Assembly: GCA_036517475.1 (NCBI GenBank)
Contig: DATDVZ010000007.1
Span: 1,706-65,705, forward strand
Reading direction: 5' to 3'
Origin: Minisyncoccota bacterium
GTDB taxonomy: Bacteria > Patescibacteriota > Minisyncoccia > Phycocordibacterales > Zambryskibacteraceae
Length of the DNA: 64,000 bases
Both the position numbers and the translations under genes were made by a program. How positions within the stretch are numbered: position 1 is the stretch's first letter; each line of letters begins with the position of its first letter. The notes under the pieces are model-generated. The model was not told the origin of the DNA. It did no database searches and was given only the letters and a program-made list of their open reading frames with translations. Below, piece by piece: positions 1 to 64,000 of this stretch.

Positions 1-1227
1 GAATGAATGGACTTTGATTTCAGTCAGTCCTTCACCCAGATAAAAGAGCCTGTCAGCAAATGAAAGAATTCCCCTCGCCTGCGCCTTAAACGGCAGAATT
101 TCCTTCTGTCTGGAGCTCTCATCAACAAAAGAAACCTCTATCTGTCCCGAAGATTTTCTAAGAACAATGTAACCGGAATTATTCCTGATTATTTCAGCAT
201 CAGGGGAAATGCTACTGGCAACTTCTCTGCCTGTAAAAATATCAAGAAGAATCCCTGATGAAAGAAGCACTACCCCGCACTCATAGATTCTCACAGCGGG
301 ATCGTTTTCTCTTTCAATCATTTTTTCAAAAACAAGAGAGCCGGTTGCTAGAGAGAGCTTGACCCTCATCGTCATAGCCTGCTTTGGCACCGACACCCCC
401 GTTTCAAACGGAAATGGCGGGGCAGTGCGCAATCCGCGTTCAAAGACTTCTCTGTACCAATTCAGCAATGAATTGGGAATAAGAGAAAAATTTCGCACTG
501 CACGGTTCAGTCTGACATTCTTTGAGAAAACTGATGCATTATCCTTCATTCTTTTTTCAAGATCTGATCTGTCATAAGAGGGATGTGTGCCTTTATACGG
601 ATGTATTCCTGAAAACAGCTGGAATGTTACTACTGCCCATGAAAACCAGTCGCTATTTTCATCAAATGTTTTGGAATGCCAGTCGCGTATTGAAGGCATC
701 ACTGCAATAGCTCCCCATCGCCCTATTGCCCAAGAATCAACATCTACAATAAGTGGCGAAGGATTACTTCCTTTAAACTTCACAAGCCAGTTGAGCTCAT
801 TGGGATCAACGAGAATTGCCCCGTTATTATGCGCAAAGGCGACAGTCTCGCGCATCTTTTCTGCAAGCTCTTTTGCGTGAGAGGCGCTGAAGCCTTCTCT
901 TTGCCAGAAGTCGTTGGTAAAAACACGTGAGAGCGGATGGGCATCAGCGTAGGGCATGATGTATCCGATCGGCTCTTTTTTTTCCGAATAAGCAAGATCC
1001 AGCGGAGCAACAACGTAGGGACAGTGGAGTTTAGAAAGAATTTTTATCTTATCCGGCAGAGCAAGCGAGCGAAACTGCTTCGGATCACTGTAGATTTTTA
1101 CAACCAGATCAGTACTTAGTCTGTAAATAGAACCCTGACCGCCGGTTGCAATATGGTCTCTTGATTTAAGAGTCACGGTGCCACGGCTACTCAAGAGAAC
1201 TTTTATTGCCGCATTGGCGTTACTCAT
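1..1227 (-). CDS. Ser/Thr protein kinase-like protein (TerY-P triad kinase); C-terminus lies beyond window start
   Basis: Hand translation of minus strand from ATG at 1227-1225 gives an unbroken frame of >400 codons to position 1 (MSNANAAIKVLLSSRG...ATGGQGSIYRL..VVKIY, AFAHNNGAILVDPNELNWLV, DVDSWAIG = Gly-loop/Lys, catalytic-loop-like and DxD-like motifs). Absent from the supplied ORF track because no in-window stop. Start overlaps stop of upstream PP2C gene (ATGA). Confidence 0.6.
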   Translation of the reverse strand, partial: MSNANAAIKVLLSSRGTVTLKSRDHIATGGQGSIYRLSTDLVVKIYSDPKQFRSLALPDKIKILSKLHCPYVVAPLDLAYSEKKEPIGYIMPYADAHPLSRVFTNDFWQREGFSASHAKELAEKMRETVAFAHNNGAILVDPNELNWLVKFKGSNPSPLIVDVDSWAIGRWGAIAVMPSIRDWHSKTFDENSDWFSWAVVTFQLFSGIHPYKGTHPSYDRSDLEKRMKDNASVFSKNVRLNRAVRNFSLIPNSLLNWYREVFERGLRTAPPFPFETGVSVPKQAMTMRVKLSLATGSLVFEKMIERENDPAVRIYECGVVLLSSGILLDIFTGREVASSISPDAEIIRNNSGYIVLRKSSGQIEVSFVDESSRQKEILPFKAQARGILSFADRLFYLGEGLTEIKVHSF

Positions 1228-2084
1228 TCTTCCTCCTTTTGGTCAGTAATTCTTATCACCGCGCCGGAAATATCATCGGATGGCTTAGACCCAGCTTTTT
1301 CAAAATCACGGATTGCCCTCATCATACGGCGCTTGAGAAATTCTCCTTCAAAATTTTTGAAGGAAAGAAATTCCCTTACCGCATCAGTCCACTTAACCCC
1401 CTCGATTTGGGCGACACCGTCGCTAAAGACTGAGAGAATTTCTATTTCATCCATCTCATCTTTTGGAAGAAACTCTGTGACACCAGATATTGCTTCACCG
1501 AGACTAAGTTCATGACTCTCTTCACTTTCACCGGCAGTATCAAGAACGTAAGTGCTTCTTCTGAAACGCAGCGAATTGAGATCGCCGCCATGAGCAGAAA
1601 GAAAACTTTCCAGATTTCCTGCGTATGCAGGATAAATAGGGATGTTATCAATCCATTCATAAAGATTGGCAACTATCCTTCCGTCTTTGTATTTTCTTGC
1701 AATAACTCCGTCTCCTTCTAAATGAAGAATCGCTCTGTCATTCTGAAGGTATGCATAAACTGCAGTTGAAAGAAGATCAGTCTGCGAAAGACCGAGTAAT
1801 TCGCTTGAACTTTTCATAATTTCTGCTGATTTTTCAGAAATTATTTGGCCTGAATTTGCATCAACTAGAGGCGAATTTATTCTGCCCTTCATTGCCCGCA
1901 AGAGTGAGAGTGCCTGAAGGCGGGCGCCAATATCTGTGTGCCTGCCGGAAGAGCAGCCGTCTGAGATGATTGCGCATGCTCTCACTGCATTTGCACCTGA
2001 AAGAGCAAAGTCCTGACATGGCAAACCTTTTTGGTAATGCAGACTTCCGATCTGGAAGTAATGGTCAGCATGAAGTATTTTCAT
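1224..2084 (-). CDS. PP2C-family Ser/Thr protein phosphatase (TerY-P triad phosphatase)
   Basis: 286 aa; ISDGCSSGRHTDIGA and HLEGDGV motifs typical of bacterial PP2C-like phosphatases found next to vWA/kinase; 4-nt overlap with kinase start. Confidence 0.65.
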   Translation of the reverse strand: MKILHADHYFQIGSLHYQKGLPCQDFALSGANAVRACAIISDGCSSGRHTDIGARLQALSLLRAMKGRINSPLVDANSGQIISEKSAEIMKSSSELLGLSQTDLLSTAVYAYLQNDRAILHLEGDGVIARKYKDGRIVANLYEWIDNIPIYPAYAGNLESFLSAHGGDLNSLRFRRSTYVLDTAGESEESHELSLGEAISGVTEFLPKDEMDEIEILSVFSDGVAQIEGVKWTDAVREFLSFKNFEGEFLKRRMMRAIRDFEKAGSKPSDDISGAVIRITDQKEEE

Positions 2085-2111
2085 TTTTTTCTCCTTTTTT
2101 TCTCCAAGGAA

Positions 2112-2136
2112 AAGGGGAACGGCAGTGCCGTTCCCC
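2112..2136 (-). terminator. GC hairpin between vWA and PP2C genes (attenuator/partial terminator candidate)
   Basis: GGGGAACGGCAGTGCCGTTCCCC perfect stem-loop followed on minus strand by T-rich tract, then PP2C RBS/ATG. Confidence 0.35.
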
Positions 2137-2147
2137 GAGTGGTTGTT

Positions 2148-2901
2148 TTATATGGTAGCCGCGATGTTCTGGCTCGGACCACCAGTGCCCAGAGACTGCG
2201 ACTGACTGGAAACTGACTGGGAGATGAAGTTAGCAAGCTTTGCAAGCTTGGATGCAGTTGCGTCCCCCGCATCAATGTATTGCATTCCCGCCTCGCTCTC
2301 CAAGAGTTCAAGACGCGGGCGGAAATTTTGAGCATTGATGCCAACAGCAATACCGATAAGAGACTCAATCTCTTCACCCTGCCGCCCGCGATCCATTTCT
2401 TTGCGGAGCATCTTCGTTGTTGCAGAAGAGGCATTGTCATCTCCATCGGTAACAACAACTACAATGCCGTTAACCAGAAAGTCCTGATCCATGAGCTGTT
2501 TGGCATAGGTGTTTGTGGCACCCAATGCCGAAAAGCAAGCGTCATAGAGAGGAGTGCCGCCACCGGGATAGAGATCAGGATAAGAATCCGGATCAATCTC
2601 GGTTAGAGGCTTAAAACCGTGGATCTCTTCAATCCCGCCAGCAAAGGCAGTTGAGAAAAGAATCACACGCACAAGCATGTTATCCGAACGGGGCGATTTC
2701 TTCAGTGAAGCAATAGCTGTCTTGAGGCACTTTTTCAACTCTGCCTCAAAACCTGAAACCGAACCAGTGACATCAACTGCCACTGTTGCCAAAGTGTACT
2801 CGGTTGCACCGAGTTTCTCCACTTTGGTAGCGGAGAACTTGAAAGCCTGCATACCTCTTATGGAGGCGACCTGCATGCTTTTATCAGTAAGGCGCGGCAT
2901 A
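2148..2901 (-). CDS. von Willebrand factor A (vWA) domain protein, TerY-like
   Basis: VAVDVTGSVSG...VVVVTDGDDN MIDAS-like motifs. Long ORF to 3047 rejected; internal ATG at 2901 preceded by AAGGGAGA RBS and avoids overlap with pncA. Confidence 0.7.
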
Positions 2902-2923
2902 TGATTCTCCCTTTCTTCCGGCC

Positions 2924-3751
2924 TTAGGCCAGAAAATCTTTTGAGGTGGTGAGGGTCATGCCGAGCCTCTGCATATCCTTGAGCCAGTCTGCCGCGATTG
3001 CCGGAAAATCCGGACCGCCAGGCACTGCTCCCACAGGACTCATGCAATCGGTAATGAGCTCAAACTTCTTGATGTGCTCGGTGCCGATATTCTCTGCAAT
3101 CTGATTGACAGTTGTCAAAACGCAGTGGCTTGAAGCTTCTCCCGCAATACCGATTTTGTCGGCAGTGGAGAGCATGTCAAGAACTGCTGTATTGAGAGCC
3201 GTTCCCGGATCTTCAGCGTCGGGAACTTCAGCCATCAATGCACCATAGTGTTCAGTAAAGGGATTAGAGCCCTTGGTGACATAGTCCACAAGCGCAAACT
3301 GATTCTCCGACCAGCGCTGAAGTGAGGCATTGAGATCAGAGTGAACATTGTGACCCCAAGTGCCAATCAGACAATGCTCCGGCCAAACCATCAGAAGATA
3401 CTTGCCGCCGGCTTCCAGACTTCTTGCATACTGCAGAGCCCTTGTGCGAAGCGATGGGTTTCTTGGTGTCCAGAGCCCGGTCTCAATATCGCCTGCGCGA
3501 ATGATTGTAAAAGGCGATGGCCTCTTACCGCTTGCATCAGACCAGAAACCCGGGTGAGCGATGTCAATCTTGCGATGACTGTCCAGCGTGACATGGATGT
3601 CATCGAGCTTGTGCCCGACCCGGTCAATCAATTTGGCAAGCCGCTTCATATCAGCGTCTGCGCCTTTGACCGGCAGAGCAGCCCCTGCGATGTCGCAGAA
3701 GTCATTCTGCGGATCAATGGCCATTAGGTGAACTTTGTAACTGCGTGACAT
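2924..3751 (-). CDS. pncA: isochorismatase-family hydrolase, nicotinamidase-like
   Basis: AIDPQNDF N-terminal Asp motif, conserved Lys and GEASSHCVLTT Cys motif of cysteine hydrolases; adjacent to pncB and nadE. Confidence 0.6.
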   Translation of the reverse strand: MSRSYKVHLMAIDPQNDFCDIAGAALPVKGADADMKRLAKLIDRVGHKLDDIHVTLDSHRKIDIAHPGFWSDASGKRPSPFTIIRAGDIETGLWTPRNPSLRTRALQYARSLEAGGKYLLMVWPEHCLIGTWGHNVHSDLNASLQRWSENQFALVDYVTKGSNPFTEHYGALMAEVPDAEDPGTALNTAVLDMLSTADKIGIAGEASSHCVLTTVNQIAENIGTEHIKKFELITDCMSPVGAVPGGPDFPAIAADWLKDMQRLGMTLTTSKDFLA

Positions 3752-3848
3752 AATTTTTTTCTCCTTTTTGTGGGTTAGTTTTTTGTTACTGTAGCCTGCG
3801 AAATTTTACTTCTTTTCCTCCTTTCTTTATTTTGATTTCAATGTACTA

Positions 3849-3865
3849 AGTGTTCTAAGTACACT
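3849..3865. promoter_or_regulatory. inverted repeat AGTGT-N7-ACACT upstream of pncA
   Basis: AGTGTtctaagtACACT about 95 nt upstream of pncA ATG; same half-sites and spacing as site in front of nadE (5457-5473). Confidence 0.4.
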
Positions 3866-3927
3866 ATATTCTTATGTTATTTATTGTCAAGCATACACTA
3901 ACTAAAATGTGGATAAAATAAAAAAAC

Positions 3928-3958
3928 CCTCGATCGTTTCCAATCGAGGGCTCTATAC
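3928..3958 (-). terminator. rho-independent terminator after pncB
   Basis: Minus strand CCCTCGATTGGAAACGATCGAGGG hairpin followed by TTTTTTT directly after pncB stop. Confidence 0.6.
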
Positions 3959-3960
3959 CT

Positions 3961-5283
3961 TTATACTTTGACGACTTGACTAATTCGGCCTCTGTTGCCG
4001 AATATCCAGATATACCTTTCTATCTCCTCTTTCGGGCCGGTGGCTTTGCCAATATTGTCAGAAAGTTTAACGCAAGGTCTGCCATTTGCACTTACTACTT
4101 TGCAAACCATCGAGAAGGGACGAAGAAGCGGATACTTGGGGTGACAGCCTCTAAAATCATTTCCAAAGAGTGTCCCCCACCCGAATGATAGGTTGATCTT
4201 ATCTCCGAGCTCTTTTTGAATTTCAATCATTGAACCAACATCAAGGCCATCTGATGGAATCATTAGCTTGGACTTAGGATCAACACCGTGGCGCTTGAGC
4301 CAGTTAATATAGCGATACCCTGACTGCACTGGATCTCCTGAATCCTGACGGAAGCCCTTCCAGTCAAGGAGAAACTTCGGAGCATTCTCAAAAAACTGCG
4401 CTGTCCCATATGTATCGGGTAAGAAAATTCTCAGCCCCGGACCATATACCTCTTGCCAAAGAAGAGGCACTCTGTACTGCTGCCGAAGCATTTCCTGCTC
4501 TGAATCCTCTAGAGCAGTAAGGACCATGGGAAGTTCATGGGCATTAGTGCCGATGGGAATCAAATCATAGTGAAATGCCATCCATGTATTTGATGTTCCC
4601 ACAAGCAACTCTGGAAAATTTCTCGCCGTAAAACCAACAGCATGCTTCTGCCAGAGAAAACTATGCCGCCTTCTCTGACAGAAATCTGAAAAGCGAATAT
4701 TGTTATCTGAAAGCAGTTCAAGCTTTCGGATAAGTTTGCCCTCTGCATTTTCATAAATCTCAATCAGATCCTGATCCGGAATACTTCTCATCACAGCGCG
4801 GTTATAGAGCTCATTGACAATTGCTACAGCAATAGTCTCCCACATGGTTGCCGTCTCCCACGGCCCACTGAATTCGAGCTCAATACTCTCGCCTTTCATT
4901 TCAAGCTTGTAGGGAGAGAGCCGAAAGTTTTCGAGAAACTCAAGGTAGCTTTCATTGAACATATTTGCCTGATAGAGATTGATCCCCCGCAGGTAATATA
5001 AGTCAGTGCGCCTGAATGCAACTCCCATCATGTAATCAAGACTTTGACGTAAGTCATCTTCCCTGATCAGGGCTCCAACTAGCACATCAGGATCGCGGAT
5101 GATGAGTTTAAATGTAACCTCTGTACCGCGAAACTTGATAAATATAAACTGTCCCATGGTGAACTTATAGAAGTCCACATCCATGAGAGAGCGTACCGGA
5201 GGGTGAAAACTCGTCTGCGTCTCGCGCACCATGTCTACAAAATCTCTGGCTTTTAATCCCTTCTCAAACTCGGCGGTCTGCAT
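3961..5283 (-). CDS. pncB: nicotinate phosphoribosyltransferase
   Basis: 440 aa; DVDFYKFTM, SGPWETATMWE, GTSNTW, IGTNAHE, RQDSGDP, LSFGWGT, KLSDNIGK match conserved NAPRTase blocks. Confidence 0.8.
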   Translation of the reverse strand: MQTAEFEKGLKARDFVDMVRETQTSFHPPVRSLMDVDFYKFTMGQFIFIKFRGTEVTFKLIIRDPDVLVGALIREDDLRQSLDYMMGVAFRRTDLYYLRGINLYQANMFNESYLEFLENFRLSPYKLEMKGESIELEFSGPWETATMWETIAVAIVNELYNRAVMRSIPDQDLIEIYENAEGKLIRKLELLSDNNIRFSDFCQRRRHSFLWQKHAVGFTARNFPELLVGTSNTWMAFHYDLIPIGTNAHELPMVLTALEDSEQEMLRQQYRVPLLWQEVYGPGLRIFLPDTYGTAQFFENAPKFLLDWKGFRQDSGDPVQSGYRYINWLKRHGVDPKSKLMIPSDGLDVGSMIEIQKELGDKINLSFGWGTLFGNDFRGCHPKYPLLRPFSMVCKVVSANGRPCVKLSDNIGKATGPKEEIERYIWIFGNRGRISQVVKV

Positions 5284-5456
5284 ATCTCCCTCCCTTTTTG
5301 TAGTCGTTAATGTAATTGTGAAAGAACACTTGCCTCATATGAGGCAGAAAACTGGAATGAATTTGATTGCAGTTTTCTGCCACCTATTGCTTTACAAGCT
5401 ATAACATTCTTGATAGTCTTGTCAACATTGATTATGTGTTGTCTTCAATTAAAAAT

Positions 5457-5473
5457 AGTGTATTATTAACACT
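5457..5473. promoter_or_regulatory. inverted repeat AGTGT-N7-ACACT immediately upstream of nadE (within ATAGTGT-N7-ACACTAT)
   Basis: atAGTGTattattaACACTat ends 7 nt before nadE ATG; overlaps expected promoter/leader. Confidence 0.4.
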
Positions 5474-5479
5474 ATATAC

Positions 5480-7426
5480 ATGAGAAATAAAAAGTCAAAT
5501 GCAAATGAATACGGCTTCCTACGCGTTGCCTCAGTAGTACCCGCTCTTAAGCTTGGCAATATTTCATATAATGAAATTGAGATTGAAAAAAGTACCAGAA
5601 GTGCCGAGTCGAAGGGCGCAAGACTTGTGGTTTTTCCCGAGCTTTCAGTAACCGGATATTCTATCGGCGATCTCTTGCATCAGGAAATTATTCTTAAAGA
5701 AACCAAAAAGGCGCTATTATCACTGGCACTGAAATTAAAAAAACTTAATTGTGTTGTGGTGATCGGAGCTCCCCTAGTTATCACCGATAAGCTATTTAAT
5801 ACTGCTGTTGCAATTTCTAAAGGAAAAATAATTGCAATCGTGCCAAAAACCTATCTTCCAAGTTATAAGGAATTCTATGAGAAAAGATGGTTTTCTTCAG
5901 GGAGAGATTGTTCTGTAACAGAGACAATGATAGGTAACCAGAGGGTCTCCGTCGGTACAGATATTCTCCTTAAGATAGATGGCACTCTTGTGGCAATTGA
6001 AATATGTGAAGATCTCTGGAGTGCGCTGCCACCGAGTTCATATCATGCCCTCTCGGGTGCGGGCGTTATTGCCAACCTTTCATCATCAAATGAACTTGTC
6101 GGAAAAGCGCAATACAGGAAGGATTTGATAAAGAATCAATCAGCTAGATGCATTGCTGGATATGTTTACAGCGCATCCGGAGTAAATGAATCCACGATGG
6201 ATATTGTTTTTTCCGGTCATGCAATAATTGCCGAGAACGGGACAATACTTAATGAAGCGGAAACCTTCAGGGGCGATACCCAGATGATTATTTCTGACAT
6301 TGATATTGAACACATACTTGCTGACAGAGAAAGAATTACAAGTTTTGCCGATACGGCATCAGCTAATTTCAGAACTTACAGAACCTTTGAAATCAAACTA
6401 AGCCCAAAAGCAAAAACAGATCTGCTAAGAAGTGTGCCACAAAGACCTTTCATACCTGAAACGAAAGAAGAGTTATATGAAGTAGCCCAAGAGGTATTTA
6501 ATATTCAGGTTGCGGGACTCTCAACAAGGCTCAATCATGCAAAAATAAAAAACGCAGTAATCGGACTCTCCGGAGGGCTTGATTCCACTCTTGCCCTCCT
6601 TGTTGCAATTGAGGCTTTCAAAAAAATTTCCTTGCCTTTAAAAAACATCCACGCATTTACAATGCCGGGATTTGGGACAACCAAAACTACAAAATCAAGC
6701 GCTCACCTGCTCTCAAAGTCAGTGGGAATTAATATAGAGGAGATTGATATTACAGATGGAGTAAGATCGCATTTCAGAGATATAAAGCACAATGAAAGAG
6801 TCGAGGATCAGACATTTGAAAACGTGCAGGCAAGATACAGAACAATGCTTCTTCTAAATAAAGCAAACCAGCTTAGAGCCATTATGATCGGCACTGGAGA
6901 TCTTTCAGAAATCGCTCTTGGCTGGACTACATTTGGCGGCGATCATATGTCCCATTACAATGTGAACTGCGGAGTTCCAAAAACTTTGGTCAAGCACCTA
7001 ATCCAATGGTTTGCCGTAGAATCACAAGATAAAAAATTAAAAACAATACTAAATAAAATTCTTGAAACACCGATTTCTCCGGAACTTAAAAGGCATAGCA
7101 AGGGTAAGATCATTCATAAAACAGAAGATATAATAGGGCCATACGAATTACATGATTTTTTCCTTTACCACTTTATCCGCTGGGGATCAAAGCCTAAGAA
7201 AATATTATTTCTTGCAAAATACGCCTTTTTGAAAAAATACTCTGAACAAAAAATTAAGAATACTCTCAAAATTTTCATAGAAAGATTTTTCAACAACCAA
7301 TGGAAGCGCTCCGTCATGCCAGACGGGCCAAAGGTCGGATCAGTTTCACTTTCACCCCGAGGCGACTGGAGAATGCCATCTGATGCGGATGCAAAACTCT
7401 GGATCAGAGATACTGACACGGCTTGA
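5480..7426 (+). CDS. nadE: glutamine-dependent NAD+ synthetase (nitrilase-like domain + NAD synthetase domain)
   Basis: 648 aa; N-terminal CN-hydrolase motifs (VFPELSVTGY, EICEDLW), C-terminal PP-loop GLSGGLDSTLALLVA. Confidence 0.85.
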   Translation: MRNKKSNANEYGFLRVASVVPALKLGNISYNEIEIEKSTRSAESKGARLVVFPELSVTGYSIGDLLHQEIILKETKKALLSLALKLKKLNCVVVIGAPLVITDKLFNTAVAISKGKIIAIVPKTYLPSYKEFYEKRWFSSGRDCSVTETMIGNQRVSVGTDILLKIDGTLVAIEICEDLWSALPPSSYHALSGAGVIANLSSSNELVGKAQYRKDLIKNQSARCIAGYVYSASGVNESTMDIVFSGHAIIAENGTILNEAETFRGDTQMIISDIDIEHILADRERITSFADTASANFRTYRTFEIKLSPKAKTDLLRSVPQRPFIPETKEELYEVAQEVFNIQVAGLSTRLNHAKIKNAVIGLSGGLDSTLALLVAIEAFKKISLPLKNIHAFTMPGFGTTKTTKSSAHLLSKSVGINIEEIDITDGVRSHFRDIKHNERVEDQTFENVQARYRTMLLLNKANQLRAIMIGTGDLSEIALGWTTFGGDHMSHYNVNCGVPKTLVKHLIQWFAVESQDKKLKTILNKILETPISPELKRHSKGKIIHKTEDIIGPYELHDFFLYHFIRWGSKPKKILFLAKYAFLKKYSEQKIKNTLKIFIERFFNNQWKRSVMPDGPKVGSVSLSPRGDWRMPSDADAKLWIRDTDTA

Positions 7427-7449
7427 CATTATCAAATAATTAAGATAAA

Positions 7450-7935
7450 ATGCAGGAAGATTTGAATTCCCTAAACGAGGAGGAAATAATGGAGACTATC
7501 CTTAAACGAGAAATCCTAGTTTCTCTTGTTGCTAGTCAGGCACATGAAGACTGGCGCAGAGAATGGAAAAGCCAAAATGGTGAAACTGCGAGAGTGAAAA
7601 AGACTACAGATACAGCGTGGGCTGCTGCGCATAATGGTAAAGACCATTTGGATATTGCGGCAACCGCCTACGAAGATCTGCCATCTGATTGGCAAAGGGA
7701 AAATAGGTTGGCTGCAGAAGTTGCGGTTGATGCAGTCATCGCCGCTCTCGAACAAGGAAGAGTAATGGATAGTTTATTTATTGAGGAAGTTTCCGCTATC
7801 TGCCATGAAAAATGGATTGAGCGGAATGCTCTTTGGGCCAGCGCTGAACAAAAACGATCGTATTTTGAACTTCCAGAATCAGAGAAGGAAAAGGATCGCC
7901 TTTTTGTTCGACGAGCGATGGTGGCAGTTGCGTAG
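7450..7935 (+). CDS. hypothetical protein
   Basis: 161-aa ORF, acidic, no recognisable motifs; followed by clean terminator. Confidence 0.4.
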   Translation: MQEDLNSLNEEEIMETILKREILVSLVASQAHEDWRREWKSQNGETARVKKTTDTAWAAAHNGKDHLDIAATAYEDLPSDWQRENRLAAEVAVDAVIAALEQGRVMDSLFIEEVSAICHEKWIERNALWASAEQKRSYFELPESEKEKDRLFVRRAMVAVA

Positions 7936-7943
7936 TGTTTTGC

Positions 7944-7975
7944 TCCCGACGAAGGAGACTTCGTCGGGATTTTTT
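7944..7975 (+). terminator. rho-independent terminator
   Basis: CCCGACGAAGGAGACTTCGTCGGG hairpin + TTTTTTTAT. Confidence 0.65.
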
Positions 7976-9624
7976 TATGGCTTCTCGGCAATTAAAACTA
8001 CATTGGTCGGAGGATAACCAATCTCAACAAGTTTGCCGTCTGTTTTTTCAAATATTTTCACTTTATCTTTATAGCGATTATCAACAATCCATTGATTTGT
8101 ATATACTCGGGATGAATGAGATGGCTGATTCGGGTTTTCTATAATCCTGAAGCCAAGGTTTTTTAAAAATCCTTTCCATTCCTTAAAATCAAAAAAAGTA
8201 AATTCTTCATTCATCTCGCTTTGCCAGTTATCGGCATAATCTTTCTTGCTTAAGAACTCGGCACTATTCCTCAATGTGGTTACAAAAAAGTTCTTTTCAT
8301 CTGCTTTTTCCTCTCTAAAGCGGACTTGAGTATCCTTGCTTCTCTTGCCTTGTATCCTCATGTCATTTAGATAATCATTCGCAAATCTTTTGAATCTAGC
8401 CTCTGTTGAAAGTTTTTTAATGTGTGTCTCTAGCTCATTTGCACTTCCAAAATTCTCAAAAATATCTTCATTTTCTCCGTCCTCGTTGTTAAGCCACAGA
8501 TACACTTCCTTATCTTTATTTTCTGGACCGACAACATCGCGAATTATGAGTCTCCCGCCCGAGCGCATTTGCCTAAATTTCTTTTCAAAATATTTATATA
8601 AGCTTTCTTTTTGGCTGCCATATGACCAGATTTCATGTGTCGTTGAATTGCAGATTGTCGTATCAATGGAATTATCCTCAAAAATTGAATCAAGTAAATT
8701 TTTTTGATGAAAATGAACAAAGGTTCCTCCAAACTCCCCTGCTCTTTGCCTCTCAATACAGCGAGCCATGAATTCAGAAGTAATTTCAATGCCAATAATA
8801 TCTGAATCGGGAAAATCTCTTGCTAAAAGAACAATCAGAGACCCGTCAGCACATCCTTCATCAACAATTTTGCCCGGAACTAGAGCTTCTTTTATATCCT
8901 GATATTTAAGGTTAATAAGTTCGGTATGCCCCATGCCTTGGGCATATGTCGAGTAATTCCTTTCTTCTGTTAATGAACCAGACTCATTTAAAAGCGGGTC
9001 TCGCCATATGCGCCTTATAGTCTCTGGAATTTCAGGAAAATCCCTCCACATAGAAAGGGTTTCCTCGGAAATCATTTCTTCAATTTCCCCAAAACCCTCA
9101 TCAGATTCAGCAAATATTTTTATTATTTCAACAGGAGTGTTTTGTTTTCTTTCTTTTGCATAATAGTCATATTCAGCGGTTAAAACTCCAAATCCTTTTT
9201 TAACATAATCATCAACAAGTTTAGGTGTTGAACATAAAACTAATGTATTTTGAGGATTTAGAGTCAGATGGTCATATGTATTTTCATGAATTTCTTTAAG
9301 AATAAAATCAATATATCGTTCACTGGGAGGATAGTGCGGAATGGCAATAATTCTGTAAGGAGTTGCTGTTTTTTCCTTAACTTTGCTGGCAAATCTGTCT
9401 ATCGCAACTGCTCTTACCCAAAAGGGAACGGGATTATATCTGGAGTTAGATTGATTTGCAGAGGTCACTGCAAAAATTATTTCAGTTATTTTTTCATTAT
9501 CCACCATCTCATGCTTCCCAACTAAATCCATCTGACCAGTAGGAATATTAATTAATTTCTCAATATAATCCTTCTGAAACTTTGTGTTAATAAGATGTCT
9601 GCCTGGAAATAAGAGATATGCCAT
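7975..9624 (-). CDS. two-domain protein: N-terminal nucleotidyltransferase-like region + C-terminal class I SAM-dependent methyltransferase
   Basis: 549 aa; C-terminal half has SAM-binding motif I (VDEGCADGSLIVLLARDFP..DIIGIEI) and post-I acidic motif; N-terminal LLFPGRHLINTKFQ resembles degenerate GRFQPFHKGH cytidylyl/NMN-adenylyltransferase motif (weak). Confidence 0.45.
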   Translation of the reverse strand: MAYLLFPGRHLINTKFQKDYIEKLINIPTGQMDLVGKHEMVDNEKITEIIFAVTSANQSNSRYNPVPFWVRAVAIDRFASKVKEKTATPYRIIAIPHYPPSERYIDFILKEIHENTYDHLTLNPQNTLVLCSTPKLVDDYVKKGFGVLTAEYDYYAKERKQNTPVEIIKIFAESDEGFGEIEEMISEETLSMWRDFPEIPETIRRIWRDPLLNESGSLTEERNYSTYAQGMGHTELINLKYQDIKEALVPGKIVDEGCADGSLIVLLARDFPDSDIIGIEITSEFMARCIERQRAGEFGGTFVHFHQKNLLDSIFEDNSIDTTICNSTTHEIWSYGSQKESLYKYFEKKFRQMRSGGRLIIRDVVGPENKDKEVYLWLNNEDGENEDIFENFGSANELETHIKKLSTEARFKRFANDYLNDMRIQGKRSKDTQVRFREEKADEKNFFVTTLRNSAEFLSKKDYADNWQSEMNEEFTFFDFKEWKGFLKNLGFRIIENPNQPSHSSRVYTNQWIVDNRYKDKVKIFEKTDGKLVEIGYPPTNVVLIAEKP

Positions 9625-9683
9625 AAAATTTATGATTGAAAGCCATTATTTATACAAATAATTCTCATTCATTTTAATATATT

Positions 9684-10616
9684 TTAAATACTTTTAGTTG
9701 CTGGTGTAAGATTAGACTCAATTTCTTTCTTTTTGCTGGAGTAATATTGCTTATGAAATAAAATCGCAATATCTTCCATTATCACTTTATTCTCCATTCT
9801 ATTAATGGCTTCCTCACATTCATTGAAGGTTTGTGGTATATCTTTCTCGCCAAGAAGTGATAGCGCAACTTGAGTATTGGTTAATATATTTGACCGGTAA
9901 CTTTCCTCACTCCTCTGTCTTTTATAATTTTCCAAAACTTTTATATAGTCATGAGGATTTAAAGTAAGTCTTTTTTTAAAATATGGGTTACTAACCTGCG
10001 GCATCTTGCTATACCAAAGATCGCACCAGACAATATTGTTTTGCTTGAATTTCCTCATATAATCAAAAACTTTTTGCGAATCAGGGTGGTCTCCAAGTCC
10101 GCAATCATCGTTATTTAGAATTATTGATTTTCTTAATTCAAGAAGAAATTCAATAGAGGGAGTCTCTGGATATTTTTTAATCAAAAGGTCGTAAAGGATA
10201 GTGTAGGAAAGGCTTTTTTCGCGAAGTGAAGGTATCCTATAGTAGGTGTACATCTCAGTATCGTTTGATGCCACGTATTCGTTGTGGTTTGCAATTTCAC
10301 AGAAATATTCATAATTTAATCTTCGCGGATTAAGAGGGTTGTCAAAAACCATATGCACAAGATCATGAGTAAAAAACATATCGCTCACATAATCACTCTC
10401 ATAGCCACGCATTAAAACAAAATTAAAATATTGAGTGAAATGGGCATATTCATAATCTTTTGTGCTCTTGAAAAATATGGGGCTTCGATGATCAATAATA
10501 AAATCGAGGAGTCCTCTATAGAAAGGGTGTGTTTTAAACTCATTGGTTTTAATCACCTGTGTATTTAAAAAATACTCGTACTCTTCCAATGTTGGAAAAA
10601 AAGTTAAATCTCTCAT
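9684..10616 (-). CDS. hypothetical protein (very AT-rich, Tyr/Asn/Phe-rich)
   Basis: 310-aa ORF with strong coding periodicity, no motif recognised. Confidence 0.4.
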   Translation of the reverse strand: MRDLTFFPTLEEYEYFLNTQVIKTNEFKTHPFYRGLLDFIIDHRSPIFFKSTKDYEYAHFTQYFNFVLMRGYESDYVSDMFFTHDLVHMVFDNPLNPRRLNYEYFCEIANHNEYVASNDTEMYTYYRIPSLREKSLSYTILYDLLIKKYPETPSIEFLLELRKSIILNNDDCGLGDHPDSQKVFDYMRKFKQNNIVWCDLWYSKMPQVSNPYFKKRLTLNPHDYIKVLENYKRQRSEESYRSNILTNTQVALSLLGEKDIPQTFNECEEAINRMENKVIMEDIAILFHKQYYSSKKKEIESNLTPATKSI

Positions 10617-10667
10617 AATTCAATTCAATCACTTAAGAGATTTTAGTCAATAAAAAAATCCGGAGGC

Positions 10668-12020
10668 TTATGCCTCCGGTCCGGAGTTTACAACTTCCGG
10701 TATCAAACCCAAACTATGCTCAAAAGCATCCTGATTGAAGTTGTATCCTTCACCAAGAAATTCAACCACCTTCAAAGCATCACGTCTGGCATTGTAAAGA
10801 CAAACGGAGGCTCCGGGAGAAGGTGTTGTATTGAAAATGCAACTATCTCCAATAATTGTCTTGTCTCCCATTTCTAGCTTCCAAGTCTTCAGATTCACAA
10901 TTTGAGGCCTGATCCCACCAGCACCTTCCCTACGCTTGATATCACGATATCTGATACCCGGAACAATTTTGCGAGCCTCCTTAAGAAGTAGGAACTTGCC
11001 AACAATCGGAAATCTATAAATCAGATTTCTTGACACATATCCGAAGAGTCTATTGGCAAAGAGAATATAAAACATTACCGCAATTCCTCTTAAAGAAGCG
11101 GTTGGAAGCTTCATATAGTCAAAGAAGCTTCTGTAATTATATCGTTCCATAAGTGGCTGAGGTACAGTAGTCGGGCCAAAATGATTCTCTTGCATCTTAA
11201 GTACGTCAGGATCCATATGAAGTTCAGCGAAAGGTCTTCCTTCAACCTGAGGCCGATAAACCTTATTGTAAACCTGCAAGCCAACTGAGTAAAAATCACC
11301 GGCTACTGAGAGAATTCCGTACTCATACCCGTAACCAAGCTTCTGAGCAAAAAGTAAGCTGTAAGCTCCGGCAGCAAAAACTACAACGCGAGCATGAAAT
11401 TCTCCACGATTTGTTTCAATAACATATCCATCTTCTGCTTTTCTTACGTCAATAACTGCAGTTGCGAGAAATAAATCCCCCTTTAAACTAGGTAATCCAT
11501 CAGCAACAAAACATTCTGCCAAAATCTGGTAATTTACCGCAAAACCCTCTGAACTGACTAATGCGCAAATTTTTTCCTCAGGGTTTCGCCCTTCCATGAC
11601 TTTCGGCTCAATCACAGAGAGCTCATCTTCATAAGCAATACGTAAATCAGGATAATAGTCTCTGAATTGTGTATAGCGATCCTCAAGAGCTTTTACCTGA
11701 TCAGTCCCAACTGCAAGCACCATGCGCAAAGTTTTCTTGAATAACCCGTCTGTTTTGCGCCTTGTTATATAACCGCGCAAAAGCTTGGCCGCCTCCTGAA
11801 CCTGAAGTGCGTGTTCAAGATCGTAGTTGGTTTCTGTTCCGCCATCATGTGATGTTTGGGCATTATTGAGCGGATGAGAATTTACGAGCGCAACTCCGTT
11901 GTTTTTTTCCAGAAGCGCGATACTTCTTATGTTGCTGAATCTGGAAAGAGCATAAAACAGAGATGTGCCGGTTACCCCAGCACCCACAATTGCAAGATCG
12001 TAGTGTCTTTTCATTTTCAT
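10668..12020 (-). CDS. FAD-dependent oxidoreductase, malate:quinone oxidoreductase-like
   Basis: N-terminal YDLAIVGAGVTGTSL Rossmann dinucleotide motif; NSHPLNNAQTSHDGGTETNYD and GGIRPQIV resemble Mqo-family blocks. Confidence 0.55.
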   Translation of the reverse strand: MKMKRHYDLAIVGAGVTGTSLFYALSRFSNIRSIALLEKNNGVALVNSHPLNNAQTSHDGGTETNYDLEHALQVQEAAKLLRGYITRRKTDGLFKKTLRMVLAVGTDQVKALEDRYTQFRDYYPDLRIAYEDELSVIEPKVMEGRNPEEKICALVSSEGFAVNYQILAECFVADGLPSLKGDLFLATAVIDVRKAEDGYVIETNRGEFHARVVVFAAGAYSLLFAQKLGYGYEYGILSVAGDFYSVGLQVYNKVYRPQVEGRPFAELHMDPDVLKMQENHFGPTTVPQPLMERYNYRSFFDYMKLPTASLRGIAVMFYILFANRLFGYVSRNLIYRFPIVGKFLLLKEARKIVPGIRYRDIKRREGAGGIRPQIVNLKTWKLEMGDKTIIGDSCIFNTTPSPGASVCLYNARRDALKVVEFLGEGYNFNQDAFEHSLGLIPEVVNSGPEA

Positions 12021-12094
12021 TCATCATCCTAGAAAGTGTGAATGGAAAAGAACTCTAATAAAATAATATCACTAATTTGATAATGAGTCAATAA

Positions 12095-12718
12095 TTAGTT
12101 AAAGCCGTAAAGTTTTTTGAGTTTTATATATTCCGTTGCCTCTTTTGCCATAAATTTCTCAAATGGTTCTCCATTTGCAATCCTGTTTCTTACTTCAGAA
12201 CTTGAGGCACCCTTCAACTTTACTTGAGCTATTTCGAAATTCTCTGGCAGCATTAATTCACTTGGGTCTTTATATCCCTCTCGTGGAAAAATTAAAAATT
12301 TCCATTTTTTAAAAAGCTCTTCTCCCCTTACCCAACGTGCTTGAATTTCATTCAATCCGCTGAATTCTTCTCTTTTTACTATTGAATCAGCACCTGTAAA
12401 CCAGATAACTTCATTATCAGGATAGATTCCTTTATATCTTTCAAGCCATTCAATAGTAGGTGTATTTTGCTTATACAAATCTTCAAATGAAATTGTAAAA
12501 TCCACATCTTTTTTTAAAAACCATTCTGTTGGAATGGTCAATAAGGTAATTATAAGCCTATGTTCTGGATCAATTAAGTTTTTTTTATCATTCCTTTGGC
12601 CAGATATTATCCAAATAACTTTGCTGAATTTTCCACTGTTCAATAGCCAACCAATAAGTTCCCTATGCGCAAGTATCGCTGGATTTGCAGCTGAACCACC
12701 TATTGCAATTGGAAGCAT
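12095..12718 (-). CDS. nicotinate/nicotinamide-nucleotide adenylyltransferase-like (NadD family, divergent)
   Basis: 207 aa; N-terminal GGSAANPAILAHREL (divergent (H/T)xGH region) and C-terminal SSSEVRNRI (SxTxIR-like) motifs; in NAD cluster. Confidence 0.55.
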   Translation of the reverse strand: MLPIAIGGSAANPAILAHRELIGWLLNSGKFSKVIWIISGQRNDKKNLIDPEHRLIITLLTIPTEWFLKKDVDFTISFEDLYKQNTPTIEWLERYKGIYPDNEVIWFTGADSIVKREEFSGLNEIQARWVRGEELFKKWKFLIFPREGYKDPSELMLPENFEIAQVKLKGASSSEVRNRIANGEPFEKFMAKEATEYIKLKKLYGFN

Positions 12719-12758
12719 TTATAAAAATTAAATTAATTTACCTAAATAAAATACCACA

Positions 12759-13430
12759 TCAGACTGATGTGGTAGAGTGTTTAGCAAGGATTTCTCTGAT
12801 TTTTGGATGGTGTATAACGCTAAAAATTTTCATATCAACCATTACTCCTGCCGGAGGATTGCTTAAAAAATCATGAGCCTCAATGAGAGGAACAGTTACA
12901 ACTTCAATATCTTCTCCCGTCTCAAGTTCTGGCTCTGTCACTTTCACGGCATTTAATCCGAGATAAATCACCATATTGTCTTCAACCAAACCTGAATTTA
13001 TCGGCCCTGAAAAAAGCCGGATGACTGAAGAAACTTTATAACCAGTTTCCTCAGTGAGTTCTCTCATCGCTAAAGATTCTTCCTCCTCGCCCTGCTTATC
13101 CATAATACCAGCACAAAGCTCAATAACCCACGATCTAAGAGGAATACGGTAATTTTTTGTAAGAATTAATCTGTCATCCGCTGTGATTGCAGCAATGCCG
13201 ACAATTCTTCCGAAAGTTTTGCGCTTTACACACTCCCAAATTCCCTCTCCGCCTGTTGCATTGTTGCGGAAATGGCGATTGGTAACTGTAATAAACTTGC
13301 CGTCATAGACAAGTTCCTCCTCAAGAATCTCTAAGTTTGTATTTCTCATTATCCTCCAAAATATTTTTCTACTCTTAATGGATACTACATTAGGCAAATA
13401 ATAAATCAAATAGTTTTTATCTCCTTGCAA
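12759..13430 (-). CDS. Nudix hydrolase, ADP-ribose pyrophosphatase-like
   Basis: Nudix box GIMDKQGEEEESLAMRELTEETG; true start may be internal Met (MRNTNLEIL...). Confidence 0.65.
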   Translation of the reverse strand: MQGDKNYLIYYLPNVVSIKSRKIFWRIMRNTNLEILEEELVYDGKFITVTNRHFRNNATGGEGIWECVKRKTFGRIVGIAAITADDRLILTKNYRIPLRSWVIELCAGIMDKQGEEEESLAMRELTEETGYKVSSVIRLFSGPINSGLVEDNMVIYLGLNAVKVTEPELETGEDIEVVTVPLIEAHDFLSNPPAGVMVDMKIFSVIHHPKIREILAKHSTTSV

Positions 13431-13738
13431 ACTAAAAACCGAGTTATTTCTATAACTCGGGCTTGTTTAGACACTATTTTTCCATTTCTGCTTCCGCGCG
13501 CCTTTGGGCAGCCAACCTTGCCAAAATCCGATTATTCTCATTATTCTGGGGAGAAAGTAAATAATCGGGAGCGGTGTATCTGCCACTTGGGCGGTCTTCG
13601 GGAGAGATTTTCATACTTTTTCTTTTGCCTGAATTACGATCTCGGCGCGGTCCTCTCATGATATACTCCGAATTTGGATCTGGGTTTAATTATAATCAGA
13701 AATATTTTTTTGAAAAGTGGAAATAAAAAAATTGTTTA

Positions 13739-14641
13739 TTATTCGTTATAAGCCCTTTTTAATCCTTCAATATCAATCTTTTTCATTTGAAGCATTGCTT
13801 TCATCACCCTTTCAGACTTTACAGGATCCGGGTCGCTCAAGTACTCTCCTAGAATTTTAGGAATGATCTGCCATGAAAAATCAAATTTATCGGCAAGCCA
13901 TCCGCACTGTTGCGCCTTTGAATCGGCTTCTTCTGTCAACTTATTCCAGTAATAATCAACCTCATTTTGATCTTCACACTCAACATGAAAGGATATTGCC
14001 CCACTTACTTCGAACTTATGTGGAAAACTGTTCTCCATTGCCCGAAAAGGCTGCCCCTCCAGAAGAAAATGTGAATATTTTATCTTTCCCTCAACGTCCC
14101 CTTCGTCCTTCTCGTATCTTGCAATAGTTTCAATTGAAGAATTTTTAAATATTCCCATATAAAAATTTATCGCCTCATCGCATTTGCCGAAGTGTTTGCC
14201 AATAAACATCAGTGACGGAATTATTTTCCCACCATTCTTTTCTGTGTTTATCTGCCAAGATACTCCGAATCTGTCCTGGAGCCAGCCATATTTTTCCGCC
14301 CACGGATATTGCTGAAATGGCATCAGTATTTCCCCATCAGCAGAAAGTTTATCGTAAAAATTTTGAGCCACGTCTGCATTTGCGCAGGTTATTGTAAAAG
14401 AGACTGATGGATTGAATTTGAAATGCGGGCCGCCGTCGAGGGCCATAAAGCGTTGTCCCATAAGCTCAAAGACAGCTGTTATAATTTTTCCTTGGAATCC
14501 TTCCCACGCCGGGTGAAGCGCTTTTTCAGGATAGCGTTTGATGCTTACAATTCTTGAATTATCAAAAATTGAAATATAAAAATTCATCGCTTCCTGGCAA
14601 TTCTTGTCAAACCATAAAAACGGAGTGATTTTTTGAATCAT
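13739..14641 (-). CDS. VOC-superfamily protein with two tandem PhnB/3-demethylubiquinone-9 3-methyltransferase-like domains
   Basis: Two repeats each starting ITPFLWFD / IIPSLMFIG with conserved aromatic pattern of PF06983-type domains. Confidence 0.55.
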   Translation of the reverse strand: MIQKITPFLWFDKNCQEAMNFYISIFDNSRIVSIKRYPEKALHPAWEGFQGKIITAVFELMGQRFMALDGGPHFKFNPSVSFTITCANADVAQNFYDKLSADGEILMPFQQYPWAEKYGWLQDRFGVSWQINTEKNGGKIIPSLMFIGKHFGKCDEAINFYMGIFKNSSIETIARYEKDEGDVEGKIKYSHFLLEGQPFRAMENSFPHKFEVSGAISFHVECEDQNEVDYYWNKLTEEADSKAQQCGWLADKFDFSWQIIPKILGEYLSDPDPVKSERVMKAMLQMKKIDIEGLKRAYNE

Positions 14642-14680
14642 AGTTATTTGGTTTTATTAACAGTTTAAAAAAACTACAGA

Positions 14681-14794
14681 TTAAAGTCTTTTGCGTTTTG
14701 CTGAAAGCCTCGCGTGTTTTATCGCCAGGCGTTTTTTTGTTTTCCTGGAACGAGAGGTTTTATTTTTTGTATTTACACTAAGTCTTTTTGCCAT
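14681..14794 (-). CDS. small basic protein (37 aa), possible divergent ribosomal protein L34-like
   Basis: MAKRLSVNTKNKTSRSRKTKKRLAIKHARLSAKRKRL; Arg/Lys-rich, length and C-terminal KRKRL reminiscent of L34 but similarity weak; below ORF-track size cutoff. Confidence 0.25.
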   Translation of the reverse strand: MAKRLSVNTKNKTSRSRKTKKRLAIKHARLSAKRKRL

Positions 14795-14968
14795 GGTTCA
14801 ATATTACTCACCATGGCCCTGAATTAAATTAATTGAAGGGCCATAAGTTGTAACTATACCCCGTGAGATACAGATAATATACTAAGTATTGTAACATGGG
14901 AATCATTATCTCATGGGGTATACACTAATTAACTGACAGCGCGAACAAATTATTCTAATTTTTAATAA

Positions 14969-15565
14969 TCAGCGGATACCAGTGTCACATGAAAGGGTAA
15001 TATTTTGCGTGGGACCAGAAATTTCAAAACTTTCCTCCTTGCATAAAGGATAAGGATTGCCGCTTCGCGGTATAAACTTATATGCTCCATAAGAGAGATA
15101 AAAAGTGACTTTCCCCTTCCCATCGGTTGGCCTGCTCGTAACTAAGTTTGCATCACTGTAAACATCAACTGATGTCAGATAAGGTTTTGGAGCACAATTT
15201 GGATCTGGAGGAATTCTTTCCACCGGACAAGTCGGCCCAAGCAGAACCTCTACATAGACAACCGTACTCTTGGCGGGGGTGGCCGGGCATGCCTTAAACT
15301 GGCAAGTTGGCGGGGTCCGACTGACATATGAACCATCTGGACAGAGTTTCACATCGGCCGTACAGAAAATTTGCTCCGACCCATCTGGCAGTGTTGAAGG
15401 CGTTGATGTCGGAGTAATTGAGGTAGATGTACTAGACATTTTTTCCCCCGGTAAAATACTTCCGATCGGTAAATTATCTTTTTGCCAAAAAAGTACAACC
15501 AGAACAGCGGCTGCCACAATAACTCCAATTAATATTCCGTTTTTTGAATTCATATTTGATATCAA
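14969..15565 (-). CDS. membrane-anchored Cys-rich secreted protein, hypothetical
   Basis: N-terminal TM helix, Ser/Thr/Pro-rich linker, 8+ Cys. Confidence 0.4.
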   Translation of the reverse strand: MISNMNSKNGILIGVIVAAAVLVVLFWQKDNLPIGSILPGEKMSSTSTSITPTSTPSTLPDGSEQIFCTADVKLCPDGSYVSRTPPTCQFKACPATPAKSTVVYVEVLLGPTCPVERIPPDPNCAPKPYLTSVDVYSDANLVTSRPTDGKGKVTFYLSYGAYKFIPRSGNPYPLCKEESFEISGPTQNITLSCDTGIR

Positions 15566-15658
15566 AAATTGCCTGCCCGCTCAAATCCTGCTTACGGGAT
15601 TTGAACGGGAAAATTGAATTTTTAGTATATCAGACGACAAAATGATTATTTAATGAAC

Positions 15659-15970
15659 TTATTTGCCGAGGAATACTAAAACTAAAACAATAAACACAAT
15701 TACGATTCCGGCAAAAAATCCTAAAGTTTTTAAAAAATAGTTTACCGCTTCCTGCTTAAGCCCGTCCATATATAACTTGAATGGCTCAAAAACAAAAAGA
15801 TACCCCATTAAGGCCGCCGACAACACAAAAAGACCAATCATAACCATTGGCATGAAAATTGTTCTCTCCAACGATGTAATGGAAGTTGTCGTCTGCATAA
15901 CAAAGACAATAATCACGATGTATATTGCAGCCGCTATTGCATTAACTATTGGGTTCTTGTTCATGAGCAC
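15659..15970 (-). CDS. small integral membrane protein
   Basis: 103 aa, three hydrophobic helices. Confidence 0.4.
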   Translation of the reverse strand: MLMNKNPIVNAIAAAIYIVIIVFVMQTTTSITSLERTIFMPMVMIGLFVLSAALMGYLFVFEPFKLYMDGLKQEAVNYFLKTLGFFAGIVIVFIVLVLVFLGK

Positions 15971-16016
15971 ATTGTATCATTTTGTAAAATAACCGCCCAA
16001 ATGGCGGTTATTTTTC

Positions 16017-16571
16017 TTAACTTCTCTCCTTCATGATTTCAATGAGAAATTCCGCCTTCTTGCCTTCGGATTTGAGAAGTGTAGGTAGTGTAAGATCACT
16101 TCTCAAACTTTGCATATCTTCATCAAAATCCGGATCCTCAAAACTACATTGAGCAAACCCAGCAAAGTGTAGAGATTCAACCTTATCACCAAGAGTAAAT
16201 TCAATAATAGCTACCATAGCATGCTTGGCATAATATGGTGATCGTTTGTTTACTACTCCAAAAAAATGATCACAAACCCTATCTCTAATTGTTTGGTGAT
16301 CTGTGCCTAAAGTGAGAAATGGTTGAACAATTTTACTCACTCCCTCTCTTTCAGGAACGCAACCTTTTGGCAACATTCCTAACACAAAAGATAAATATCT
16401 TTCAACAAGTTCTGATGTTATGCCGGGGAATCTACCTTCAAGAAATGTTAAGAGTTCCTCAACTTCTTTTCCCTGTCGTGCAGTAATATCAATTATATCC
16501 TCGGGAGTAATCTCTGGAAATTCATGAACATTCGACCAAGTAAGTAATGCCCCCAGTCGCCGATTGCTCAT
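16017..16571 (-). CDS. hypothetical protein
   Basis: 184-aa ORF, no motif recognised. Confidence 0.4.
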   Translation of the reverse strand: MSNRRLGALLTWSNVHEFPEITPEDIIDITARQGKEVEELLTFLEGRFPGITSELVERYLSFVLGMLPKGCVPEREGVSKIVQPFLTLGTDHQTIRDRVCDHFFGVVNKRSPYYAKHAMVAIIEFTLGDKVESLHFAGFAQCSFEDPDFDEDMQSLRSDLTLPTLLKSEGKKAEFLIEIMKERS

Positions 16572-16698
16572 TTATACTCCTCCTCTTTGAAGTCAGGTTT
16601 TGATTACAATTCTATTGACACCCTACACTTTTTTAAATTACGGTCAATTTAAGTATATCTATACTTTTTATTCATTGTTATTTATTCATTGTTCCCTG

Positions 16699-17319
16699 CT
16701 ATATTTTCTCGTAAAATACGGCTTTCCCTTTTATTCCAACTTGTCTTATCCTCCCCTCACTCTCCAACATTGAAAGATATCTTGTGGCGGTAGCATCAGA
16801 GACATGCAAAAGCTTCTCTACTTCATCGTTCGTGATCCTTGTTCGCTTCGCAAATAATTCCATAATTTTTTCAATTTTTTTTCTCTTCCTTGCCCGAATT
16901 ACATTTCCGGCTTTAGTAAGAAGTTCGCGAACTGGATTTCGAGTAAACGGCTCAATTGGTGGGAATTGAGCCGTTTGATTTAAAACCGGAGGTGTTTCCT
17001 TGGGTAGCGGAGAGGACAGAAGTAAATCCTCAGATTTTTCTTCAGTATTTTCAGGGGCTGTAGTTTCTGCAGGTGCTGTCGCATCACCCCCTGAAACCAC
17101 TTCCGTGGTTTCAGGGGGTATGTTTTCATTTATCGCATCAACCGGCACATCAACTGTTTCAGAACTTGCTTGTGGTGAGTTAATCGAATCCACCTGCGGT
17201 AAGCTTGTCGAATCCACCTGTGGTGAGCTAGTCGAATCCACTTGCGTCTCCGCAGGCACTTCAGGAATCACAGTAATAGGATTTTGATCAGAATTTTGAT
17301 TTTCTGGTTCATTAGTCAT
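16699..17319 (-). CDS. winged-helix DNA-binding protein with N-terminal tandem peptide repeats
   Basis: Repeats VDSTSSPQ/VDSTSLPQ/VDSINSPQ; C-terminus EVEKLLHVSDATATRYLSMLESEGRIRQ typical wHTH. Confidence 0.45.
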   Translation of the reverse strand: MTNEPENQNSDQNPITVIPEVPAETQVDSTSSPQVDSTSLPQVDSINSPQASSETVDVPVDAINENIPPETTEVVSGGDATAPAETTAPENTEEKSEDLLLSSPLPKETPPVLNQTAQFPPIEPFTRNPVRELLTKAGNVIRARKRKKIEKIMELFAKRTRITNDEVEKLLHVSDATATRYLSMLESEGRIRQVGIKGKAVFYEKI

Positions 17320-17762
17320 GTTGAAATTATATCAATTCTCTCAATAAGGGATTTAAATATTTTGGCAATTGTCGCGATAAGATATGTATTCTATGCGTAA
17401 CCAGCTTATTTGAACACCGTGATTGGTACAAGTTACTGCATACGCCCTATCACGATGTATACTTTCAAAGTCATGCCAACTTGTACGAAGATTCAAAGCA
17501 AATATAACTATAATCAACGAAATAATTATCCCTAACAAATATAGATATTTCTTCATATTAAAAATTTATTTGTTAATCCAGCACCCGATAAACACTAACA
17601 TCCCCATCTTTTACCATTAAAATAATATAGTAAATTTATTATAAACAAACTATATGCTAATTTGCGCCTGCCCCGTAATGAACGTAGTTCTACTATTGGG
17701 GTAAATAAGCATATAGTTTGACTTAGGGTTTATAGTTATAAAAATTAAATAAAAAACCCGTA

Positions 17763-18134
17763 TTAACGGGCTCTCTTTTGGAGAATTCTTTCTCGCGCTT
17801 CTGATGTTGCATTCAATCCTTTTTGCCGGATTTCTTCAGGGCTATCATAGGCATTCACCACAACAAATGCAACCGCTAATCGCTCCCTCTGACGTCTGAT
17901 TTGAAAATAGCGGATTGCTCTGTATGAACTTTTTATCTGAACAAAGATCTTACCAACATCCGTATGTGCAATAGCGTCAATTCCCCTATAATCCTCTTCT
18001 CTACTTGCTCTTTCAATTCTGTAAAGCCATTCCGGCAAAGGTACACCTTGTGAAAAAGCAGAGAAGAATTTGTTTTCATTAATTCTCCCCCTCTCTTGGC
18101 CGATTTTCCCAATCAAGCTTCTTACTCTAGACAC
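17763..18134 (-). CDS. small PD-(D/E)xK nuclease-fold-like protein, hypothetical
   Basis: GIDAIAHTD...IFVQIKSS matches D...(D/E)xK arrangement; terminator hairpin CCCGTTAATACGGG+T-run downstream. Confidence 0.35.
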   Translation of the reverse strand: MSRVRSLIGKIGQERGRINENKFFSAFSQGVPLPEWLYRIERASREEDYRGIDAIAHTDVGKIFVQIKSSYRAIRYFQIRRQRERLAVAFVVVNAYDSPEEIRQKGLNATSEARERILQKRAR

Positions 18135-18258
18135 TACCCCTCCTTTTTAGATATCTTAAACTAATTTAAAACAATCCCCCAATTTTGTCAAAAAATTTTT
18201 TAGAATTTTGATTCTCTTATTCGTCTAGCAAGATCAAATTATATCAGTCCACAAATCT

Positions 18259-18286
18259 ATTCTCTTATTCTCGAGAATAAGAGAAT
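18259..18286. repeat. 28-bp perfect palindrome ATTCTCTTATTCTCGAGAATAAGAGAAT, copy A (plus conserved flank to 18310)
   Basis: Exact repeat of 19550-19577; flank TTGGCAAAGATTATCAGCG also shared. Confidence 0.8.
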
Positions 18287-18303
18287 AGATTTGGCAAAGA
18301 TTA

Positions 18304-18642
18304 TCAGCGGAGTTGGCTGCCCAGATCAATTGAAGGTTTCTTGGGTTCAATAAGCACCCAGCCGTCTCCCTCATTATTGCGGAAGCCGAGTGTAAGGACT
18401 TCAGAAGCAAAAGGTCCAATTTGTTTTGGCGAAAAATTTATTACGCAACACACTAAAGAATTCAATAATTCTTCTTTAGTATGCGCTCCGACAGCTTGAA
18501 CACTGGATTGTTTCGTCCCTACTTCAGTTCCAAAGTCAATTTTTAATTTATATGCCGGTTTTTTCGCTTCAGGAAAATCCGAAACCTCAACCACTTTCCC
18601 CACCCGAATATCAACTTTCTCAAAATCTTCGAATGTAATCAT
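18304..18642 (-). CDS. tRNA-binding domain protein (CsaA/Trbp111/EMAP-II-like OB fold)
   Basis: KVDIRVGKVVEV...; characteristic myf-domain pattern. Confidence 0.65.
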   Translation of the reverse strand: MITFEDFEKVDIRVGKVVEVSDFPEAKKPAYKLKIDFGTEVGTKQSSVQAVGAHTKEELLNSLVCCVINFSPKQIGPFASEVLTLGFRNNEGDGWVLIEPKKPSIDLGSQLR

Positions 18643-18689
18643 AAATTTAGTATAGCAAAACTGCCTCGTCTTAACTTAAGACTTTTAAT

Positions 18690-18848
18690 ATAGACCCTCG
18701 GGGCAAGCCCCGAGGTAATTAATACCGAGCTCATTCCATTCGCACTGAAGCGCGGCGAAGCCGCGCGGTATTAAACCTATATTAGCTCCTCGGCTCGGAA
18801 GTAAAAAAGTTTACTTTCTTACTTCTCTCGCTCTACGTCGCTAATAAA
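18690..18848 (+). repeat. structured GC-rich intergenic repeat, family R, copy 1
   Basis: ATAGACCCTCGGGGCAAGCCCCGAGG hairpin, TAATACCG...CGGTATTA enclosing GCGCGGCGAAGCCGCGC hairpin, conserved 3' module ...TCTCGCTCTACGTCGCTAATAA; near-identical ends to 26594-26756 (inverted) and 49098-49252. Confidence 0.8.
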
Positions 18849-18881
18849 AAAACCCCTCCTTATAAATGAGGGGGTGTGGGA

Positions 18882-19502
18882 TTAAACCCTTCGCTTGTTG
18901 GTATAGAGGCTTCTCCACCAACTTGAGGGTGACTCGTCGTACATTTCTTTACAAAGAGTTTTCGCTGATTCTGTAGTAAGGTATTTCATGTATGCATATG
19001 GCCGTGGAGTACTTTTGCCGGCAAGCCATGCAGCCGCCTCTTTATTGCCCTGCCACTCGTATTCTCGCAGCAGTAGGACTTGGTCTAGAACGTCGGCATC
19101 TTTGGCAACAAGGGCTTCGCGACTCTGGCGAGCAGCATATTCACGAGCAATTTCTGCTAGCTCTGGGAAAGGTAATCCGCCGAGCTGCTCATCAAGCACA
19201 GCCGCCTCGTCTTCACTTACATAGCGCTTGTGAATCCAGTTGTGATCATTAGTTCTGGATTCGCCGGTATCGTGTAGAAGGCACATCATGACAACTTTCT
19301 GCCAGTCCACTCCTTCCATTTTGGCAAGAAAGTAGCCAATGAACATTACTCGAAATGAATGCGTGGCAATGTTATCGGACATGTCATCAGTTAAGAGCGA
19401 CTGGCGATGAATCCGAGCAACTTTTCGCATCGTGCCAACTTCAAACAGAAACTGCACAATCCTCTCTGTGTCCACTTTTTCCTCCAAACAAGATCTGAAC
19501 AC
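18882..19502 (-). CDS. HD-domain phosphohydrolase, YfbR-like 5'-deoxynucleotidase
   Basis: HSFRV...LLHDTGE...D HD motif arrangement; GTG start inferred. Confidence 0.6.
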   Translation of the reverse strand: MFRSCLEEKVDTERIVQFLFEVGTMRKVARIHRQSLLTDDMSDNIATHSFRVMFIGYFLAKMEGVDWQKVVMMCLLHDTGESRTNDHNWIHKRYVSEDEAAVLDEQLGGLPFPELAEIAREYAARQSREALVAKDADVLDQVLLLREYEWQGNKEAAAWLAGKSTPRPYAYMKYLTTESAKTLCKEMYDESPSSWWRSLYTNKRRV

Positions 19503-19549
19503 AACCCTAGCATTTTTACATTAATTTTTAAAGCCCTCACTACAAAACC

Positions 19550-19577
19550 ATTCTCTTATTCTCGAGAATAAGAGAAT
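19550..19577. repeat. 28-bp perfect palindrome, copy B (about 45 nt upstream of HD gene)
   Basis: Identical to copy A; shared flanks CACTACAAA (5') and GATTTTGCAAAGATTATCAGCG (3'). Confidence 0.8.
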
Positions 19578-19676
19578 GGATTTTGCAAAGATTATCAGCG
19601 ATACTGGCTCAAGCAACACTAGCCCATTCCGGTTTTCTTAAGAAAACCGGAATTGATTTTAAAATAATCATTCCAG

Positions 19677-20198
19677 TTAATCAGAGGAAACCTCAAGTCT
19701 TCCAGTAATAACATATCCCGCAGATTCTAGTGCTTTCTTTTTATTGGAATTATTAGAAAATGACACTATTGTTTTTGATATATAAAGGTCTCCAAGTACT
19801 TCAACTTCAAACCTATAATCATTTGGATCAGATTCAACAAGTCCGATTTTTTTGAGAGCTTGTGAGGTGCTAATACCTTCAATACGCTTAATTTCCATGG
19901 TCTTTATTTTATTTTCTAAACCAACCCCCCTACCTTCATCACAGTGAGAATAAACTATTACTCCGCCTTTGTTATCTGCAATTGCTTTCATTGCTTTTGT
20001 AAGTTGAAGAGCACAATTACATTGTGTTGAGTGAAACGCCTCGCCAAAAAGACAAGTCGAGTGAATGCGTACAACGGGATTTCCAGCCTCCACATTGCCC
20101 AAGGAAAGTGAAACAAAATCTTTTCCACTAATTTTGTGATAATTGATTTTAAACTGACCGAATTCAGTCTGAATAATTGTCGTGGCTGTAATTGACAT
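19677..20198 (-). CDS. ribA: GTP cyclohydrolase II
   Basis: RIHSTCLFGEAFHSTQCNCALQL matches RxHSECLTGDxxxSxRCDCGxQL zinc/GTP-binding signature. Confidence 0.7.
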   Translation of the reverse strand: MSITATTIIQTEFGQFKINYHKISGKDFVSLSLGNVEAGNPVVRIHSTCLFGEAFHSTQCNCALQLTKAMKAIADNKGGVIVYSHCDEGRGVGLENKIKTMEIKRIEGISTSQALKKIGLVESDPNDYRFEVEVLGDLYISKTIVSFSNNSNKKKALESAGYVITGRLEVSSD

Positions 20199-20219
20199 AA
20201 TTTTAGAAAATGAATTGGA

Positions 20220-20996
20220 TTAATTAATCTGTCTCATCCCCCATTTCACAGTTGTCAGTTTTTCAATTTTCTCAAAAATCAAAAATTCTGCCGCAATGCC
20301 AACCAATGCGATTATAATGATCCCCGCTATTACCTGATCGAACTTGAAAACCCACTGAGAAAGCCAGATGTATTTACCAAGCCCCCCAGCAGTTACAACA
20401 AGCATTTCTGCCCCAACAAGCGATCGCCACGCTGAACCAAAACCGGTGCGCAGTCCGCTTAAGATATTGGGCAAAGAACCCGGTAGAACAACCATCATTA
20501 CTGTTTTAAATGTACTCAATTTAAAATTTTTGGCAGTGAGCCACCAAACCTGGTCAATACTTCTTACTCCACCGATCACACTGTAAATTATTTTTGTAAA
20601 ACTGGATATCGCAACCATCGCCCAGATCGTTTCGCGAGTAAAACCAAAAATAAGAATGAGAAGCGGAAGCCAGGCTAAAGACGGAATAAGATATACGGCA
20701 GATATTATCGGTGAGAACATTTTCCTCACTGTTTCATTTATACCGATAAGGGTTCCCAGAATAACTGCAATTAGAGATGCAAAAACAAAGGCTGGGAAAA
20801 TATTCAATAAACTAATAATAAAAAGTCTTGGCAAAACACCGTTTATCAATAGTTCCCAGAATTTAGGGAAAACCTCACTCGGAGGAGGAAAGAGCATGGT
20901 GAAGAAATTACTTCCGGTAGCTAACAACTGCCATATAATTATTACGGCTATAAAAGGCAGAGCGCCCAGAAGTATATTTTTAGTTTTGTCCGCCAT
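20220..20996 (-). CDS. ABC transporter permease (NitT/TauT family)
   Basis: 258 aa, 6 TM, EAA-like loop; operon with SBP and ATPase. Confidence 0.7.
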   Translation of the reverse strand: MADKTKNILLGALPFIAVIIIWQLLATGSNFFTMLFPPPSEVFPKFWELLINGVLPRLFIISLLNIFPAFVFASLIAVILGTLIGINETVRKMFSPIISAVYLIPSLAWLPLLILIFGFTRETIWAMVAISSFTKIIYSVIGGVRSIDQVWWLTAKNFKLSTFKTVMMVVLPGSLPNILSGLRTGFGSAWRSLVGAEMLVVTAGGLGKYIWLSQWVFKFDQVIAGIIIIALVGIAAEFLIFEKIEKLTTVKWGMRQIN

Positions 20997-21996
20997 AAAT
21001 TTCTTCCTGTAATTTTTTTAATTTGTCTGCAAACCTTAAATCATATATATCTTCCAGAGACAGGTCTTTGTCTATGATTCCCAGTTCTTTAGACTTTTTG
21101 ACCATCTCCATGCCAATTTTAGGGTCCTGCCAAACCGTGTTAATTACTGATGAGTTCCATTCGGACACTATTGTGTCTGGAGAATAGTCTACCGCCCCAT
21201 TGGTTTGTTCAATAATATCTTCCGACACAAGTATCGCTGCGGCGAAAGGATCGTTCTTGATAAGGGCGTGTGCCTCGCCATAAGCGTCAAAGAATTTGTC
21301 TAGCAAATCCTGGTTTTCATTGAGATATGCTGTGGTAACTAGAATTGAAGTTCTGGGTTGTAGTTGTTTGAAATGTTGGCTATTTTCCCATTCTGGTAAA
21401 ACAATCGCGCCTTCCTCAATAAATCTACTTGCATCTTGCGCCCCCACAATAGCAGCATCTGACAATTTTCTTTGCATTAGTGTTGAAACTCGGTAAGGAC
21501 CTTCAATGTCTATAAAGTTTATTTTACTGACATCTATATTATCTTTGTCCATTGCCACTCTAAAAGGGACATCATCTGAACCACCCGGAGAGACCGAGAC
21601 TGTTTTCCCGTATAAATCCCTAAAACTATTGATATTACTATCTGGCCTGACAAATATATATGTTGCAGAAAGAGACATTGGAGTAATAACTCTGGCGGGA
21701 ACTCCGCTTGCAATAATTGGAATAAAATCAACCATTCCGGCAGAACCGATATCAATATGCCCAGAGATCAACGCCAGCCTTACTTCTGCTCCGCCTTTCA
21801 TTGGCACCATCATTACTTCTAGATCGTGTTTTTTGAAATATCCGCCTTCTGAGGCCACCACAATAGCTGAGGAACCCAGACTTTGCGCACTATATCCGAT
21901 TCTAATCTCACTGTTAGTAATTGGCTTATCCTTTAATAATATTGCTCCAATAATTACTATTCCAATAACTACAATTATATATATTGATTTATTCAT
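20980..21996 (-). CDS. ABC transporter substrate-binding protein (NMT1/THI5-like)
   Basis: 338 aa, N-terminal signal/TM, periplasmic-binding-protein type 2 pattern. Confidence 0.55.
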   Translation of the reverse strand: MNKSIYIIVVIGIVIIGAILLKDKPITNSEIRIGYSAQSLGSSAIVVASEGGYFKKHDLEVMMVPMKGGAEVRLALISGHIDIGSAGMVDFIPIIASGVPARVITPMSLSATYIFVRPDSNINSFRDLYGKTVSVSPGGSDDVPFRVAMDKDNIDVSKINFIDIEGPYRVSTLMQRKLSDAAIVGAQDASRFIEEGAIVLPEWENSQHFKQLQPRTSILVTTAYLNENQDLLDKFFDAYGEAHALIKNDPFAAAILVSEDIIEQTNGAVDYSPDTIVSEWNSSVINTVWQDPKIGMEMVKKSKELGIIDKDLSLEDIYDLRFADKLKKLQEEIYGGQN

Positions 21997-22808
21997 ATTT
22001 TTTTAATTTGGGTTTCTAAAATCTGACCCAATACCTGCCTGTCGCTCAAATCACTATTAAGCGCCAGGTCAAACTCCAAAGCGATTTCTTTTTCGATGTC
22101 TTTGGCGATAGCGACAAACCCAGAGCTTCTTGGATCGCGTGGACGTGGCAGATCTATTTTATAAGTTTTTCTTATTTTTGCTGGCAAATTTGAGAAAAGG
22201 TAAATCCGATCAGCCAGGGTCAGAGCTTCATTGACGCTGTGAGTCACAAAAATTATTGTTTTTTTTGTTTCCTGCCAGATTTTTTCAAGATTTGATCTCA
22301 TATACTTCCTATACTCAGGATCAAGTGCAGAAAATGGTTCATCCAGAAGAAGGATTTTAGGGTTTGAAATAAGAGATCTAGCAATTATCACTTTTTGTCT
22401 CATGCCCCCAGAAAGCTTGTGCGGGTACCAATCTTTATATTTCTCGAGTCCCACCAGATTCAGATACTTCAAGACCATTTTATTTTTCTCTGCCGATAGT
22501 AGGTTTGAGTTCTCTAAGCCAAAAACAATATTTCCATGGACAGTTCTCCATGGAAATAGTGATGAGTCTTGAAATATCATCATTTTATCTGTATCTGGAC
22601 CAATGACTTTCTGCCCACCAAGAGTAATCTCACCCGAAGTCGGCTCAAGAAAACCTGCTATAAGATATAAAAACACAGTCTTACCAGAGCCACTCGGACC
22701 AAGTATGCAAACAAATTCACCCATCTCAACCTCCATACTTATCTGATCAATAACATGGTGTTGATTAGAGTCCTCAAAAACCTTACTTAGGTCTTTAACT
22801 TTCAACAT
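21993..22808 (-). CDS. ABC transporter ATP-binding protein
   Basis: Walker A GPSGSGKT, signature LSGGMRQKV, Walker B LLLDEPFSALD. Confidence 0.8.
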   Translation of the reverse strand: MLKVKDLSKVFEDSNQHHVIDQISMEVEMGEFVCILGPSGSGKTVFLYLIAGFLEPTSGEITLGGQKVIGPDTDKMMIFQDSSLFPWRTVHGNIVFGLENSNLLSAEKNKMVLKYLNLVGLEKYKDWYPHKLSGGMRQKVIIARSLISNPKILLLDEPFSALDPEYRKYMRSNLEKIWQETKKTIIFVTHSVNEALTLADRIYLFSNLPAKIRKTYKIDLPRPRDPRSSGFVAIAKDIEKEIALEFDLALNSDLSDRQVLGQILETQIKKI

Positions 22809-22845
22809 TATTTTAGTCTTTCAGAACTAGTAACTATGTCAAGTA

Positions 22846-23322
22846 TTAATCCAGATTAAAATGTTTTGAAAAATCTTCTTTTTCCCAAGGAAAAACAATT
22901 TTCTCATCATCTTCACTCAAAACGTAAAAATCAGGAAGCTTTTGGCATTTATTTTTATTAGTAGCAAGAGTGGCTGTTTTAATTTCAGATGGTTCATATT
23001 TTTTTACAATAATCTCTGCGACTGTTTTAAGAGTGAAACCTGTGCTTGAGATTTCATCAACTAACAATAATTTTTTGTTTTTTAAGTTGATATCAGGTAG
23101 GTAAGTAATTTTTATTTCTTTTTTATTGTCCTTTTCCATTAATTTTGATGAAACAATCAACACATTACTTATGCCGATCTTCTTTGATAAGAAATATAGA
23201 GGTATTAGCCCACCTGTTGCAAGACCAACTATGTAATCGGGGTTAAAATCACTTGTCTTGATTACTGAAGCCAACGAGTTAGCAGCGACTTCAACTTCTT
23301 CCCATGTAATTTTTCTAACCAT
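22846..23322 (-). CDS. type I phosphoribosyltransferase (purine PRTase-like)
   Basis: PRPP-binding motif LLLVDEISSTGFTLK. Confidence 0.6.
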   Translation of the reverse strand: MVRKITWEEVEVAANSLASVIKTSDFNPDYIVGLATGGLIPLYFLSKKIGISNVLIVSSKLMEKDNKKEIKITYLPDINLKNKKLLLVDEISSTGFTLKTVAEIIVKKYEPSEIKTATLATNKNKCQKLPDFYVLSEDDEKIVFPWEKEDFSKHFNLD

Positions 23323-23346
23323 AGATCAATCAATAAATCATTAATA

Positions 23347-23811
23347 CTAGAAATTTCCTACTTTATTAATTTTATATTCAATAATATTTCCATTATCTAA
23401 TAGGAATTCTCCCTTGAAGCAAGTGTTATCAATAACATACTGCAACCAGAGCCTGTCAGTTGACCACATTTGATTAAATGGTATCTCAGCAAATTTAAAC
23501 CATTTGGGTTTCATCTCGTCAGTTTCCATCGGGGTACCGCTAAAATCTTCAATCTTAAATATGTGGGTTTCAATTTTCTTTTGCTCATCCTGAGAAAAAG
23601 AAAAATTTAAAACACCGATTTTTTTTAGTTTGTTTGGAATTACTTTGCTTTCTTCAACTACTTCACGTATCGCAGCATCTTCGATCATTTCATTGCCTTC
23701 AACTTTGCCACCAAACCCATTCCATTTCCCTACTCCTGAACCTCTTTTTTTCAGCCCAAGTAAGATAGAATGTTCATTAGATAGAAACGAGAGAGTCATG
23801 ACTTTTTTCAT
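23347..23811 (-). CDS. Nudix hydrolase, MutT-like
   Basis: Nudix box GGKVEGNEMIEDAAIREVVEESKV. Confidence 0.65.
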   Translation of the reverse strand: MKKVMTLSFLSNEHSILLGLKKRGSGVGKWNGFGGKVEGNEMIEDAAIREVVEESKVIPNKLKKIGVLNFSFSQDEQKKIETHIFKIEDFSGTPMETDEMKPKWFKFAEIPFNQMWSTDRLWLQYVIDNTCFKGEFLLDNGNIIEYKINKVGNF

Positions 23812-23901
23812 AAATTTTCAAAAAAACTCTAGCATTTTTAACCCGTCATCGCCACTCTCCATTGCGGACAAGTCTTATTTTTTATACCCCACTACAAATT
23901 T

Positions 23902-23929
23902 ATTCTCTTATTCTCGAGAATACAAGAAT
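23902..23929. repeat. degenerate copy C of the 28-bp palindrome (ATTCTCTTATTCTCGAGAATACAAGAAT)
   Basis: Left arm identical, right arm 2 mismatches; same 5' flank ACTACAAAT; sits between divergent genes 23811(-) and 24082(+). Confidence 0.7.
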
Positions 23930-24081
23930 GGTTTAAATCATCAAAATTGCACTTCATAAAGAATTCATTTTTATACTATGAAATGATTATTATTTTGTTA
24001 TAGTGTTGTCATAATGCGTTAATGTAATCGTCATTATAAAAGTGCGTTATTTAATTATTTATCATTTATAAAATCAAGAAT

Positions 24082-24849
24082 ATGAAAACATATTGGACAG
24101 TGGCAATTGTTGCGGTGGTACTCATCGGAGGATTCTTCCTTCTGAAAAGTAACCCAAGCACCAATGAAAATACTGGGGATAATAACCAAACCAGTACTAC
24201 CACAGGAGAAGGAAGAGTATTTTTTTCAATTACTGACGCGGCCGCCTCAATGGGAAATATTTCAGAAGTCAAAATGACTGTAGGAAGTGTTGAGATGTAT
24301 AACCAGACAAAAGGCTGGGTTTCTGTTTCAACGGCGCCTAAAACTTATAACCTTCTTGAGCTTAAGAGCTCTGGTAAAAATGCATTAGTTGCTAGTTTCA
24401 GGGCGGCGGCGGGTACATATAACCAAGTGCGTTTACGGATTGATAAAGTGGTTGTCAGAACTAAAAATAATACTGAGGAGAATGCTGCCCTTGTTTCTTC
24501 AAGTATGACTCTCAATAGTAGTGTCAGAGTAAATGCTAATGAGGATTCAAGCGTAAATATTGATGTCCTTGCAGACAAATCTCTCTACACCACAACAAAG
24601 GGCGGCTATGTGTTTGCTCCCAATGTTAAAGTTGAGAGCAGAAGTGATGCAAATGTAACAACTAACTCTGACAGTACTGTTATCATAGACGGCGGAACAG
24701 TAGAGAGCTCCGGAACTTATGGAATGAATTTGGAGGGTAATATGATCTTGAATTTTCGACTTGATGTAAATGCTTCCTTTGATGTAACCGGTAATGTTCT
24801 CAAGGTTATTATGGGTACCACGACAACAACAATAGATCTGAAGCTATAA
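24082..24849 (+). CDS. membrane-anchored secreted protein, DUF4382-like
   Basis: N-terminal TM, Thr/Asn-rich linker, beta-rich body resembling DUF4382 lipoproteins; hairpin terminator at 24868-24905. Confidence 0.45.
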   Translation: MKTYWTVAIVAVVLIGGFFLLKSNPSTNENTGDNNQTSTTTGEGRVFFSITDAAASMGNISEVKMTVGSVEMYNQTKGWVSVSTAPKTYNLLELKSSGKNALVASFRAAAGTYNQVRLRIDKVVVRTKNNTEENAALVSSSMTLNSSVRVNANEDSSVNIDVLADKSLYTTTKGGYVFAPNVKVESRSDANVTTNSDSTVIIDGGTVESSGTYGMNLEGNMILNFRLDVNASFDVTGNVLKVIMGTTTTTIDLKL

Positions 24850-24985
24850 CCCGTACTAAATTAATTGACTGATAACAAACAACTTATCCGATATAGCGGA
24901 TAAGTTGTTTTCAAATAACTTGATATTAAAATAATAATCTTTATAATCTTGAACCTGTGTTACATTAATAATATATAAATATTTT

Positions 24986-25186
24986 ATGACATTTAAAATG
25001 ACGTGCTCGTGTGGAGATACAATGAATGTTGAGGCAGAAAATCGAGATGAAGCAGTCGGGAAGTTCAAAGCAATGATGGATGAAGGAGCAATCAAGACTC
25101 ACATGGATGAAAAGCATCCGGGAGAACCCCTGATTTCTGTTGCCGATTGCCACAAAATGATTGAAGAGACAACAGTTGCTGTATAA
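24986..25186 (+). CDS. small DUF1059-like protein
   Basis: 66 aa; MTFKMTCSCGDTMNVEAE..HMDEKHPG resembles DUF1059 small metal-binding proteins; followed by terminator CCCCGCACTCACTGCGGGG+TTTT (25210-25235). Confidence 0.4.
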   Translation: MTFKMTCSCGDTMNVEAENRDEAVGKFKAMMDEGAIKTHMDEKHPGEPLISVADCHKMIEETTVAV

Positions 25187-25272
25187 CCAAACAGTTAAAT
25201 ATCCTTCTCCCCGCACTCACTGCGGGGTTTTCTAGTTAATGAAAAGCCCCACGAACATAAATGTTCGTGGGG

Positions 25273-26250
25273 CTAGGAAACTCCTTCAATGACTCCTCTG
25301 AGTGTATTCTTGAGGTTTTTTACCCAAGTAGAATGATTTTGAAGGTACCAAGCCCGAGCCGCCTGGCCATAGCTTCGCCGCTCGCAGCATGACATTGATA
25401 TCGCCTGATCACAAACTCGCTCAAGATCACGCGAGTCAACAAAATGGGCGACTCCCAGATTTTTTTTTACGCGTCTTTGGACTTTTACTAGAAGTCCCCT
25501 TTCAGGCGCTACGATCTCATTCATCGGTGCTCCATCAGTCGTGATAACAAGAGCACCGCATGATAGTCCTTCAACTATAGCGTGCCCCCATCCTTCTGCT
25601 TCTGAAGGGCAGACGTGAATGCCTGCACTATTTTGCAGTTTTATTACTTCTTCATCAGGAATCCAATTGGAAATGTAGCGGATGTTCGGGGCAACAGGCT
25701 CGTGGAGCGCGTCTTGCCAATCCGGATAAAGCATCCGGTGTACTACCACAAGCTCTGGCCACTCTGGGTGTCTGCACCATATATCTGTGATTTCTTTGGT
25801 GCCTTTTTGTGAGCTACCCCCGGCAATGTGAAGAACCATATTGATAGGTCGCTCCCAGACAGGACTCCCCCAAAGGTGATCTTCAGATGTAAAAGAAACA
25901 TATTCCGAAGGAATTTGCAATTGCCGGAAAATTTCATGAGCGTGTCGGGTTTTACAGAGTACCAGATCAATGTTCCTAAGATCTTGATAATTTGTCCACT
26001 CCTGATTCGGTATCAGGAAATTATGCCTGCTTGTGAGAAGCCAGCGTGATTGAACATGTTCAAGGTGAATGTTCGCCCTAAACGGCGGCTCACGGCTGAG
26101 TTGGTATTTTGCTAAATGCCGCACCCAAATTTTCCAGTCAAATTTCGCTGTATTTGTTACTGCACTACCAAACGGCCCAAGAGCACGCTCAAGAATTTTG
26201 GCATCCCGAGTGAGCCCGCCGCCATTCAAACGGGAAATAAGATGGAGCAT
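25273..26250 (-). CDS. glycosyltransferase family 1 (GT4-like)
   Basis: EGWGHAIVEGLSCGALVITTDGAPMNEIV E-x7-E motif. Confidence 0.65.
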   Translation of the reverse strand: MLHLISRLNGGGLTRDAKILERALGPFGSAVTNTAKFDWKIWVRHLAKYQLSREPPFRANIHLEHVQSRWLLTSRHNFLIPNQEWTNYQDLRNIDLVLCKTRHAHEIFRQLQIPSEYVSFTSEDHLWGSPVWERPINMVLHIAGGSSQKGTKEITDIWCRHPEWPELVVVHRMLYPDWQDALHEPVAPNIRYISNWIPDEEVIKLQNSAGIHVCPSEAEGWGHAIVEGLSCGALVITTDGAPMNEIVAPERGLLVKVQRRVKKNLGVAHFVDSRDLERVCDQAISMSCCERRSYGQAARAWYLQNHSTWVKNLKNTLRGVIEGVS

Positions 26251-26356
26251 TCTGAAACCTCCTGATAAAAACTATTACAATATTCGTTCCAATATTCACA
26301 TTACTGTTTGACCAAAACTTGTCAAACCTTAAGAGCCGACAGAAAAAAAAGTTAAG

Positions 26357-26572
26357 TTAATTGAATTCAAAAAGTTTTGACTCAAAATTTTTGACCCTGT
26401 CTCTCTTGTCTATTTCAATCCCCTCTTTTTTGTAAAGACCCATACGGGATTTGCGATACTTCGCATTTATCCAGATTTTTCCGTTTGAGTAAACAATTCT
26501 ATGAAAGGGAATATTTTTTGCGCCTTCATCATAGGCATCTCCTAAAATTTTCGTAACTTTTCGCGCCATCAT
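26357..26572 (-). CDS. MGMT-family DNA-binding domain protein lacking active-site Cys (alkyltransferase-like, ATL)
   Basis: IPFHRIVYSNGKI...Y aligns with PCHRVV motif of O6-alkylguanine transferases but Cys replaced by Phe. Confidence 0.5.
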   Translation of the reverse strand: MMARKVTKILGDAYDEGAKNIPFHRIVYSNGKIWINAKYRKSRMGLYKKEGIEIDKRDRVKNFESKLFEFN

Positions 26573-26593
26573 GGGATGCCCGCCAGCTGCCCG

Positions 26594-26756
26594 GTTTATT
26601 AGCGACGTAGAGCGAGAGAGGTAAAAAAGTAAACTTTTTTACTTCCGAGCCGAGGAGCTAATATAGGTTTAATACCGCCTGTCTTTGTCGCGCTTTTAGT
26701 GCGAGCGATAGGGAGTTCGGTATTAATTACCTCGGGGCTTTGCCCCGAGGGTCTAT
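26594..26756 (-). repeat. structured GC-rich intergenic repeat, family R, copy 2 (inverted)
   Basis: Reverse complement matches copy 1 over both terminal modules with a divergent central hairpin; 3' end of element lies about 20 nt from ATL gene ATG. Confidence 0.8.
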
Positions 26757-26836
26757 ATCCTGCCATAAGTAGTTACCTTTCCTCTGGGAATTCTTAAAGC
26801 CATTATAAGAACCCTTTCATTAAAACTGAGCATCTT

Positions 26837-27031
26837 CTATTTTTGGTATGGGACAATAAAAATTGCAATGATATAAGCGATAACCCCAGGGACAAAACCG
26901 GTGAAAATCACAACAAGAACCCAAAAGAGGCGTAAAATCGCCGGGTCAATATTAAAATACTGACCCAACCCTCCGCAGATCCCAGCAAATACTCTATTAG
27001 TCTTGCTCCTATAAAGTCGTTTTGTTTCCAT
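26837..27031 (-). CDS. PspC-domain membrane protein
   Basis: VFAGICGGLGQYFNIDPAILRLFWV matches PspC N-terminal domain. Confidence 0.6.
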   Translation of the reverse strand: METKRLYRSKTNRVFAGICGGLGQYFNIDPAILRLFWVLVVIFTGFVPGVIAYIIAIFIVPYQK

Positions 27032-27091
27032 GTTAATTGTTTGATTAGGCTTACTAATAATTACAACGATTTTACCAAATTAAATTTGATT

Positions 27092-27481
27092 TCATTTTTT
27101 ACTTTTTTTATTTCCCTTTTTAGTTTGAGTTTTCTTTTTGCTTTTTTCCTGCTTTTTATAGTTTTTGTATCTTCTTAAAATTTGTTCTATTTCAGATTGC
27201 GTTATTGTCCCGTCATCTATTCTGTCTAAAAAGTACTGAACCTGTCTTTCTTCATCATCCAAAATACCAATATCTTCCTCTAATTCTTCATATTCTTTTT
27301 GTTGATTTTCTCCTGATTCACCACTTTCCTCCATATCAGCAAAAAGATATGCCGCTTCAGCACTGACATCATCGCGCAATGCAGATAAATCCTCTAAACG
27401 ATCTTGGAGAGCTCGAGTAAGCTCCTTTGGATCAGGAGTCTCTTCAAACGGAACGCCCCCTTGTTCAAGTAACCCTTCCAT
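27092..27481 (-). CDS. hypothetical acidic protein with Lys-rich C-terminal tail
   Basis: 129-aa ORF. Confidence 0.4.
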   Translation of the reverse strand: MEGLLEQGGVPFEETPDPKELTRALQDRLEDLSALRDDVSAEAAYLFADMEESGESGENQQKEYEELEEDIGILDDEERQVQYFLDRIDDGTITQSEIEQILRRYKNYKKQEKSKKKTQTKKGNKKSKK

Positions 27482-27605
27482 TATGTAGAAATTATAATCT
27501 ATTTAATAAAATTATATTAGGTCACATTTAAAACTTGACTTAGAGGCAATAAAAATATAAAACATCTTCAGAAATGCACCTAGTCAAAAATTAAAGGAGA
27601 TAAAA

Positions 27606-28487
27606 ATGGAAATGATGCCAAGGACTCTTACTTTGGTCCGTCATGGCGAGTCAGAGAGCAATGCCGTCAAACGCAAAGCAGAGAAAGGCATACATCACCC
27701 GCGCGAGGCTGAGCTTATGAAAGTCCACACTTCGCGCAGGAGGCTCACAGCACGCGGCGTAAGACAAGCAATCAGTGCTGGTGAATGGCTTCAGAATTAT
27801 TTCGCTGAGGAAGCAAAGCATCGTGGAGATTTTGTTTATGAAAGAGTTGTCGGGTATGTCTCACCATATGTGCGGGCGATGGAAACTGCGGGAAACTTAA
27901 ACTTGCCAATAACATGGCGAGCGGACGCTAGGCTTGCAGAGCGCAACTGGGGCGATCTTGATCAGCTCACGTATGAAGAACGCATTGCTAAGTATGCAAC
28001 AATCAAAAACCGCGAGAGTCATGGGATATTCTGGCCGGCTGGCAATGGCGAGACATTGCAGATGCTTGGCACTCGCATGTGGCAGCACTTCGATATGCTC
28101 TGCAGAGAGCATGAAGGCGATGATGTTGTAGAAGTATCTCATGGCGAGACAATCCTCACTCAGCGATTCATGCTGGAGAGATGGTTGCCTGAAGATCTGG
28201 TTCAAATGATGCTTTCGACTGATTCCAAGCTCGCAAAGGAAATTCTCGGCAGAGAAGCTGACTTGCAAAACAAGATTATAAACGGACGAATCATTCAGTA
28301 TACGCGCGAGCGAGAAGACGGTACTTGGGATACCAAATATTGCCGAGTACGGCTTGTGGCGCCATCTGCCCTAGATGATCCAAGAAGGAATCTGGATTGG
28401 AGTGCTATTGTCCGCCGGCAATTCACCACAAATGAATTGCTTGAATATGTTTCTAAATTTCCTCATTTCCTAGAGGAAGTTGCATAA
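27606..28487 (+). CDS. histidine phosphatase family protein (phosphoglycerate mutase-like)
   Basis: LVRHGESESN RHG motif; terminator ACCGCTCTGCGAGCGGT+TTTTTT at 28489-28515. Confidence 0.6.
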   Translation: MEMMPRTLTLVRHGESESNAVKRKAEKGIHHPREAELMKVHTSRRRLTARGVRQAISAGEWLQNYFAEEAKHRGDFVYERVVGYVSPYVRAMETAGNLNLPITWRADARLAERNWGDLDQLTYEERIAKYATIKNRESHGIFWPAGNGETLQMLGTRMWQHFDMLCREHEGDDVVEVSHGETILTQRFMLERWLPEDLVQMMLSTDSKLAKEILGREADLQNKIINGRIIQYTREREDGTWDTKYCRVRLVAPSALDDPRRNLDWSAIVRRQFTTNELLEYVSKFPHFLEEVA

Positions 28488-28516
28488 TACCGCTCTGCGA
28501 GCGGTTTTTTTATTAA

Positions 28517-28737
28517 TAAAAAGAGACCGCCCGAAAGCGGTCTCCAAGTAGTAACCCCCCACAGATATATCCCAGGGCATGCTCCTTGGGACGCCTAGAC
28601 GGTGGCCCGTTGCACAAAGGTGCACTCTTTGTGTTTTCAGGGTGTCAGCCCAACTCCGAAGAGTTGTTAACCTGCTGTGGGGGCCGGCCGCTCGCCACCT
28701 TAGTATTCAAGATGGGGCTTGCCGAATTACTGATCTA
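28517..28737 (-). ncRNA. candidate structured small RNA (unknown family)
   Basis: Minus-strand TTGACA(28770-28765)-16nt-TAATAT(28748-28743) promoter; GC-rich (in AT-rich genome) multi-hairpin body incl. AACTC-UUCG-GAGUU; ends at GAGACCGCCCGAAAGCGGTCTC hairpin (28523-28544) + U-run; no ORF. Confidence 0.4.
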
Positions 28738-28830
28738 AATGCATATTACTTTACTCGCCAATAATGTCAACCATTAAATAATGCAAACTATGATTTGCCC
28801 GTCTCAAGTTATAACTGCGTAGTGTCGTTA

Positions 28831-29613
28831 TCAAACTTTCCTTTGTTGCTCCTGAATTATTAATTCAATCGGACTATGGTCTGAAACTTTATTAGGAAGA
28901 ATGCGAGTATTTATTTTAGATTCAGTCGCAGTTTTTCGGTCAACAAAAAGATGATCAGTTTTTAGAGGAACTCTTATACCAAACTTAGCCAGAAATACTG
29001 CGATTCTATTTGTGAGTACTGGGACATTTTCAGTGTAACGGCTATCAAGAGTCGGGCCAATATCCTTTGTGACGCTCGCAAATTCCGGTGAGAGAATTGT
29101 GTTTGTTCTTCTAACTTCTCCCGGAAGACCGAGGTTAAAATCTCCTCCGAAAACAATTCGTGCAGCCGACGGCAGAGAGACTCTAAGAATTTCTTTTAAT
29201 TTTTTAGTTTCTCTCATACGTATGCCCAGCCTAAGTCCAGAATGTTGATGAACTGAGCCAATATATATCTCTCGTCCATCTTTCTCAAACTGTCCCAATA
29301 ATAATCCGAAGCCTGGATGTATGAGAAATGGCGTTGGGTGCATAAATGAAAATGAATGCAATGTGCTTTTCTTCAGTAAAAAGTTGTCTCGATAAAGAAT
29401 TGCAAGATGACTTTGTTTTCCGAGTTCATTATTAAAACCGTGAAGAATTTTATATGAAATTCCTTCTGGAATTGCGGCCATGGCAACTCCTGTAAATTCC
29501 TGAAGAAGCAGAAAATCATACTGGCCATCCTTAAGTACTTTATTCAAAAATTCTTTCAATCCCGTTTGATATCCTTTCTGGCAGTTAAGACTGAGAATTT
29601 TGATATCTTTCAT
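28831..29613 (-). CDS. endonuclease/exonuclease/phosphatase (EEP) family protein
   Basis: DFLLLQE and SDHSPIELII motifs. Confidence 0.55.
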   Translation of the reverse strand: MKDIKILSLNCQKGYQTGLKEFLNKVLKDGQYDFLLLQEFTGVAMAAIPEGISYKILHGFNNELGKQSHLAILYRDNFLLKKSTLHSFSFMHPTPFLIHPGFGLLLGQFEKDGREIYIGSVHQHSGLRLGIRMRETKKLKEILRVSLPSAARIVFGGDFNLGLPGEVRRTNTILSPEFASVTKDIGPTLDSRYTENVPVLTNRIAVFLAKFGIRVPLKTDHLFVDRKTATESKINTRILPNKVSDHSPIELIIQEQQRKV

Positions 29614-29639
29614 AATTTACAGCTCATAGAGTTAATACA

Positions 29640-30068
29640 CTATTTCCACAATTTAAAGCTGCCTGTTATTTCTTTGAGAATTTTTTTGTCGCCAAAAACT
29701 CCAACTCCTAAATAATCTAGAGACTCATCATTTTTTAGAGATATGGATTTCTCAAGTTCAATATCATCTGTAGTTTCAATCATATCTCTGATGAAATTTA
29801 TAGAGAGTAAATTTCTTCTTCTAATTTCTTGAATAAGCGGGTACAACTCTTCACTATTTGCACTTAACACCACAATCGCGTATTGAGAATTGCGCGGATG
29901 GGTAATTTTATCCTTACTTAAAAAATAGTTCCCTGTTCCAAAATTATCTTTAAGTTGATTGCCAAAATATGCGGAAATATGGGCAACAGTATTTAATACT
30001 TGCCAAGATTCCAAATCCTTTCTCACAACAATAACTATTCTTTTTGAAAAATCCTGAACCTTGTCCAT
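29640..30068 (-). CDS. PTH2-like / DUF2000-like protein
   Basis: KRIVIVVRKDLE...AHISA and GVGVFGDKKILKEITGSFKLW resemble peptidyl-tRNA hydrolase PTH2 fold pattern (weak). Confidence 0.4.
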   Translation of the reverse strand: MDKVQDFSKRIVIVVRKDLESWQVLNTVAHISAYFGNQLKDNFGTGNYFLSKDKITHPRNSQYAIVVLSANSEELYPLIQEIRRRNLLSINFIRDMIETTDDIELEKSISLKNDESLDYLGVGVFGDKKILKEITGSFKLWK

Positions 30069-30119
30069 TTATACAATATAGCAAACCCACAAGTTACCGT
30101 CTGGTATGAGATTGGAACT

Positions 30120-30500
30120 TTAATTAGATTCCAGAATAGTTTTTAGCTTTTCTATATTTGACTGTTTAAATGGGTTCAGCAATTCACCCTCTTCTACCCA
30201 TTCAAAGTATTCTAATTCTACCTTGTCCAAAGAGATATTATTGTAAGTATAACGAACCTTGTATGTAGAGGTGCTTAATTTGAGTTCAAAAATTTCACCA
30301 TCAACAAACTGAGTAACTTTGTAAATATTCTTATTTCCCTCTTTGTCAATATTTGTATATAAGGTACCCACTCTTATTGGCCTCTCATTAACCGCTTCTG
30401 AAACAATCCCGTCTATCCACTTTGGAGTATTGTCTGGTTCAGTTGTGAAATCAAAAACTGAAGGTGAATTAATTGTAATTTTGAGTTTATTTTCTTTCAT
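30120..30500 (-). CDS. hypothetical protein
   Basis: 126-aa ORF. Confidence 0.4.
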   Translation of the reverse strand: MKENKLKITINSPSVFDFTTEPDNTPKWIDGIVSEAVNERPIRVGTLYTNIDKEGNKNIYKVTQFVDGEIFELKLSTSTYKVRYTYNNISLDKVELEYFEWVEEGELLNPFKQSNIEKLKTILESN

Positions 30501-30543
30501 ACTCTTAGAATATCATGAGCTAGCTACATTTGTAGGGAAATCT

Positions 30544-31521
30544 TTATGAAATCTTGCAAACATAACCATCTGCAAAACAAACTAATACACCACTCGCACT
30601 AGATATCATTCCCCAGATGGCATTTTCTTTTTGCAGTGCGGGTTTAATTTCAATGATTTTTTTCAACTGATGACTATCCAAATCAAAAGAAAAAAGTTTC
30701 CCCAATCGTGTCCCTACAAGCAAAACTCCTTTTGAAAGCCGCTCTATACAGCTTATATCTTCACCGATATTGAATGATGTTATCAATTTAAAATTTTTGT
30801 CAAAAATAATTAGATCTCCCCAGCGAGTGCCTATGACAATGTTATTACCCATAATCTCAAGCCCCCATAGAGATGGGCCAAATCCACCCTTTAATCTTTT
30901 GTCACCGGTGTAGAATTTTTTAATATCTAGAAGTCGGACTTTTTTTCGAAAAAATTTCTTTCTCTCTACAATATAGAGAATGCCGTCATAATCCCCCGCA
31001 TAAATAACTTCATTTTTTGCGTCAAATTTTAAAGACCAAAGTCTTACTTTCTGTGAGGAAAGTTGAATTTTTGATTTCAGTCTTAGAGTTCGCGAATCTA
31101 TTATTTCTAATTTGCCAGAGCGCGTGGTTAGTATTATTTCCGATTTTTTACGATTTAGGATTGCGTTATAAACCCCCTTTCCATCTTTGTCGTCCCTGCT
31201 AATTAGTAGATTTCCCTGTTTATCAATGATAGTCATTGTATCTTTTTCTCCTTTGCAACCAACAAAAAGAGTGCCATTTGGCAAAACTAAGATGGTATAA
31301 ATCATTGACGGAAATAAAACCTTTCGGTTTGTAGTGAAAGTTTTACCCGTGCCTTTCTTTTTTAAAATATATAAAACTCCTTTAGCTTTGCGGGCAATAT
31401 TTTTTGAATATCTAACAGCTCTTCTATTCCAATTGCTTCCTCCGACATATAAATTTCCAGCGCTTTCAGCAGCCGCATATACAGAACTTGGAAACCGAAG
31501 TTTGTACTGAATTTTAATCAT
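30544..31521 (-). CDS. beta-propeller repeat protein (PQQ/WD-like), hypothetical
   Basis: Repeated G(T/D)..G.L...D blade-like segments (LFVGCKGEKD, IYAGDYDGILYIVE, VIGTRWGDLIIFD, LLVGTRLGKLFSFD). Confidence 0.45.
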   Translation of the reverse strand: MIKIQYKLRFPSSVYAAAESAGNLYVGGSNWNRRAVRYSKNIARKAKGVLYILKKKGTGKTFTTNRKVLFPSMIYTILVLPNGTLFVGCKGEKDTMTIIDKQGNLLISRDDKDGKGVYNAILNRKKSEIILTTRSGKLEIIDSRTLRLKSKIQLSSQKVRLWSLKFDAKNEVIYAGDYDGILYIVERKKFFRKKVRLLDIKKFYTGDKRLKGGFGPSLWGLEIMGNNIVIGTRWGDLIIFDKNFKLITSFNIGEDISCIERLSKGVLLVGTRLGKLFSFDLDSHQLKKIIEIKPALQKENAIWGMISSASGVLVCFADGYVCKIS

Positions 31522-31625
31522 TGTTTTCTTAAAAAATCCTGCACCTTATCCATTTATACAATATAGCAAACTAAGAGATTGTAAAAAAACCTCACATATT
31601 GTTGTGAGGTTTTGTCAGCTAACCT

Positions 31626-32828
31626 TTACTTCAGACGAAGCAGCGCGTTAGCTCTGGTTAAAACTTCCTTCATTTCTTCTATAGGAATGCCTCTCCAGAA
31701 TTCATCAACTTCCAGATTTCCTCCCAGAACCACCAGATCATGTTGAGAAAAGTAATAATCCTGACTCGGTTTTATCTCTGTTGGCCAGAGCTCTTTATCC
31801 CCTTCCGCTGCCGCCCACCTTAGCCTTTTGAAATGACTTGAATCTTGATTGTGATTTCTGAGAACATCAATCTTGCGAGAGATTACCCTTTCGGAAACAT
31901 GGCCTGGAATGTGCCCAACGCGAGCTACAGTACCGGGAAACATCCTTATTGCGATGTGTTCAGGTATTAGCTTGGGATTCCATTTCCGTAGATGACAAAG
32001 CATTTCAGAAAGTTCCTCTTGGTGCCCGCGCTTTGTGGCATAGTGGATCATATCAGGACCAGATACATCATAACGATCAATTCTTCCTGTCTGCCAGTAC
32101 TGTGCAAGCATGGTTGCAAGAGGCACCATCACCCCGTCATAACATGCGCCACCAACTGTAGTGAGAGGTTCATCACTAAATAGAAGTTTATCAAGCTCTT
32201 CAAGTACCTGCAGAAAAGAATCTGCCAAATCTTTCTGTTTGATTCCGCTTTCTTTGATCGGCCGCATAACACCAGATGAATCAATGAAGCGAGAAAAAAC
32301 AATACTTCCCCTAGTTTCTGCCAGATAGGAGAATACTTCCAAAACCTTTTCTCTCTCCTGAAGTAACAGCCGAGAGCAAGAAGAAATAACTCCCGGAAAC
32401 AAACCCTCGCAGACTCGGACATGAAATCTTCCAAGTCGCTCACCTGTTGTAGTTTTCTGATAAGCAGTAACGAATCTTCTGCTGTGATTCGTTTGTGACA
32501 TTACCTGCTGGTAGAAAGATTCCTGCACCAAAAGTTCTGCCTGACCACCCACCAGACGAAACATCGGCCAATTATTGGCATCACTCTTACAGCATGTCAC
32601 ATCCCAGAGGTGCTCCGGGATACCGCACTTCCAGAGAGTGAGTTTGTAAAGCGAAGCGTTACCAGGGTGTGAGGTTAGTGTCACAGGAGCGCCTGCAGAT
32701 TTAAGAGCAATCAGGTCGTTAATGCTCGAGGGGTTTACCTTGATCATTTTTCCTCCATATTTGTGGTTGATGTTTGTGTTTGTGAAAGAACAAAATAGGC
32801 CCCTTTCAAGGCCTATTTTTATGTTCAT
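31626..32828 (-). CDS. hypothetical protein (higher GC than neighbours)
   Basis: 400-aa ORF, no motif recognised. Confidence 0.4.
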   Translation of the reverse strand: MNIKIGLERGLFCSFTNTNINHKYGGKMIKVNPSSINDLIALKSAGAPVTLTSHPGNASLYKLTLWKCGIPEHLWDVTCCKSDANNWPMFRLVGGQAELLVQESFYQQVMSQTNHSRRFVTAYQKTTTGERLGRFHVRVCEGLFPGVISSCSRLLLQEREKVLEVFSYLAETRGSIVFSRFIDSSGVMRPIKESGIKQKDLADSFLQVLEELDKLLFSDEPLTTVGGACYDGVMVPLATMLAQYWQTGRIDRYDVSGPDMIHYATKRGHQEELSEMLCHLRKWNPKLIPEHIAIRMFPGTVARVGHIPGHVSERVISRKIDVLRNHNQDSSHFKRLRWAAAEGDKELWPTEIKPSQDYYFSQHDLVVLGGNLEVDEFWRGIPIEEMKEVLTRANALLRLK

Positions 32829-32951
32829 TATTGGAGCTTCTATTTAGACAGTTAGGTAAGATGAACGCAAAAATTGACCCTCAAAGCGGGGGCATTCCAA
32901 TAGAAAGCAAAATGCATAGCTTTCAGGTCAATTTTTGGTTGTTTTGAAACC

Positions 32952-33581
32952 ATGTTAAAATTTTGTACCAATACGCAAATTATGTCAAGCATATCAAATG
33001 AAAAAATAATTATTGATAGTGATATGTCTTTAGAAGAAGCTCTTGCCACCAATCCTCAAAATCCGGCTCCAAAAGAAGTTCTGCAAATGATGGAAATGAT
33101 TTCAGTTGATTATTTTGGTTTTGACGGATCAATACATAGAGGTCTGATTGTTGTAAACAAAGATGTGATTGATGATATTAAAAAATTTTTTGAATTAGCA
33201 CAAGAATTGAAGTTTCCCATCAAAAGCGTTATCCCAATAAGTAATAGAAAATATTCTTGGGATGATAATACATCATGTGAAGACAATAATTCCTCCGGTT
33301 TCAACTACAGATTGGTGGCAGGAACAAATAGAATTTCAAAACACTCAGACGGACGAGCATTTGATATTAATCCTGTTCAGAATATTTATATCAGATACGA
33401 AAATATGAAAGAAACCTTCAGAGCGCCAACTGATGGTATATATGAGATAGGAGTTTTAGGAACTCTTTCTGCTGATAGCCTCCTTGTTTTACTGATGAAA
33501 AAATTGGGTTGGGACTGGGGCGGAGACTGGACACCCGAATTAGGCAGAATTGACTATCAGCACTTTGAGAAAAATACTTAA
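32952..33581 (+). CDS. M15-family zinc D-Ala-D-Ala carboxypeptidase-like protein
   Basis: HSDGRAFDI and C-terminal DYQHFE match H-x-x-G-x-A-x-D ... H-F-E signature of M15 peptidases. Confidence 0.5.
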   Translation: MLKFCTNTQIMSSISNEKIIIDSDMSLEEALATNPQNPAPKEVLQMMEMISVDYFGFDGSIHRGLIVVNKDVIDDIKKFFELAQELKFPIKSVIPISNRKYSWDDNTSCEDNNSSGFNYRLVAGTNRISKHSDGRAFDINPVQNIYIRYENMKETFRAPTDGIYEIGVLGTLSADSLLVLLMKKLGWDWGGDWTPELGRIDYQHFEKNT

Positions 33582-33622
33582 AAAAAATTTAGAAATCTAA
33601 AATTAATTTGTATATTCTTTAA

Positions 33623-34798
33623 TCATTTATGTGTCCTTTTCATTTTGTTATCTTCTTGGCATTTTTGCATCAGGACGCCGTATAAGTCCACAAGTTTTTG
33701 AGCAATGATGTTGCTGGAAAACTGTTTGGCCGTTTTCATTGCTTCTGAAGAAAGACTTTTACGAAAATCCTTATCCCTAATTAACAACTTAGTTTTTTCA
33801 ATTGCTTCAGCTTGTGAAGAGACAATGAAACCATTTTCTCCATTTCGAATAATCTCTGGAGCAACACCAACTGGATATACTATAGGCACAAGCCCTTGAG
33901 ACATTCCTTCGATAAGAGAAAGGGAGAACCCTTCATACCGTGACGGGATGAATAGAATGCTGCCGCGCAATGGATTTAATAAAGATGGAAGTTTATCTTT
34001 CTCTACATTTGAAAACACCGTATGATTTGCAATCTCAGATCTAAGCCAGGAAAGAAGTGGTTTGTTAGTACTTATACAAAAAGTTAATTTTTGTATATCG
34101 GGAAATTGTTGATATAAATGCAAAAGTCTATCAACTCCTTTCAATTTCAAAGTAAAAGCGTCACTTCCTAGTCTGCCGAGAAATACTATGCTCGGGTTGT
34201 CTACCAACTCCTGAGAGGGTGTGTCGAACCAATAGTCTTCTATTGCATTGTGTATTAGATGTATATTCCCCTCAGGTATTTTGGCCGCCAAGAGCTCTCG
34301 TTTTACGTTTTCTGATGTCGCTATTACCGCGGTTGCGCGAGAAGCCACATATTCTTCTATATCGGCAATGTCACGAAGCGGTCGTCGTGTCTTAACATTC
34401 AGTTCGGTGATCGCGCCATGCTTCTTGAGGATATACCAAAACTTTCTTGTAACCTTTTCAAGATTATTGGCCATTGGCGTAGCATTCAAAAATCCGCGAG
34501 TAGTTGACCCAAAATGACTAACTACTGGCACGGGATAGGCCAGAAATGGCAAAGGTGTATAGGTGGTTCCTTGAATGATATTGAATTTTAAAATCTCTTT
34601 TCTTCGTTCAAGAAGTGAGTAGAAGAAGAGGATACTTTTAATTCCCCCTAAATGTGCCGGCGTATCTACAAGTGAAGTTCTTGGGTAGAAGTTTTTTATT
34701 TCCACACCATCCTCATTTAACTTAGATGCCATTAGGTCATTAATATAATGAGCACCTGTGCCAATTTTCTTTTCGTTGTGTATAAATGCAACCTTCAT
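33623..34798 (-). CDS. glycosyltransferase family 1
   Basis: 391 aa, GT-B fold C-terminal EGFSLSLIEGMSQGLVPIV motif. Confidence 0.6.
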   Translation of the reverse strand: MKVAFIHNEKKIGTGAHYINDLMASKLNEDGVEIKNFYPRTSLVDTPAHLGGIKSILFFYSLLERRKEILKFNIIQGTTYTPLPFLAYPVPVVSHFGSTTRGFLNATPMANNLEKVTRKFWYILKKHGAITELNVKTRRPLRDIADIEEYVASRATAVIATSENVKRELLAAKIPEGNIHLIHNAIEDYWFDTPSQELVDNPSIVFLGRLGSDAFTLKLKGVDRLLHLYQQFPDIQKLTFCISTNKPLLSWLRSEIANHTVFSNVEKDKLPSLLNPLRGSILFIPSRYEGFSLSLIEGMSQGLVPIVYPVGVAPEIIRNGENGFIVSSQAEAIEKTKLLIRDKDFRKSLSSEAMKTAKQFSSNIIAQKLVDLYGVLMQKCQEDNKMKRTHK

Positions 34799-34999
34799 GG
34801 TTAAAAAGCACCCATTATTAACCTTAACAAAATTTAGAACACCTGATGCATTTTTCCTGCCCCGTTCTAGTTTTAATATATTTATTTCCGCAGGAACAGA
34901 TCAAAATCTTGGTAGCATGGGGTTTTACAATCCACTTGCCGTCTTTTTGGAAGTGCTTTTTTGAAACTTTTAGGTTTGGTTTGATTTTTTGAGACACGG

Positions 35000-36253
35000 T
35001 TATTCAAGAAATGTCAGGGCTTTGCCCACCTTATTGCCACGCCCGGTTCTACCAATGCGGTGTACGTAATCATCGTATGTTGCCGGAATATCAAAGTTAA
35101 TGACGTGGCTCACACCGGTGATGTCCAGACCGCGAGCGGCTACATCTGTTGCCACCAAGACTTGTGAGTGCCCGCGCTTAAATCCTTCAAGAGCGCGCTG
35201 CCTTTGCGACTGGCTTTTATTTCCATGGATAGATTCTGCTCTGAAATTCCGTTTACTAAGTTCACGGGAGAGTTTCTCAACTCCGTGTTTTGTTCTTCCA
35301 AAAATAAGAACTTTACTGAAGTCAGTTTGTTTTAATAAGTCAGAGAGCAGATCAATTTTTGTGCGGCCGGGAAGAACCTTGATTATATCCTGATCAACGC
35401 TCTTGGGTGTCTCACGGGTTTTCACGGAAATCCTGATCGGTTCGCGCAAAAATTCTCCAATAAGTTTTTCAACCTCGGGAGAGATCGTAGCGGAGAAAAA
35501 CAAACTCTGCCTTATTTTAGGCATTAAAGAAACAACATAACGCATGTCATTTACAAACCCCATATCAAGCATTCGATCTGCTTCATCTAGAACTATGTTT
35601 GCAAAAGTCCCAAGATTAATCATTTTGCGGGCAATTAAATCCTTCAGCCGACCCGGAGTGCCTATAATAAAATTATTAAAATGCCTCAAATCTCTCATTT
35701 GTGCAGTGATACTGGCTCCACCAACACAACAAACGGAAAAAATATTCATCATCTGTGTAAAACTTTGCAGTTCTTCTTTAATCTGCATGGCAAGTTCGCG
35801 AGTGGGCACGACAATAAGCACCTGCTCTTTTCTGTTGGCTAGAACTTTATTAATCAGTGGAATAAGAAAAGCTGCGGTTTTGCCGGTTCCGGTGTTTGCA
35901 ACTCCCACAAGGTCCGCCCCTTTAAGAATATGCGGAATACTTCTATCTTGTATGGGAGTGGGGTCCTTGTAACCACGAGCTTGAATTGTTTTCTTCAAAC
36001 GTTCGTCAATTTGAAAATCGGCAAAGGAATGCTCCGGTACAAAGTGTTCTATTTCTTCTGTGATTACTGCCTTATTGATAAAACGAGAGGGATCAATGTA
36101 TTGACCTCTGTTTCCTCGTCCGCGAGAAGGTCCTCCTCTATGTGTCATTCGAGATCTTGAAGTTGAAGTAAATTTTGATCGAGATCCGCCAACTGGCGGA
36201 AAACTCTGCGCCACCCTGTGACGAGAGGAATTAGAAAATTGTTTTTTATACAT
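35000..36253 (-). CDS. DEAD-box ATP-dependent RNA helicase
   Basis: Q motif, GTGKTAAF, DEAD, SAT, HRIGRTGRG; Arg/Gly-rich C-terminal tail. Confidence 0.85.
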   Translation of the reverse strand: MYKKQFSNSSRHRVAQSFPPVGGSRSKFTSTSRSRMTHRGGPSRGRGNRGQYIDPSRFINKAVITEEIEHFVPEHSFADFQIDERLKKTIQARGYKDPTPIQDRSIPHILKGADLVGVANTGTGKTAAFLIPLINKVLANRKEQVLIVVPTRELAMQIKEELQSFTQMMNIFSVCCVGGASITAQMRDLRHFNNFIIGTPGRLKDLIARKMINLGTFANIVLDEADRMLDMGFVNDMRYVVSLMPKIRQSLFFSATISPEVEKLIGEFLREPIRISVKTRETPKSVDQDIIKVLPGRTKIDLLSDLLKQTDFSKVLIFGRTKHGVEKLSRELSKRNFRAESIHGNKSQSQRQRALEGFKRGHSQVLVATDVAARGLDITGVSHVINFDIPATYDDYVHRIGRTGRGNKVGKALTFLE

Positions 36254-36574
36254 TACAAAATATTTAGAGTTTTAACTCTTAACTTCTAGTCATTAATGTA
36301 AATTGCGACTAGGCTCTCGCAAGTTTTAAAGAAGTTTTAACTCCAACAAGGCAAGCGCCTATGAAACCATTGAGATTTAAGTTACCTCATAATAGTATAC
36401 CAAAACAGATATTTTGTCAACATTTTGGGAAGTGCTATATCATACTGGCCAACTCGAGCTTGAACCGTAGTCGGCCAAGCCCAGATTTGCCTGCCCGTCC
36501 GTAGCTCGATGCAAAGGAGGAATGGAATTAACTTATTTTACACTATCCAAACGACGGGTCCTGAGCGCAAGTAA

Positions 36575-37654
36575 TTATAATAAATTCTCAACTGCTTTAT
36601 GAACTCTTATATATAAGGCCGCGCTCCAAATTTGTTCAGCACTACCATATCCCTTACCAGTTAGAGGATCATAAAATTCAAAAAATCCATCTAAATTACT
36701 CCATTTACTGAATTGTCTTAGCGCTATTTCAGTAGCTCCAGATTTGAGAGCCGCCAAAATCATAAATCCATGTATGAACGGCCAGATCACTCCGAATTGA
36801 TTAGTTTTTAACATTATCTCTGTTTCTTCTTTAGATTTAGGCGGTAAAGTCACACCGTTTAACTTGTAGCCATATGAGGTATCTAATACTTCAGCACTCT
36901 GTAAAATTAAAGGAAGATATTCAGTCGGAGCAATCTCAAATAATATTGCCAAAGCATTACCCAGGGTGTCAAAATCATCAACTCCAACATAATCACGATA
37001 ATATTTGCCAGTCCATAATTTTTCGTTAATAGTCCTTTTTAGTTTTTCTGCCTTACTAGCTTCGCCTAGTAATTTATATCCTTGAAATAAAAAACAATTA
37101 TTAGTAAGTAAGAACTTATCATCCAAATCGGGGCAAGTATCCCGCCAGTCGCCACCAAAGACCAAGCCATCTTTCATAAGATTTTTTTCTACATAAGCTA
37201 GGGCATTACTAATTCGTTCTTTATTTTCGCTCAGCAGCTTCTGGTCATTTGTTTTTATAACATACTTCATTATTCCTAGAACAAATAGGATTTCTGAATC
37301 TTTAGTCCATGGGGATAATTGTCCAATGCCGTCCTTGCTAAAATATCCTCTCAAAAGAAAAGAGATTCTTCGATTAGATATACTGTTCCAGATTTTAATA
37401 GCTAGCCATTTAACGGTATTATCCAAAAACATAATAGGCATTCTCCCGTCTGAATATTGATGCCTTGCTAAGTTCTCAATATGCTTTTTGACAATATCGT
37501 CCTTGCCCCACTCAAGTAACAAATCCTCTGTTGCAATAACAAAATCTCTAGTCCAGCACTGATATTTATATCTAAAAGAACTGGCCCAAACTCCATTTTT
37601 ACCAATACAACCCTCGACTATCTTTTTTGCTTCTTCTAGTTTTAATTCGTTCAT
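36575..37654 (-). CDS. (alpha/alpha)6-barrel glycoside hydrolase-like protein (GH15/GH63-like)
   Basis: CWTRDFV and overall pattern resembling glucoamylase/trehalase-like six-hairpin glycosidases (moderate). Confidence 0.45.
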   Translation of the reverse strand: MNELKLEEAKKIVEGCIGKNGVWASSFRYKYQCWTRDFVIATEDLLLEWGKDDIVKKHIENLARHQYSDGRMPIMFLDNTVKWLAIKIWNSISNRRISFLLRGYFSKDGIGQLSPWTKDSEILFVLGIMKYVIKTNDQKLLSENKERISNALAYVEKNLMKDGLVFGGDWRDTCPDLDDKFLLTNNCFLFQGYKLLGEASKAEKLKRTINEKLWTGKYYRDYVGVDDFDTLGNALAILFEIAPTEYLPLILQSAEVLDTSYGYKLNGVTLPPKSKEETEIMLKTNQFGVIWPFIHGFMILAALKSGATEIALRQFSKWSNLDGFFEFYDPLTGKGYGSAEQIWSAALYIRVHKAVENLL

Positions 37655-38259
37655 ATTGTTAAATCCAACACTTCCATAAGATATTTAATTTTCTCAACTT
37701 CCTCAACATACTCTGCTCTTTGTTCCAAGCCAATTTTATCTCGCCATCCGATTTTTTCTTCAATAATGTATTGCGGTCTCAGGAATAGTGCTTTTTCGCC
37801 CAAGAATTCTATTTCCTCGCTTGCTTCTTTGGCACTGGTACTTAATTTTAGTTCTTTGCCTAGTAAAGGAATAGTTACCCTGCTGTTTTCATCTTCCCAA
37901 AAATAATGAATATCACAATGACAGTGCATTGGACTACCTGGCTCTGCCTGATCCACCTTTAAACACTCACCCTTAACTTTATCTGGCTCATATACTGTAT
38001 GCCCCTCTGATTCTAGGAATATCTTAATTTTTTGAGCGGTATCCCTGGGGGTCATTAAATCCGCATCGCGATGTTGACGAGTTAAATAACCAAAATGAGC
38101 ATCAGTTGCTAATCCTGACAAGAATATAACTTGCCAACCCTCGTTAATCGCCTGCCTAGCTATTATTTTATATATAGCAACTGCTTTTAAGGTTCTCTCG
38201 CTGGGCTGACTTAATACGGGATATTTTTTCTGAAGTTGATTTAATAATTTATCATTCAT
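37651..38259 (-). CDS. nucleotidyltransferase-fold protein (ANT(2'')-like)
   Basis: GLATDAHFGYLTRQHRDADL fits hGS...D.D nucleotidyltransferase motif. Confidence 0.4.
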   Translation of the reverse strand: MNDKLLNQLQKKYPVLSQPSERTLKAVAIYKIIARQAINEGWQVIFLSGLATDAHFGYLTRQHRDADLMTPRDTAQKIKIFLESEGHTVYEPDKVKGECLKVDQAEPGSPMHCHCDIHYFWEDENSRVTIPLLGKELKLSTSAKEASEEIEFLGEKALFLRPQYIIEEKIGWRDKIGLEQRAEYVEEVEKIKYLMEVLDLTI

Positions 38260-38321
38260 ATTTTACGCTCCTTGAGCATCTCTCAAGTTGTCTGGCCGTC
38301 TCGAGCTAGCTCAAAGTGGTT

Positions 38322-38576
38322 TTATAATACTGGTTTACCAAACTCTATCAAATTTAGTTTCTTCTCACGTCGCCAACCTTTGAGTTGAGCCTCTCGTTTT
38401 AGTGCTGAACTTCTATCTTGATGTTTTTCTGTATATAACACGCTAACGACTTTACTTGATTTCGTATAATGACCACCTTTTCCGTTTTTGTGCTCATTAA
38501 AGCGCCTATTAACATCTGTTGTAATGCCTGTATATAAAGTTCCATTTCCACATTTTAAAATATATACAAAATACAT
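38322..38576 (-). CDS. GIY-YIG nuclease domain protein (YhbQ/UPF0213-like)
   Basis: FVYILKCGNGTLYTGITTDVNRRFNEH GIY-YIG core. Confidence 0.7.
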   Translation of the reverse strand: MYFVYILKCGNGTLYTGITTDVNRRFNEHKNGKGGHYTKSSKVVSVLYTEKHQDRSSALKREAQLKGWRREKKLNLIEFGKPVL

Positions 38577-38670
38577 AAAGGCTTCGGTTCCGGGCTTCGA
38601 CTGATCTCAGCCGAATGTCCTCAGCCCACTTCGCCTGGCTCGCACTGAGCGAGCGTAGCGAGTCGAAGTG

Positions 38671-38741
38671 CTGCCGGACTTGGACTCGAACCAAGATACT
38701 CGCCTCCAAAGGGCGATGTCCTACCATTAGACGATCCGGCA
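38671..38741 (-). tRNA. tRNA-Gln (anticodon UUG)
   Basis: Manual fold: acceptor UGCCGGA/UCCGGCA, D arm GUCU..GGAC, anticodon stem UCGCC/GGCGA with loop CUUUGGA, T arm CUUGG-UUCGAGU-CCAAG, discriminator G; CCA not encoded. Confidence 0.7.
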
Positions 38742-38777
38742 ATACGAAAAATATACCATAAAAAATAACAATATTTC

Positions 38778-38807
38778 TATTTGTTAATTCGCTCGAATTA
38801 ACAAATA
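38778..38807. promoter_or_regulatory. 30-bp palindrome TATTTGTTAATTCG-CT-CGAATTAACAAATA (downstream copy)
   Basis: Near-identical to 39128-39157; between ArsR stop and tRNA-Gln. Confidence 0.55.
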
Positions 38808-38838
38808 AGTAGGTAAAAATAATATTGCCATGCTAAAA

Positions 38839-39099
38839 CTATAACTCCTCAATTATTTTTGAAGCAATTCTTTCTAACTTTTTTGATAATGAATAATACA
38901 TCTCAAGGCTTCTCTGTTCCTTGTCTACTATATCCACGTTAAATAAAATCAAGAGATGTCTAGAGGTAGCACTGAATGATAGTTTTATCGCACCGGCAAT
39001 CTCGCCTACAGTTGCTTCGTTATTCTTTTTTAAATATGAAAGTATCGCAAGTCTCCGTTTATTACCAATTGCCTTTAATATTTTTTCTAATTGCTTCAT
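38839..39099 (-). CDS. ArsR/SmtB-family transcriptional regulator
   Basis: 86 aa; RLAILSYLKKNNEATVGEIAGAIKLSFSATSRHL HTH. Confidence 0.7.
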   Translation of the reverse strand: MKQLEKILKAIGNKRRLAILSYLKKNNEATVGEIAGAIKLSFSATSRHLLILFNVDIVDKEQRSLEMYYSLSKKLERIASKIIEEL

Positions 39100-39127
39100 T
39101 ATTATTGTTTTTTATTTTTAATAGTCT

Positions 39128-39157
39128 TATTTGTTAATTCGTTCGAATTAACAAATA
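39128..39157. promoter_or_regulatory. 30-bp palindrome TATTTGTTAATTCG-TT-CGAATTAACAAATA, candidate ArsR operator
   Basis: 12-2-12 inverted repeat about 30 nt upstream of ArsR ATG. Confidence 0.55.
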
Positions 39158-39174
39158 ATGATGTTGATAGTATT

Positions 39175-40227
39175 TTATACTTGTTCATCTTTGTTGAATA
39201 ATTTAATCAAGGCAAGCTCAATGGGAAGCTCGGGAGTGTATGCCCGGGAGACAAATTCCTGAGCCAGGAGAAGTTCAGAGAGCACTTCGGATCCAATGGC
39301 GCATTCGGGATCCTTTGATACTGCTTTTATAAACTTAAAATCATCATCTGATAACTCCCCTTTTACTTCATCTTCTTCCATACCTCCTCCAAATTTGAGA
39401 AGTAAGACAAATCTCATCTTCTGCAGAACAAGTCTCATAAAAATTTTCATATCAACATTTTGTGATGCAGCTTTATGAACGTATCCTAGAGCTTTTTCAA
39501 GAGATTTATCCGAGACAGATTTTACAAAATCATTAATCAGAGTATTTTGAGGCGCTCCGGTAACTGTTTCTACTTCTTCAATTGAAATTTTCTTATTCTT
39601 GCTGTAGCTCATCACCTTCTGCAGTATTCCCTGCGCATCGCGAAAAGAAGCATCAGCCAAAAGTGCGATGAGTTCTGCAGATGAGGCATCAATCGTAAAA
39701 CCCTCTTTTTTTGAAATATTTGCCACCAGTTCTCTTAAAATTTTCTGGCTTGGTCTTTTAAATTGGTAAATTTGGCAGCGCGAAAGTATAGTTTCAGGAA
39801 TTTTTTCCATTTCTGTCGTTGCTAGAATAAAAATCACGTATTCCGGAGGCTCCTCAAGAGTTTTGAGGAATGCATTCCAAGCTTCTTTGGTAAGCATGTG
39901 AGCCTCATCGATAATGTAAATCTTGTATTTTGATTCAAACGGGACACTTGAAACAGATGTCTTGATTTCCCTGACATCATCAATCCCGCGATTGGAAGCG
40001 GCGTCAATCTCATGCAGATCGCTTGGCGAGACATCCAAGTCCTTGGCAATAATTCTAGCAACAGAAGTTTTGCCAATTCCGCGCGGTCCGGCAAAAAGAT
40101 AAGCGTGAGAAATGTTTCCCAGATCAAGGGCTCCTTTTATAACTTTAACTATATGATCTTGGCCTATAACATCCCCCCACTTTTGCGGGCGGTACTTGCG
40201 ATAAAGAGAAGTAGTCTCAGATGACAT
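39175..40227 (-). CDS. dnaX: DNA polymerase III subunit gamma/tau (short form)
   Basis: LYRKYRPQKWGDVIGQ, Walker A GPRGIGKT, IYIIDEAHML, SRC motif; start set at MSSETTSLY rather than upstream Met of the ORF. Confidence 0.7.
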   Translation of the reverse strand: MSSETTSLYRKYRPQKWGDVIGQDHIVKVIKGALDLGNISHAYLFAGPRGIGKTSVARIIAKDLDVSPSDLHEIDAASNRGIDDVREIKTSVSSVPFESKYKIYIIDEAHMLTKEAWNAFLKTLEEPPEYVIFILATTEMEKIPETILSRCQIYQFKRPSQKILRELVANISKKEGFTIDASSAELIALLADASFRDAQGILQKVMSYSKNKKISIEEVETVTGAPQNTLINDFVKSVSDKSLEKALGYVHKAASQNVDMKIFMRLVLQKMRFVLLLKFGGGMEEDEVKGELSDDDFKFIKAVSKDPECAIGSEVLSELLLAQEFVSRAYTPELPIELALIKLFNKDEQV

Positions 40228-40313
40228 GAAAAAGATTATAGCACCCGTTAAAATTTTTACTAAAACTTTAACGGGCAAGAAAAAGGAGCCCTTTGCAAGC
40301 GGCTCCTATGTGA

Positions 40314-41282
40314 TTACGGATCAACGAAGACCTTAGTACCCTTCGTGACAGGCTGGTTATTGGCATCGAGGCCAATAGTCCGCACAGTCACCGGAGTATA
40401 AGAAGGAGTATTTACGAAAATCCCCTTCACCCTGCATTTTGTTCCAGTCGCAGTCGCTGTGACATAAAGCGCACTGGAAGAAAAGCAAATGAAGTTAGTG
40501 GATACACCCGGATCACCCGTAATACTTACCGAGAGATCCATCTCCTGCCCGACTTTTATACGAACAGAGTCTGGCACAACTGAGAGATTAGTAACTCTTG
40601 AGAGAGGAACTCTCACGAGTACTGAATCCTTTTTACTCTGATCAGCTGAAGCAGTGCAGACTACCCATGTTACTCCTGCAACATTTCCAGTTCCGGGCCA
40701 AACTGACATAACAGTACCAGCAGTATCAACAGTAGCAATCTGCGCATTTCTTGATACGCAAGTTGAAGCGGTTGATTGACCCGCGGGTACCGTCACGGTG
40801 CGCCGCAGAACATAACTCTGCGTCCTAAAGACTGAAGTGTCCTTCGGCGCAAGAGTAATGCTTACTGGAACTGGGGGTGGTGCGTTCACTGTCACCACCG
40901 CAGTGTCAGATGTGGCTTGATGGGTTGCAAGCTTCGCCCAGATTTTTGCAACTCCAGGCGAAACACAGTTGACTTTACCAGTGCTGTCCACCACTGTTGC
41001 AGTGGTGGCACTCGTTGAACCCCAAGCTACTTTAGCGCTCTGTCCTGCAGGCACAGAAACTGTGGCACCAAACTGCCTATTCTCCCCAACCGTGCACGTT
41101 GCCGACTTTGGACTCACAGTAAGTGAGTAGTTAGAGGGCGGAGGTGGCGGAGGCGGGGGGGGCTGAGGTGGAGGTGGAGGCGCTGGCGGCCCTGACGGGC
41201 ACGAAACACAGACATTCTGCTCCTGCTTGCACCCTGCCACTGTCAACAATACCCCCAAAAGCAAGACCTTGAATCCTTTCAT
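40314..41282 (-). CDS. lipoprotein with poly-proline linker and Big_2-like Ig domains
   Basis: Lipobox LLTVAGC, PPAPPPPPQPPPPPPPPP, repeated VxATVxxxG Ig-like segments; markedly higher GC than rest of window. Confidence 0.5.
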   Translation of the reverse strand: MKGFKVLLLGVLLTVAGCKQEQNVCVSCPSGPPAPPPPPQPPPPPPPPPSNYSLTVSPKSATCTVGENRQFGATVSVPAGQSAKVAWGSTSATTATVVDSTGKVNCVSPGVAKIWAKLATHQATSDTAVVTVNAPPPVPVSITLAPKDTSVFRTQSYVLRRTVTVPAGQSTASTCVSRNAQIATVDTAGTVMSVWPGTGNVAGVTWVVCTASADQSKKDSVLVRVPLSRVTNLSVVPDSVRIKVGQEMDLSVSITGDPGVSTNFICFSSSALYVTATATGTKCRVKGIFVNTPSYTPVTVRTIGLDANNQPVTKGTKVFVDP

Positions 41283-41479
41283 TTTTCACTCCTTCCTTGT
41301 TTGGTCATATGTTCAAGAACGTTTACTAAAATGGAAACTACCATTTTAGTTTTTAAAAGTCAACCCCGTCAAATAATTCGCTTTGCGAATTCCTGCGAAG
41401 CGGGATTTAACAGGGTCAAGCCTAGAGTAGGAACAATGAATAAAGAGTGAGGAATAAAAAAATGAACCTTTTGGGTTCA

Positions 41480-41659
41480 TTACTTGACACATGCAAATGG
41501 CAATTTGCCGCTCATTTTTCTAAATACTTCATCAGCACGTCTGATTGTTTCAAGTCTTTCTGGAGTATTGGGAGTCCCCTCTTGGATCTCCTTCAATATT
41601 CTTCTCGCGTCTTCTCCTCTTACTACCGGGGAAACCATTTCAGAAACTGATCGAGCCAT
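41480..41659 (-). CDS. small hypothetical protein (59 aa)
   Basis: ATG preceded by AAAGAGGAAAAAAA RBS; MARSVSEMVSPVVRGEDARRILKEIQEG...; just under ORF-track cutoff. Confidence 0.3.
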   Translation of the reverse strand: MARSVSEMVSPVVRGEDARRILKEIQEGTPNTPERLETIRRADEVFRKMSGKLPFACVK

Positions 41660-41757
41660 TTTTTTTCCTCTTTATTTTTTCTTAAAATAAGATATCACAA
41701 ATTTTGTAAATATCAAAGGGCGGACCTCGCTGTCCGCCCTTTTTATAAAGCACTAAA

Positions 41758-42297
41758 TCAGTGCTTTTCTTTCTTCCAACTTGGATGTTCAGGCCAAGTC
41801 GGAAGGCTCACCGAGTTAGAAACGCGCTCGTGGCGTTCCATCTCCTCGATAGTCATGATTCCAAAGCCCTCCTCTGGCCAGAGACCAGGTATTACTTCAG
41901 GATCTCCAAAGGCATCCATATCCTGAGGAGCAAACGGCTCTTCACCACTACTGTCCCGAAGTGCCGCTATCCTGATCTCTCCGGAGTCATTGAGAGGATC
42001 AAAAGGATTCGAATCATCGGGCATATCCTCATCGTCCTCAACTAGTGCTTCCGGGCTCGGGTTCACCGAGTGAAGCACGAGTGCAATACGGTTCGTGCGA
42101 GGATATGGTAATGCCATTCTTTTTGCCCGTTCTTCTCTTTCTTCGGCAGGTGTGAGATTTCTTCTCGGCCTCTTTCTTCTTTCAACGAAATCAGAAGGAG
42201 GAACAAAGTCGCCCACAAAGGCATCTGCACGAAGTAAGTGGCCCATAGAACGTCTCCATGGAAGGGGGATGAGGGGTACTACGAAAAGTACATCCAA
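41758..42297 (-). CDS. hypothetical Pro/Asp/Glu-rich protein
   Basis: 179-aa ORF in higher-GC island. Confidence 0.4.
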   Translation of the reverse strand: MDVLFVVPLIPLPWRRSMGHLLRADAFVGDFVPPSDFVERRKRPRRNLTPAEEREERAKRMALPYPRTNRIALVLHSVNPSPEALVEDDEDMPDDSNPFDPLNDSGEIRIAALRDSSGEEPFAPQDMDAFGDPEVIPGLWPEEGFGIMTIEEMERHERVSNSVSLPTWPEHPSWKKEKH

Positions 42298-42337
42298 AAT
42301 GAATTATACATGAAAATAAATATTTATCAACAGTCAC

Positions 42338-43144
42338 TTACCTTCTCTTTATTACAGCTTTATTTCCGTACCTCAAATCAATTGATTCAACTTGTAATCT
42401 GCCGTCCCTTATTGCAAAGAGGCTCTGATCTTGAAGGATTGAATCAAGATTAGAAATTATTCTGGAGGTATTCTCTTCAAGAGGAAAAATAATTTTACCC
42501 CCCTCAGCGCTTATTTCAAATTCATTTTCATTAATCGGCTCAACTGACAATGGAGTAACCCCCATTTTTTTTATCTCATCAATCAATAAATTTAATTTTA
42601 CAAAAAACTCAGGCAAATAATTCTGCCTCATTGGGCTACCCTCAAACCCTCCCCTATAAATAAAATAGACACCGGCTGTTGCATTTATACCTTCAGCGTA
42701 AACATATCCTTTACTGTCCATAAAATAGCATTTTTCAGGATTCTCGCTGTCACACCAGATCGCAAATGGTTTTCTTTCTTTAATATTAATCTCTGCATCC
42801 TGCAGAGATGTCAGATTCACCTCAACACCTTGAGTTCTCGGAAAATCGTTCAAAATCTTCTTTTCAAGAGCTTTCTTTGGGAAGATAAGAAAATTGGTTT
42901 TTGGTAAAAGAGTAAAATATTTTCCCCCAGAAACATCCACCGCAGTTTTTTTGATATCATCTTCATTGATACTGACTGCCCCGAGAACAGTAAAATTTCG
43001 AACCTGCAGTGAGGATATTGAAAGTAATTTTGTAAGCGCAAACACAAGCAGTACAAGAACAAGTAAAGAAAGACCGAGCTTAAATACAAATCTCTGTCTT
43101 CTTTTTTTTCTTACATTGTTACTTTGAAATTTGTTCCTTGCCAT
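42338..43144 (-). CDS. ftsQ: cell division protein FtsQ/DivIB-like (POTRA domain)
   Basis: Basic N-terminus, single TM, POTRA-like region (LQVRNFTVLGAVSINEDDIKK). Confidence 0.55.
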   Translation of the reverse strand: MARNKFQSNNVRKKRRQRFVFKLGLSLLVLVLLVFALTKLLSISSLQVRNFTVLGAVSINEDDIKKTAVDVSGGKYFTLLPKTNFLIFPKKALEKKILNDFPRTQGVEVNLTSLQDAEINIKERKPFAIWCDSENPEKCYFMDSKGYVYAEGINATAGVYFIYRGGFEGSPMRQNYLPEFFVKLNLLIDEIKKMGVTPLSVEPINENEFEISAEGGKIIFPLEENTSRIISNLDSILQDQSLFAIRDGRLQVESIDLRYGNKAVIKRR

Positions 43145-44384
43145 TCATGTACTTACGCAATACTTCAGGAACCGCGACCGAACCATCAGACTGCTGATAA
43201 TTTTCAACTATGCCGACAAGAATTCTTGGCGTCGGAATCGCGGTATTGTTGAGCGAATGGGCAAATCTCTTCTGCCCATTGTCATCGTATTTGATTCCAA
43301 ATCGTCTTGTTTGGAAATCATGATAATAGGAAGAGCTTGCGATTTCTCTATAACCATTCTGTGAGGGTAACCACATTTCAATTTCATATTGCTTGACCTT
43401 GCTTGCAGAAAGCTCTCCCGTACAAATAACAGAGCGTCTGTAGGCAAGACCTAGGCTTTCTAAAAATTCTTCGGTGCGAACCGTGAGCTCCTCATGCAAC
43501 CTCTCGCTTTCCTCGTGTCTAGCTTCGCATAAGACCAGTTGTTCAAATTTATAAAACTCATGAACCCGAATTAACCCCTTTATATCTTTGCTGTAGCTTC
43601 CCGCCTCCCTGCGATAACAGGGAGAGAAAGCCAGAAATTTTTTTGGCAAATCAGATTTGCGCAAAGTTTCTCCCGAGTAATAGGCCATCATCGGCACTTC
43701 TGCTGTGCCGGAGAGATAATCGTCATCCTGTGTTTTAAATAAGTCCTCCGCGTCATTTGGCAGATGGCCCGTACCGTAAAAATGCTCTTTTCGCACAATT
43801 ACCGGAGTAATGACTTCTTCAACCCCCTCTCCGGAAAAAAACTCTCTTGCATGATTCCAGATTGCCCAAGAAAGTTTTGCCCCCTCTCCTGTAAGAAAAT
43901 ATCCGCGAAACCCGTGAGTCTTAACCCCTCTTTCAAAATCCACCATTCCAAGATTTTCCATCAAAGCTATGTGATCTTTCACAGGAAAATCAAACTGCGG
44001 AGTATCTCCCCATTTTTTTATTTCAACATTATCTTCCTCAGCTTTACCTTCTGGCACTGATGGGTCGGCAATATTGGGCACGGAAAGCATAATTGAATGC
44101 CACTCATTCATTATTCCTTTTAACTTCTCTTCTTCTTTCTGTAATTCTTCTTTGACAACCTTCATCTCATCAATAAATTTAAGTTTGAGGGTTGAATTTT
44201 TCTCTTGAGGGATTTTTACATTGTATTCATTCTGTATTCGGCGCTTCTCCTCGACACTTACAAGAACTTTGCGCCTTTCATCATCAACCTCAATAAGCCG
44301 CTTTAAATCAACCTTGATTTTTTTCTTTCTTGCGGCTTCGGCAATCAGATCCTTATTTTCTATAATAAATTTAATGTCTAACAT
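43119..44384 (-). CDS. serS: seryl-tRNA synthetase
   Basis: N-terminal coiled coil; class II motifs (FRGYFLTGEGAKL, GSYSKDIKGLIRVHEFYKFEQ, HSLNNTAIPTPRILV). Confidence 0.85.
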   Translation of the reverse strand: MLDIKFIIENKDLIAEAARKKKIKVDLKRLIEVDDERRKVLVSVEEKRRIQNEYNVKIPQEKNSTLKLKFIDEMKVVKEELQKEEEKLKGIMNEWHSIMLSVPNIADPSVPEGKAEEDNVEIKKWGDTPQFDFPVKDHIALMENLGMVDFERGVKTHGFRGYFLTGEGAKLSWAIWNHAREFFSGEGVEEVITPVIVRKEHFYGTGHLPNDAEDLFKTQDDDYLSGTAEVPMMAYYSGETLRKSDLPKKFLAFSPCYRREAGSYSKDIKGLIRVHEFYKFEQLVLCEARHEESERLHEELTVRTEEFLESLGLAYRRSVICTGELSASKVKQYEIEMWLPSQNGYREIASSSYYHDFQTRRFGIKYDDNGQKRFAHSLNNTAIPTPRILVGIVENYQQSDGSVAVPEVLRKYMNGKEQISK

Positions 44385-44387
44385 GAT

Positions 44388-44729
44388 TTAAACTGGATAC
44401 TTCGGTGGTAAACCTATATCAACTCTTAATTCATTCACTATATTTTTATAATACCCCATATCTTCATCTTCAATTTTACCCCCTAAAACACCGCCAATAA
44501 TGTGCTCTATTTCAGAAATAGTCAAAATCTGAATAATTAGGTTGCGCCTTTCTACTCTGCTTTTAGCCCCCTCCAAAAGATCTAAATACTCATTTGCCTC
44601 ACTTTCAATAACTTCCTTGACATATCTTTTCGCTATCTCTCTTGGCTCATCCCCAGAACTGGGTATTTCGTCTGGATTTTCACTCATAATATTTATTAAT
44701 TGTATAATAACACGAAATGCCTTACTCAA
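44388..44729 (-). CDS. hypothetical protein
   Basis: 113-aa ORF. Confidence 0.4.
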   Translation of the reverse strand: MSKAFRVIIQLINIMSENPDEIPSSGDEPREIAKRYVKEVIESEANEYLDLLEGAKSRVERRNLIIQILTISEIEHIIGGVLGGKIEDEDMGYYKNIVNELRVDIGLPPKYPV

Positions 44730-45589
44730 TCCGTGACTTAAAACTTGAAGAATTCCCCCCTTTGCTAAAGGAAATTCCAGATCCTCCTAAGAAACTTTTT
44801 CTGGCGGGAAGTCTGCCAAAAGAAGAAAATAAAATTTTATGTATTGTAGGTTCGCGAAAATATACTCAATATGGTAAGGAAATCTGTGAGAAATTGATTA
44901 GTGAAATTAAAGGTTATCCGATAACGATAGTATCTGGTCTTGCTTTGGGTACTGACTCAATTGCTCATAAAGCAGCCATGAAAAATGGTTTACAAACCGT
45001 TGCCCTACCCGGTTCAGGATTGAATTCTAAAAATCTTTACCCGAGTTCTCATCTACCTCTTGCGGAAGAAATTATTGAAAATGGCGGCGGGCTTTTATCA
45101 GAATTTGATCCTGATTTCAAAGCCACTCTCTGGAGTTTTCCACAAAGAAACAGAATTATGGCAGGAATTTCCCATGCAGTTTTAATAATTGAGGCAGAAA
45201 TTAAATCGGGAACTCTAATTACTTCTAGGCTCGCTACAGAATACAACCGTGATGTTATGACCGTACCCGGATCAATCTTTTCAAAAAATTCAGAAGGTCC
45301 GCATATGCTGATTAAACTTGGGGCAACGCCAGTAACTTCAGGAGAAGATATTTTAAAAGTACTAAATATAGAAACTTCTATAACTAAGAATAATCAATCA
45401 TTCGATATATCGAATGAAATGCTTTCAGAGGATGAAAAGAAAATTGTTGAACTTCTGCATAACCCAGTGACACGAGATGATCTAATCCGCCAAAGCGGCA
45501 TGCCTGCAAGTAAAATCAATATGATAATTACTGCAATGGAGATAAAAGGAATTATCACTGAAAGTGTGGGGGAAATCCGAATTAATTAA
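44717..45589 (+). CDS. dprA: DNA processing protein A
   Basis: Rossmann-like DprA core (ILCIVGSRKYTQYG, GLALGTDSIAHKAA, LLSEFDPD, SGTLITSRLA) and C-terminal wH. Confidence 0.8.
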   Translation: MPYSIRDLKLEEFPPLLKEIPDPPKKLFLAGSLPKEENKILCIVGSRKYTQYGKEICEKLISEIKGYPITIVSGLALGTDSIAHKAAMKNGLQTVALPGSGLNSKNLYPSSHLPLAEEIIENGGGLLSEFDPDFKATLWSFPQRNRIMAGISHAVLIIEAEIKSGTLITSRLATEYNRDVMTVPGSIFSKNSEGPHMLIKLGATPVTSGEDILKVLNIETSITKNNQSFDISNEMLSEDEKKIVELLHNPVTRDDLIRQSGMPASKINMIITAMEIKGIITESVGEIRIN

Positions 45590-45639
45590 AAAATGTTCCA
45601 CTTGGTGGTGAAACCGCCACGTGGCTGCTGTGGTAAGTA

Positions 45640-45667
45640 TTGACTTTTTTTGTTATTAATGTATATT
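45640..45667 (+). promoter_or_regulatory. sigma70-like promoter candidate
   Basis: TTGACT-16nt-TATATT about 30 nt upstream of 45699 ORF. Confidence 0.35.
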
Positions 45668-45698
45668 AACTAAAGAAACCCAGACAGAGGAGTTTAAA

Positions 45699-46004
45699 AT
45701 GAAACTCAGCCCCAGTGAGCTAGATTTGCTTACTGAAAAGAAGGTTGTAAAAACGAATAACAAAAAGAGAAACTTGCTTTTAATTGGAGTTGGTGTGGCG
45801 GCTTTAGTCTTTGGGACACCCGTCGGTTGGCTCATCTTCGGAGCACTTTGGCCGGCGATGTCATTTTTGGTAAGTGCTGTCACTGGACTTGATCCCAGAC
45901 TTGCCTCAACGATTGGGCTTTTTCTTTCTTTCATCGTTTTTGGCGCCGGGGTTCTGACCTTATATAAAATCGTAAGAAAAAAGTTATCTCGAACGCAAGC
46001 TTAG
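45699..46004 (+). CDS. small membrane protein
   Basis: 101 aa, 3 TM helices. Confidence 0.4.
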   Translation: MKLSPSELDLLTEKKVVKTNNKKRNLLLIGVGVAALVFGTPVGWLIFGALWPAMSFLVSAVTGLDPRLASTIGLFLSFIVFGAGVLTLYKIVRKKLSRTQA

Positions 46005-46094
46005 CTTGCGTTTTTCTTTTTAATTTATTATTTCTATCCTTTAAATTAATATTGATATTTGCAAATAAAATCTTTTTATAGTATCAATTCACCC

Positions 46095-48299
46095 ATGAGT
46101 AAAAAACTTTTAATTGTTGAGTCGCCGGCAAAAGCAAAAACGATTGGAAAATATCTCGGAGATGAGTACGAGGTTGTTGCCTCAGTCGGGCATATTCGTG
46201 ATTTACCTAAATCAAATAAAAAAGCAATTGATATTGAAGGCGGATTTATACCCCATTATGAAATCGTTAAAGGAAAAGAAAAAGTAATTTCAGAAATAAA
46301 AAGAAAAGCTTCAAAATCTGATGAAATAATCCTTGCTACAGACCCAGACCGCGAGGGGGAGGCTATTGCATGGCATATTTCCGAGCTCATCAAAAATAAG
46401 TCAGCAGAATCAGGAATCAAGAATCATGAATTAAGAATCAAAAGGGTTACTTATCATGAAATTACGGAAGATGCCATAAAAGAAGCGCTCGGGAATCCCA
46501 GAGATATTGATGAGAATTTAAAAACCGCGCAAGAAGCACGCAGGGTTTTAGACAGACTTGTCGGCTACGATCTTTCTGGTCTAATCTGGAAAAAGGTTCG
46601 ATATGGCCTCTCTGCCGGCAGAGTCCAGTCCCCTGCTCTGCGAATACTAATGGAGCGTGAACGTGAAATAAGAGCATTTAAGTCTGAAACATTTTGGACA
46701 ATTACCGCATTATTAAAAAATAAAAATAATATTGAGTATGTTTTCACATGCGAAGAAGAACCAAGGGATAAAAATGAAGTTGAACGAATAATTGATATCG
46801 GCAAAAAGGAAGATTGGGAAATTAAAGACATAAAAGAAACAGAGGTAAAGCGATCCCCCAGACCGCCATTTATTACTTCTACACTTCAGCAAGCGGCAAG
46901 CTCTCGGCTTGGATTTGCACCCTCAAGAACAATGGGTATTGCGCAAAAATTGTATGAATCCGGTTTCATAACTTACATGAGAACTGACAGTACAAATTTA
47001 AGCGAGAATGCAAAAAATCAAATCGCCTCGGTAGTGGAGAAAAAATTTGGCAGGCAGAATTTGCAATTACGAAACTATGCAAAAAAAAGCAAAAACGCTC
47101 AAGAAGCGCATGAAGCTATCCGACCTTCAGATTTATTCAGGGAAGGTGCCGGCCACAATGAAGAGCAAAAAAAGTTGTATAAATTAATCTGGGGAAGAGC
47201 AGTTTCAAGCCAAATGATTGATGCAAAAGTTTTAAGGACCAGAGTCTTGGCGAATACTATAAATGAAAATATTCCTAATTTTGTGCTGAACGGTTCCCGC
47301 ACAATAAGCGACGGCTGGCTTTTAGCTGATCCCATTGCCAAAACAGAAGATGTTGAAGTACCAAAATTTCAAAAGGAAGAAAAACTGAAATTATCTTCAA
47401 TTGATTCAGAGGAAAAGCAAACTCAACCTCCGGCAAGATATTCAGAGGCAGGATTAGTTAAAGAGTTGGAAAAAAGAGGCATTGGAAGGCCCTCAACTTA
47501 TGCTTCAATCATAAAGACACTTCTGGACAGAGGTTACATTGTTAAGGAGCAGAGAGCGCTTCTTCCGACAGATACTGGAGATGTTGTGAGCTCATTTTTG
47601 GAGGAAAATTTTGCAAATTATATCAGCGACACATTTACTGCGGAGATGGAGGATGAACTGGATGAGATAGCGGCCGGTAAAAGAGGTTATGAAAAAACCT
47701 TACGCGACTTCTATACCCCCTTTTTAAAAGACGTGAAGTCAAAGGAAAAAATCACAAAATTGACAAACCTCGGTGAGGCCGACCCAAAATGGAAATGCCC
47801 AGTTTGCGGCTCCTCAATGATTATTAAGCTTGGAAGAAGCGGAAAATTTCTTTCATGTTCAAGATTCCCAGATTGTAAAGGCGCGCGAACAATAGAGGGT
47901 GAGGAGCTCGCGGGGCCAAAAGATACTGGGGAAATATGTCCTGAGTGCGGCAAAGCAAATTTGGTAGAAAGGGATGGTAAATTTGGGCGTTTCATTGCCT
48001 GTTCACGATATCCAAAATGCAAATTTGTTAAAAAAAGTCCGGAAGAGGAAAACCGCAGCAAGACAGGTGTAAAATGCCCCGTTTGCAAAGAAGGTGAAAT
48101 GGTGGAGCGCCGAGGTCGCTTCGGAATTTTTTATTCATGTAGCAATTATCCTAGATGTAAAAACGCCATCAAGGCCAAGCCGACAGGAAATATCTGCCAA
48201 ATGTGCGGATCATTAATGATGGAAGGCACAAAGACTATACCTGAGCGTTGTAGTAATAAACAATGTGTAATGCATAATCCTCATAAAAATAAATTATAA
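46095..48299 (+). CDS. topA: DNA topoisomerase I with C-terminal zinc-ribbon repeats
   Basis: Start chosen at MSKKLLIVESPAKAKTIGKYLG (Toprim) rather than upstream Met at 46059; four C4 zinc ribbons at C-terminus. Confidence 0.85.
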   Translation: MSKKLLIVESPAKAKTIGKYLGDEYEVVASVGHIRDLPKSNKKAIDIEGGFIPHYEIVKGKEKVISEIKRKASKSDEIILATDPDREGEAIAWHISELIKNKSAESGIKNHELRIKRVTYHEITEDAIKEALGNPRDIDENLKTAQEARRVLDRLVGYDLSGLIWKKVRYGLSAGRVQSPALRILMEREREIRAFKSETFWTITALLKNKNNIEYVFTCEEEPRDKNEVERIIDIGKKEDWEIKDIKETEVKRSPRPPFITSTLQQAASSRLGFAPSRTMGIAQKLYESGFITYMRTDSTNLSENAKNQIASVVEKKFGRQNLQLRNYAKKSKNAQEAHEAIRPSDLFREGAGHNEEQKKLYKLIWGRAVSSQMIDAKVLRTRVLANTINENIPNFVLNGSRTISDGWLLADPIAKTEDVEVPKFQKEEKLKLSSIDSEEKQTQPPARYSEAGLVKELEKRGIGRPSTYASIIKTLLDRGYIVKEQRALLPTDTGDVVSSFLEENFANYISDTFTAEMEDELDEIAAGKRGYEKTLRDFYTPFLKDVKSKEKITKLTNLGEADPKWKCPVCGSSMIIKLGRSGKFLSCSRFPDCKGARTIEGEELAGPKDTGEICPECGKANLVERDGKFGRFIACSRYPKCKFVKKSPEEENRSKTGVKCPVCKEGEMVERRGRFGIFYSCSNYPRCKNAIKAKPTGNICQMCGSLMMEGTKTIPERCSNKQCVMHNPHKNKL

Positions 48300-48440
48300 T
48301 TGGTAAGCAGGCACACTACTGTGCCTGCGCTAATAGTCTTTGTGAGGCACAGCGATGTCGCATCAGCAGATGCGACCGCGAGCCGGGGTCGCGAGCGCTT
48401 TCGCTCGACGGAGCGAAGGCGACTTGTGACCTAAAACTAT
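48300..48440. repeat. GC-rich multi-hairpin insert between topA stop and a diverged duplicate of topA's last 17 codons
   Basis: Hairpins GCAGGCAC-ACUAC-GUGCCUGC, GUCGCAU-CAGCAG-AUGCGAC, UUCGCUC-GACG-GAGCGAA; followed (48441-48493) by copy of topA 3' end. Confidence 0.6.
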
Positions 48441-48496
48441 CCCGGAGCGCTGTTCTAATAAAGCGTGTCCAAACCATAATCCTCATAAATTAAAAA

Positions 48497-49000
48497 ATGC
48501 AAAATAAATGTGGTTATATTAAAATTACTATAGTGGATAAAAAGAAAAAAAAGGCCTCAAGTGCATTTACATTGATTGAAGTATTAATAGTAATCGGGAT
48601 AATTGCGGTCCTCGCAGGAATAGTTCTTGTTGCCATTAATCCCGGCAGGCAGTTTGCCCAAGCTAGGGACACTCAAAGGATAAGTAACATCAATGCAATT
48701 TTAAATGCAATCGGACAATATACAATTGATAATAAAGGAATGCTTCCGGTTGGAATCCCCGCAAAAGGAGATAACCCAATTGAAATAGATCAGACTATCT
48801 GCTCTGCAATTGTACCGACATACCTGCCGGCACTTCCAACAGACCCATCATCAAGTTCCAAAGGTGCTTCAATTACTGACTGTGATAGTGTTGCAACAAG
48901 CACCGTTCTATACGCAATATTTCAGGACAATAATGGCAGGATTACTGTAAGCACAGAAAGGGGCGAGATCGGGACCTCGACTATATCTGCTACCAGATAA
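48497..49000 (+). CDS. type IV pilin (prepilin-type N-terminal methylation domain)
   Basis: AFTLIEVLIVIGIIAVLAGI class III signal; terminator AAACCCGCATTTCGCGGGTTTTT at 49060-49085. Confidence 0.65.
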   Translation: MQNKCGYIKITIVDKKKKKASSAFTLIEVLIVIGIIAVLAGIVLVAINPGRQFAQARDTQRISNINAILNAIGQYTIDNKGMLPVGIPAKGDNPIEIDQTICSAIVPTYLPALPTDPSSSSKGASITDCDSVATSTVLYAIFQDNNGRITVSTERGEIGTSTISATR

Positions 49001-49097
49001 CAAAATTAAGAGATTAAAATCCAAAAGAGGAAAATCTAAAATTTAGAATACGTGAAACAAAAACCCGCATTTCGCGGGTTTTTGTTTTGCATGCAAT

Positions 49098-49252
49098 ATA
49101 GTCCCTCGTGGCAAGCCCCGAGGTAATTACGGAACTCGCTTCGCTTATCCATTTAGCGCGGCAAGCCGCGCAGTATTGGACTATATTAGCTCCTCGGCTC
49201 GGAAATGGAAAAGTAAAACTCTTCCATTTCTCTCGCTCTACGTCGCTAATAA
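49098..49252 (+). repeat. structured GC-rich intergenic repeat, family R, copy 3
   Basis: ATAGTCCCTCGTGGCAAGCCCCGAGG..GCGCGGCAAGCCGCGC..TATATTAGCTCCTCGGCTCGGAA..TCTCGCTCTACGTCGCTAATAA. Confidence 0.8.
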
Positions 49253-49259
49253 GGATAGA

Positions 49260-49460
49260 TTACATAGCTGCGCCTCCTGACTGCTTCTTGTAGGTGAAGA
49301 GAGAATAGAGTGCAGAAAGACCAACCAAAATATAAACAATCATAGAGATACCGCTGCCCAGAATACTCTCAACTACGTTACCAAGACCAACCCCCATCAG
49401 GCCCCAGTTTAGGCCTCCGATTACGAGCAGAACCCAGGCAACTGTTTGTAAACCTTTCAT
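49260..49460 (-). CDS. DUF378-family small membrane protein
   Basis: GGLNWGLMG motif. Confidence 0.55.
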   Translation of the reverse strand: MKGLQTVAWVLLVIGGLNWGLMGVGLGNVVESILGSGISMIVYILVGLSALYSLFTYKKQSGGAAM

Positions 49461-49600
49461 AATATTTTTTAAAAAAATATTTATTAAATCGACTCTATTA
49501 AATTATGAGGCATTCCCAGAAGCTTACAAGACCTTTTTCCCCAATATCTTATAGCTAAACAGAGCCCTAGAACGCTTTCTGTGTTAAAATAGTAAATTAA

Positions 49601-50086
49601 ATGAAAATAATCTGGGACAAAGTAACATCTTTTTCAAAGTTTTGCGCGCTGATTTTTTTTCTTTTAATTCTCCCTCTTTGGATTGTATATGTGATGAATA
49701 TTTACAAAGAAACATCTCACCTGTTAAGTAACAATAGCTCGCCAGTTTGTGAAGGAGCAAGTTGTACAAAAGAAACACAAGCAATTGAAAATTCAGGTGT
49801 TATGGGAACTGTAACAATTGGGGCCAAGTGCTCTGAAACCGAAAGGAGTAAGTGCAGTGGCAAGCCATATTCAGCACATCTTAAAGTTACTTACGAGAGC
49901 GGGAAAGTTATTACCCAAACTTTTGTTTCGCCAGACGGTAAGTTTCTTCTGCTTCTTCCTCCGGGAAGCTACATGATTTACAACGGCTCTGATAAGAATA
50001 CTGTCAGTTTTTCTCCCCAAAAGATATCAGTGGAAAAAAATAAAATTTCTTCTATAAATCTCTACTTTGAAAGCAATAGAGAGTAG
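49601..50086 (+). CDS. membrane-anchored secreted protein with carboxypeptidase-regulatory-like beta domain
   Basis: N-terminal TM; KVTYESGKVITQTFVSPDGKFLLLLPPGSYMI. Confidence 0.4.
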   Translation: MKIIWDKVTSFSKFCALIFFLLILPLWIVYVMNIYKETSHLLSNNSSPVCEGASCTKETQAIENSGVMGTVTIGAKCSETERSKCSGKPYSAHLKVTYESGKVITQTFVSPDGKFLLLLPPGSYMIYNGSDKNTVSFSPQKISVEKNKISSINLYFESNRE

Positions 50087-50140
50087 TTTGATTTAAATTT
50101 CTTGATGTGCTAATTTGATATTGGAAGAAAGGAGGGCCAA

Positions 50141-50380
50141 ATGGAACCCCATCAAAAAGATCGTGAAAAAACAGCTATCTTTGAAAGAGCCTGTGCGGGT
50201 TGCAGAGCCGTTCTGCAGATCAATCCACAAAACATCAACCCAAGGATCCCGTATATTCTATGCCCTACCTGCGGACTTGAGTGTATGATTCCTCAGGACG
50301 CTATTTATATGGCCGAGCTGATTCTTAAGGAAAAAAGAAGAAAGTACGGCCGACGAAACAAAGCTATAAATCCCGAATAG
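50141..50380 (+). CDS. small zinc-ribbon protein
   Basis: CxxC...CxxC; terminator AAATCCCGAATAGGGATTTTTTT at 50368-50390. Confidence 0.4.
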   Translation: MEPHQKDREKTAIFERACAGCRAVLQINPQNINPRIPYILCPTCGLECMIPQDAIYMAELILKEKRRKYGRRNKAINPE

Positions 50381-50388
50381 GGATTTTT

Positions 50389-50700
50389 TTATAAACGACG
50401 TAGAGCGAGAGAAATGAAAAATTCTTATTTTTCATTTCCGAGCCGAGGAGTTTATATAGTATCCAATTATATAAACGACGTAGAGTGAAAAAGCGAAAAC
50501 ATGGAGCTTTTGCAAGGTCGGAGCACGACGGTGCGAGACAGGATCGAAAGATTTTTCAGTAGAAAAATACTTTTGATAGAGAAGTGAGAAAGTTTACTTT
50601 CTCACTTACGAGCCGAGGTGAGGAAGCGAATACATGGAGCCCATTCGGGTCTGAAAGACCCTCAGGGTCTTAAACGACTTCGCAAGACTTTGAGCTCCGA
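50389..50700 (-). repeat. family R repeats, two partial/variant copies in tandem (inverted orientation)
   Basis: TTATAAACGACGTAGAGCGAGAG...CCGAGCCGAGGAG (rc of 3' module) at 50389-50466 and a second rearranged copy 50471-50700. Confidence 0.6.
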
Positions 50701-50860
50701 TACTATCGGAGCGAAAAGTGTACAGTTCATGTAATGAAATTATATTGTACCAAGTTATATTGATATTTTTAAATTTTTTGAATGTTAACATTCTGTACGA
50801 TCGTACAAAATGTTAACATTGGTCTTTAAGTTGCCAACCTAGTTAAATTTGATTACAAAA

Positions 50861-51733
50861 CTACTGCTCTATACAATTATTATATTGCTTAACCTGATCG
50901 TTATATTTTGTAATATCTGATTTTACAACCGCAATCAGGTCATTAATCTGTCTTACAAGTAAGTTATACTCCGATACTTTTTGATTATAAGCTTCCCTGT
51001 TTGAGCGATTTTTTTCCATCTTTTCTAATTCAACTTCAAGTTGCTTAATCTGGGTTTCTAAACTTGAAATTTCATCCTTTTCACTATCTATTTTAGATTT
51101 TAGGGAAACACTCACCTGAGAGCATTCTGAAAGGGGTCTAGCAAACACTTGTACCGCCATCCACGTACTTTTACCCTGATAAATTCCCTTTCCAACAGCA
51201 ATGCCAATTTCAGTAAATTTTGTACTTAAAATATTTGCCCTATGACCCGAACTAGCCATCCATGCGGCAACCAAAGTCTCATCATCCTCAAAATTTCCTA
51301 AAGCGATATTCTCCCCTATTGAAATATATTCATAGCCAAATCTTTGTGCTTCTTTTGAAACACTTCCTCCCGTGGGAGATATATGCTCAAAATACTGATT
51401 TGCAAACATATCATCTAGCCTTGCTTTTGCTACTGCATTCAGAGTGGCATTTGATTCAAGTGTATTTAAATCAAGTCTAACTCTCTCTGCATTAGTAAAT
51501 TGAAACACTCCCCCAACTGTTAGAAATGCCCTTTCAGATTCAATTTTAGCAACAAGAGCCCCGGGGGTATTAACCTCCTGTTTTATACCCTCAATAATTG
51601 ATTCTATATTTAAATTTTCAAGAAGATTTTTTGCTTGTTTTCGAATCTCATCTCCTTTTTGAAAAAAATATAAGCCAAGGGCTAACAGCACTAAAACAAA
51701 GATATACAGCGCTCTTTTCCAGTTCTGTTTCAT
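50861..51733 (-). CDS. CAP/SCP/PR1-like domain protein with coiled-coil tail
   Basis: N-terminal TM, GHRANIL CAP motif, C-terminal heptad repeats. Confidence 0.55.
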   Translation of the reverse strand: MKQNWKRALYIFVLVLLALGLYFFQKGDEIRKQAKNLLENLNIESIIEGIKQEVNTPGALVAKIESERAFLTVGGVFQFTNAERVRLDLNTLESNATLNAVAKARLDDMFANQYFEHISPTGGSVSKEAQRFGYEYISIGENIALGNFEDDETLVAAWMASSGHRANILSTKFTEIGIAVGKGIYQGKSTWMAVQVFARPLSECSQVSVSLKSKIDSEKDEISSLETQIKQLEVELEKMEKNRSNREAYNQKVSEYNLLVRQINDLIAVVKSDITKYNDQVKQYNNCIEQ

Positions 51734-51846
51734 CCCAGTAGGAAATTTTTTAATGCTGGACTACTAATATTAAACAACATTTTATTAAAGATTTAGTCAT
51801 TTTGATGAATGGGTGTCTGTTGAAAATTCCTACGGGACAAGTGCAT

Positions 51847-52398
51847 TTATTTTGACTGGTCTACAATTTTAACTTCCTGAATACGTTCAATCTGTTTGTT
51901 ATGCTGCTCAAAAATCACCTGCCGCACTTTATCGGGATTTTCAACTTTATTCATCATGTAATCCTCACTGTGTTCGGCGGCGGTTTGAACTCTAATATCA
52001 CCGAATTTAAGAAATGTTGCTATAAGCCCGCGTACATTAATAGTTACATCCTGAATTTTATCAAATGGCAGATTTGAAATTTCTCTATGAAAAAGAGTCA
52101 TCTGCTCTATATCAATAATTCTTTTTTCGGTTATGTACCAAACGTCCAGATAGTAATTTGTCCATTGAATGAAAAACAATAACCAGAGCACGAGAAGCCA
52201 TAGACTATATCCAAAAAAGATAAGAACCCAGAGTTGCCCGGTTATATCTATTGAAGACTCAATATAATTTTCAATTACTCCAAGAAAAAACAGGGGAATA
52301 ATTGCCGCCAGAGCCAGAATAAATCCATAAACGAATATAACAATCCAGTGTCTGCGAACCTCAAATACTATTGTTTCTCCTGGATCAAGATAAAGCAT
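51847..52398 (-). CDS. bPH_2 (YdbT/DUF304-like) membrane protein
   Basis: Two TM helices then PH-like domain (YITEKRIIDIE...FGDIRVQT). Confidence 0.5.
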   Translation of the reverse strand: MLYLDPGETIVFEVRRHWIVIFVYGFILALAAIIPLFFLGVIENYIESSIDITGQLWVLIFFGYSLWLLVLWLLFFIQWTNYYLDVWYITEKRIIDIEQMTLFHREISNLPFDKIQDVTINVRGLIATFLKFGDIRVQTAAEHSEDYMMNKVENPDKVRQVIFEQHNKQIERIQEVKIVDQSK

Positions 52399-52656
52399 TT
52401 AAAAAATAATTAGGAATATTAAAGACCCAGACAATAAAATTCCGGAGACTGTTAAAAATAATTTTTTCATTTTTCTTATGACAGGAGTATTGAAAGAATA
52501 ATTTTTCCAGTGAAAAGAAAGCATCCAGGCAAAACCGGAAAAAATAACAGCTACAAAAATAAAAACCGCAAGCATTAAAATCTTGAAATCTATGCTCTCA
52601 AATGGCATGTAGGCAAGGGCTAAAAGTGATTTATTGAGCATGTATAAATTATACAA
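52399..52656 (-). CDS. small membrane protein
   Basis: 85 aa, 2 TM; stop-start adjacent to 51847..52398. Confidence 0.35.
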   Translation of the reverse strand: MYNLYMLNKSLLALAYMPFESIDFKILMLAVFIFVAVIFSGFAWMLSFHWKNYSFNTPVIRKMKKLFLTVSGILLSGSLIFLIIF

Positions 52657-52788
52657 TAATTAGTTAATCTTTAGGGTAATCTTGGGGGGAGCCCTCAAGA
52701 TTTTACTTACTGACTTGATTTTATTTTTATTTTATGATATAGTTTTTCATAAACCTGATCTTTCACAATCTACTACCAAGGAGGCAAT

Positions 52789-53433
52789 GTGCTCTCTGTT
52801 TTTAAAACGATTGCTTCGCATGCAGACCAAATCATCATTCCCCGCATTTCAGGCGATGGTAAAGTGGAAATTGCTATGATGCCCTACACTAAGGACAGGG
52901 GCACAAAAAATGCTTACATCACTCTCCGGCTGCCAACTGAGAGCCGAAGGAATGGCGAGAGTCTTATGGCAACTGCCATTCGAGGTGTTCGAGAAGAGGC
53001 AGCAAAAGATCCCAGTGACTTTGATATTGAGGTTTGGGGTATGTGCTATGCGGAATTTTTCCAAGATGAGCAGGATCCTGAGGGTGCGCATGTAAAAGCG
53101 GCAATCGTAATTCAACATGTCTGTAATCAAAAAGTTTGCACCCACCTTAGGGATTTCCCCAAAGTGGATCAGGACGATGCAGATGAATTCCATGACCCGA
53201 TGGAGTGGTTGGAAGTAAATGAAATTCTTAACGCACTAAGGAGACGGCGTGAGGGGAAACTCAAGCTCCTTTACTCTCATGGAGTTTCAATTTGCGCATT
53301 CCTTAGAATGCTTTCGACTCGCCTTCCCGAGGTTGAAATGTATTATCACAACTACCTTGAGGAGTATAAGGGAGTGCGGCTTACACCCCAGCAACACACT
53401 GAGCTCGAACGCTATATGGCTCAGGTGAAGTAG
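52789..53433 (+). CDS. hypothetical protein
   Basis: 214 aa; terminator CCCGGCAGATAATGCCGGG+T7 at 53445-53480. Confidence 0.4.
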   Translation: MLSVFKTIASHADQIIIPRISGDGKVEIAMMPYTKDRGTKNAYITLRLPTESRRNGESLMATAIRGVREEAAKDPSDFDIEVWGMCYAEFFQDEQDPEGAHVKAAIVIQHVCNQKVCTHLRDFPKVDQDDADEFHDPMEWLEVNEILNALRRRREGKLKLLYSHGVSICAFLRMLSTRLPEVEMYYHNYLEEYKGVRLTPQQHTELERYMAQVK

Positions 53434-53495
53434 GTCATTTGGACTTCGGTCCCGGCAGATAATGCCGGGACTTTTTTTATGTTAAAATCTCACTG

Positions 53496-54581
53496 ATGCC
53501 TAAAAAACTAGACACTTCTCCATACAAAGGCGTTCGGGATTTCTACCCGCAAGACAAGTTTGTTCAGAACTATATTTTTTCCGTATGGCACAGGGTTGCG
53601 GAGAGTTTCGGTTATGAAGAATACGACGCGTCAATACTTGAACCATCAGAAATTTTCAAGGAAAAATCAGGAGAGGAAATTGTAAATGAGCAGACTTTTA
53701 CTTTTACCGATAGAGGCGGACGTGAGGTAACACTTAGACCTGAGATAACCCCCACTCTTGCCAGAATGGTTGCCGCCCGCAGAAGAGAATTGGGTTTTCC
53801 TCTTCGCTTGTATTCAATCCCCAATCTTTTCCGTTATGAAGCAACCCAGCGAGGAAGACTTCGTGAGCACTGGCAATTAAATGTAGACATAATCGGCGCC
53901 TCAATTCTTCAGGCTGATATTGAAACAATTCTGGTTGCTGACAAAATTATGAAAGAGTTCGGAGCAAAATCACAGGATTATGAAATCAGATTGAATGATC
54001 CCGCCAAAGGAGCAAACATTGATCAATTGATTGGGGCCCTGAAAGATAACGGTATTACAAATATAAAAATTGATGATACCTTGGCGCGCGGGCAGACCTA
54101 CTACACAGGAATAGTATATGAATTTTTTGACACATCTTCCGAGAATCCGCGCTCCCTTCTTGGGGGCGGCAGATACGATAATCTAACCTCCATGTTCGGA
54201 GATTCTTCTAACTTGGGGTTTGTGGGGTTTGGAGCTGGGGATGTGACAATAAAAGATTTTCTCCAAACACATAATCTTCTTCCGACCTATGAGAGTAGAA
54301 CCAGACTTTATATTGCGATTACTGATATTTCACTCTCACAGGAAGTAATTAATTTTGCTCTTAATTTGCAAAGCAAGGGAGTAAATACGGCTATTGACTG
54401 GTCAGAGAGAAAAGTTGGCGATCAGATTAAAAACGCGGCAAAACACGGGGTAAAGTTTGCCACTGTATTCGGAAGTGAAGAGAGTGAAAAGAAGGAATTT
54501 AGAATAAAAAATTTAGATACTGGCGAAGAAAAAACTTTAAAGGAACAGGAAATTCCGGATTTTTTGAAAGCTTCTCTGTAA
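53496..54581 (+). CDS. hisS: histidyl-tRNA synthetase (short form)
   Basis: Class II motifs (RPEITP, FRYEATQRGRLREHWQ, GGGRYD) + C-terminal anticodon-binding domain. Confidence 0.7.
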   Translation: MPKKLDTSPYKGVRDFYPQDKFVQNYIFSVWHRVAESFGYEEYDASILEPSEIFKEKSGEEIVNEQTFTFTDRGGREVTLRPEITPTLARMVAARRRELGFPLRLYSIPNLFRYEATQRGRLREHWQLNVDIIGASILQADIETILVADKIMKEFGAKSQDYEIRLNDPAKGANIDQLIGALKDNGITNIKIDDTLARGQTYYTGIVYEFFDTSSENPRSLLGGGRYDNLTSMFGDSSNLGFVGFGAGDVTIKDFLQTHNLLPTYESRTRLYIAITDISLSQEVINFALNLQSKGVNTAIDWSERKVGDQIKNAAKHGVKFATVFGSEESEKKEFRIKNLDTGEEKTLKEQEIPDFLKASL

Positions 54582-54606
54582 TCTGTTAAGATTCAAAAAA
54601 TTATAT

Positions 54607-55182
54607 ATGCGTAAAATTTTTTTTGATATTGAAACAAGTGATGTATTTTCCGATGTCGGGATAAATGACCCTTCAGCTCTTAATATTTCCGTTGTTGGCA
54701 TATACGATTCCGAAAGAGAGGTATACGAGCATTTTCTTCAGGAGGATCTGACAAAATTATGGCCGATTATTGAAAGCGCCGATGTTTTGATTGGCTATAA
54801 TAGCGATCACTTTGATATTCCCCTACTTAATAAATATTACTCCGGCGATTTAAGAAGTGTACGAAGCCTAGACCTTCTTAAAGAAATAAAAAACTGCTGC
54901 GGCAGAAGAATGAAGTTGGATCAAGTGGCAGAAGGAACACTCGGCATTAATAAAACCGGCGCGGGAATGCAGGCAACAGAATGGTGGAAGAAGGGAGAAA
55001 AACAAAAAGTAATAGATTACTGTCTCAATGATGTAAAAATCACCAAGGAAATTTATGACTATGCTCTCGCTAATAATAAAATAATTTTTAAGGAGGGCGC
55101 TGAACTTATAACTATTCCTCTTAAGACATCACACTGGGAAGAAAAAATAGAAAAAGTACTGAACCATACGCTGCCTTTTTAA
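54607..55182 (+). CDS. RNase H-like 3'-5' exonuclease (PolB-exo-related)
   Basis: FFDIETS Exo I motif, YNSDHFDIP, YCLNDV. Confidence 0.5.
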   Translation: MRKIFFDIETSDVFSDVGINDPSALNISVVGIYDSEREVYEHFLQEDLTKLWPIIESADVLIGYNSDHFDIPLLNKYYSGDLRSVRSLDLLKEIKNCCGRRMKLDQVAEGTLGINKTGAGMQATEWWKKGEKQKVIDYCLNDVKITKEIYDYALANNKIIFKEGAELITIPLKTSHWEEKIEKVLNHTLPF

Positions 55183-55197
55183 GTCGTACTATAAAAA

Positions 55198-55704
55198 ATG
55201 TTTAAATTTATCCAGCAATATTTTCTGAAAGAAAATAGTGCTGGGTTTACACTAATTGAATTACTTATTGTAATCTCCCTTATAACAATTATTTCCGGTC
55301 TGACATCAGTTTTAGGTTTTGATCTCATCAGAGTAGGAGGAGGCAGATCCGAGAAGGACAACCTTGTGAGTCTACTCCAGAGAGCAAGATCAAAATCACT
55401 GAATAATATAGGAGAATTGCGCCATGGAATTCATTTTGAAGTTAATCCTTACAAATTAACCGCTTTTTCCTGCAAGGACTGTGAAGGTTTTGAGGGTGCA
55501 TCAATTGAGTCGGAGTACTCCCCCGCAATAAAAAATTTTGAGATTATTTCTCCCAACATTCCCTTTGATATTTTATATGATCAGCTAAGCGGCAATTGCA
55601 TTAGCGCTCCCTGTGGAAGCGGAGTTGTAATCAAAGTAAGCGATGGCACAAAAATCAGCAACATTTTTATAAGTAAAGTCGGACAAATTGACGCAAATAA
55701 ATGA
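55198..55704 (+). CDS. type IV pilin-like protein
   Basis: GFTLIELLIVISLITIISGL prepilin N-terminus. Confidence 0.6.
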   Translation: MFKFIQQYFLKENSAGFTLIELLIVISLITIISGLTSVLGFDLIRVGGGRSEKDNLVSLLQRARSKSLNNIGELRHGIHFEVNPYKLTAFSCKDCEGFEGASIESEYSPAIKNFEIISPNIPFDILYDQLSGNCISAPCGSGVVIKVSDGTKISNIFISKVGQIDANK

Positions 55705-57107
55705 AAGACCGCAGAAAATCCCAAAGTGGTATTGTCACTATGGAGCTATTAATCGCTCTTTCAATTATCATTCTGACACTGACCTCAGCTACACTTTTGA
55801 CATTCGGCGTGCAATCAAACTTAGTCACAGCGCAAAATTATCAGAGATCAATCTACGAAACAAAAAAACTTATTGAGGATGCCAGAGCGCGGGCCCGTGT
55901 TAATTTTTTAAGTCTTAGAACTATACCGGAGGGCGATTTTGAGATTTATAAAAAAAACCTTTTCGTCTATCCTGAAGGAGAATTTGAAAAAAGAATTCTT
56001 GGGACTCTGGATTGGGCTGGCGGCAGTGTCTCCTTGAGAACCGCCCTGACTGACTGGAATAAGGGGAAATGTAATATTGATTTGAGTAAAAACTGGAGAG
56101 AGCCCAAAGAGTATGCTTATGCTGATCTTTCAAGTCCAAATAGTGGAACTGGTATTGCAATCAAGGACAAAGTGGCCTTTCTTACCTCAGACCCCTCCTC
56201 TGCTCCTCTATATGATTTTTATGCCTTTGATATCAGTTCTGTTTTTTACGGCAAAGGTGAGCTCCCGGTATTAAAAAGTTTTAGCACAGGACTGGGTTTA
56301 ACGGATGTAAAAATTTCAGGAAATTTTGCCTATGCAAGCGCTCATAGCGCATTGAATCAGTTAGTAATTATAGACGTTGGAGACCCGACAAAGCTCGGTG
56401 ACCGGGGCGTCAAATCAAGTCTTGATGTCACAGAGGTTGGAGACTCTGCATACGGCAACACATTATTTTTTAACAGCGATAAAATTTATTTAGGTCTTAC
56501 AAAATCAAATGGTCCGGAGTTCTACATCATTGATGTTACTGATCCTGCAAGCCCGAGTGTGATAAATGGTTCAGAGTTTGAAGTAGATGGGGCCGTCAAC
56601 TCTATTTTTGTTGAAAATAATACTGCCTACATTGCCACTGCTTCCACCTCGCAGCTTCTCACGCTTAATATTGAGAATCCCTCATCAGTAAGATTAATTG
56701 ACAAGTACAGCTCAAGCGCTCTGACCGGGCAAAGTATTGCTAAAAACAACAACATTATTTACTTCGGCAGAATCGGTGGCAGTGGAAATCCAAAACTTTT
56801 CTCGTTTTCTGATAATAATCTAAATTCCCCTCTCTGGAACATGAATATGGGAAGTCAAAGCGGAATATATAATATGTTTTTTTATAATAATTTACTTTTT
56901 ATGAATAATTCTGACCCCAATGATGGATTTCAGATTTGGGATATTACCGGAGCCGATGGAGAGACTGCTCCAGTACGGTTTGATACCGAAAATCTCAATA
57001 TTGAACAGGGCCAGCCAACAGGGATACTCTGCAATGAAGGTTTACTGTTTGTAGCCCAAAATGGAGAACGTGGATTAACTGTAATCGGTCCAAATCCAAT
57101 CCAATGA
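55701..57107 (+). CDS. large pseudopilin with LVIVD-type beta-propeller repeats
   Basis: GIVTMELLIALSIIILTL pilin-like N-terminus; repeated hydrophobic-IDV-DP motifs (LVIIDVGDPTKL, YIIDVTDPASP, LTLNIENPSS); translationally coupled to neighbours (ATGA overlaps). Confidence 0.55.
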   Translation: MKDRRKSQSGIVTMELLIALSIIILTLTSATLLTFGVQSNLVTAQNYQRSIYETKKLIEDARARARVNFLSLRTIPEGDFEIYKKNLFVYPEGEFEKRILGTLDWAGGSVSLRTALTDWNKGKCNIDLSKNWREPKEYAYADLSSPNSGTGIAIKDKVAFLTSDPSSAPLYDFYAFDISSVFYGKGELPVLKSFSTGLGLTDVKISGNFAYASAHSALNQLVIIDVGDPTKLGDRGVKSSLDVTEVGDSAYGNTLFFNSDKIYLGLTKSNGPEFYIIDVTDPASPSVINGSEFEVDGAVNSIFVENNTAYIATASTSQLLTLNIENPSSVRLIDKYSSSALTGQSIAKNNNIIYFGRIGGSGNPKLFSFSDNNLNSPLWNMNMGSQSGIYNMFFYNNLLFMNNSDPNDGFQIWDITGADGETAPVRFDTENLNIEQGQPTGILCNEGLLFVAQNGERGLTVIGPNPIQ

Positions 57108-57568
57108 ACAAAGGAATAACTCTAATTGAGACTTTAATCTATATTGCGCTTTTCATTATAATAATGGGCGGCGCCCTTTTTGCTTCCTATTCAATTATTC
57201 TCTCACAGGAGTCAAACAAAAATAAAATAATCCTTCAGGAGGAGGCGAATTTCATTTATCGTAAATTCACTTGGGCATTAAACGGTTCTGTAATTTCCCA
57301 GATCAGCACTACTACCCTGAAATTAATAAAAAATTCTGGTGAGCAAATTAATTTTAGTTATGAAAGTCCTTATCTTTATATAGAGATTTTACCTGAGGGC
57401 AGATTACCGCTAAATTCCGGGGTTGTATCTGTATCAGATGTTGAGTTTAGAAAAACGACGGAGTTTGGTTATCCTGACCGAATTAGTATTGATTTTATTC
57501 TTACTGTATTTGACGGAGGAAGAAGTAGTTCAGAAAATTTTAGTTTCTGGAAATATTTAAGACAATGA
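57104..57568 (+). CDS. pilin-like protein
   Basis: GITLIETLIYIALFIIIMGG. Confidence 0.55.
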   Translation: MNKGITLIETLIYIALFIIIMGGALFASYSIILSQESNKNKIILQEEANFIYRKFTWALNGSVISQISTTTLKLIKNSGEQINFSYESPYLYIEILPEGRLPLNSGVVSVSDVEFRKTTEFGYPDRISIDFILTVFDGGRSSSENFSFWKYLRQ

Positions 57569-58080
57569 AAATAAACTTACAACAGATAACAGACAACAAA
57601 CAACTTGGACAGCAAAATAATACTGCCTGCCCCGTTAAAGGACTGCCCTGCCGAAGGCAGTCCGTACGGACCATGGGGCAGATTTCCTTTAACGGGGGGT
57701 TTACAGCTTTAATGAGCGCTATAGTGCTTTCATTTCTTCTTTTAACTGTGGCTGTGACCATCGGAACAGTGGGCTTAAATAACCGACTCAACATTTCTGA
57801 AACTGAATTTAAGGAAAGAAGTCTAAATCTTGCAGAAGGCTGTGTAGATATTGCCATATCAAGCATAAACGACGGTTTCTTCCCAAGCAATCTAACAATA
57901 ACAATAGGCGAAAATTCCGAAGATAAATGCATCATTGTTTCTGCTTTGCATGGAGTTCCGGCAGCCAATTTATATGAGATAAAGACTAGGTCAGATATTC
58001 AAAACGCAGTTACTAATCTCAAAGTCGTACTGGATAAAAATAAAAATGTAATCACATGGGAAGAAGTTTCCAATTTCTGA
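57565..58080 (+). CDS. pilin-like protein
   Basis: GGFTALMSAIVLSFLLLTVAV. Confidence 0.5.
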   Translation: MKINLQQITDNKQLGQQNNTACPVKGLPCRRQSVRTMGQISFNGGFTALMSAIVLSFLLLTVAVTIGTVGLNNRLNISETEFKERSLNLAEGCVDIAISSINDGFFPSNLTITIGENSEDKCIIVSALHGVPAANLYEIKTRSDIQNAVTNLKVVLDKNKNVITWEEVSNF

Positions 58081-58139
58081 TTTTGAGATTTACTAAAGCT
58101 GTGATTATATACTCTCTTAGAAACAGCCGGAGTAGTTTT

Positions 58140-58382
58140 ATGCCCCAAAAGGATTGTGGATACCGTAGCCTGTATGAAGCGCTTATGATTCAGAGGTTGG
58201 CTGCAATTGATCAAAAGCAAAGAATTGAGAAGGAAATAGAGGATCTCAAATCAAGGTGTCCCCATAAAAATACAAAAACAAGGATTTTTGGTAATGCACC
58301 CCAAATGGTTCGTTATGTCAGAAAAATGTGTCTTGATTGTAACGGTGAGCTTATGTTTCAATTTCTTAAGCCAAACCCATAA
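58140..58382 (+). CDS. small zinc-ribbon protein
   Basis: MPQKDCGYRSLYEAL...CPHKN...CLDCNG; upstream part of ORF (58056-) overlaps pilin gene and is probably not translated. Confidence 0.35.
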   Translation: MPQKDCGYRSLYEALMIQRLAAIDQKQRIEKEIEDLKSRCPHKNTKTRIFGNAPQMVRYVRKMCLDCNGELMFQFLKPNP

Positions 58383-58443
58383 ACCAATTCTGTCTAAGAA
58401 TTGGTTTTTTGATTTTTTTTATTACAGAAGTACAATGTGAAAT

Positions 58444-59967
58444 ATGTCAGGCCCAGAGGAAATTATAAGTTTAATGACAGAGCAAAGAGAAGACAAAGTT
58501 CTGATTGAAAAAGCGTACAAGTTTTCAGAACTTGCTCACAGTGATCAGAAACGTCTTTCAGGAGATGACTATTTTATTCATTTGGTTGAAACCGCAAAAA
58601 TTCTTGCAGAATTTGGTATGGGAGCAGTGGTTGTCGCCGCCGGACTCTTGCATGATTCACTTGAGGATGGAAAAGTGACTGCAAACGAACTGAAAAAAGA
58701 ATTCGGCGCTGAAATTCTATTTTTAGTGGAGGGAGTTACAAAGCTTGGAAAATTAAGATACAGGGGGGCAGACAGGCATAATGAAAGTCTGCGTAAACTT
58801 TTTGTGGCAATGTCACAGGATATAAGGGTGCTGATGATTAAATTTGCTGACAGACTTCATAATATGAGAACTCTTTCTCATGTGGATAAGGACAAGCAAA
58901 AACGAATCGCCGGAGAAACCCTTGAGATTTTTGCTCCCATTGCCTACCGGCTGGGTATCCGCAAACTCTCTCGTGAACTTGAGGATCTTTCTTTCCCCTA
59001 CGTTTACCCTAAAGAGTATGAGAGGGTAAAAGCAGTCACGAAGGAAAAACATGAGAAAAATGTTAAAAACCTTGAGGATTTCCTGAAGTCCATAAAAAAA
59101 GCTCTGGCAAAAGAGGGTCTAATCAATGTTAGAACTGAATACAGAGTCAAGGGTTTGTATAGTTTGTATAAAAAACTTCAGAATAAGGAGCATAATGAAG
59201 AAAATATTTATGACATTATGGCGCTGCGTATTATAGTGCCGGAATTAACAGACTGTTATAGGGCTCTGGGTATTATTCACGGCAACTGGCAGCCGCTTCC
59301 AGGCAGAATCAAGGACTACATAGCCCTGCCAAAACCAAACGGTTATCAGTCAATACATACGACAGTTTTTACAGGTAATGGCTCACTTGTTGAAATTCAA
59401 ATCAGAACTGCCGACATGCACGAACATGCCGAATATGGCATTGCCTCGCACATTTCCTACAAAGAAGGCAAGAGGGGTGGCAGTCCGGAAAATCTCAATT
59501 GGATAAGTACACTTTTACCAAAACACAACTTCAAGGAGGTTATTGATCAGGAGTCAGTTCCAGCTCTTATTTCAAAGTTTCAGGATATTCCTCATTGGAT
59601 AAAAGATTTGGTGAAATATAGGCAAAGTACGGATAATCATGAAATATTCAACGAGGATTTAAAAAATGATTTTTTTCAACATAGAATTTTCGTTTTTACT
59701 CCGCTAGGAGATGTTGTTGATCTACCAAAAGACTCAACCCCCATCGATTTTGCCTATTCAATTCACTCGGATATCGGCGATCATATGTGGGGAGCAAAAA
59801 TTAACGGTAAACTTGTATCCCTTGACACCAAACTTCAAAGCGGCGATATTGTTGAAATTATTACAAAATCTTCTGCCAAGCCCACAAGTAAATGGCTTAA
59901 TAGTATTAAAACCACCCTTGCCCGCAGACAAATCCGCGGCGCCATCCTCAAGGAAAAACTCAAATAA
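58444..59967 (+). CDS. bifunctional (p)ppGpp synthetase/hydrolase, RelA/SpoT family (short, HD + synthetase + TGS)
   Basis: HD motif HLVETAKILAEFGMGAVVVAAGLLHDSLED; synthetase RVKGLYSLYKKL, DIMALRIIV; TGS domain. Confidence 0.8.
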   Translation: MSGPEEIISLMTEQREDKVLIEKAYKFSELAHSDQKRLSGDDYFIHLVETAKILAEFGMGAVVVAAGLLHDSLEDGKVTANELKKEFGAEILFLVEGVTKLGKLRYRGADRHNESLRKLFVAMSQDIRVLMIKFADRLHNMRTLSHVDKDKQKRIAGETLEIFAPIAYRLGIRKLSRELEDLSFPYVYPKEYERVKAVTKEKHEKNVKNLEDFLKSIKKALAKEGLINVRTEYRVKGLYSLYKKLQNKEHNEENIYDIMALRIIVPELTDCYRALGIIHGNWQPLPGRIKDYIALPKPNGYQSIHTTVFTGNGSLVEIQIRTADMHEHAEYGIASHISYKEGKRGGSPENLNWISTLLPKHNFKEVIDQESVPALISKFQDIPHWIKDLVKYRQSTDNHEIFNEDLKNDFFQHRIFVFTPLGDVVDLPKDSTPIDFAYSIHSDIGDHMWGAKINGKLVSLDTKLQSGDIVEIITKSSAKPTSKWLNSIKTTLARRQIRGAILKEKLK

Positions 59968-60014
59968 TTTTTCTGGCTAAAAATTTAAATACAGAGGTAT
60001 AAGCAATTATTTTA

Positions 60015-60034
60015 TACTATGATATATCATAGTA
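60015..60034. repeat. 20-bp perfect palindrome TACTATGATATATCATAGTA (copy 1; 30-bp exact repeat with 61782-61811)
   Basis: Identical copy inside miaA; both within 1.8 kb of parB. Confidence 0.7.
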
Positions 60035-60069
60035 AAATAAAAAATTAAGACCTTAACTAAATAATAAAC

Positions 60070-61104
60070 TTAAACAGTAAAGTTTTTTATTGAATAAATA
60101 TCTTCTTCATCTTTCTTTTTCTCATCAATGGATCTATCATCTTCGAGCGTTAAATTCACTTCAGAATTTTGGGTCTTGTCCGAATCTGGGGTTGCTTGCC
60201 CTGTTAAATAATCCTGCTTTTGCAGGATTCCAGCTTCGCTGGATTTAACAGGGTTAATTGGTTGTAAGTTGTTAGTTGTAGGTTGCTGCAATATCTGAAT
60301 TAAACTTTTCAAATCCTCATTTGAAAAGAAATCAATCAAAATTTTTCCTCCCACTTCCTTTCTTTCAATCTGCACCCTTGTGCCGAGTGCCTCCTTTAGC
60401 TGCTCCTCCAAATCAATAGTTTCTGGGTCAATAGCATGTTCTTTTTTGCGGACTTTGTCATAGGCAATCCGGCGGGCAATTCCTTCCGCCTCGCGAACAG
60501 TAAGTCTTTTAAGAATTATTTCCTTAAACAAAACTCCCCTCTCATCCGGCCTGTCATTTAACATCATAAGCGGACGGGCATGACCTTCGGTGATCTTACC
60601 TCCCGAAAGTGCGTCCTGCATGTCTGAAGGAAGCGTCAGTAGTCGAAGACTGTTTGAAACATACTCGCGGCTTTTGCCGATTTTTTGGGCAATTAACTGA
60701 TGAGTAAAACCAAATTCATTTGCAAGCCTGTCAAAAGCCCTTGCTCGATCAATAGGATTTAGGTCTTCTCTTTGCAAGTTCTCAATAATTGAGAGCTCAA
60801 GCTTCATTAGGTCAGTGTCATCTCCGGTTTTTATGAGACACGGCACCTGGGAAAGGCCTGCCATTTTGGAGGCGCGCAGTCTTCTTTCTCCGGCAATAAG
60901 CTCGTACTTAACACCCATTCCGCCTTCTGGCTTTTCAAATTCTTTACGAGTTACAACTAATGCCTGAAGGACTCCGTACTGGCGGATTGAATCAGAGAGG
61001 CTCTGCATTTCAGCTTCGCCGAATTCACGGCGTGGTTGAAATGGGTTTGGCTCAATCTTATCAACATCGATCCAGAAAACCGAATCATTTAAAAATTGGG
61101 ACAT
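60070..61104 (-). CDS. parB: chromosome partitioning protein ParB/Spo0J
   Basis: ParB box GERRLRA, HTH, KIEPNPFQPRR N-terminal motif. Confidence 0.8.
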   Translation of the reverse strand: MSQFLNDSVFWIDVDKIEPNPFQPRREFGEAEMQSLSDSIRQYGVLQALVVTRKEFEKPEGGMGVKYELIAGERRLRASKMAGLSQVPCLIKTGDDTDLMKLELSIIENLQREDLNPIDRARAFDRLANEFGFTHQLIAQKIGKSREYVSNSLRLLTLPSDMQDALSGGKITEGHARPLMMLNDRPDERGVLFKEIILKRLTVREAEGIARRIAYDKVRKKEHAIDPETIDLEEQLKEALGTRVQIERKEVGGKILIDFFSNEDLKSLIQILQQPTTNNLQPINPVKSSEAGILQKQDYLTGQATPDSDKTQNSEVNLTLEDDRSIDEKKKDEEDIYSIKNFTV

Positions 61105-61409
61105 GATGATTTTTCTTATGAACGAAGTGAATTATAAATAATCATCACCCCGTTGCAATTTTGCCGTAAAATTTCTTTATGCAGTGCGTGTGCCGAATAG
61201 GCATATACTTCTGTGGGCGTAGTGCTGTATGAATTATAAACAAACTGATTATACAAATGTATCATCCTCATTTAAATATTTGCAAAATTGCTATGGGGTT
61301 AAGTGCTAATCTCACTCTGTTATTATAATTTTAACACAACCGACAACAAACAACTTAAATATTGTTTCAAAATCAAAATTGTTGTAAGTTGTTAGTTGTT
61401 AGTTGATTT

Positions 61410-61492
61410 GCCGGGGTGGCGGAATGGCAGACGCGATGGACTCAAAATCCATTGTCCGCAAGGATGTGAGAGTTCGAGTCTCTCTCCCGGCA
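61410..61492 (+). tRNA. tRNA-Leu (anticodon CAA), type II with long variable arm
   Basis: Acceptor GCCGGGG/UCCCGGC, anticodon stem AUGGA/UCCAU loop CUCAAAA, variable arm UGUCCGCAAGGAUGU, T arm GAGAG-UUCGAGU-CUCUC. Confidence 0.7.
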
Positions 61493-61494
61493 TA

Positions 61495-62460
61495 ATGAAA
61501 CCCAAAATTCTCGTTATTGTAGGACCCACAGCCTCCGGGAAAAGCAATTTGGCTGTAAAATTGGCCCTTCGACTTCGCTCAGGGCAAGCTCAAAAAATTG
61601 GAATTAAGGGTGGAGAAATAATTTCTGCTGATTCAAGGCAGGTTTATAAAGGACTAAATCTTGGAACAGGAAAAATTACAAAAAAAGAAATGCGAGGTGT
61701 CCCTCACCATTTACTTGATATTATAGACCCGAGGAAATCATTTTCAGTCTTTGATTTTGTAAAAAAAGCCAATCACGCAATTACTATGATATATCATAGT
61801 AAAAAATTGCCCATAATCGTTGGCGGAACTGGATTTTATATTGATGCTTTAGTTTATGATCAGAAATTTCCCAATGTAAAAGCCAACTTAAAACTGCGAA
61901 AAAAACTTCAAAAAATGAGTGCTAGCGAGCTTTATAAAATTTTAAAAAAGAAAGACTTAGCAAGAGCAAAAAGTGTTGATAGAAATAATAAAGTGAGGCT
62001 TATAAGAGCATTGGAAATTGTGGAAAAACTCGGAAAAGTCCCCAAATTAACTAACAACTTACAACCAACAACTTACAACGCATTATTAATTGGGTTAAAA
62101 TCTAATAATGAAATTCTGCGAAAAAATATTCACAAGAGACTGATTCAAAGAATAAAAAAAGGAATGATAAAAGAGGTCAAAAAATTGCACTCTGGAGGTC
62201 TTTCATGGAAACGTATGGAAGAATTAGGGCTTGAGTACCGTTATATAACAAGATTTTTGCAAAATAAAATAACTAAAATAGAGATGTCAAATCAGCTTGA
62301 ATCGTCCATCTGGCAATACTCACGCCGGCAGATTACTTGGTTTAAAAGAAATAAGCAAATACTCTGGTTTAATCCGGAAGAGAAAAATTCAAGTAAGAAA
62401 ATCGAAGATGTTGTAAAAAAATTAGTCCTTGACAAAAATAAAAAAGACGATATACTATAA
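61495..62460 (+). CDS. miaA: tRNA dimethylallyltransferase
   Basis: P-loop GPTASGKS, ADSRQVYKGLNLGTGK; ORF-track N-terminal extension (from 61396) rejected because it reads through tRNA-Leu. Confidence 0.8.
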   Translation: MKPKILVIVGPTASGKSNLAVKLALRLRSGQAQKIGIKGGEIISADSRQVYKGLNLGTGKITKKEMRGVPHHLLDIIDPRKSFSVFDFVKKANHAITMIYHSKKLPIIVGGTGFYIDALVYDQKFPNVKANLKLRKKLQKMSASELYKILKKKDLARAKSVDRNNKVRLIRALEIVEKLGKVPKLTNNLQPTTYNALLIGLKSNNEILRKNIHKRLIQRIKKGMIKEVKKLHSGGLSWKRMEELGLEYRYITRFLQNKITKIEMSNQLESSIWQYSRRQITWFKRNKQILWFNPEEKNSSKKIEDVVKKLVLDKNKKDDIL

Positions 62461-62695
62461 ACAGACTGAGCCAAAGGAACCCATGAAATACGGACTAACT
62501 TTGTTTACTATGGGTCTTCTGATGTTATTTTGTGTAAGTTGGATCGTCTCCCGAAACTGGGGAATGGTAGAAATTTTCGCCTTAGTCCCGGCAGTGGCTG
62601 GCCTCATACTTACACTTGCCGGATTTTGCTGGGTAACGGTTAACTCTTTTTTCTGGGTCATCAAAGCTTTTCGAAGATCTGTCGCCAAAAGGTGA
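62429..62695 (+). CDS. small membrane protein
   Basis: 88 aa, 2 TM. Confidence 0.35.
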   Translation: MTKIKKTIYYKQTEPKEPMKYGLTLFTMGLLMLFCVSWIVSRNWGMVEIFALVPAVAGLILTLAGFCWVTVNSFFWVIKAFRRSVAKR

Positions 62696-62746
62696 CAGAT
62701 CTTTTTGTTTGAAACAAAGAAGTAATTTGATACGATACAACACATT

Positions 62747-62778
62747 GGGAGCTTAGTTAAGTGGTATAACTGCGGTCT
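62747..62778 (+). pseudogene. partial duplicate of tRNA-Trp 5' half (acceptor-D-anticodon stem region)
   Basis: GGGAGCTTAGTTAAGTGGTATAACTGCGGTCT matches 62803-62834 (GGGTGGTTAGTTAAGTGGTATAACTGCGGTCT) with 3 changes, then diverges. Confidence 0.6.
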
Positions 62779-62802
62779 AGTTAAAAAAATAAAGAAAAGT
62801 TT

Positions 62803-62873
62803 GGGTGGTTAGTTAAGTGGTATAACTGCGGTCTCCAAAACCGCTATCGAGGGTTCGATTCCTTCACCACCCG
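62803..62873 (+). tRNA. tRNA-Trp (anticodon CCA)
   Basis: Acceptor GGGUGGU/ACCACCC, D arm GUUA-AGUGGUA-UAAC, anticodon stem GCGGU/ACCGC loop CUCCAAA, T arm GAGGG-UUCGAUU-CCUUC. Confidence 0.7.
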
Positions 62874-62875
62874 TA

Positions 62876-63328
62876 ATGAAAATTAGACAGATGGAAAAGA
62901 CGGACATAAGAAGGGTTGTCAGTCTGTATCTAGATGCAAACACCTTTGCGACAAAAGAAAATATCAGCAAATGGACATTAGAAGGATTACTGAAATACCC
63001 TCTTCTTAATTTAGTCGCAGAAAAAAACTCTAATATCGTAGGAGCTGTATCTGGTATATTAAGAAAAAATATTGGAGTAATTAATGATATTGCAGTAAAA
63101 AACAACTACAGAAACCAAAAAATAGGAAATTTATTATTTCAAAAAATCCTAAACAAATTCAAAAAACTTAAAGTCCAGAAAATAACTCTGTGGGTACATT
63201 TCAGTAACATCAGGGCAATACCCTTTTACTATAGATTCGGCTTTAAAATAAAGAGAATTTCTACTACAAAAAATATTAAATTTGTGCCAAATGGAGAGCA
63301 GATTTTCCACCTAGAAAAGAGACTTTAA
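62876..63328 (+). CDS. GNAT-family N-acetyltransferase
   Basis: GNAT motif A region IAVKNNYRNQKIGNLLF; starts 2 nt after tRNA-Trp. Confidence 0.6.
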   Translation: MKIRQMEKTDIRRVVSLYLDANTFATKENISKWTLEGLLKYPLLNLVAEKNSNIVGAVSGILRKNIGVINDIAVKNNYRNQKIGNLLFQKILNKFKKLKVQKITLWVHFSNIRAIPFYYRFGFKIKRISTTKNIKFVPNGEQIFHLEKRL

Positions 63329-63337
63329 AAAAAATTA

Positions 63338-63493
63338 TTATTTTTTGACTTCCTTAAAAACAACTCTTTTTCGAAGCTTTTTGGAGAATTTTTTAAGCTC
63401 AATTTTGCGCTCTACTTTGCGCTTATTTTTACGAGTGAAATAAACCTCGCCTGTTTCCTTATTTTTTAAAATAATTAGATTATCCTGCGACAT
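63338..63493 (-). CDS. rpmG: 50S ribosomal protein L33
   Basis: IILKNKETGEVYFTRKNKRKVERKIELKKFSKKLRKRVVFKEVK matches L33; start set at MSQDN internal Met. Confidence 0.6.
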   Translation of the reverse strand: MSQDNLIILKNKETGEVYFTRKNKRKVERKIELKKFSKKLRKRVVFKEVKK

Positions 63494-63547
63494 AAATTTG
63501 AAACAATAATAATACAGAAATTGCTCAATTAAGCAAATCACTTTTAT

Positions 63548-63590
63548 CTAATCTATTCTAATGTTCTTAAGAACATTAGAATAGATTAAT
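63548..63590. promoter_or_regulatory. 36-bp perfect palindrome ATCTATTCTAATGTTC-TTAA-GAACATTAGAATAGAT
   Basis: Between stop of 63586..63840 and start of rpmG; operator or bidirectional terminator-like hairpin. Confidence 0.4.
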
Positions 63591-63840
63591 CCGATGCGGA
63601 AAAAATTTCTGAACCCTCCTTGGCCTGCTGAGAGAGTTTAATTGCTACCTCCTGGCCCTTTTTACCACTCTCAATTGCACTGTGCTCTAATTGCATTGAT
63701 TCCACACTATCTTCAAACTCCTTATCCCCATGCTTTACTTTGACTTTATCTCCAACTTTAAGAGCTCCAGTTAGTTTAACTACTGCCACCCCGATTTTAT
63801 CGTACCAATGTACAACTTTTCCTAAAGATTTTTCCGCCAT
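63586..63840 (-). CDS. small hypothetical protein (beta-barrel-like, Lys/Val-rich)
   Basis: 84-aa ORF. Confidence 0.4.
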   Translation of the reverse strand: MAEKSLGKVVHWYDKIGVAVVKLTGALKVGDKVKVKHGDKEFEDSVESMQLEHSAIESGKKGQEVAIKLSQQAKEGSEIFSASD

Positions 63841-64000
63841 GTTTACTTGCCCACCTAAGTCCCGCTTAGCGGGATTTTGGTGGGTAAAAAATTACCCTGC
63901 GACCTTCATTTAAGATTATTACAATAAAAACAAATTTCAAGTATTCTCAATCCTCCAATGTCTTTTCTCATTATCCCAGACAAATTTCACTGGAACAGCC

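Follow-up and report, generated by a model that had tools for sequence, protein, structure and literature searches.

A putative miniature, protein-less mobile element with a junction-complementary guide at the 3' end of topA in CPR bacteria

Introduction

How did a bacterial gene for DNA topoisomerase I come to be followed by a GC-rich, strongly folded block and then by a second copy of its own 3' end? The window, i.e., the whole 64-kb stretch of DNA analysed here, contains topA at 46059-48299, downstream of dprA and, like all features described below, on the + strand; Pfam Toprim, Topoisom_bac and Zn_ribbon_Top1 domains are on record for an identical topA gene. The initial annotation, made from the letters of the sequence, had interpreted the arrangement as the miniature, non-autonomous remnant of an integrating element that carried its own copy of the end of its target gene.

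The 3' End of topA

Translation places the end of the topA product at ...GTKTIPERCSNKQCVMHNPHKNKL*, with the stop at 48299, and the GC-rich block with three hairpins that had been reported behind it was confirmed by translation, base composition (G+C of 0.60-0.64 in 48300-48431 vs. ~0.39 in the surroundings) and fold. The second copy of the topA end was recovered as well, as a 57-nt direct repeat (48231-48287 and 48433-48489, 77% identity) with a spacing of 202 nt. Its limits were revised: the repeat starts 8-9 nt earlier than proposed, taking in K-T-I ahead of PERC, and extends as far as a stop at 48507, and the alignment gives 16/19 identical residues instead of 12/17. Nor is the second copy in frame, as had been stated; it lies in the +1 frame relative to topA, is immediately preceded by the TGA within GTGACC and reads L*PKTIPERCSNKACPNHNPHKLKNAK*.

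The repeat spacing, the covariance-model match and the family comparison described below point to a putative mobile unit of 202 nt at 48230-48431, composed of R1, a tip hairpin, a guide and the hairpins P2 and P3, the predicted boundaries being derived from the family comparison. Translation and the comparison of the two copies suggest that R1 (48230-48299; KTIPERCSNKQCVMHNPHKNKL*) is the functional copy, a replacement topA 3' end, in which case the last 22 codons and the stop of topA, from 48230 on, would be supplied by the element. The junction falls within these 22 codons, after the C of GGCAC, in the target sequence GGCAC/AAAGACTAT (the slash marks the junction), and the final three host nucleotides ahead of it (CAC, termed B3) occupy 48227-48229. 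R2 (48432-48507; KTIPERCSNKACPNHNPHKLKNAK*), identified by repeat, translation and codon comparison, is a copy of the topA 3' end that is not translated and would be the displaced one, and its tail overlaps the start of a prepilin-type protein gene (48497-49000, Pfam N_methyl) that lies outside the element and is given as context only. There is no ORF inside the 202-nt unit. An assembly artefact, considered possible in the initial annotation, is excluded at the topA locus because the 321 nt of 48200-48520 are matched exactly in five other contigs from independent assemblies of different samples (ENA, JGI and Logan assemblies).

A Conserved and Covarying Structure

The module downstream of R1 consists, in this order, of the tip hairpin, the guide, which has 9-15 nt in the family, hairpin P2 and hairpin P3 ending in GACC. 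Folding of 48300-48431 gives three hairpins with -79.4 kcal/mol (z = -7.1; 0/200 shuffles as good), and a covariance model of the family built in this analysis (named R1, like the repeat, to which the name refers elsewhere in this text) matches the window at 48300-48432 with 136.9 bits. The tip hairpin (GCAGGCACA-CTAC-TGTGCCTGC, 48307-48328) is supported by the fold and by covariation of 8/8 pairs of helix 1 across the family, and tRNA-type copies have an apex, GCAAACTGCTTTGC, that resembles the one in the window. P2 (48346-48384), found in the fold and corresponding to helices 2-5 of the family alignment, has a variable, covarying apex and an internal loop that is conserved in the family as GGA/GA and reads ACA/GA in the window. 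P3 (48387-48431), a long hairpin that corresponds to helix 6, has a conserved basal stem GGUCG/UGACC, including conserved G.U pairs, which forms the terminus ...GACC of the element; 17/17 of its pairs covary, with G.U in 109/122 and 80/122 sequences. The conserved G.U pairs occur on the + strand only. Over the whole family alignment, 95.6% of cells are paired, double changes occur at 38/39 pairs, and the covariation score is 0.624, compared with 0.154 for shuffles and ~0.07 for slid controls.

No match to the module was found in Rfam 15, either in the window (E <= 10) or at 20 other loci (E <= 1), the only matches around the loci searched being neighbouring tRNAs and a fluoride riboswitch. Rfam gave zero matches to the known small self-cleaving ribozymes (hammerhead, twister, pistol, hatchet, HDV-like, hairpin). 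Readings of the core as a hammerhead, a hairpin ribozyme or a K-turn do not fit the family consensus, from which the CUGANGA...GAAA core is absent.

A Family Beside tRNA, tmRNA and topA Genes

The covariance model has 163 matches in CPR contigs, 109 of which are no more than 700 nt downstream of a tRNA gene (21 amino-acid specificities) or tmRNA gene (4) on the same strand and ~21 at the end of topA. Among related Paceibacteria, 14 of 80 genomes carry the module and a duplicated topA end after topA, as do further metagenome contigs, and this recurrence upholds the earlier proposal that an inserted element provides the gene with a substitute 3' end in an attL/attR-like topology. The element is always downstream of its target gene and co-oriented with it, and tandem arrays of the module are common. 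Three tRNA genes in the window are without it. In each family member examined closely, the module is followed by a copy of the target 3' end, often decayed, and such direct repeats are present at topA, tRNA and tmRNA sites of other contigs. One conserved core serves >20 different targets, with a guide matched to each. BLAST searches with the module against phage and plasmid collections gave zero matches, and a scan of IMG/VR with the core pattern returned a single true locus (L083). A description of the family was not found in the literature searched, and a large family beside tRNA, tmRNA and topA genes of these ultra-small bacteria has apparently gone undescribed so far. Both the family and the guide described in the next section are additions to the initial annotation.

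The Guide and Its Target

Between the tip hairpin and P2 lies a 12-nt segment, the guide (ATAGTCTTTGTG, 48333-48344), which is the reverse complement of 48227-48238 (CACAAAGACTAT), i.e., of B3, facing the guide 3' end, and the first 9 nt of R1. The complementarity is 12/12 and spans the left boundary of the repeat, and in a predicted 225-nt fold (z = -9.65) this pairing forms helix P1. In the family members examined closely, the guide matches the target in reverse complement over the junction, covering 3 nt upstream and 6-15 nt downstream of it, and the junction at the family loci always follows a C. The longest perfect guide match has a median of 9 nt (max 17) in the upstream region of the same element vs. 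5 in those of other elements. Across 15 distinct topA-type copies, the guide is 90% complementary to B3+O9 and matches B3 in 13, even where the host has the rare variant TAC or GAC, with which it covaries in other genomes; the topA-type guides of two loci (L009 and L049) match their host junction poorly. A guide/target table shows the guide siding with R1 over R2 at 11/13 informative topA loci, and this agreement at the discriminating positions links R1 to the element.

These patterns make it probable that the target is chosen by base pairing, although guide-B3 complementarity could instead have been selected as an RNA helix within the co-transcript of the integrated element. A role of the guide as a tRNA primer-binding site was ruled out, as topA-type guides match topA and no tRNA. 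One genome (L004) carries an element at topA and another at tRNA-Leu that are near-identical in P2/P3 and differ in their guides, so that either module exchange or a mechanism of retargeting is needed, a point against the reading favoured below.

Origin of the Two Gene Ends

The remark in the initial annotation that the two copies differ by synonymous substitutions holds: over the 19 codons shared by R1 and R2 in the window there are 5 synonymous differences (AGT/TCT for Ser among them) and 3 non-synonymous ones, and the synonymous to non-synonymous ratios at other loci are 12:2, 12:1, 15:1 and 11:2. This overwhelming share of synonymous changes implies that both copies evolved as coding sequences in separate lineages, in line with the earlier suggestion that they diverged before being juxtaposed. 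Judged from codon comparison, R1 and R2 are evidently of xenologous origin, and target-site duplication at topA-type copies is ruled out by the excess of synonymous differences. R1 is undamaged at every locus, while R2 has suffered frameshifts, deletion or truncation at ~40% of topA loci and at many tRNA loci; both copies retain coding capacity in 11 loci, and in some tRNA loci they are identical. R1 would be the imported copy. A codon-usage likelihood did not tell the two apart.

The comparison of topA 3' regions that had been proposed as an empty-site check revealed no close relative with an empty site. All Rifle contigs are occupied, an exact-protein look-up of the downstream pilin led to six contigs reaching topA, all with the same 197-nt gap, and all-against-all comparisons, both of the topA 3' regions and of the complete set of loci, gave no close pair differing in occupancy. 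The closest TopA proteins share 81% identity and give no decision as to the native end. Since no empty site was found in a close relative, the exact boundaries and the native copy are deduced rather than observed.

Mobilising Genes and Neighbourhood

The search for an integrase, likewise suggested by the initial annotation, showed none enriched around the copies. Within 4 kb of ~105 copies there was no transposase, no enrichment of recombinases and no enriched protein family at all, and clustering of the neighbouring genes returned housekeeping families plus a LAGLIDADG-like ORF in 3-4 loci. The neighbours in the window are housekeeping genes too (dprA, serS, pilins, hisS). No tyrosine or serine integrase gene was found in the 202-nt unit or among the scanned window neighbours, no Y1 HUH TnpA or TnpB in the fetched flanks or the scanned part of the window, and no reverse transcriptase in the window neighbourhood. 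In one contig (L177), R1 and the module are separated by a 5.4-kb island that encodes a large serine recombinase; this island looks to have been inserted secondarily into the spacer of a pre-existing mini-element. With no linked protein family and housekeeping neighbours, the element is probably non-autonomous, as had been claimed, and would be mobilised in trans.

A Proposed Explanation and Its Rivals

The reading we favour, with some confidence, is that 48230-48431 is a miniature, protein-less, site-specific mobile element of 202 nt that was inserted in the last 22 codons of topA. It would bring R1 with its stop codon, the tip hairpin, the 12-nt guide, P2 and P3 ending in GACC, so that topA stays intact thanks to the element-borne replacement end, while the original gene end, R2, would be left downstream, untranslated and free to decay. 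The guide would pair with the top strand over the junction (3 host nt and the first 6-15 nt beyond), and this pairing by a folded single strand, either RNA or top-strand DNA, may select the insertion site and thereby determine the target. As to the chemistry of the reaction, strand exchange would be carried out by a factor encoded elsewhere in the genome. A bolder proposal, which we advance tentatively and hold to be somewhat doubtful, is that of a new class of nucleic-acid-guided mobile element, in which a ~130-nt structured RNA (or ssDNA) with a programmable guide across the junction would direct its own insertion into conserved gene ends and bring a recoded rescue end, the reaction being performed by a trans-acting CPR enzyme or by the RNA itself (reversible cleavage/ligation at C/R).

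The observed anatomy can be read in other ways. It seems unlikely that an integrase-encoding phage or island (tyrosine or serine integrase) entered the topA 3' end and then lost its interior, leaving fused attL/attR arms with incidental hairpins, although the B-R1-insert-R2 topology is that of attL/attR, integrases classically target tRNA T-loops, tRNA 3' ends and tmRNA, and the island of L177 encodes a large serine recombinase. Instead of a remnant, the ~130-nt block is a conserved unit, kept in 163 copies with compensatory changes in 38/39 pairs, and such conservation of hairpins is not expected of protein-binding att arms; nor would independent deletions be expected to converge on one and the same unit. 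The L177 island, moreover, seemingly entered the spacer of an older mini-element, no recombinase is enriched near the copies, and a single sequence-specific integrase leaves unexplained how one module serves >20 targets with matching guides. The target-complementary segment and the occupancy of tRNA and tmRNA sites also oppose the remnant reading of the initial annotation. We judge it just as improbable that the 202 nt leave the transcript as an intron-like RNA, B being joined to R2, the guide acting much as an internal guide sequence, and R1 and R2 both serving as gene ends. Such an RNA would explain why the guide has the order of a group I IGS, 5'-rc(3' side)-rc(5' side)-3' across the junction, why R2 can pair with the same guide, why both copies have coding capacity in 11 loci, and why the conserved G.U pairs lie on the sense strand of an element always co-oriented with its target; it is contradicted by the damage to R2, and never to R1, in ~40% of topA loci and many tRNA loci, by the lack of a match to any group I, group II or small-ribozyme model, by a terminus in C, not G, and a junction pair C-G, not U.G, and by a size, two hairpins, far below any known self-splicing core.

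An immobile, vertically inherited host 3' UTR or small RNA acting in cis, e.g., one that regulates topA or tRNA maturation, with R2 as the structural partner of the guide, has a slighter chance still. In its favour are the strong conservation of the structure, the constant position downstream of a co-oriented target gene and the fixation of the module in the Rifle population; against it stand the patchy occurrence at topA (14/80 genomes), the tandem arrays, the dozens of unrelated targets, each with a matching guide, the xenologous R1/R2 pairs and three tRNA genes in the window without a module. Local duplication or a template switch during replication, with direct, inverted and direct copies made in place, or an assembly artefact, is very improbable and already largely refuted by the synonymous excess and the independent assemblies. 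R1, the inverted guide and R2 do form such a triplet of one target segment, and R1 equals R2 in some tRNA loci; however, the dominance of synonymous differences excludes in-place neutral divergence from one sequence, and the P2/P3 core is not target sequence.

If base pairing does pick the target, the favoured mobile element would be a very small, natural, programmable and scar-tolerant insertion system for essential genes, with the layout of synthetic "home-and-rescue" gene drives, which combine insertion into an essential gene with a recoded replacement end. The reduced genomes of CPR/Patescibacteria are thought to be transposon-poor; the family would, if the proposal is true, add a type of mobile element to them and point to a recombinase, nuclease or ribozyme activity not known before. 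It would account for a recurrent oddity of CPR annotation, the pseudo-3' ends of tRNA, tmRNA and topA genes, and for GC-rich islands in AT-rich CPR genomes, and the covariance model can be used for mapping the family.

Comparison With Known Systems

Integrative elements in the 3' ends of tRNA, tmRNA and protein genes carry a replacement end, as do e14 and phage 21 in icd and genomic islands, and CIMEs are integrase-less derivatives of such elements. The topA family resembles them in its targets (the tRNA T-loop, the tRNA 3' end, tmRNA and the end of an essential protein gene) and in keeping the target intact by an element-borne 3' end, with the displaced native end as a direct repeat on the far side. 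It differs in its small size (130-200 nt), in the absence of an integrase from the element and its surroundings, in having a covarying fold as its conserved part and a junction-complementary segment, and in using one core for >20 targets. Integron attC sites and CTX-phage attP(+) offer another parallel, namely a strand-specific fold that recreates a duplex recombination site; the R1-guide pair mimics a double-stranded target in this way, and a host or trans-acting recombinase would suffice, but the family has no R/L-box or dif-like consensus and its site sequence varies by target.

In group I introns the IGS forms P1/P10, and in group II introns EBS/IBS pairing plays the corresponding part; in the topA family, too, an internal segment can base-pair to the left and to the right of the insertion junction, and tRNA genes are occupied in the same phylum as by introns. 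The family is unlike introns in lacking a catalytic core or Rfam match, in lying in the T-loop or 3' end and not in the anticodon loop, and in its duplicated exon end. [quoted passage not shown] Group I introns have a P3-P9 catalytic core, a terminal G and U.G at the 5' splice site, and group II introns are six-domain ribozymes with a domain V, mostly accompanied by a reverse transcriptase. A group I intron was rejected for the element itself (no Rfam match, terminus ..GACC, junction pair C-G), as was a group II intron (core of 130 nt with two hairpins, no Rfam match). A diversity-generating retroelement (TR/VR) was rejected because the mismatches are not adenine-specific and include C/A, T/G and T/C in both directions; nor was an RT found in the window neighbourhood.

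The single-strand transposons IS200/IS605 and their non-autonomous derivatives, the PATEs, are moved by the Y1 HUH TnpA, and in them a guide of 4-5 nt beside a hairpin pairs with the cleavage site. Strand-specific hairpins, precise insertion 3' of a short host sequence, the absence of a fixed-length target duplication and recognition of the flanking site by an internal guide beside a hairpin may be shared with the topA family, whose hairpins covary and have G.U(T) pairs on the + strand; many protein-less copies exist in both. In contrast, the guide of the family is 9-17 nt long, lies 3' of the left hairpin and pairs also with the first nucleotides of the element itself, the left hairpin is unlike the right one, neither tnpA nor tnpB turned up in the flanks and the part of the window that were scanned, and the family carries a gene-end replacement (a long R repeat) that is foreign to IS605. 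The bridge RNA or seekRNA of IS110/IS1111 has two internal loops with split, programmable target and donor guides and works with a DEDD transposase. Whereas the topA element has no DEDD transposase gene, a single contiguous guide outside the stem-loops, a P2 internal loop (GGA/GA) and P3 base that are conserved and not programmable, and a duplicated right flank of the target, both systems would use a folded, non-coding RNA of ~130-180 nt that has two stem-loops and target-complementary sequence, and both would show site-specific, oriented insertion with a reprogrammable target.

Duplication of the topA end

The topoisomerase I gene topA is a full-length ORF on the forward strand (46059-48299; translation ending ...GTKTIPERCSNKQCVMHNPHKNKL*), and Toprim, Topoisom_bac and Zn_ribbon_Top1 domains are present on the identical gene of other assemblies. 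The 132 nt after it (48300-48431) have a G+C content of 0.60-0.64, compared with about 0.39 for the genome, and are predicted to form three hairpins (-79.4 kcal/mol, z = -7.1, far better than shuffled sequences), the minus strand of the block folding more weakly (-68.7 kcal/mol). Two direct copies of a 57-nt stretch (48231-48287 and 48433-48489) are 77% identical and spaced 202 nt apart, the sole such repeat in the region; the second topA end is read in frame +1 with respect to topA, immediately 3' of a TGA, and translates as PKTIPERCSNKACPNHNPHKLKNAK*. Between the topA end proper (R1, 48230-48299) and the downstream copy (R2, 48432-48507), the 19 shared codons carry five synonymous and three non-synonymous differences. 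Repeat, fold and G+C measurements thus confirm the GC-rich hairpin block and second topA end described in the initial annotation, and an assembly error is excluded, since 321 nt spanning the feature are matched exactly in five further contigs (ENA, JGI and Logan assemblies).

The arrangement recurs in 14 of 80 Paceibacteria/Parcubacteria topA loci, scanned at one genome per species and at most 73% identical to the window in amino-acid sequence. The topA end is repeated 190-340 nt downstream in L002, L008, L009, L027, L030 and L071; the insert is followed by a damaged second copy in L001 (two tandem units), L011 (frameshift), L049 (internal deletion), L059 (frameshifts), L013, L023 and L021, and is present in L004 too. 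At the same position, two further loci (L005, 6245-6330; L006, 5706-5870) have a distinct hairpin insert, again with a second topA end behind it. The functional end of L005 belongs to the '..NYRPDKL' type and its downstream one to the '..NHNPHK' type, so that the copies come from clearly different topA lineages. A separate ORF with further Top1-type zinc-ribbon repeats directly follows the topA stop in L042, L052 and L053.

A conserved structured module

The block belongs to a module of about 130 nt comprising a tip hairpin, a single-stranded guide and hairpins P2 and P3. Thirteen copies align well; of the 39 pairs given by RNAalifold, 30 have compensatory changes. A covariance model derived from this alignment gives a single match in the 64-kb window (136.9 bits) and at least 163 over all loci examined. 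Among 122 distinct module sequences, 95.6% of cells are paired and both partners have changed in 38 of the 39 pairs; covariation scores 0.624, whereas shuffles score 0.154 (none of 500 reaching 0.624) and slid controls about 0.07. The consensus reads guide - A - GnC GGA [P2 apex] GA GnC - GG - GGUCGCGA...[P3]...UUGUGACC. The basal stem of P3 has two G.U pairs that hardly vary (present in 109/122 and 80/122 sequences), so the folded strand is the sense strand, as RNA or single-stranded DNA. Neither the window copy of the module nor 20 other members match any Rfam 15 family, and BLAST against phage and plasmid collections gave no match either. In one subfamily (L097, L106, L121, L129, L160, L179, L197), P3 (..GTGACC) and R2 are separated by an additional small conserved hairpin, GAAAGCGTACTCGCGGT or GAACATGTAATCATGA.

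Lying between the tip hairpin and P2, the guide has the sequence of the target's reverse complement, read across the left boundary of the repeat. The window copy pairs at 12 of 12 positions (48333-48344 with 48227-48238), and this helix belongs to the minimum-energy fold of 48221-48445 (z = -9.65). Across the family, the longest perfect guide complement in an element's own upstream 130 nt has a median of 9 nt (maximum 17), compared with 5 nt in the upstream regions of other elements, despite the T-loop sequence common to most targets. Pairing begins 3 nt, or occasionally 4 nt, ahead of the boundary in every case, the junctions being ggTTC/GAATCC.. (T-loop), ggCAC/AAAGACTAT (topA) and CAC/AAAAGC (tRNA 3' end); C always precedes the junction, and ..GACC always terminates the element. 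In 15 distinct topA-type copies, guide complementarity to three host nucleotides plus the next nine is 90%. The three host nucleotides match the guide in 13 of the 15, including rare synonymous host variants, GGT-AC (TAC; L027, L184) and GGG-AC (GAC; L059). These nucleotides lie outside the repeated unit, so that their covariation with the guide shows a functional pairing of element and host sequence; our confidence that the guide selects the target is moderate.

Distribution over tRNA and other sites

Additional matches occur about 3 kb from topA in topA loci, just 3' of tRNA-Leu(CAA) or tRNA-Tyr, and at each of these modules a tRNA copy from T-loop to 3' end directly follows ..GACC. A metagenome scan with the core pattern gave at least 120 loci, about 100 of them true among the matches listed. 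Of the module matches, at least 163 in number, at least 109 have a tRNA (21 amino-acid specificities) or tmRNA (4) on the same strand no more than 700 nt upstream and about 21 are at topA, most of the remainder being at contig ends or within tandem arrays; several contigs hold two or three copies within a few kb. In L044 (9300-9633) and L202 (about 50-280, reverse strand) the module follows a tRNA 5' fragment reaching up to the D-arm, with a complete tRNA-Leu about 60 nt further downstream in L044; this mirror arrangement is outside the scope of the 3'-end model. At least three tandem family units end a viral-classed contig (L083/L198, IMGVR_UViG_3300033463_005745), downstream of a small NrdD-like ORF and with no tRNA detectable there; such a contig could be a vehicle for horizontal spread of the family.

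Proposed travelling copy and possible mechanism

In the 11 topA loci with an intact R2, differences between R1 and R2 are mostly synonymous (synonymous to non-synonymous 12:2, 12:1, 15:1, 11:2, 9:2 etc.). Both copies were therefore under protein-level selection in different lineages before juxtaposition, as had been proposed from the window alone, and this excess rules out target-site duplication or divergence in place. Had R2 been the traveller, it would have lacked function in all earlier hosts, and decay would be expected at every locus; if R1 travelled, both copies were functional until insertion, which fits the clean synonymous pattern. R1 is undamaged at every locus, while frameshifts, deletions or point damage affect R2 in about 40% of topA loci, and many tRNA loci keep no more than 6-12 nt of it. 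At positions discriminating R1 from R2, the guide sides with R1 at 11 of the 13 informative loci (as read from the guide/target table); codon usage does not discriminate between the copies, and no empty site was found in any close relative among the contigs and topA loci compared. From R1 integrity, R2 decay, the synonymous pattern and guide-R1 agreement, we infer that the element is 48230-48431 and that R2 (48432-48507) is the displaced native end. The att-like logic of the initial annotation is supported, with proximal R1 intact everywhere, a direct repeat at both ends and recurrence in 14 of 80 loci; its reading as a remnant gives way to a large family of guide-bearing miniature elements.

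The proposed mobile unit (48230-48431) has no ORF. Among ORFs of 150 aa or more lying no further than 4 kb from some 105 module copies, no family is enriched except housekeeping genes, the window neighbours being dnaX, serS, dprA, pilins, hisS and relA/spoT. L177 (reverse strand, about 7985-13535) has a 5.4-kb island between R1, in tRNA-Tyr, and the module with R2, encoding a 515-aa large serine recombinase flanked by inverted repeats of about 150 bp and a Schlafen/AlbA_2-HATPase_c_4 protein bounded by a second inverted-repeat pair; repeated spacer sequence suggests that this island inserted into a pre-existing mini-element. The element is therefore non-autonomous, and our confidence is high that it is also mobile and brings a replacement gene end with it. 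An ORF of about 229 aa that combines a LAGLIDADG-like motif (LLAMLYWAEGSK) with an HTH at its N-terminus adjoins module-bearing tRNA genes at only three to four loci (L105, reverse strand, 525-1211; also L115 and L215).

R1 and R2 differ by 23-37% of nucleotides, too much for homologous recombination as the route, so that spread between lineages needs a site-specific reaction recognizing a short sequence. The conserved fold, which covaries and is strand-specific, and a guide that spans the junction together point to a folded single strand, which would pair with the target; confidence in the chemistry of the reaction, carried out by an enzyme or possibly a ribozyme activity, is low. In L004, elements at topA and tRNA-Leu have almost identical P2/P3 and different guides, which implies either that copies exchange modules or that some mechanism retargets them.

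Other repeats in the window

A second repeat family of about 165 nt, unrelated to the module, has four copies in both orientations (18670-18870 and 49080-49270, forward; 26580-26760 and 50360-50480, reverse), one of them just past the pilin gene downstream of R2. Its sequence includes several hairpins rich in G+C (CCCTCGGGGCAAGCCCCGAGG, GCGCGGCAAGCCGCGC) and the conserved block CTATATTAGCTCCTCGGCTCGGAA...CTCTCGCTCTACGTCGCTAATAA. The 5' half of tRNA-Trp (62802-62874), to the anticodon stem, is duplicated 56 nt upstream (62745-62778 and 62801-62834; 34 nt, 94% identical), with no module between the copies. A 40-68-nt element in three copies (18251-18318, 19542-19609, 23894-23961) is centred on a perfect palindrome, TTCTCTTATTCTCGAGAATAAGAGAA, and may be operator-like or mobile. 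Inverted and direct repeats around TTATTTGTTAATTCG.TCGAATTAACAAATAA (38760-38809 and 39126-39175; direct also at 38770 and 39120) adjoin tRNA-Gln (38670-38741).

Relation to known systems

Full-text literature searches returned no description of such elements, and the family is apparently undescribed so far. The nearest paper (PMC13011429) concerns true group I introns, which sit in the anticodon loops of tRNAs in Patescibacteria; its abstract reports group II introns as absent from Patescibacteria. The defining features of IS200/IS605, IS110, introns and attC/CTX attP sites are fully present for none of these systems. As analogies, the closest are the guide/cleavage-site pairing of IS200/IS605, the bridge RNAs of IS110, intron IGS/EBS pairing, and folded attC and CTX attP sites.

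Follow-up and report, generated by a model that had tools for sequence, protein, structure and literature searches.

The window, by which we mean the whole 64-kb stretch of DNA analysed here, carries the genes relA, parB, tRNA-Leu and miaA in a row, with two kinds of short repeat in and between them. The features concerned are, from left to right:

41364–41415, no strand: intergenic copy (the third) of the CCCYGTYAAA...TTTRACRGGG hairpin element, whose inner hairpins co-vary
45398–45417, no strand: palindrome TCATTCGATATATCGAATGA, third member of the palindrome family, in frame in the linker of dprA (SFDISNE)
57587–57700, plus strand: composite of a heptamer-like tract (57587–57606) and a three-way-junction hairpin (57630–57697), located where a pilin-like ORF begins
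58444–59967, plus strand: relA (Pfam)
60015–60034, no strand: perfect 20-bp palindrome TACTATGATATATCATAGTA, in the spacer of 102 nt where the 3' ends of relA and parB face each other
60070–61104, minus strand: parB (Pfam ParB_N, HTH_ParB, ParB_C), with a clade-specific tail ending DDR..YSIKNFTV
60199–60253, no strand: 55-nt three-way-junction palindromic element CCCTGTTAAAT[AATCCTGCttttGCAGGATT][CCAGCttcgCTGG]ATTTAACAGGG, translated in the ParB tail
60261–60285, minus strand: heptamer tract CAACCTA CAACTAA CAACTTA CAAC (coding strand), in the C-terminal linker of ParB, encoding QQPTTNNLQP
61334–61405, plus strand: inverted pair of heptamer tracts (61334–61360 and 61381–61405), a hairpin ending 3 nt before tRNA-Leu(CAA)
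61409–61493, plus strand: tRNA-Leu(CAA), with the miaA start codon directly 3'
61495–62460, plus strand: miaA (IPP transferase; Pfam), containing the second palindrome site and a heptamer tract
61781–61802, no strand: perfect 22-bp palindrome in miaA, containing TACTATGATATATCATAGTA at 61782–61801
62048–62079, plus strand: heptamer tract AACTAAC AACTTAC AACCAAC AACTTAC AAC, in a variable loop of MiaA, encoding LTNNLQPTTYN

Both kinds of repeat, which had been described in an earlier note on this DNA, are confirmed as genuine, and the palindromes and the heptamer tracts are two unrelated things lying side by side. The perfect 20-bp palindrome was rightly recorded as occurring twice, in the relA/parB spacer and inside miaA; these are its only matches in the 64-kb window with 3 mismatches permitted (0.00 expected), and its 18-mer core finds the same two sites alone within 5 mismatches. 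The copies had been presented as a repeated string of 30 bp, of which the palindrome stands and the length does not, as they share 24 nt (TACTATGATATATCATAGTAAAA) before diverging. The dprA palindrome, which had not been noticed earlier, has the centre GATATATC of the other sites and different arms. In the relative L011 the relA/parB spacer contains CAGATTATGATATATCATAATCTG, in which the arm changes are symmetric. Among the strain-level contigs, two assemblies (L004 and L009) end inside the spacer palindrome, and it should be kept in mind that assemblers break contigs at this motif.

Within the tRNA-modification gene miaA the palindrome is repeatedly retained. It reads ACT ATG ATA TAT CAT AGT, encodes TMIYHS and leaves the length of the protein unchanged. 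The same 18-mer occupies identical miaA codons in L018, L034, L046, L080, L099 and L128, with one change (AGT to AAT) at these codons in L011 and with arm variants at this place in L255 and L256, so that the 18-mer or an arm variant of it is present in ten lineages. In seven of eight genomes (the exception being L011) the 18-mer is identical, while adjacent synonymous positions differ freely. TMIYHS is the most frequent hexapeptide at an otherwise hypervariable position among the best 120 MiaA homologues, and the DNA encoding the variants VPIYRY and RYIVIK at this position again consists of GATATATC-centred palindromes.

Perfect palindromes with this centre form a Patescibacteria-wide family. 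A scan of species-representative genomes with AYTATGATATATCATART gave at least 117 loci, and with the phylum assigned from record titles at least 88 of these belong to the Patescibacteria (CPR), including Parcubacteria groups, Saccharibacteria and Woesebacteria. Among the matches listed, genomes often hold several palindromes (up to 8–9), the centre GATATATC is invariant and the outer pairs change only symmetrically; asymmetric sites amount to 0 of 106 in CPR, compared to 6 of 29 among the chance matches of other phyla. Variants that lie outside the selection imposed by the search pattern (GC..GC, GG..CC, GT..AC, TACG..CGTA) are likewise symmetric. The commonest form is cACTATGATATATCATAGTg, with C..G as the most frequent flank pair, and 35% of the sites extend by at least 4 further complementary bp where 0.4% would be expected (both among the matches listed). 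Arm length varies, reaching 46 bp, and different arm types coexist within one genome. The sites are found on many contigs, and on single contigs up to 150–260 kb apart. About a quarter of the intergenic CPR sites among the matches listed lie between convergent genes, and all intergenic orientations are represented. The genes flanking or containing sites encode the putative regulator discussed below, KsgA, Fmt, MiaA, glycosyltransferases, Mur ligases and aminoacyl-tRNA synthetases. Searching the literature for the motif string gave no match.

The clearest gene association is with a family of about 140 residues, located between two palindrome copies, which matches Pfam Trp_repressor (PF01371) above the gathering threshold; most members score 32–51 bits against a cut-off of 27. 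In about 16 of the loci found via the motif, among the matches listed, this TrpR-like gene is bracketed by palindromes. As an independent test, four TrpR-like homologues were picked by protein similarity alone, and all four have palindromes on both sides; one genome of this set carries the co-varied form CACTTTGATATATCAAAGTG at seven of seven sites. In L252 the motif has changed genome-wide together with a diverged TrpR-like protein. Among the matches listed, 13 of the 58 genes with their 5' end facing a site are TrpR-like, the runner-up family having three. The upstream site ends 3–30 nt 5' of the ATG of the TrpR-like gene and covers its -10/start region. The protein aligns with E. coli TrpR over the helix-turn-helix, with T81 and R84 kept, and matches the structures 3FRW, 3KOR and 3G1C, the last of which is HisR of Eubacterium eligens (PMC9413887). 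With the NCBIfam model for YerC/YecD (TIGR02531) the TrpR-like proteins score 20–32 bits, under the cut-off of 42. An IS200/RAYT-type transposase was considered for this hairpin-bracketed gene of about 140 residues and set aside, the Pfam match being Trp_repressor instead.

The best-characterised counterpart is YerC of B. subtilis, which is HisR, a frequently autoregulated repressor whose operator is the 20-bp palindrome cacTTTAnnnnnnTAAAgtg with the layout cacTTTA-N6-TAAAgtg (PMC9413887). The Patescibacteria protein shares with HisR and TrpR the Trp_repressor domain with LLTxxER and a G-x-x-T-I-x-R helix-turn-helix, its sites (cACTATGATATATCATAGTg, cacTTTgatatatcAAAgtg and CACTTTGATATATCAAAGTG) show the same 20-bp layout as the HisR operator (PMC9413887), and in both systems a site lies directly 5' of the regulator's own gene. 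It differs in having about 140 residues with a C-terminal extension, whereas HisR has fewer than 100, and in the second site 3' of its gene. The Patescibacteria sites are also perfect, with symmetric arm variation and extensions, and one of them is conserved within miaA. Moreover, unlike in the HisR and TrpR systems, histidine and tryptophan genes do not flank the sites, and they are absent from the top flanking families among the matches listed.

Direct observation covers the motif family with its symmetry, the link to the TrpR-like gene and the conserved position in miaA. From these we infer binding and an effect on transcription: a TrpR/HisR-like repressor is the most likely protein to bind the palindrome family, whose members look like a TrpR-family operator in a variant form not described before. 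We propose that the helix-turn-helix protein of about 140 residues, related to YerC/HisR, would bind the palindrome as a dimer and would repress its own gene, the latter because one site covers the -10/start region 3–30 nt before the ATG. Further sites, few in number, would be occupied by it as well, among them the fixed miaA codons and, in some lineages, a site just 3' of parB; those of the window (dprA, relA/parB spacer and miaA) would serve as repressor or roadblock sites. The window itself contains no TrpR-like gene, and neither of its two sites near parB is upstream of a gene, the first separating two 3' ends and the second being intragenic; such positions are unusual for a classical operator. 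The fixed miaA site and the perfect symmetry remain unexplained by an operator reading, and a dimeric operator does not account for the constant perfection, the long extensions and the coexisting arm types. The motif also resembles the LexA/SOS box TACTG(TA)5CAGTA, an idea prompted by the repair genes uvrB, ruvA, recG and uvrD adjoining some of the sites and rejected as no LexA-type gene is associated with them.

The second kind of repeat, described earlier as a 17-mer, is an ordinary 7-base simple repeat, (GTTGTNA)n. Of the three occurrences claimed for TTGTAAGTTGTTAGTTG, those at 60262 and 61382 are exact and that in miaA matches in 16 of 17 positions (62048–62064, minus strand); shifted by one base, as GTTGTAAGTTGTTAGTT, the repeat is exact at all three places (60261–60277, 61381–61397 and, on the minus strand, 62049–62065). 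In total there are 8 overlapping matches in the window against 0.27 expected. Each of the three sites is composed of 7-nt tandem units, three to four per site. This unit structure had been overlooked, as had the inverted partner at 61334–61360 and the further tract at 57587–57606. Five of the six heptamer tracts of the window lie within 4.6 kb.

The same nucleotides are indeed translated in both ParB and MiaA, the two tracts agreeing exactly over 20 nt that both genes read in one frame, as T-N-N-L-Q-P. Since each unit has one strongly variable position, tracts of the (GTTGTNA)n family readily share the 17-mer, and since three units equal 21 nt or seven codons, a tract can remain in frame. That the 17-mer was inserted in these genes could not be upheld. 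The ParB linker is variable in all relatives and contains the tract already in an 80%-identical relative, and in MiaA only about three residues are added, in a variable loop. The MiaA tract is found in none of the best 120 homologues besides the window's own; in L011 this loop carries another heptamer repeat, (CATAGAA)x4, the ParB linker a related tract, QKPTTNNQQPTT, and the stretch upstream of tRNA-Leu only the single unit AAGTTGTGATTT. Among ten strain contigs no polymorphism in tract length or at strain level was seen, whereas the differences from the closest species are large.

Outside the window, more than 118 metagenome contigs with the 17-mer were found, ranging in G+C from 0.27 to 0.66. 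Three or more units occur in 98 of the 125 tracts of this set, mainly GTTGTTA and GTTGTAA. An inverted partner tract lies nearby in about 18% of these loci, and in about 10 of 118 a tract lies no more than about 110 nt ahead of a tRNA gene, in several cases 14–27 nt.

Among the long simple-sequence repeats of bacteria the heptanucleotide type is the commonest, according to Mrazek 2007 as quoted in PMC4679880, and such repeats are tolerated at the protein periphery (PMC4679880). The present tracts resemble the known heptanucleotide repeats, in particular the TAACTGA repeats of Beggiatoaceae, Cyanobacteria and Bacteroidetes (PMC4679880), in their tandem 7-nt units (2–5 per tract) and in being mostly intergenic near gene starts, occupying only tolerant or peripheral places in ORFs; the unit CAACTNA is one to two bases away from TAACTGA. 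They differ in the unit family, (GTTGTNA)n or (TNACAAC)n on the opposite strand, in often forming inverted pairs (hairpins) and often adjoining small GC hairpins, and in occurring in a Patescibacterium. We propose that the (GTTGTNA)n tracts would arise in place through replication slippage, which would be tolerated in a disordered linker of ParB, in a surface loop of MiaA and shortly before the tRNA gene. The 20-nt identity between ParB and MiaA could also be compatible with local templated copying. This part of the locus is ordinary; it extends the known heptanucleotide repeats by one new family of units and by an example from the Patescibacteria.

Taken as one joint explanation, TrpR-family-like operators for the palindromes and slippage-born heptanucleotide tracts for the 17-mer, the two proposals are in our view on balance probable.

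A more far-reaching interpretation, which we consider rather unlikely, is that the palindromes belong to an undescribed, phylum-wide cis-element system of the Patescibacteria in which a diverged HisR/TrpR-like protein binds them, serving regulatory coupling or having a chromosome-organising, centromere-like role. If so, a small-molecule signal would be coupled to tRNA/rRNA modification and to the stringent-response/partition locus, through the miaA-fixed site and the sites at relA/parB, ksgA and fmt, in organisms without amino-acid biosynthesis; alternatively, the system would act as a site-specific chromosome organiser in a group whose parB surroundings yielded no canonical parS. On this view the obligatory perfect symmetry would come from cruciform recognition or from palindrome-driven homogenisation of the arms. 

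Patescibacteria, most of them uncultivated, represent a sizeable fraction of bacterial diversity and are almost uncharted in their gene regulation. A motif of 18–20 bp, identical from Saccharibacteria to Parcubacteria, retained at fixed codons of miaA and tied to one small DNA-binding protein, provides a directly testable regulator-site pair, for which genetically tractable Saccharibacteria exist (PMC10633639).

For the heptamer tracts, it appears similarly doubtful that they are functional cis-elements, i.e. protein-bound arrays in tRNA or mRNA leaders, with the coding copies templated from the ParB tract. The recurrence of one unit family in very different genomes would fit this, as would the loci with a tract close to a tRNA gene, the inverted partners giving a long hairpin as upstream of tRNA-Leu here, the clustering of the tracts in the window and the in-frame identity of the ParB and MiaA copies, and a similar proposal exists for the TAACTGA repeats (PMC4679880). 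Nevertheless, the nearest relative does not conserve tracts at the same places, no candidate binding protein was found, the enrichment near tRNA genes is modest, and a common 17-mer is expected by chance within the (GTTGTNA)n family.

It is quite improbable that the palindromes act themselves as hairpins or cruciforms, for instance as unconventional terminators, as elements affecting the processing or stability of RNA, or as signals in single-stranded DNA during replication or transformation, with the TrpR-like gene merely a frequent neighbour. The strictly symmetric variation, the perfect sites, the arm length reaching 46 bp and the presence of sites in every intergenic orientation, convergent included, agree with this idea, and the palindrome folds into a hairpin, with z = -4 to -5.6. 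However, pairing stops abruptly, with no tolerance of G.U pairs or bulges past the perfect arms, T-runs are rare, and arm length is equal in convergent and divergent spacers, all of which makes for a poor fit to RNA hairpins and intrinsic terminators. Both of these were rejected as candidates, the RNA hairpin as no G.U continuation follows the perfect arms, and the terminator as an A+T-rich stem precedes AAAATAAAAAA, T-runs being rare at the CPR sites. Hairpin action also leaves unaccounted for the tight bracketing of one gene family and the genome-wide motif change in L252 with its diverged protein, and the 20-bp layout is that of a known TrpR-family operator (PMC9413887).

In the earlier note the palindromes were read as sites of a dimeric DNA-binding protein, which holds in kind (a repeated perfect palindrome in a spacer and in an ORF), and specifically as parS, which is not supported; that they are the ParB-bound parS centromere of this lineage seems very unlikely. 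Like parS, the site is palindromic, of about 16–20 bp, and may lie within ORFs, and two identical copies flank parB, both kept in the 80%-identical relative. In a Kaiserbacteria locus GATATATC palindromes lie 50 nt 3' of parB, with one in miaA, and a site 3' of parB is present in three lineages. Canonical parS, with at most 2 mismatches, is lacking in about 1 Mb of CPR sequence including eight parB loci, so that the parS of CPR was not identified here; in the window, the best matches to the consensus TGTTNCACGTGAAACA have 3 mismatches, which is the chance level. A gene-strand switch and a GC-skew minimum at about 44.7 kb would place the three window sites at most 17 kb from a possible origin; a search for DnaA boxes found no cluster. 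In contrast to parS, the palindrome family does not resemble TGTTNCACGTGAAACA and does not co-occur with parB across genomes: the gene it brackets is TrpR-like, and in the motif loci, among the matches listed, parB is near only where miaA is, and without a parB-adjacent site. Three of the eight parB loci have no GATATATC palindrome besides that of miaA and one locus has none at all; a k-mer search for other palindromes common to the eight returned tRNA and coding conservation only. Close relatives have different arm sequences despite an invariant recognition helix in ParB (GKSREYVSN). Finally, the sites are dispersed over many contigs and far apart on single ones, which, as far as testable here, is the widespread distribution without origin-proximal enrichment that the earlier note had named as speaking against parS. 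A perfect palindrome adjoining parB is not necessarily parS.

It is highly improbable that the repeats are signs of mobile DNA, whether of an excisable segment of 1.75 kb or of REP-, MITE- or RPE-like insertions: dispersed palindromic repeat families are abundant in the window, but the palindrome leaves the length of MiaA unchanged, no target-site duplication, transposase, recombinase or terminal repeats were seen nearby, and viral contigs gave no matches, by which a viral origin was also discarded. The excisable segment fares no better, as the ten strain-level assemblies are collinear and all contain it, other lineages carry the miaA copy alone, and in the closest relative both sites persist, separated by 2.0 kb that include an extra gene. 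When relatives are compared at matching positions, their heptamer tracts vary in the number and the sequence of units, a pattern that suits slippage rather than insertion.

Among the palindromic elements only the GC-rich hairpins neighbouring the repeats add length, which speaks for mobility to that extent, and for the 20-bp palindrome an RPE-like insertion or MITE was accordingly discarded. Ogata et al. (2000) reportedly described the Rickettsia palindromic elements (RPE), which are selfish palindromes that insert into genes without breaking the reading frame. The ParB-tail hairpin and an 11-residue hairpin-encoding insert in miaA are likewise lineage-specific, in-frame, structure-forming additions, and the former has further copies in the window; these hairpins are, however, much shorter (about 33–70 nt), with three copies seen and none in other loci, where the paired form of the CCCYGTYAAA element did not occur. 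Rfam, at the gathering threshold and with permissive settings, recognised tRNAs only and covered neither the palindrome nor the heptamer tracts nor the three-way-junction hairpins. The element at 60199–60253, which adjoins the ParB heptamer tract, folds at -33 kcal/mol (z = -7.2), and about 21 nt of it are missing from L011.

The 20-bp palindrome TACTATGATATATCATAGTA is present twice in the window, as the earlier note had claimed, once in the spacer between relA and parB (site 1) and once inside miaA (site 2), and a third member of the same family lies in dprA.

Palindromes and surrounding features (window positions)
45398-45417: third family palindrome, TCATTCGATATATCGAATGA, in the dprA linker
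58444-59967, plus strand: relA (Pfam)
60015-60034: palindrome TACTATGATATATCATAGTA, between two 3' ends (relA, parB)
60070-61104, minus strand: parB (Pfam)
60199-60253: 55-nt three-way-junction palindromic element (-33 kcal/mol, z = -7.2), translated in the ParB tail, beside a heptamer tract
61409-61493: tRNA-Leu(CAA), directly abutted by the miaA start codon
61495-62460, plus strand: miaA (Pfam)
61782-61801: palindrome TACTATGATATATCATAGTA, in frame in miaA (ACT ATG ATA TAT CAT AGT, giving TMIYHS)

No further copy of TACTATGATATATCATAGTA was found in the window, even with three mismatches (expected 0.00), and the 18-mer core has no other match there with up to five mismatches. The miaA copy extends to a perfect 22-mer. 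Strain-level contigs, defined by an identical ParB protein that 14 contigs of Rifle-aquifer and other assemblies encode, do not differ at the locus; the relatives of this ParB are labelled Patescibacteria or Paceibacterota. Two contigs of the strain (L004 and L009) terminate exactly inside site 1 (around position 60028), and thus assemblers break there; short-read assembly seems to fail at the palindrome.

A scan with AYTATGATATATCATART, using one genome per species, identified at least 117 loci, of which at least 88 are labelled Patescibacteria (CPR). Among the matches listed, these comprise Giovannoni-, Zambryski-, Yanofsky-, Kaiser-, Adler-, Azam- and Taylorbacteria, Paceibacterota, Woesebacteria and Saccharibacteria, with 8-9 sites in some genomes. 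The remaining 29 listed loci, mostly an all-A/T variant in A+T-rich genomes, are as chance would give. The 14-nt centre is invariant among the listed CPR sites, and the next two pairs change only symmetrically (AC..GT 70 times, AT..AT 36 times, asymmetric pairs never); sites outside the selection by the search pattern add the symmetric variants GC..GC, GG..CC, GT..AC and TACG..CGTA. What all loci have in common is GATATATC, together with perfect arms 3 to 20 bp long. As judged by these comparisons, the palindrome is one member of a motif family conserved in Patescibacteria, of which no published description was found in literature searches. In another locus with the motif (L019, 3800-5200), about eight family palindromes, two of them with symmetric variant arms or centre, are found in 1.4 kb of non-coding DNA adjoining a TrpR-like gene and recG. 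Two Parcubacteria share a second palindrome that is likewise perfect and conserved, ACCTGCCTGCCGGCAGGCAGGT (in L014 at 9888-9909, 90 nt upstream of parB, and in L256 at 13990-14015).

The palindrome sites are always perfect, and among the matches listed 35% have at least four extra complementary base pairs beyond the 18-mer, compared to an expected 0.4%. Such sites could reflect a requirement for a cruciform, or else the arms may be homogenised via intrastrand template switching, a putative mechanism taken from quasi-palindrome correction. A role as RNA hairpin or terminator is countered by the abrupt end of pairing past the perfect arms, where G.U is not tolerated, by the rarity of T-runs at the sites, and by an arm length that is independent of gene orientation.

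Of the reading frames of the palindrome, just one lacks stop codons, so that within any gene the palindrome has to encode the peptide TMIYHS; which gene hosts it, and at which position, is not forced in this way. The miaA palindrome occurs at the same codons in six listed scan loci, the window and its closest relative (L011), and leaves the protein length unchanged. Its 18 nt are identical in seven of these eight genomes, L011 having one change, and in the same comparison the synonymous positions of the adjoining, amino-acid-invariant PI(I/V)VGGTG block vary freely. In the 120 closest homologues of MiaA, this otherwise hypervariable position reads TMIYHS in nine and TMIYHN in one. Two other peptides recur here, VPIYRY, encoded by GTACCGATATATCGGTAC within a 34-bp perfect palindrome, and RYIVIK, encoded by ATTACGATATATCGTAAT; the close relatives L012 and L014 are without the site. 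The position is thus kept, with drifting arm sequence and occasional loss of the site, a pattern of selection on the miaA site as DNA and not as protein. Elsewhere in miaA (approximately 61564-61611) there is an 11-aa in-frame insert (RLRSGQAQKIGIKG), absent in L012, L014 and E. coli; at its position, L011 (approximately 1150-1200) encodes a clean nested GC hairpin, TTCTGCCC..CCAGCCtcgGGCTGG..GGGGCAGAA.

In many loci a gene of about 140 codons is bracketed by the palindrome, with one copy 3-30 nt before the start codon and a second 5-76 nt after the stop. These genes encode Trp_repressor proteins (Pfam), the family accounting for 13 of the 58 genes with their 5' end facing a site among the matches listed (KsgA comes next, with three); by tblastn, about 16 loci have the TrpR-like gene next to the motif. 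In an independent check, all four homologues picked by protein similarity alone proved to be bracketed by the palindrome when their contigs were fetched, and in one of these four genomes the motif is changed to CACTTTGATATATCAAAGTG at seven of seven sites. An alignment with TrpR of E. coli extends through the helix-turn-helix of the protein, and TrpR-like structures that match it are 3FRW, 3KOR and 3G1C, the last of which is a HisR (PMC9413887); against the YerC/YecD model, the protein's score stays under the cut-off. YerC of B. subtilis is HisR, a histidine-dependent, often autoregulated repressor of the TrpR family with a 20-bp palindromic operator, cacTTTAnnnnnnTAAAgtg (PMC9413887). Since the CPR motif shares the 20-bp layout and the outer bases of this operator, the best reading of the palindrome is that of a predicted site for a diverged HisR/TrpR-like protein, whose binding we infer. 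Many TrpR-like genes are known from 1-3-kb contigs alone. In L119, another locus with the motif, a 10-nt repeat (AACACTTATA) occurs three times in tandem (3432-3460) between the TrpR-like stop codon and the downstream palindrome.

The earlier note had suggested parS sites, a reading to which we assign a low probability: the sequence is unlike parS, the sites are scattered over contigs and, among the matches listed, the palindrome goes with miaA and with the TrpR-like gene, parB being near the motif only alongside miaA, in loci without a site adjoining parB. Against this, a site lies just 3' of parB in three lineages (window, L011 and L256), canonical parS is absent from about 1 Mb of CPR sequence including eight parB loci, and no other shared palindrome was found around these loci. 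Also, the window genes change from nearly all minus to nearly all plus at the serS/dprA divergence (approximately 44400-46000), where the cumulative GC skew has its minimum (near 44.7 kb). This region could be a replication origin, but it contains neither dnaA nor a DnaA-box cluster. Excision of the segment between the two sites, also raised, is not supported: all strain contigs are collinear, and L011 has both sites and an extra gene between them.

The 17-mer reported from three places is exact at 60262 and 61382, but the miaA copy matches at only 16 of 17 positions; shifted by one base (GTTGTAAGTTGTTAGTT), it is exact at all three. These places are 7-nt tandem tracts, (GTTGTNA)n, with three units in the ParB linker, three just upstream of tRNA-Leu, where an inverted partner allows a hairpin, and four in the MiaA loop. 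The ParB linker is variable and is followed in 20 of 20 aligned relatives by a conserved DDR..YS(V/I)KNF(S/T)(I/V) end, which makes the tail real protein. In the 80%-identical relative, the ParB linker already contains QKPTTNNQQPTT, a single unit lies upstream of tRNA-Leu, and the same loop of MiaA carries a heptamer repeat of another kind, (CATAGAA)x4; TNNLQP is unique to the window MiaA among 120 homologues. A metagenome scan with the 17-mer gave at least 118 contigs with a G+C content of 0.27 to 0.66. Among the matches listed, 98 of 125 tracts have at least three units, mostly GTTGTTA and GTTGTAA, about 18% have an inverted partner nearby, and in about 10 of 118 loci the tract lies at most some 110 nt upstream of a tRNA gene. 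From the listed unit counts we calculate a chance of about 0.2 per register that two tracts share the 17-mer. Among the long simple-sequence repeats of bacteria, those with heptanucleotide units are the most frequent, and TAACTGA repeats, which are related to the window tracts, are likewise found just upstream of genes, and within ORFs at the periphery only (PMC4679880). Given the unit repertoire, the differing tracts of the relative and these known repeats, the 17-mer is read as an ordinary slippage repeat, a feature of known type. Second to this reading comes a cis-regulatory role or local templated copying, favoured by the location of five of the six window tracts within 4.6 kb and by the 20 identical nt that ParB and MiaA have in common, in frame.

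The true in-frame insertion of the region is the 55-nt element, and neither the palindrome nor the 17-mer, the latter having been proposed as one. About 21 nt of the element have no counterpart in the relative. Two more window copies (41364-41415 and 57630-57697) have co-varying inner hairpins; none was found in the other loci. In a pilin-like ORF, the first 45 or so codons (57565-57700) consist of a heptamer tract and a three-way-junction hairpin. The actual start of the prepilin seems to be an internal ATG near 57673, with GQISFNGG|FTALM after it, in which case the element may belong to a 5' leader and not be coding.

Several other repeats were observed in the window. A family of about 100 nt (18748-18857, 26595-26695, 49180-49252 and 50379-50460, and also 18687-18721, 26713-26758 and 49095-49129), with 81-93% identity, members in both orientations and a GC hairpin as one part (CCCTCGGGGCAAGCCCCGAGG), resembles a dispersed element of MITE-like type. 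Very long perfect palindromes (42, 32, 28 and 40 bp) lie at 18252-18293, 19548-19579, 23894-23934, 19626-19653 and 63549-63588; three have the core ATTCTCTTATTCTCGAGAATAAGAGAAT in common, and the 40-mer separates rpmG from a gene for 84 aa. A duplicate of the tRNA-Trp 5' half, with 94% identity (62745-62778 versus 62801-62834), lies 56 nt upstream of the real gene. Finally, a 24-nt tandem repeat at 17171-17242 has three copies with 79-88% identity.
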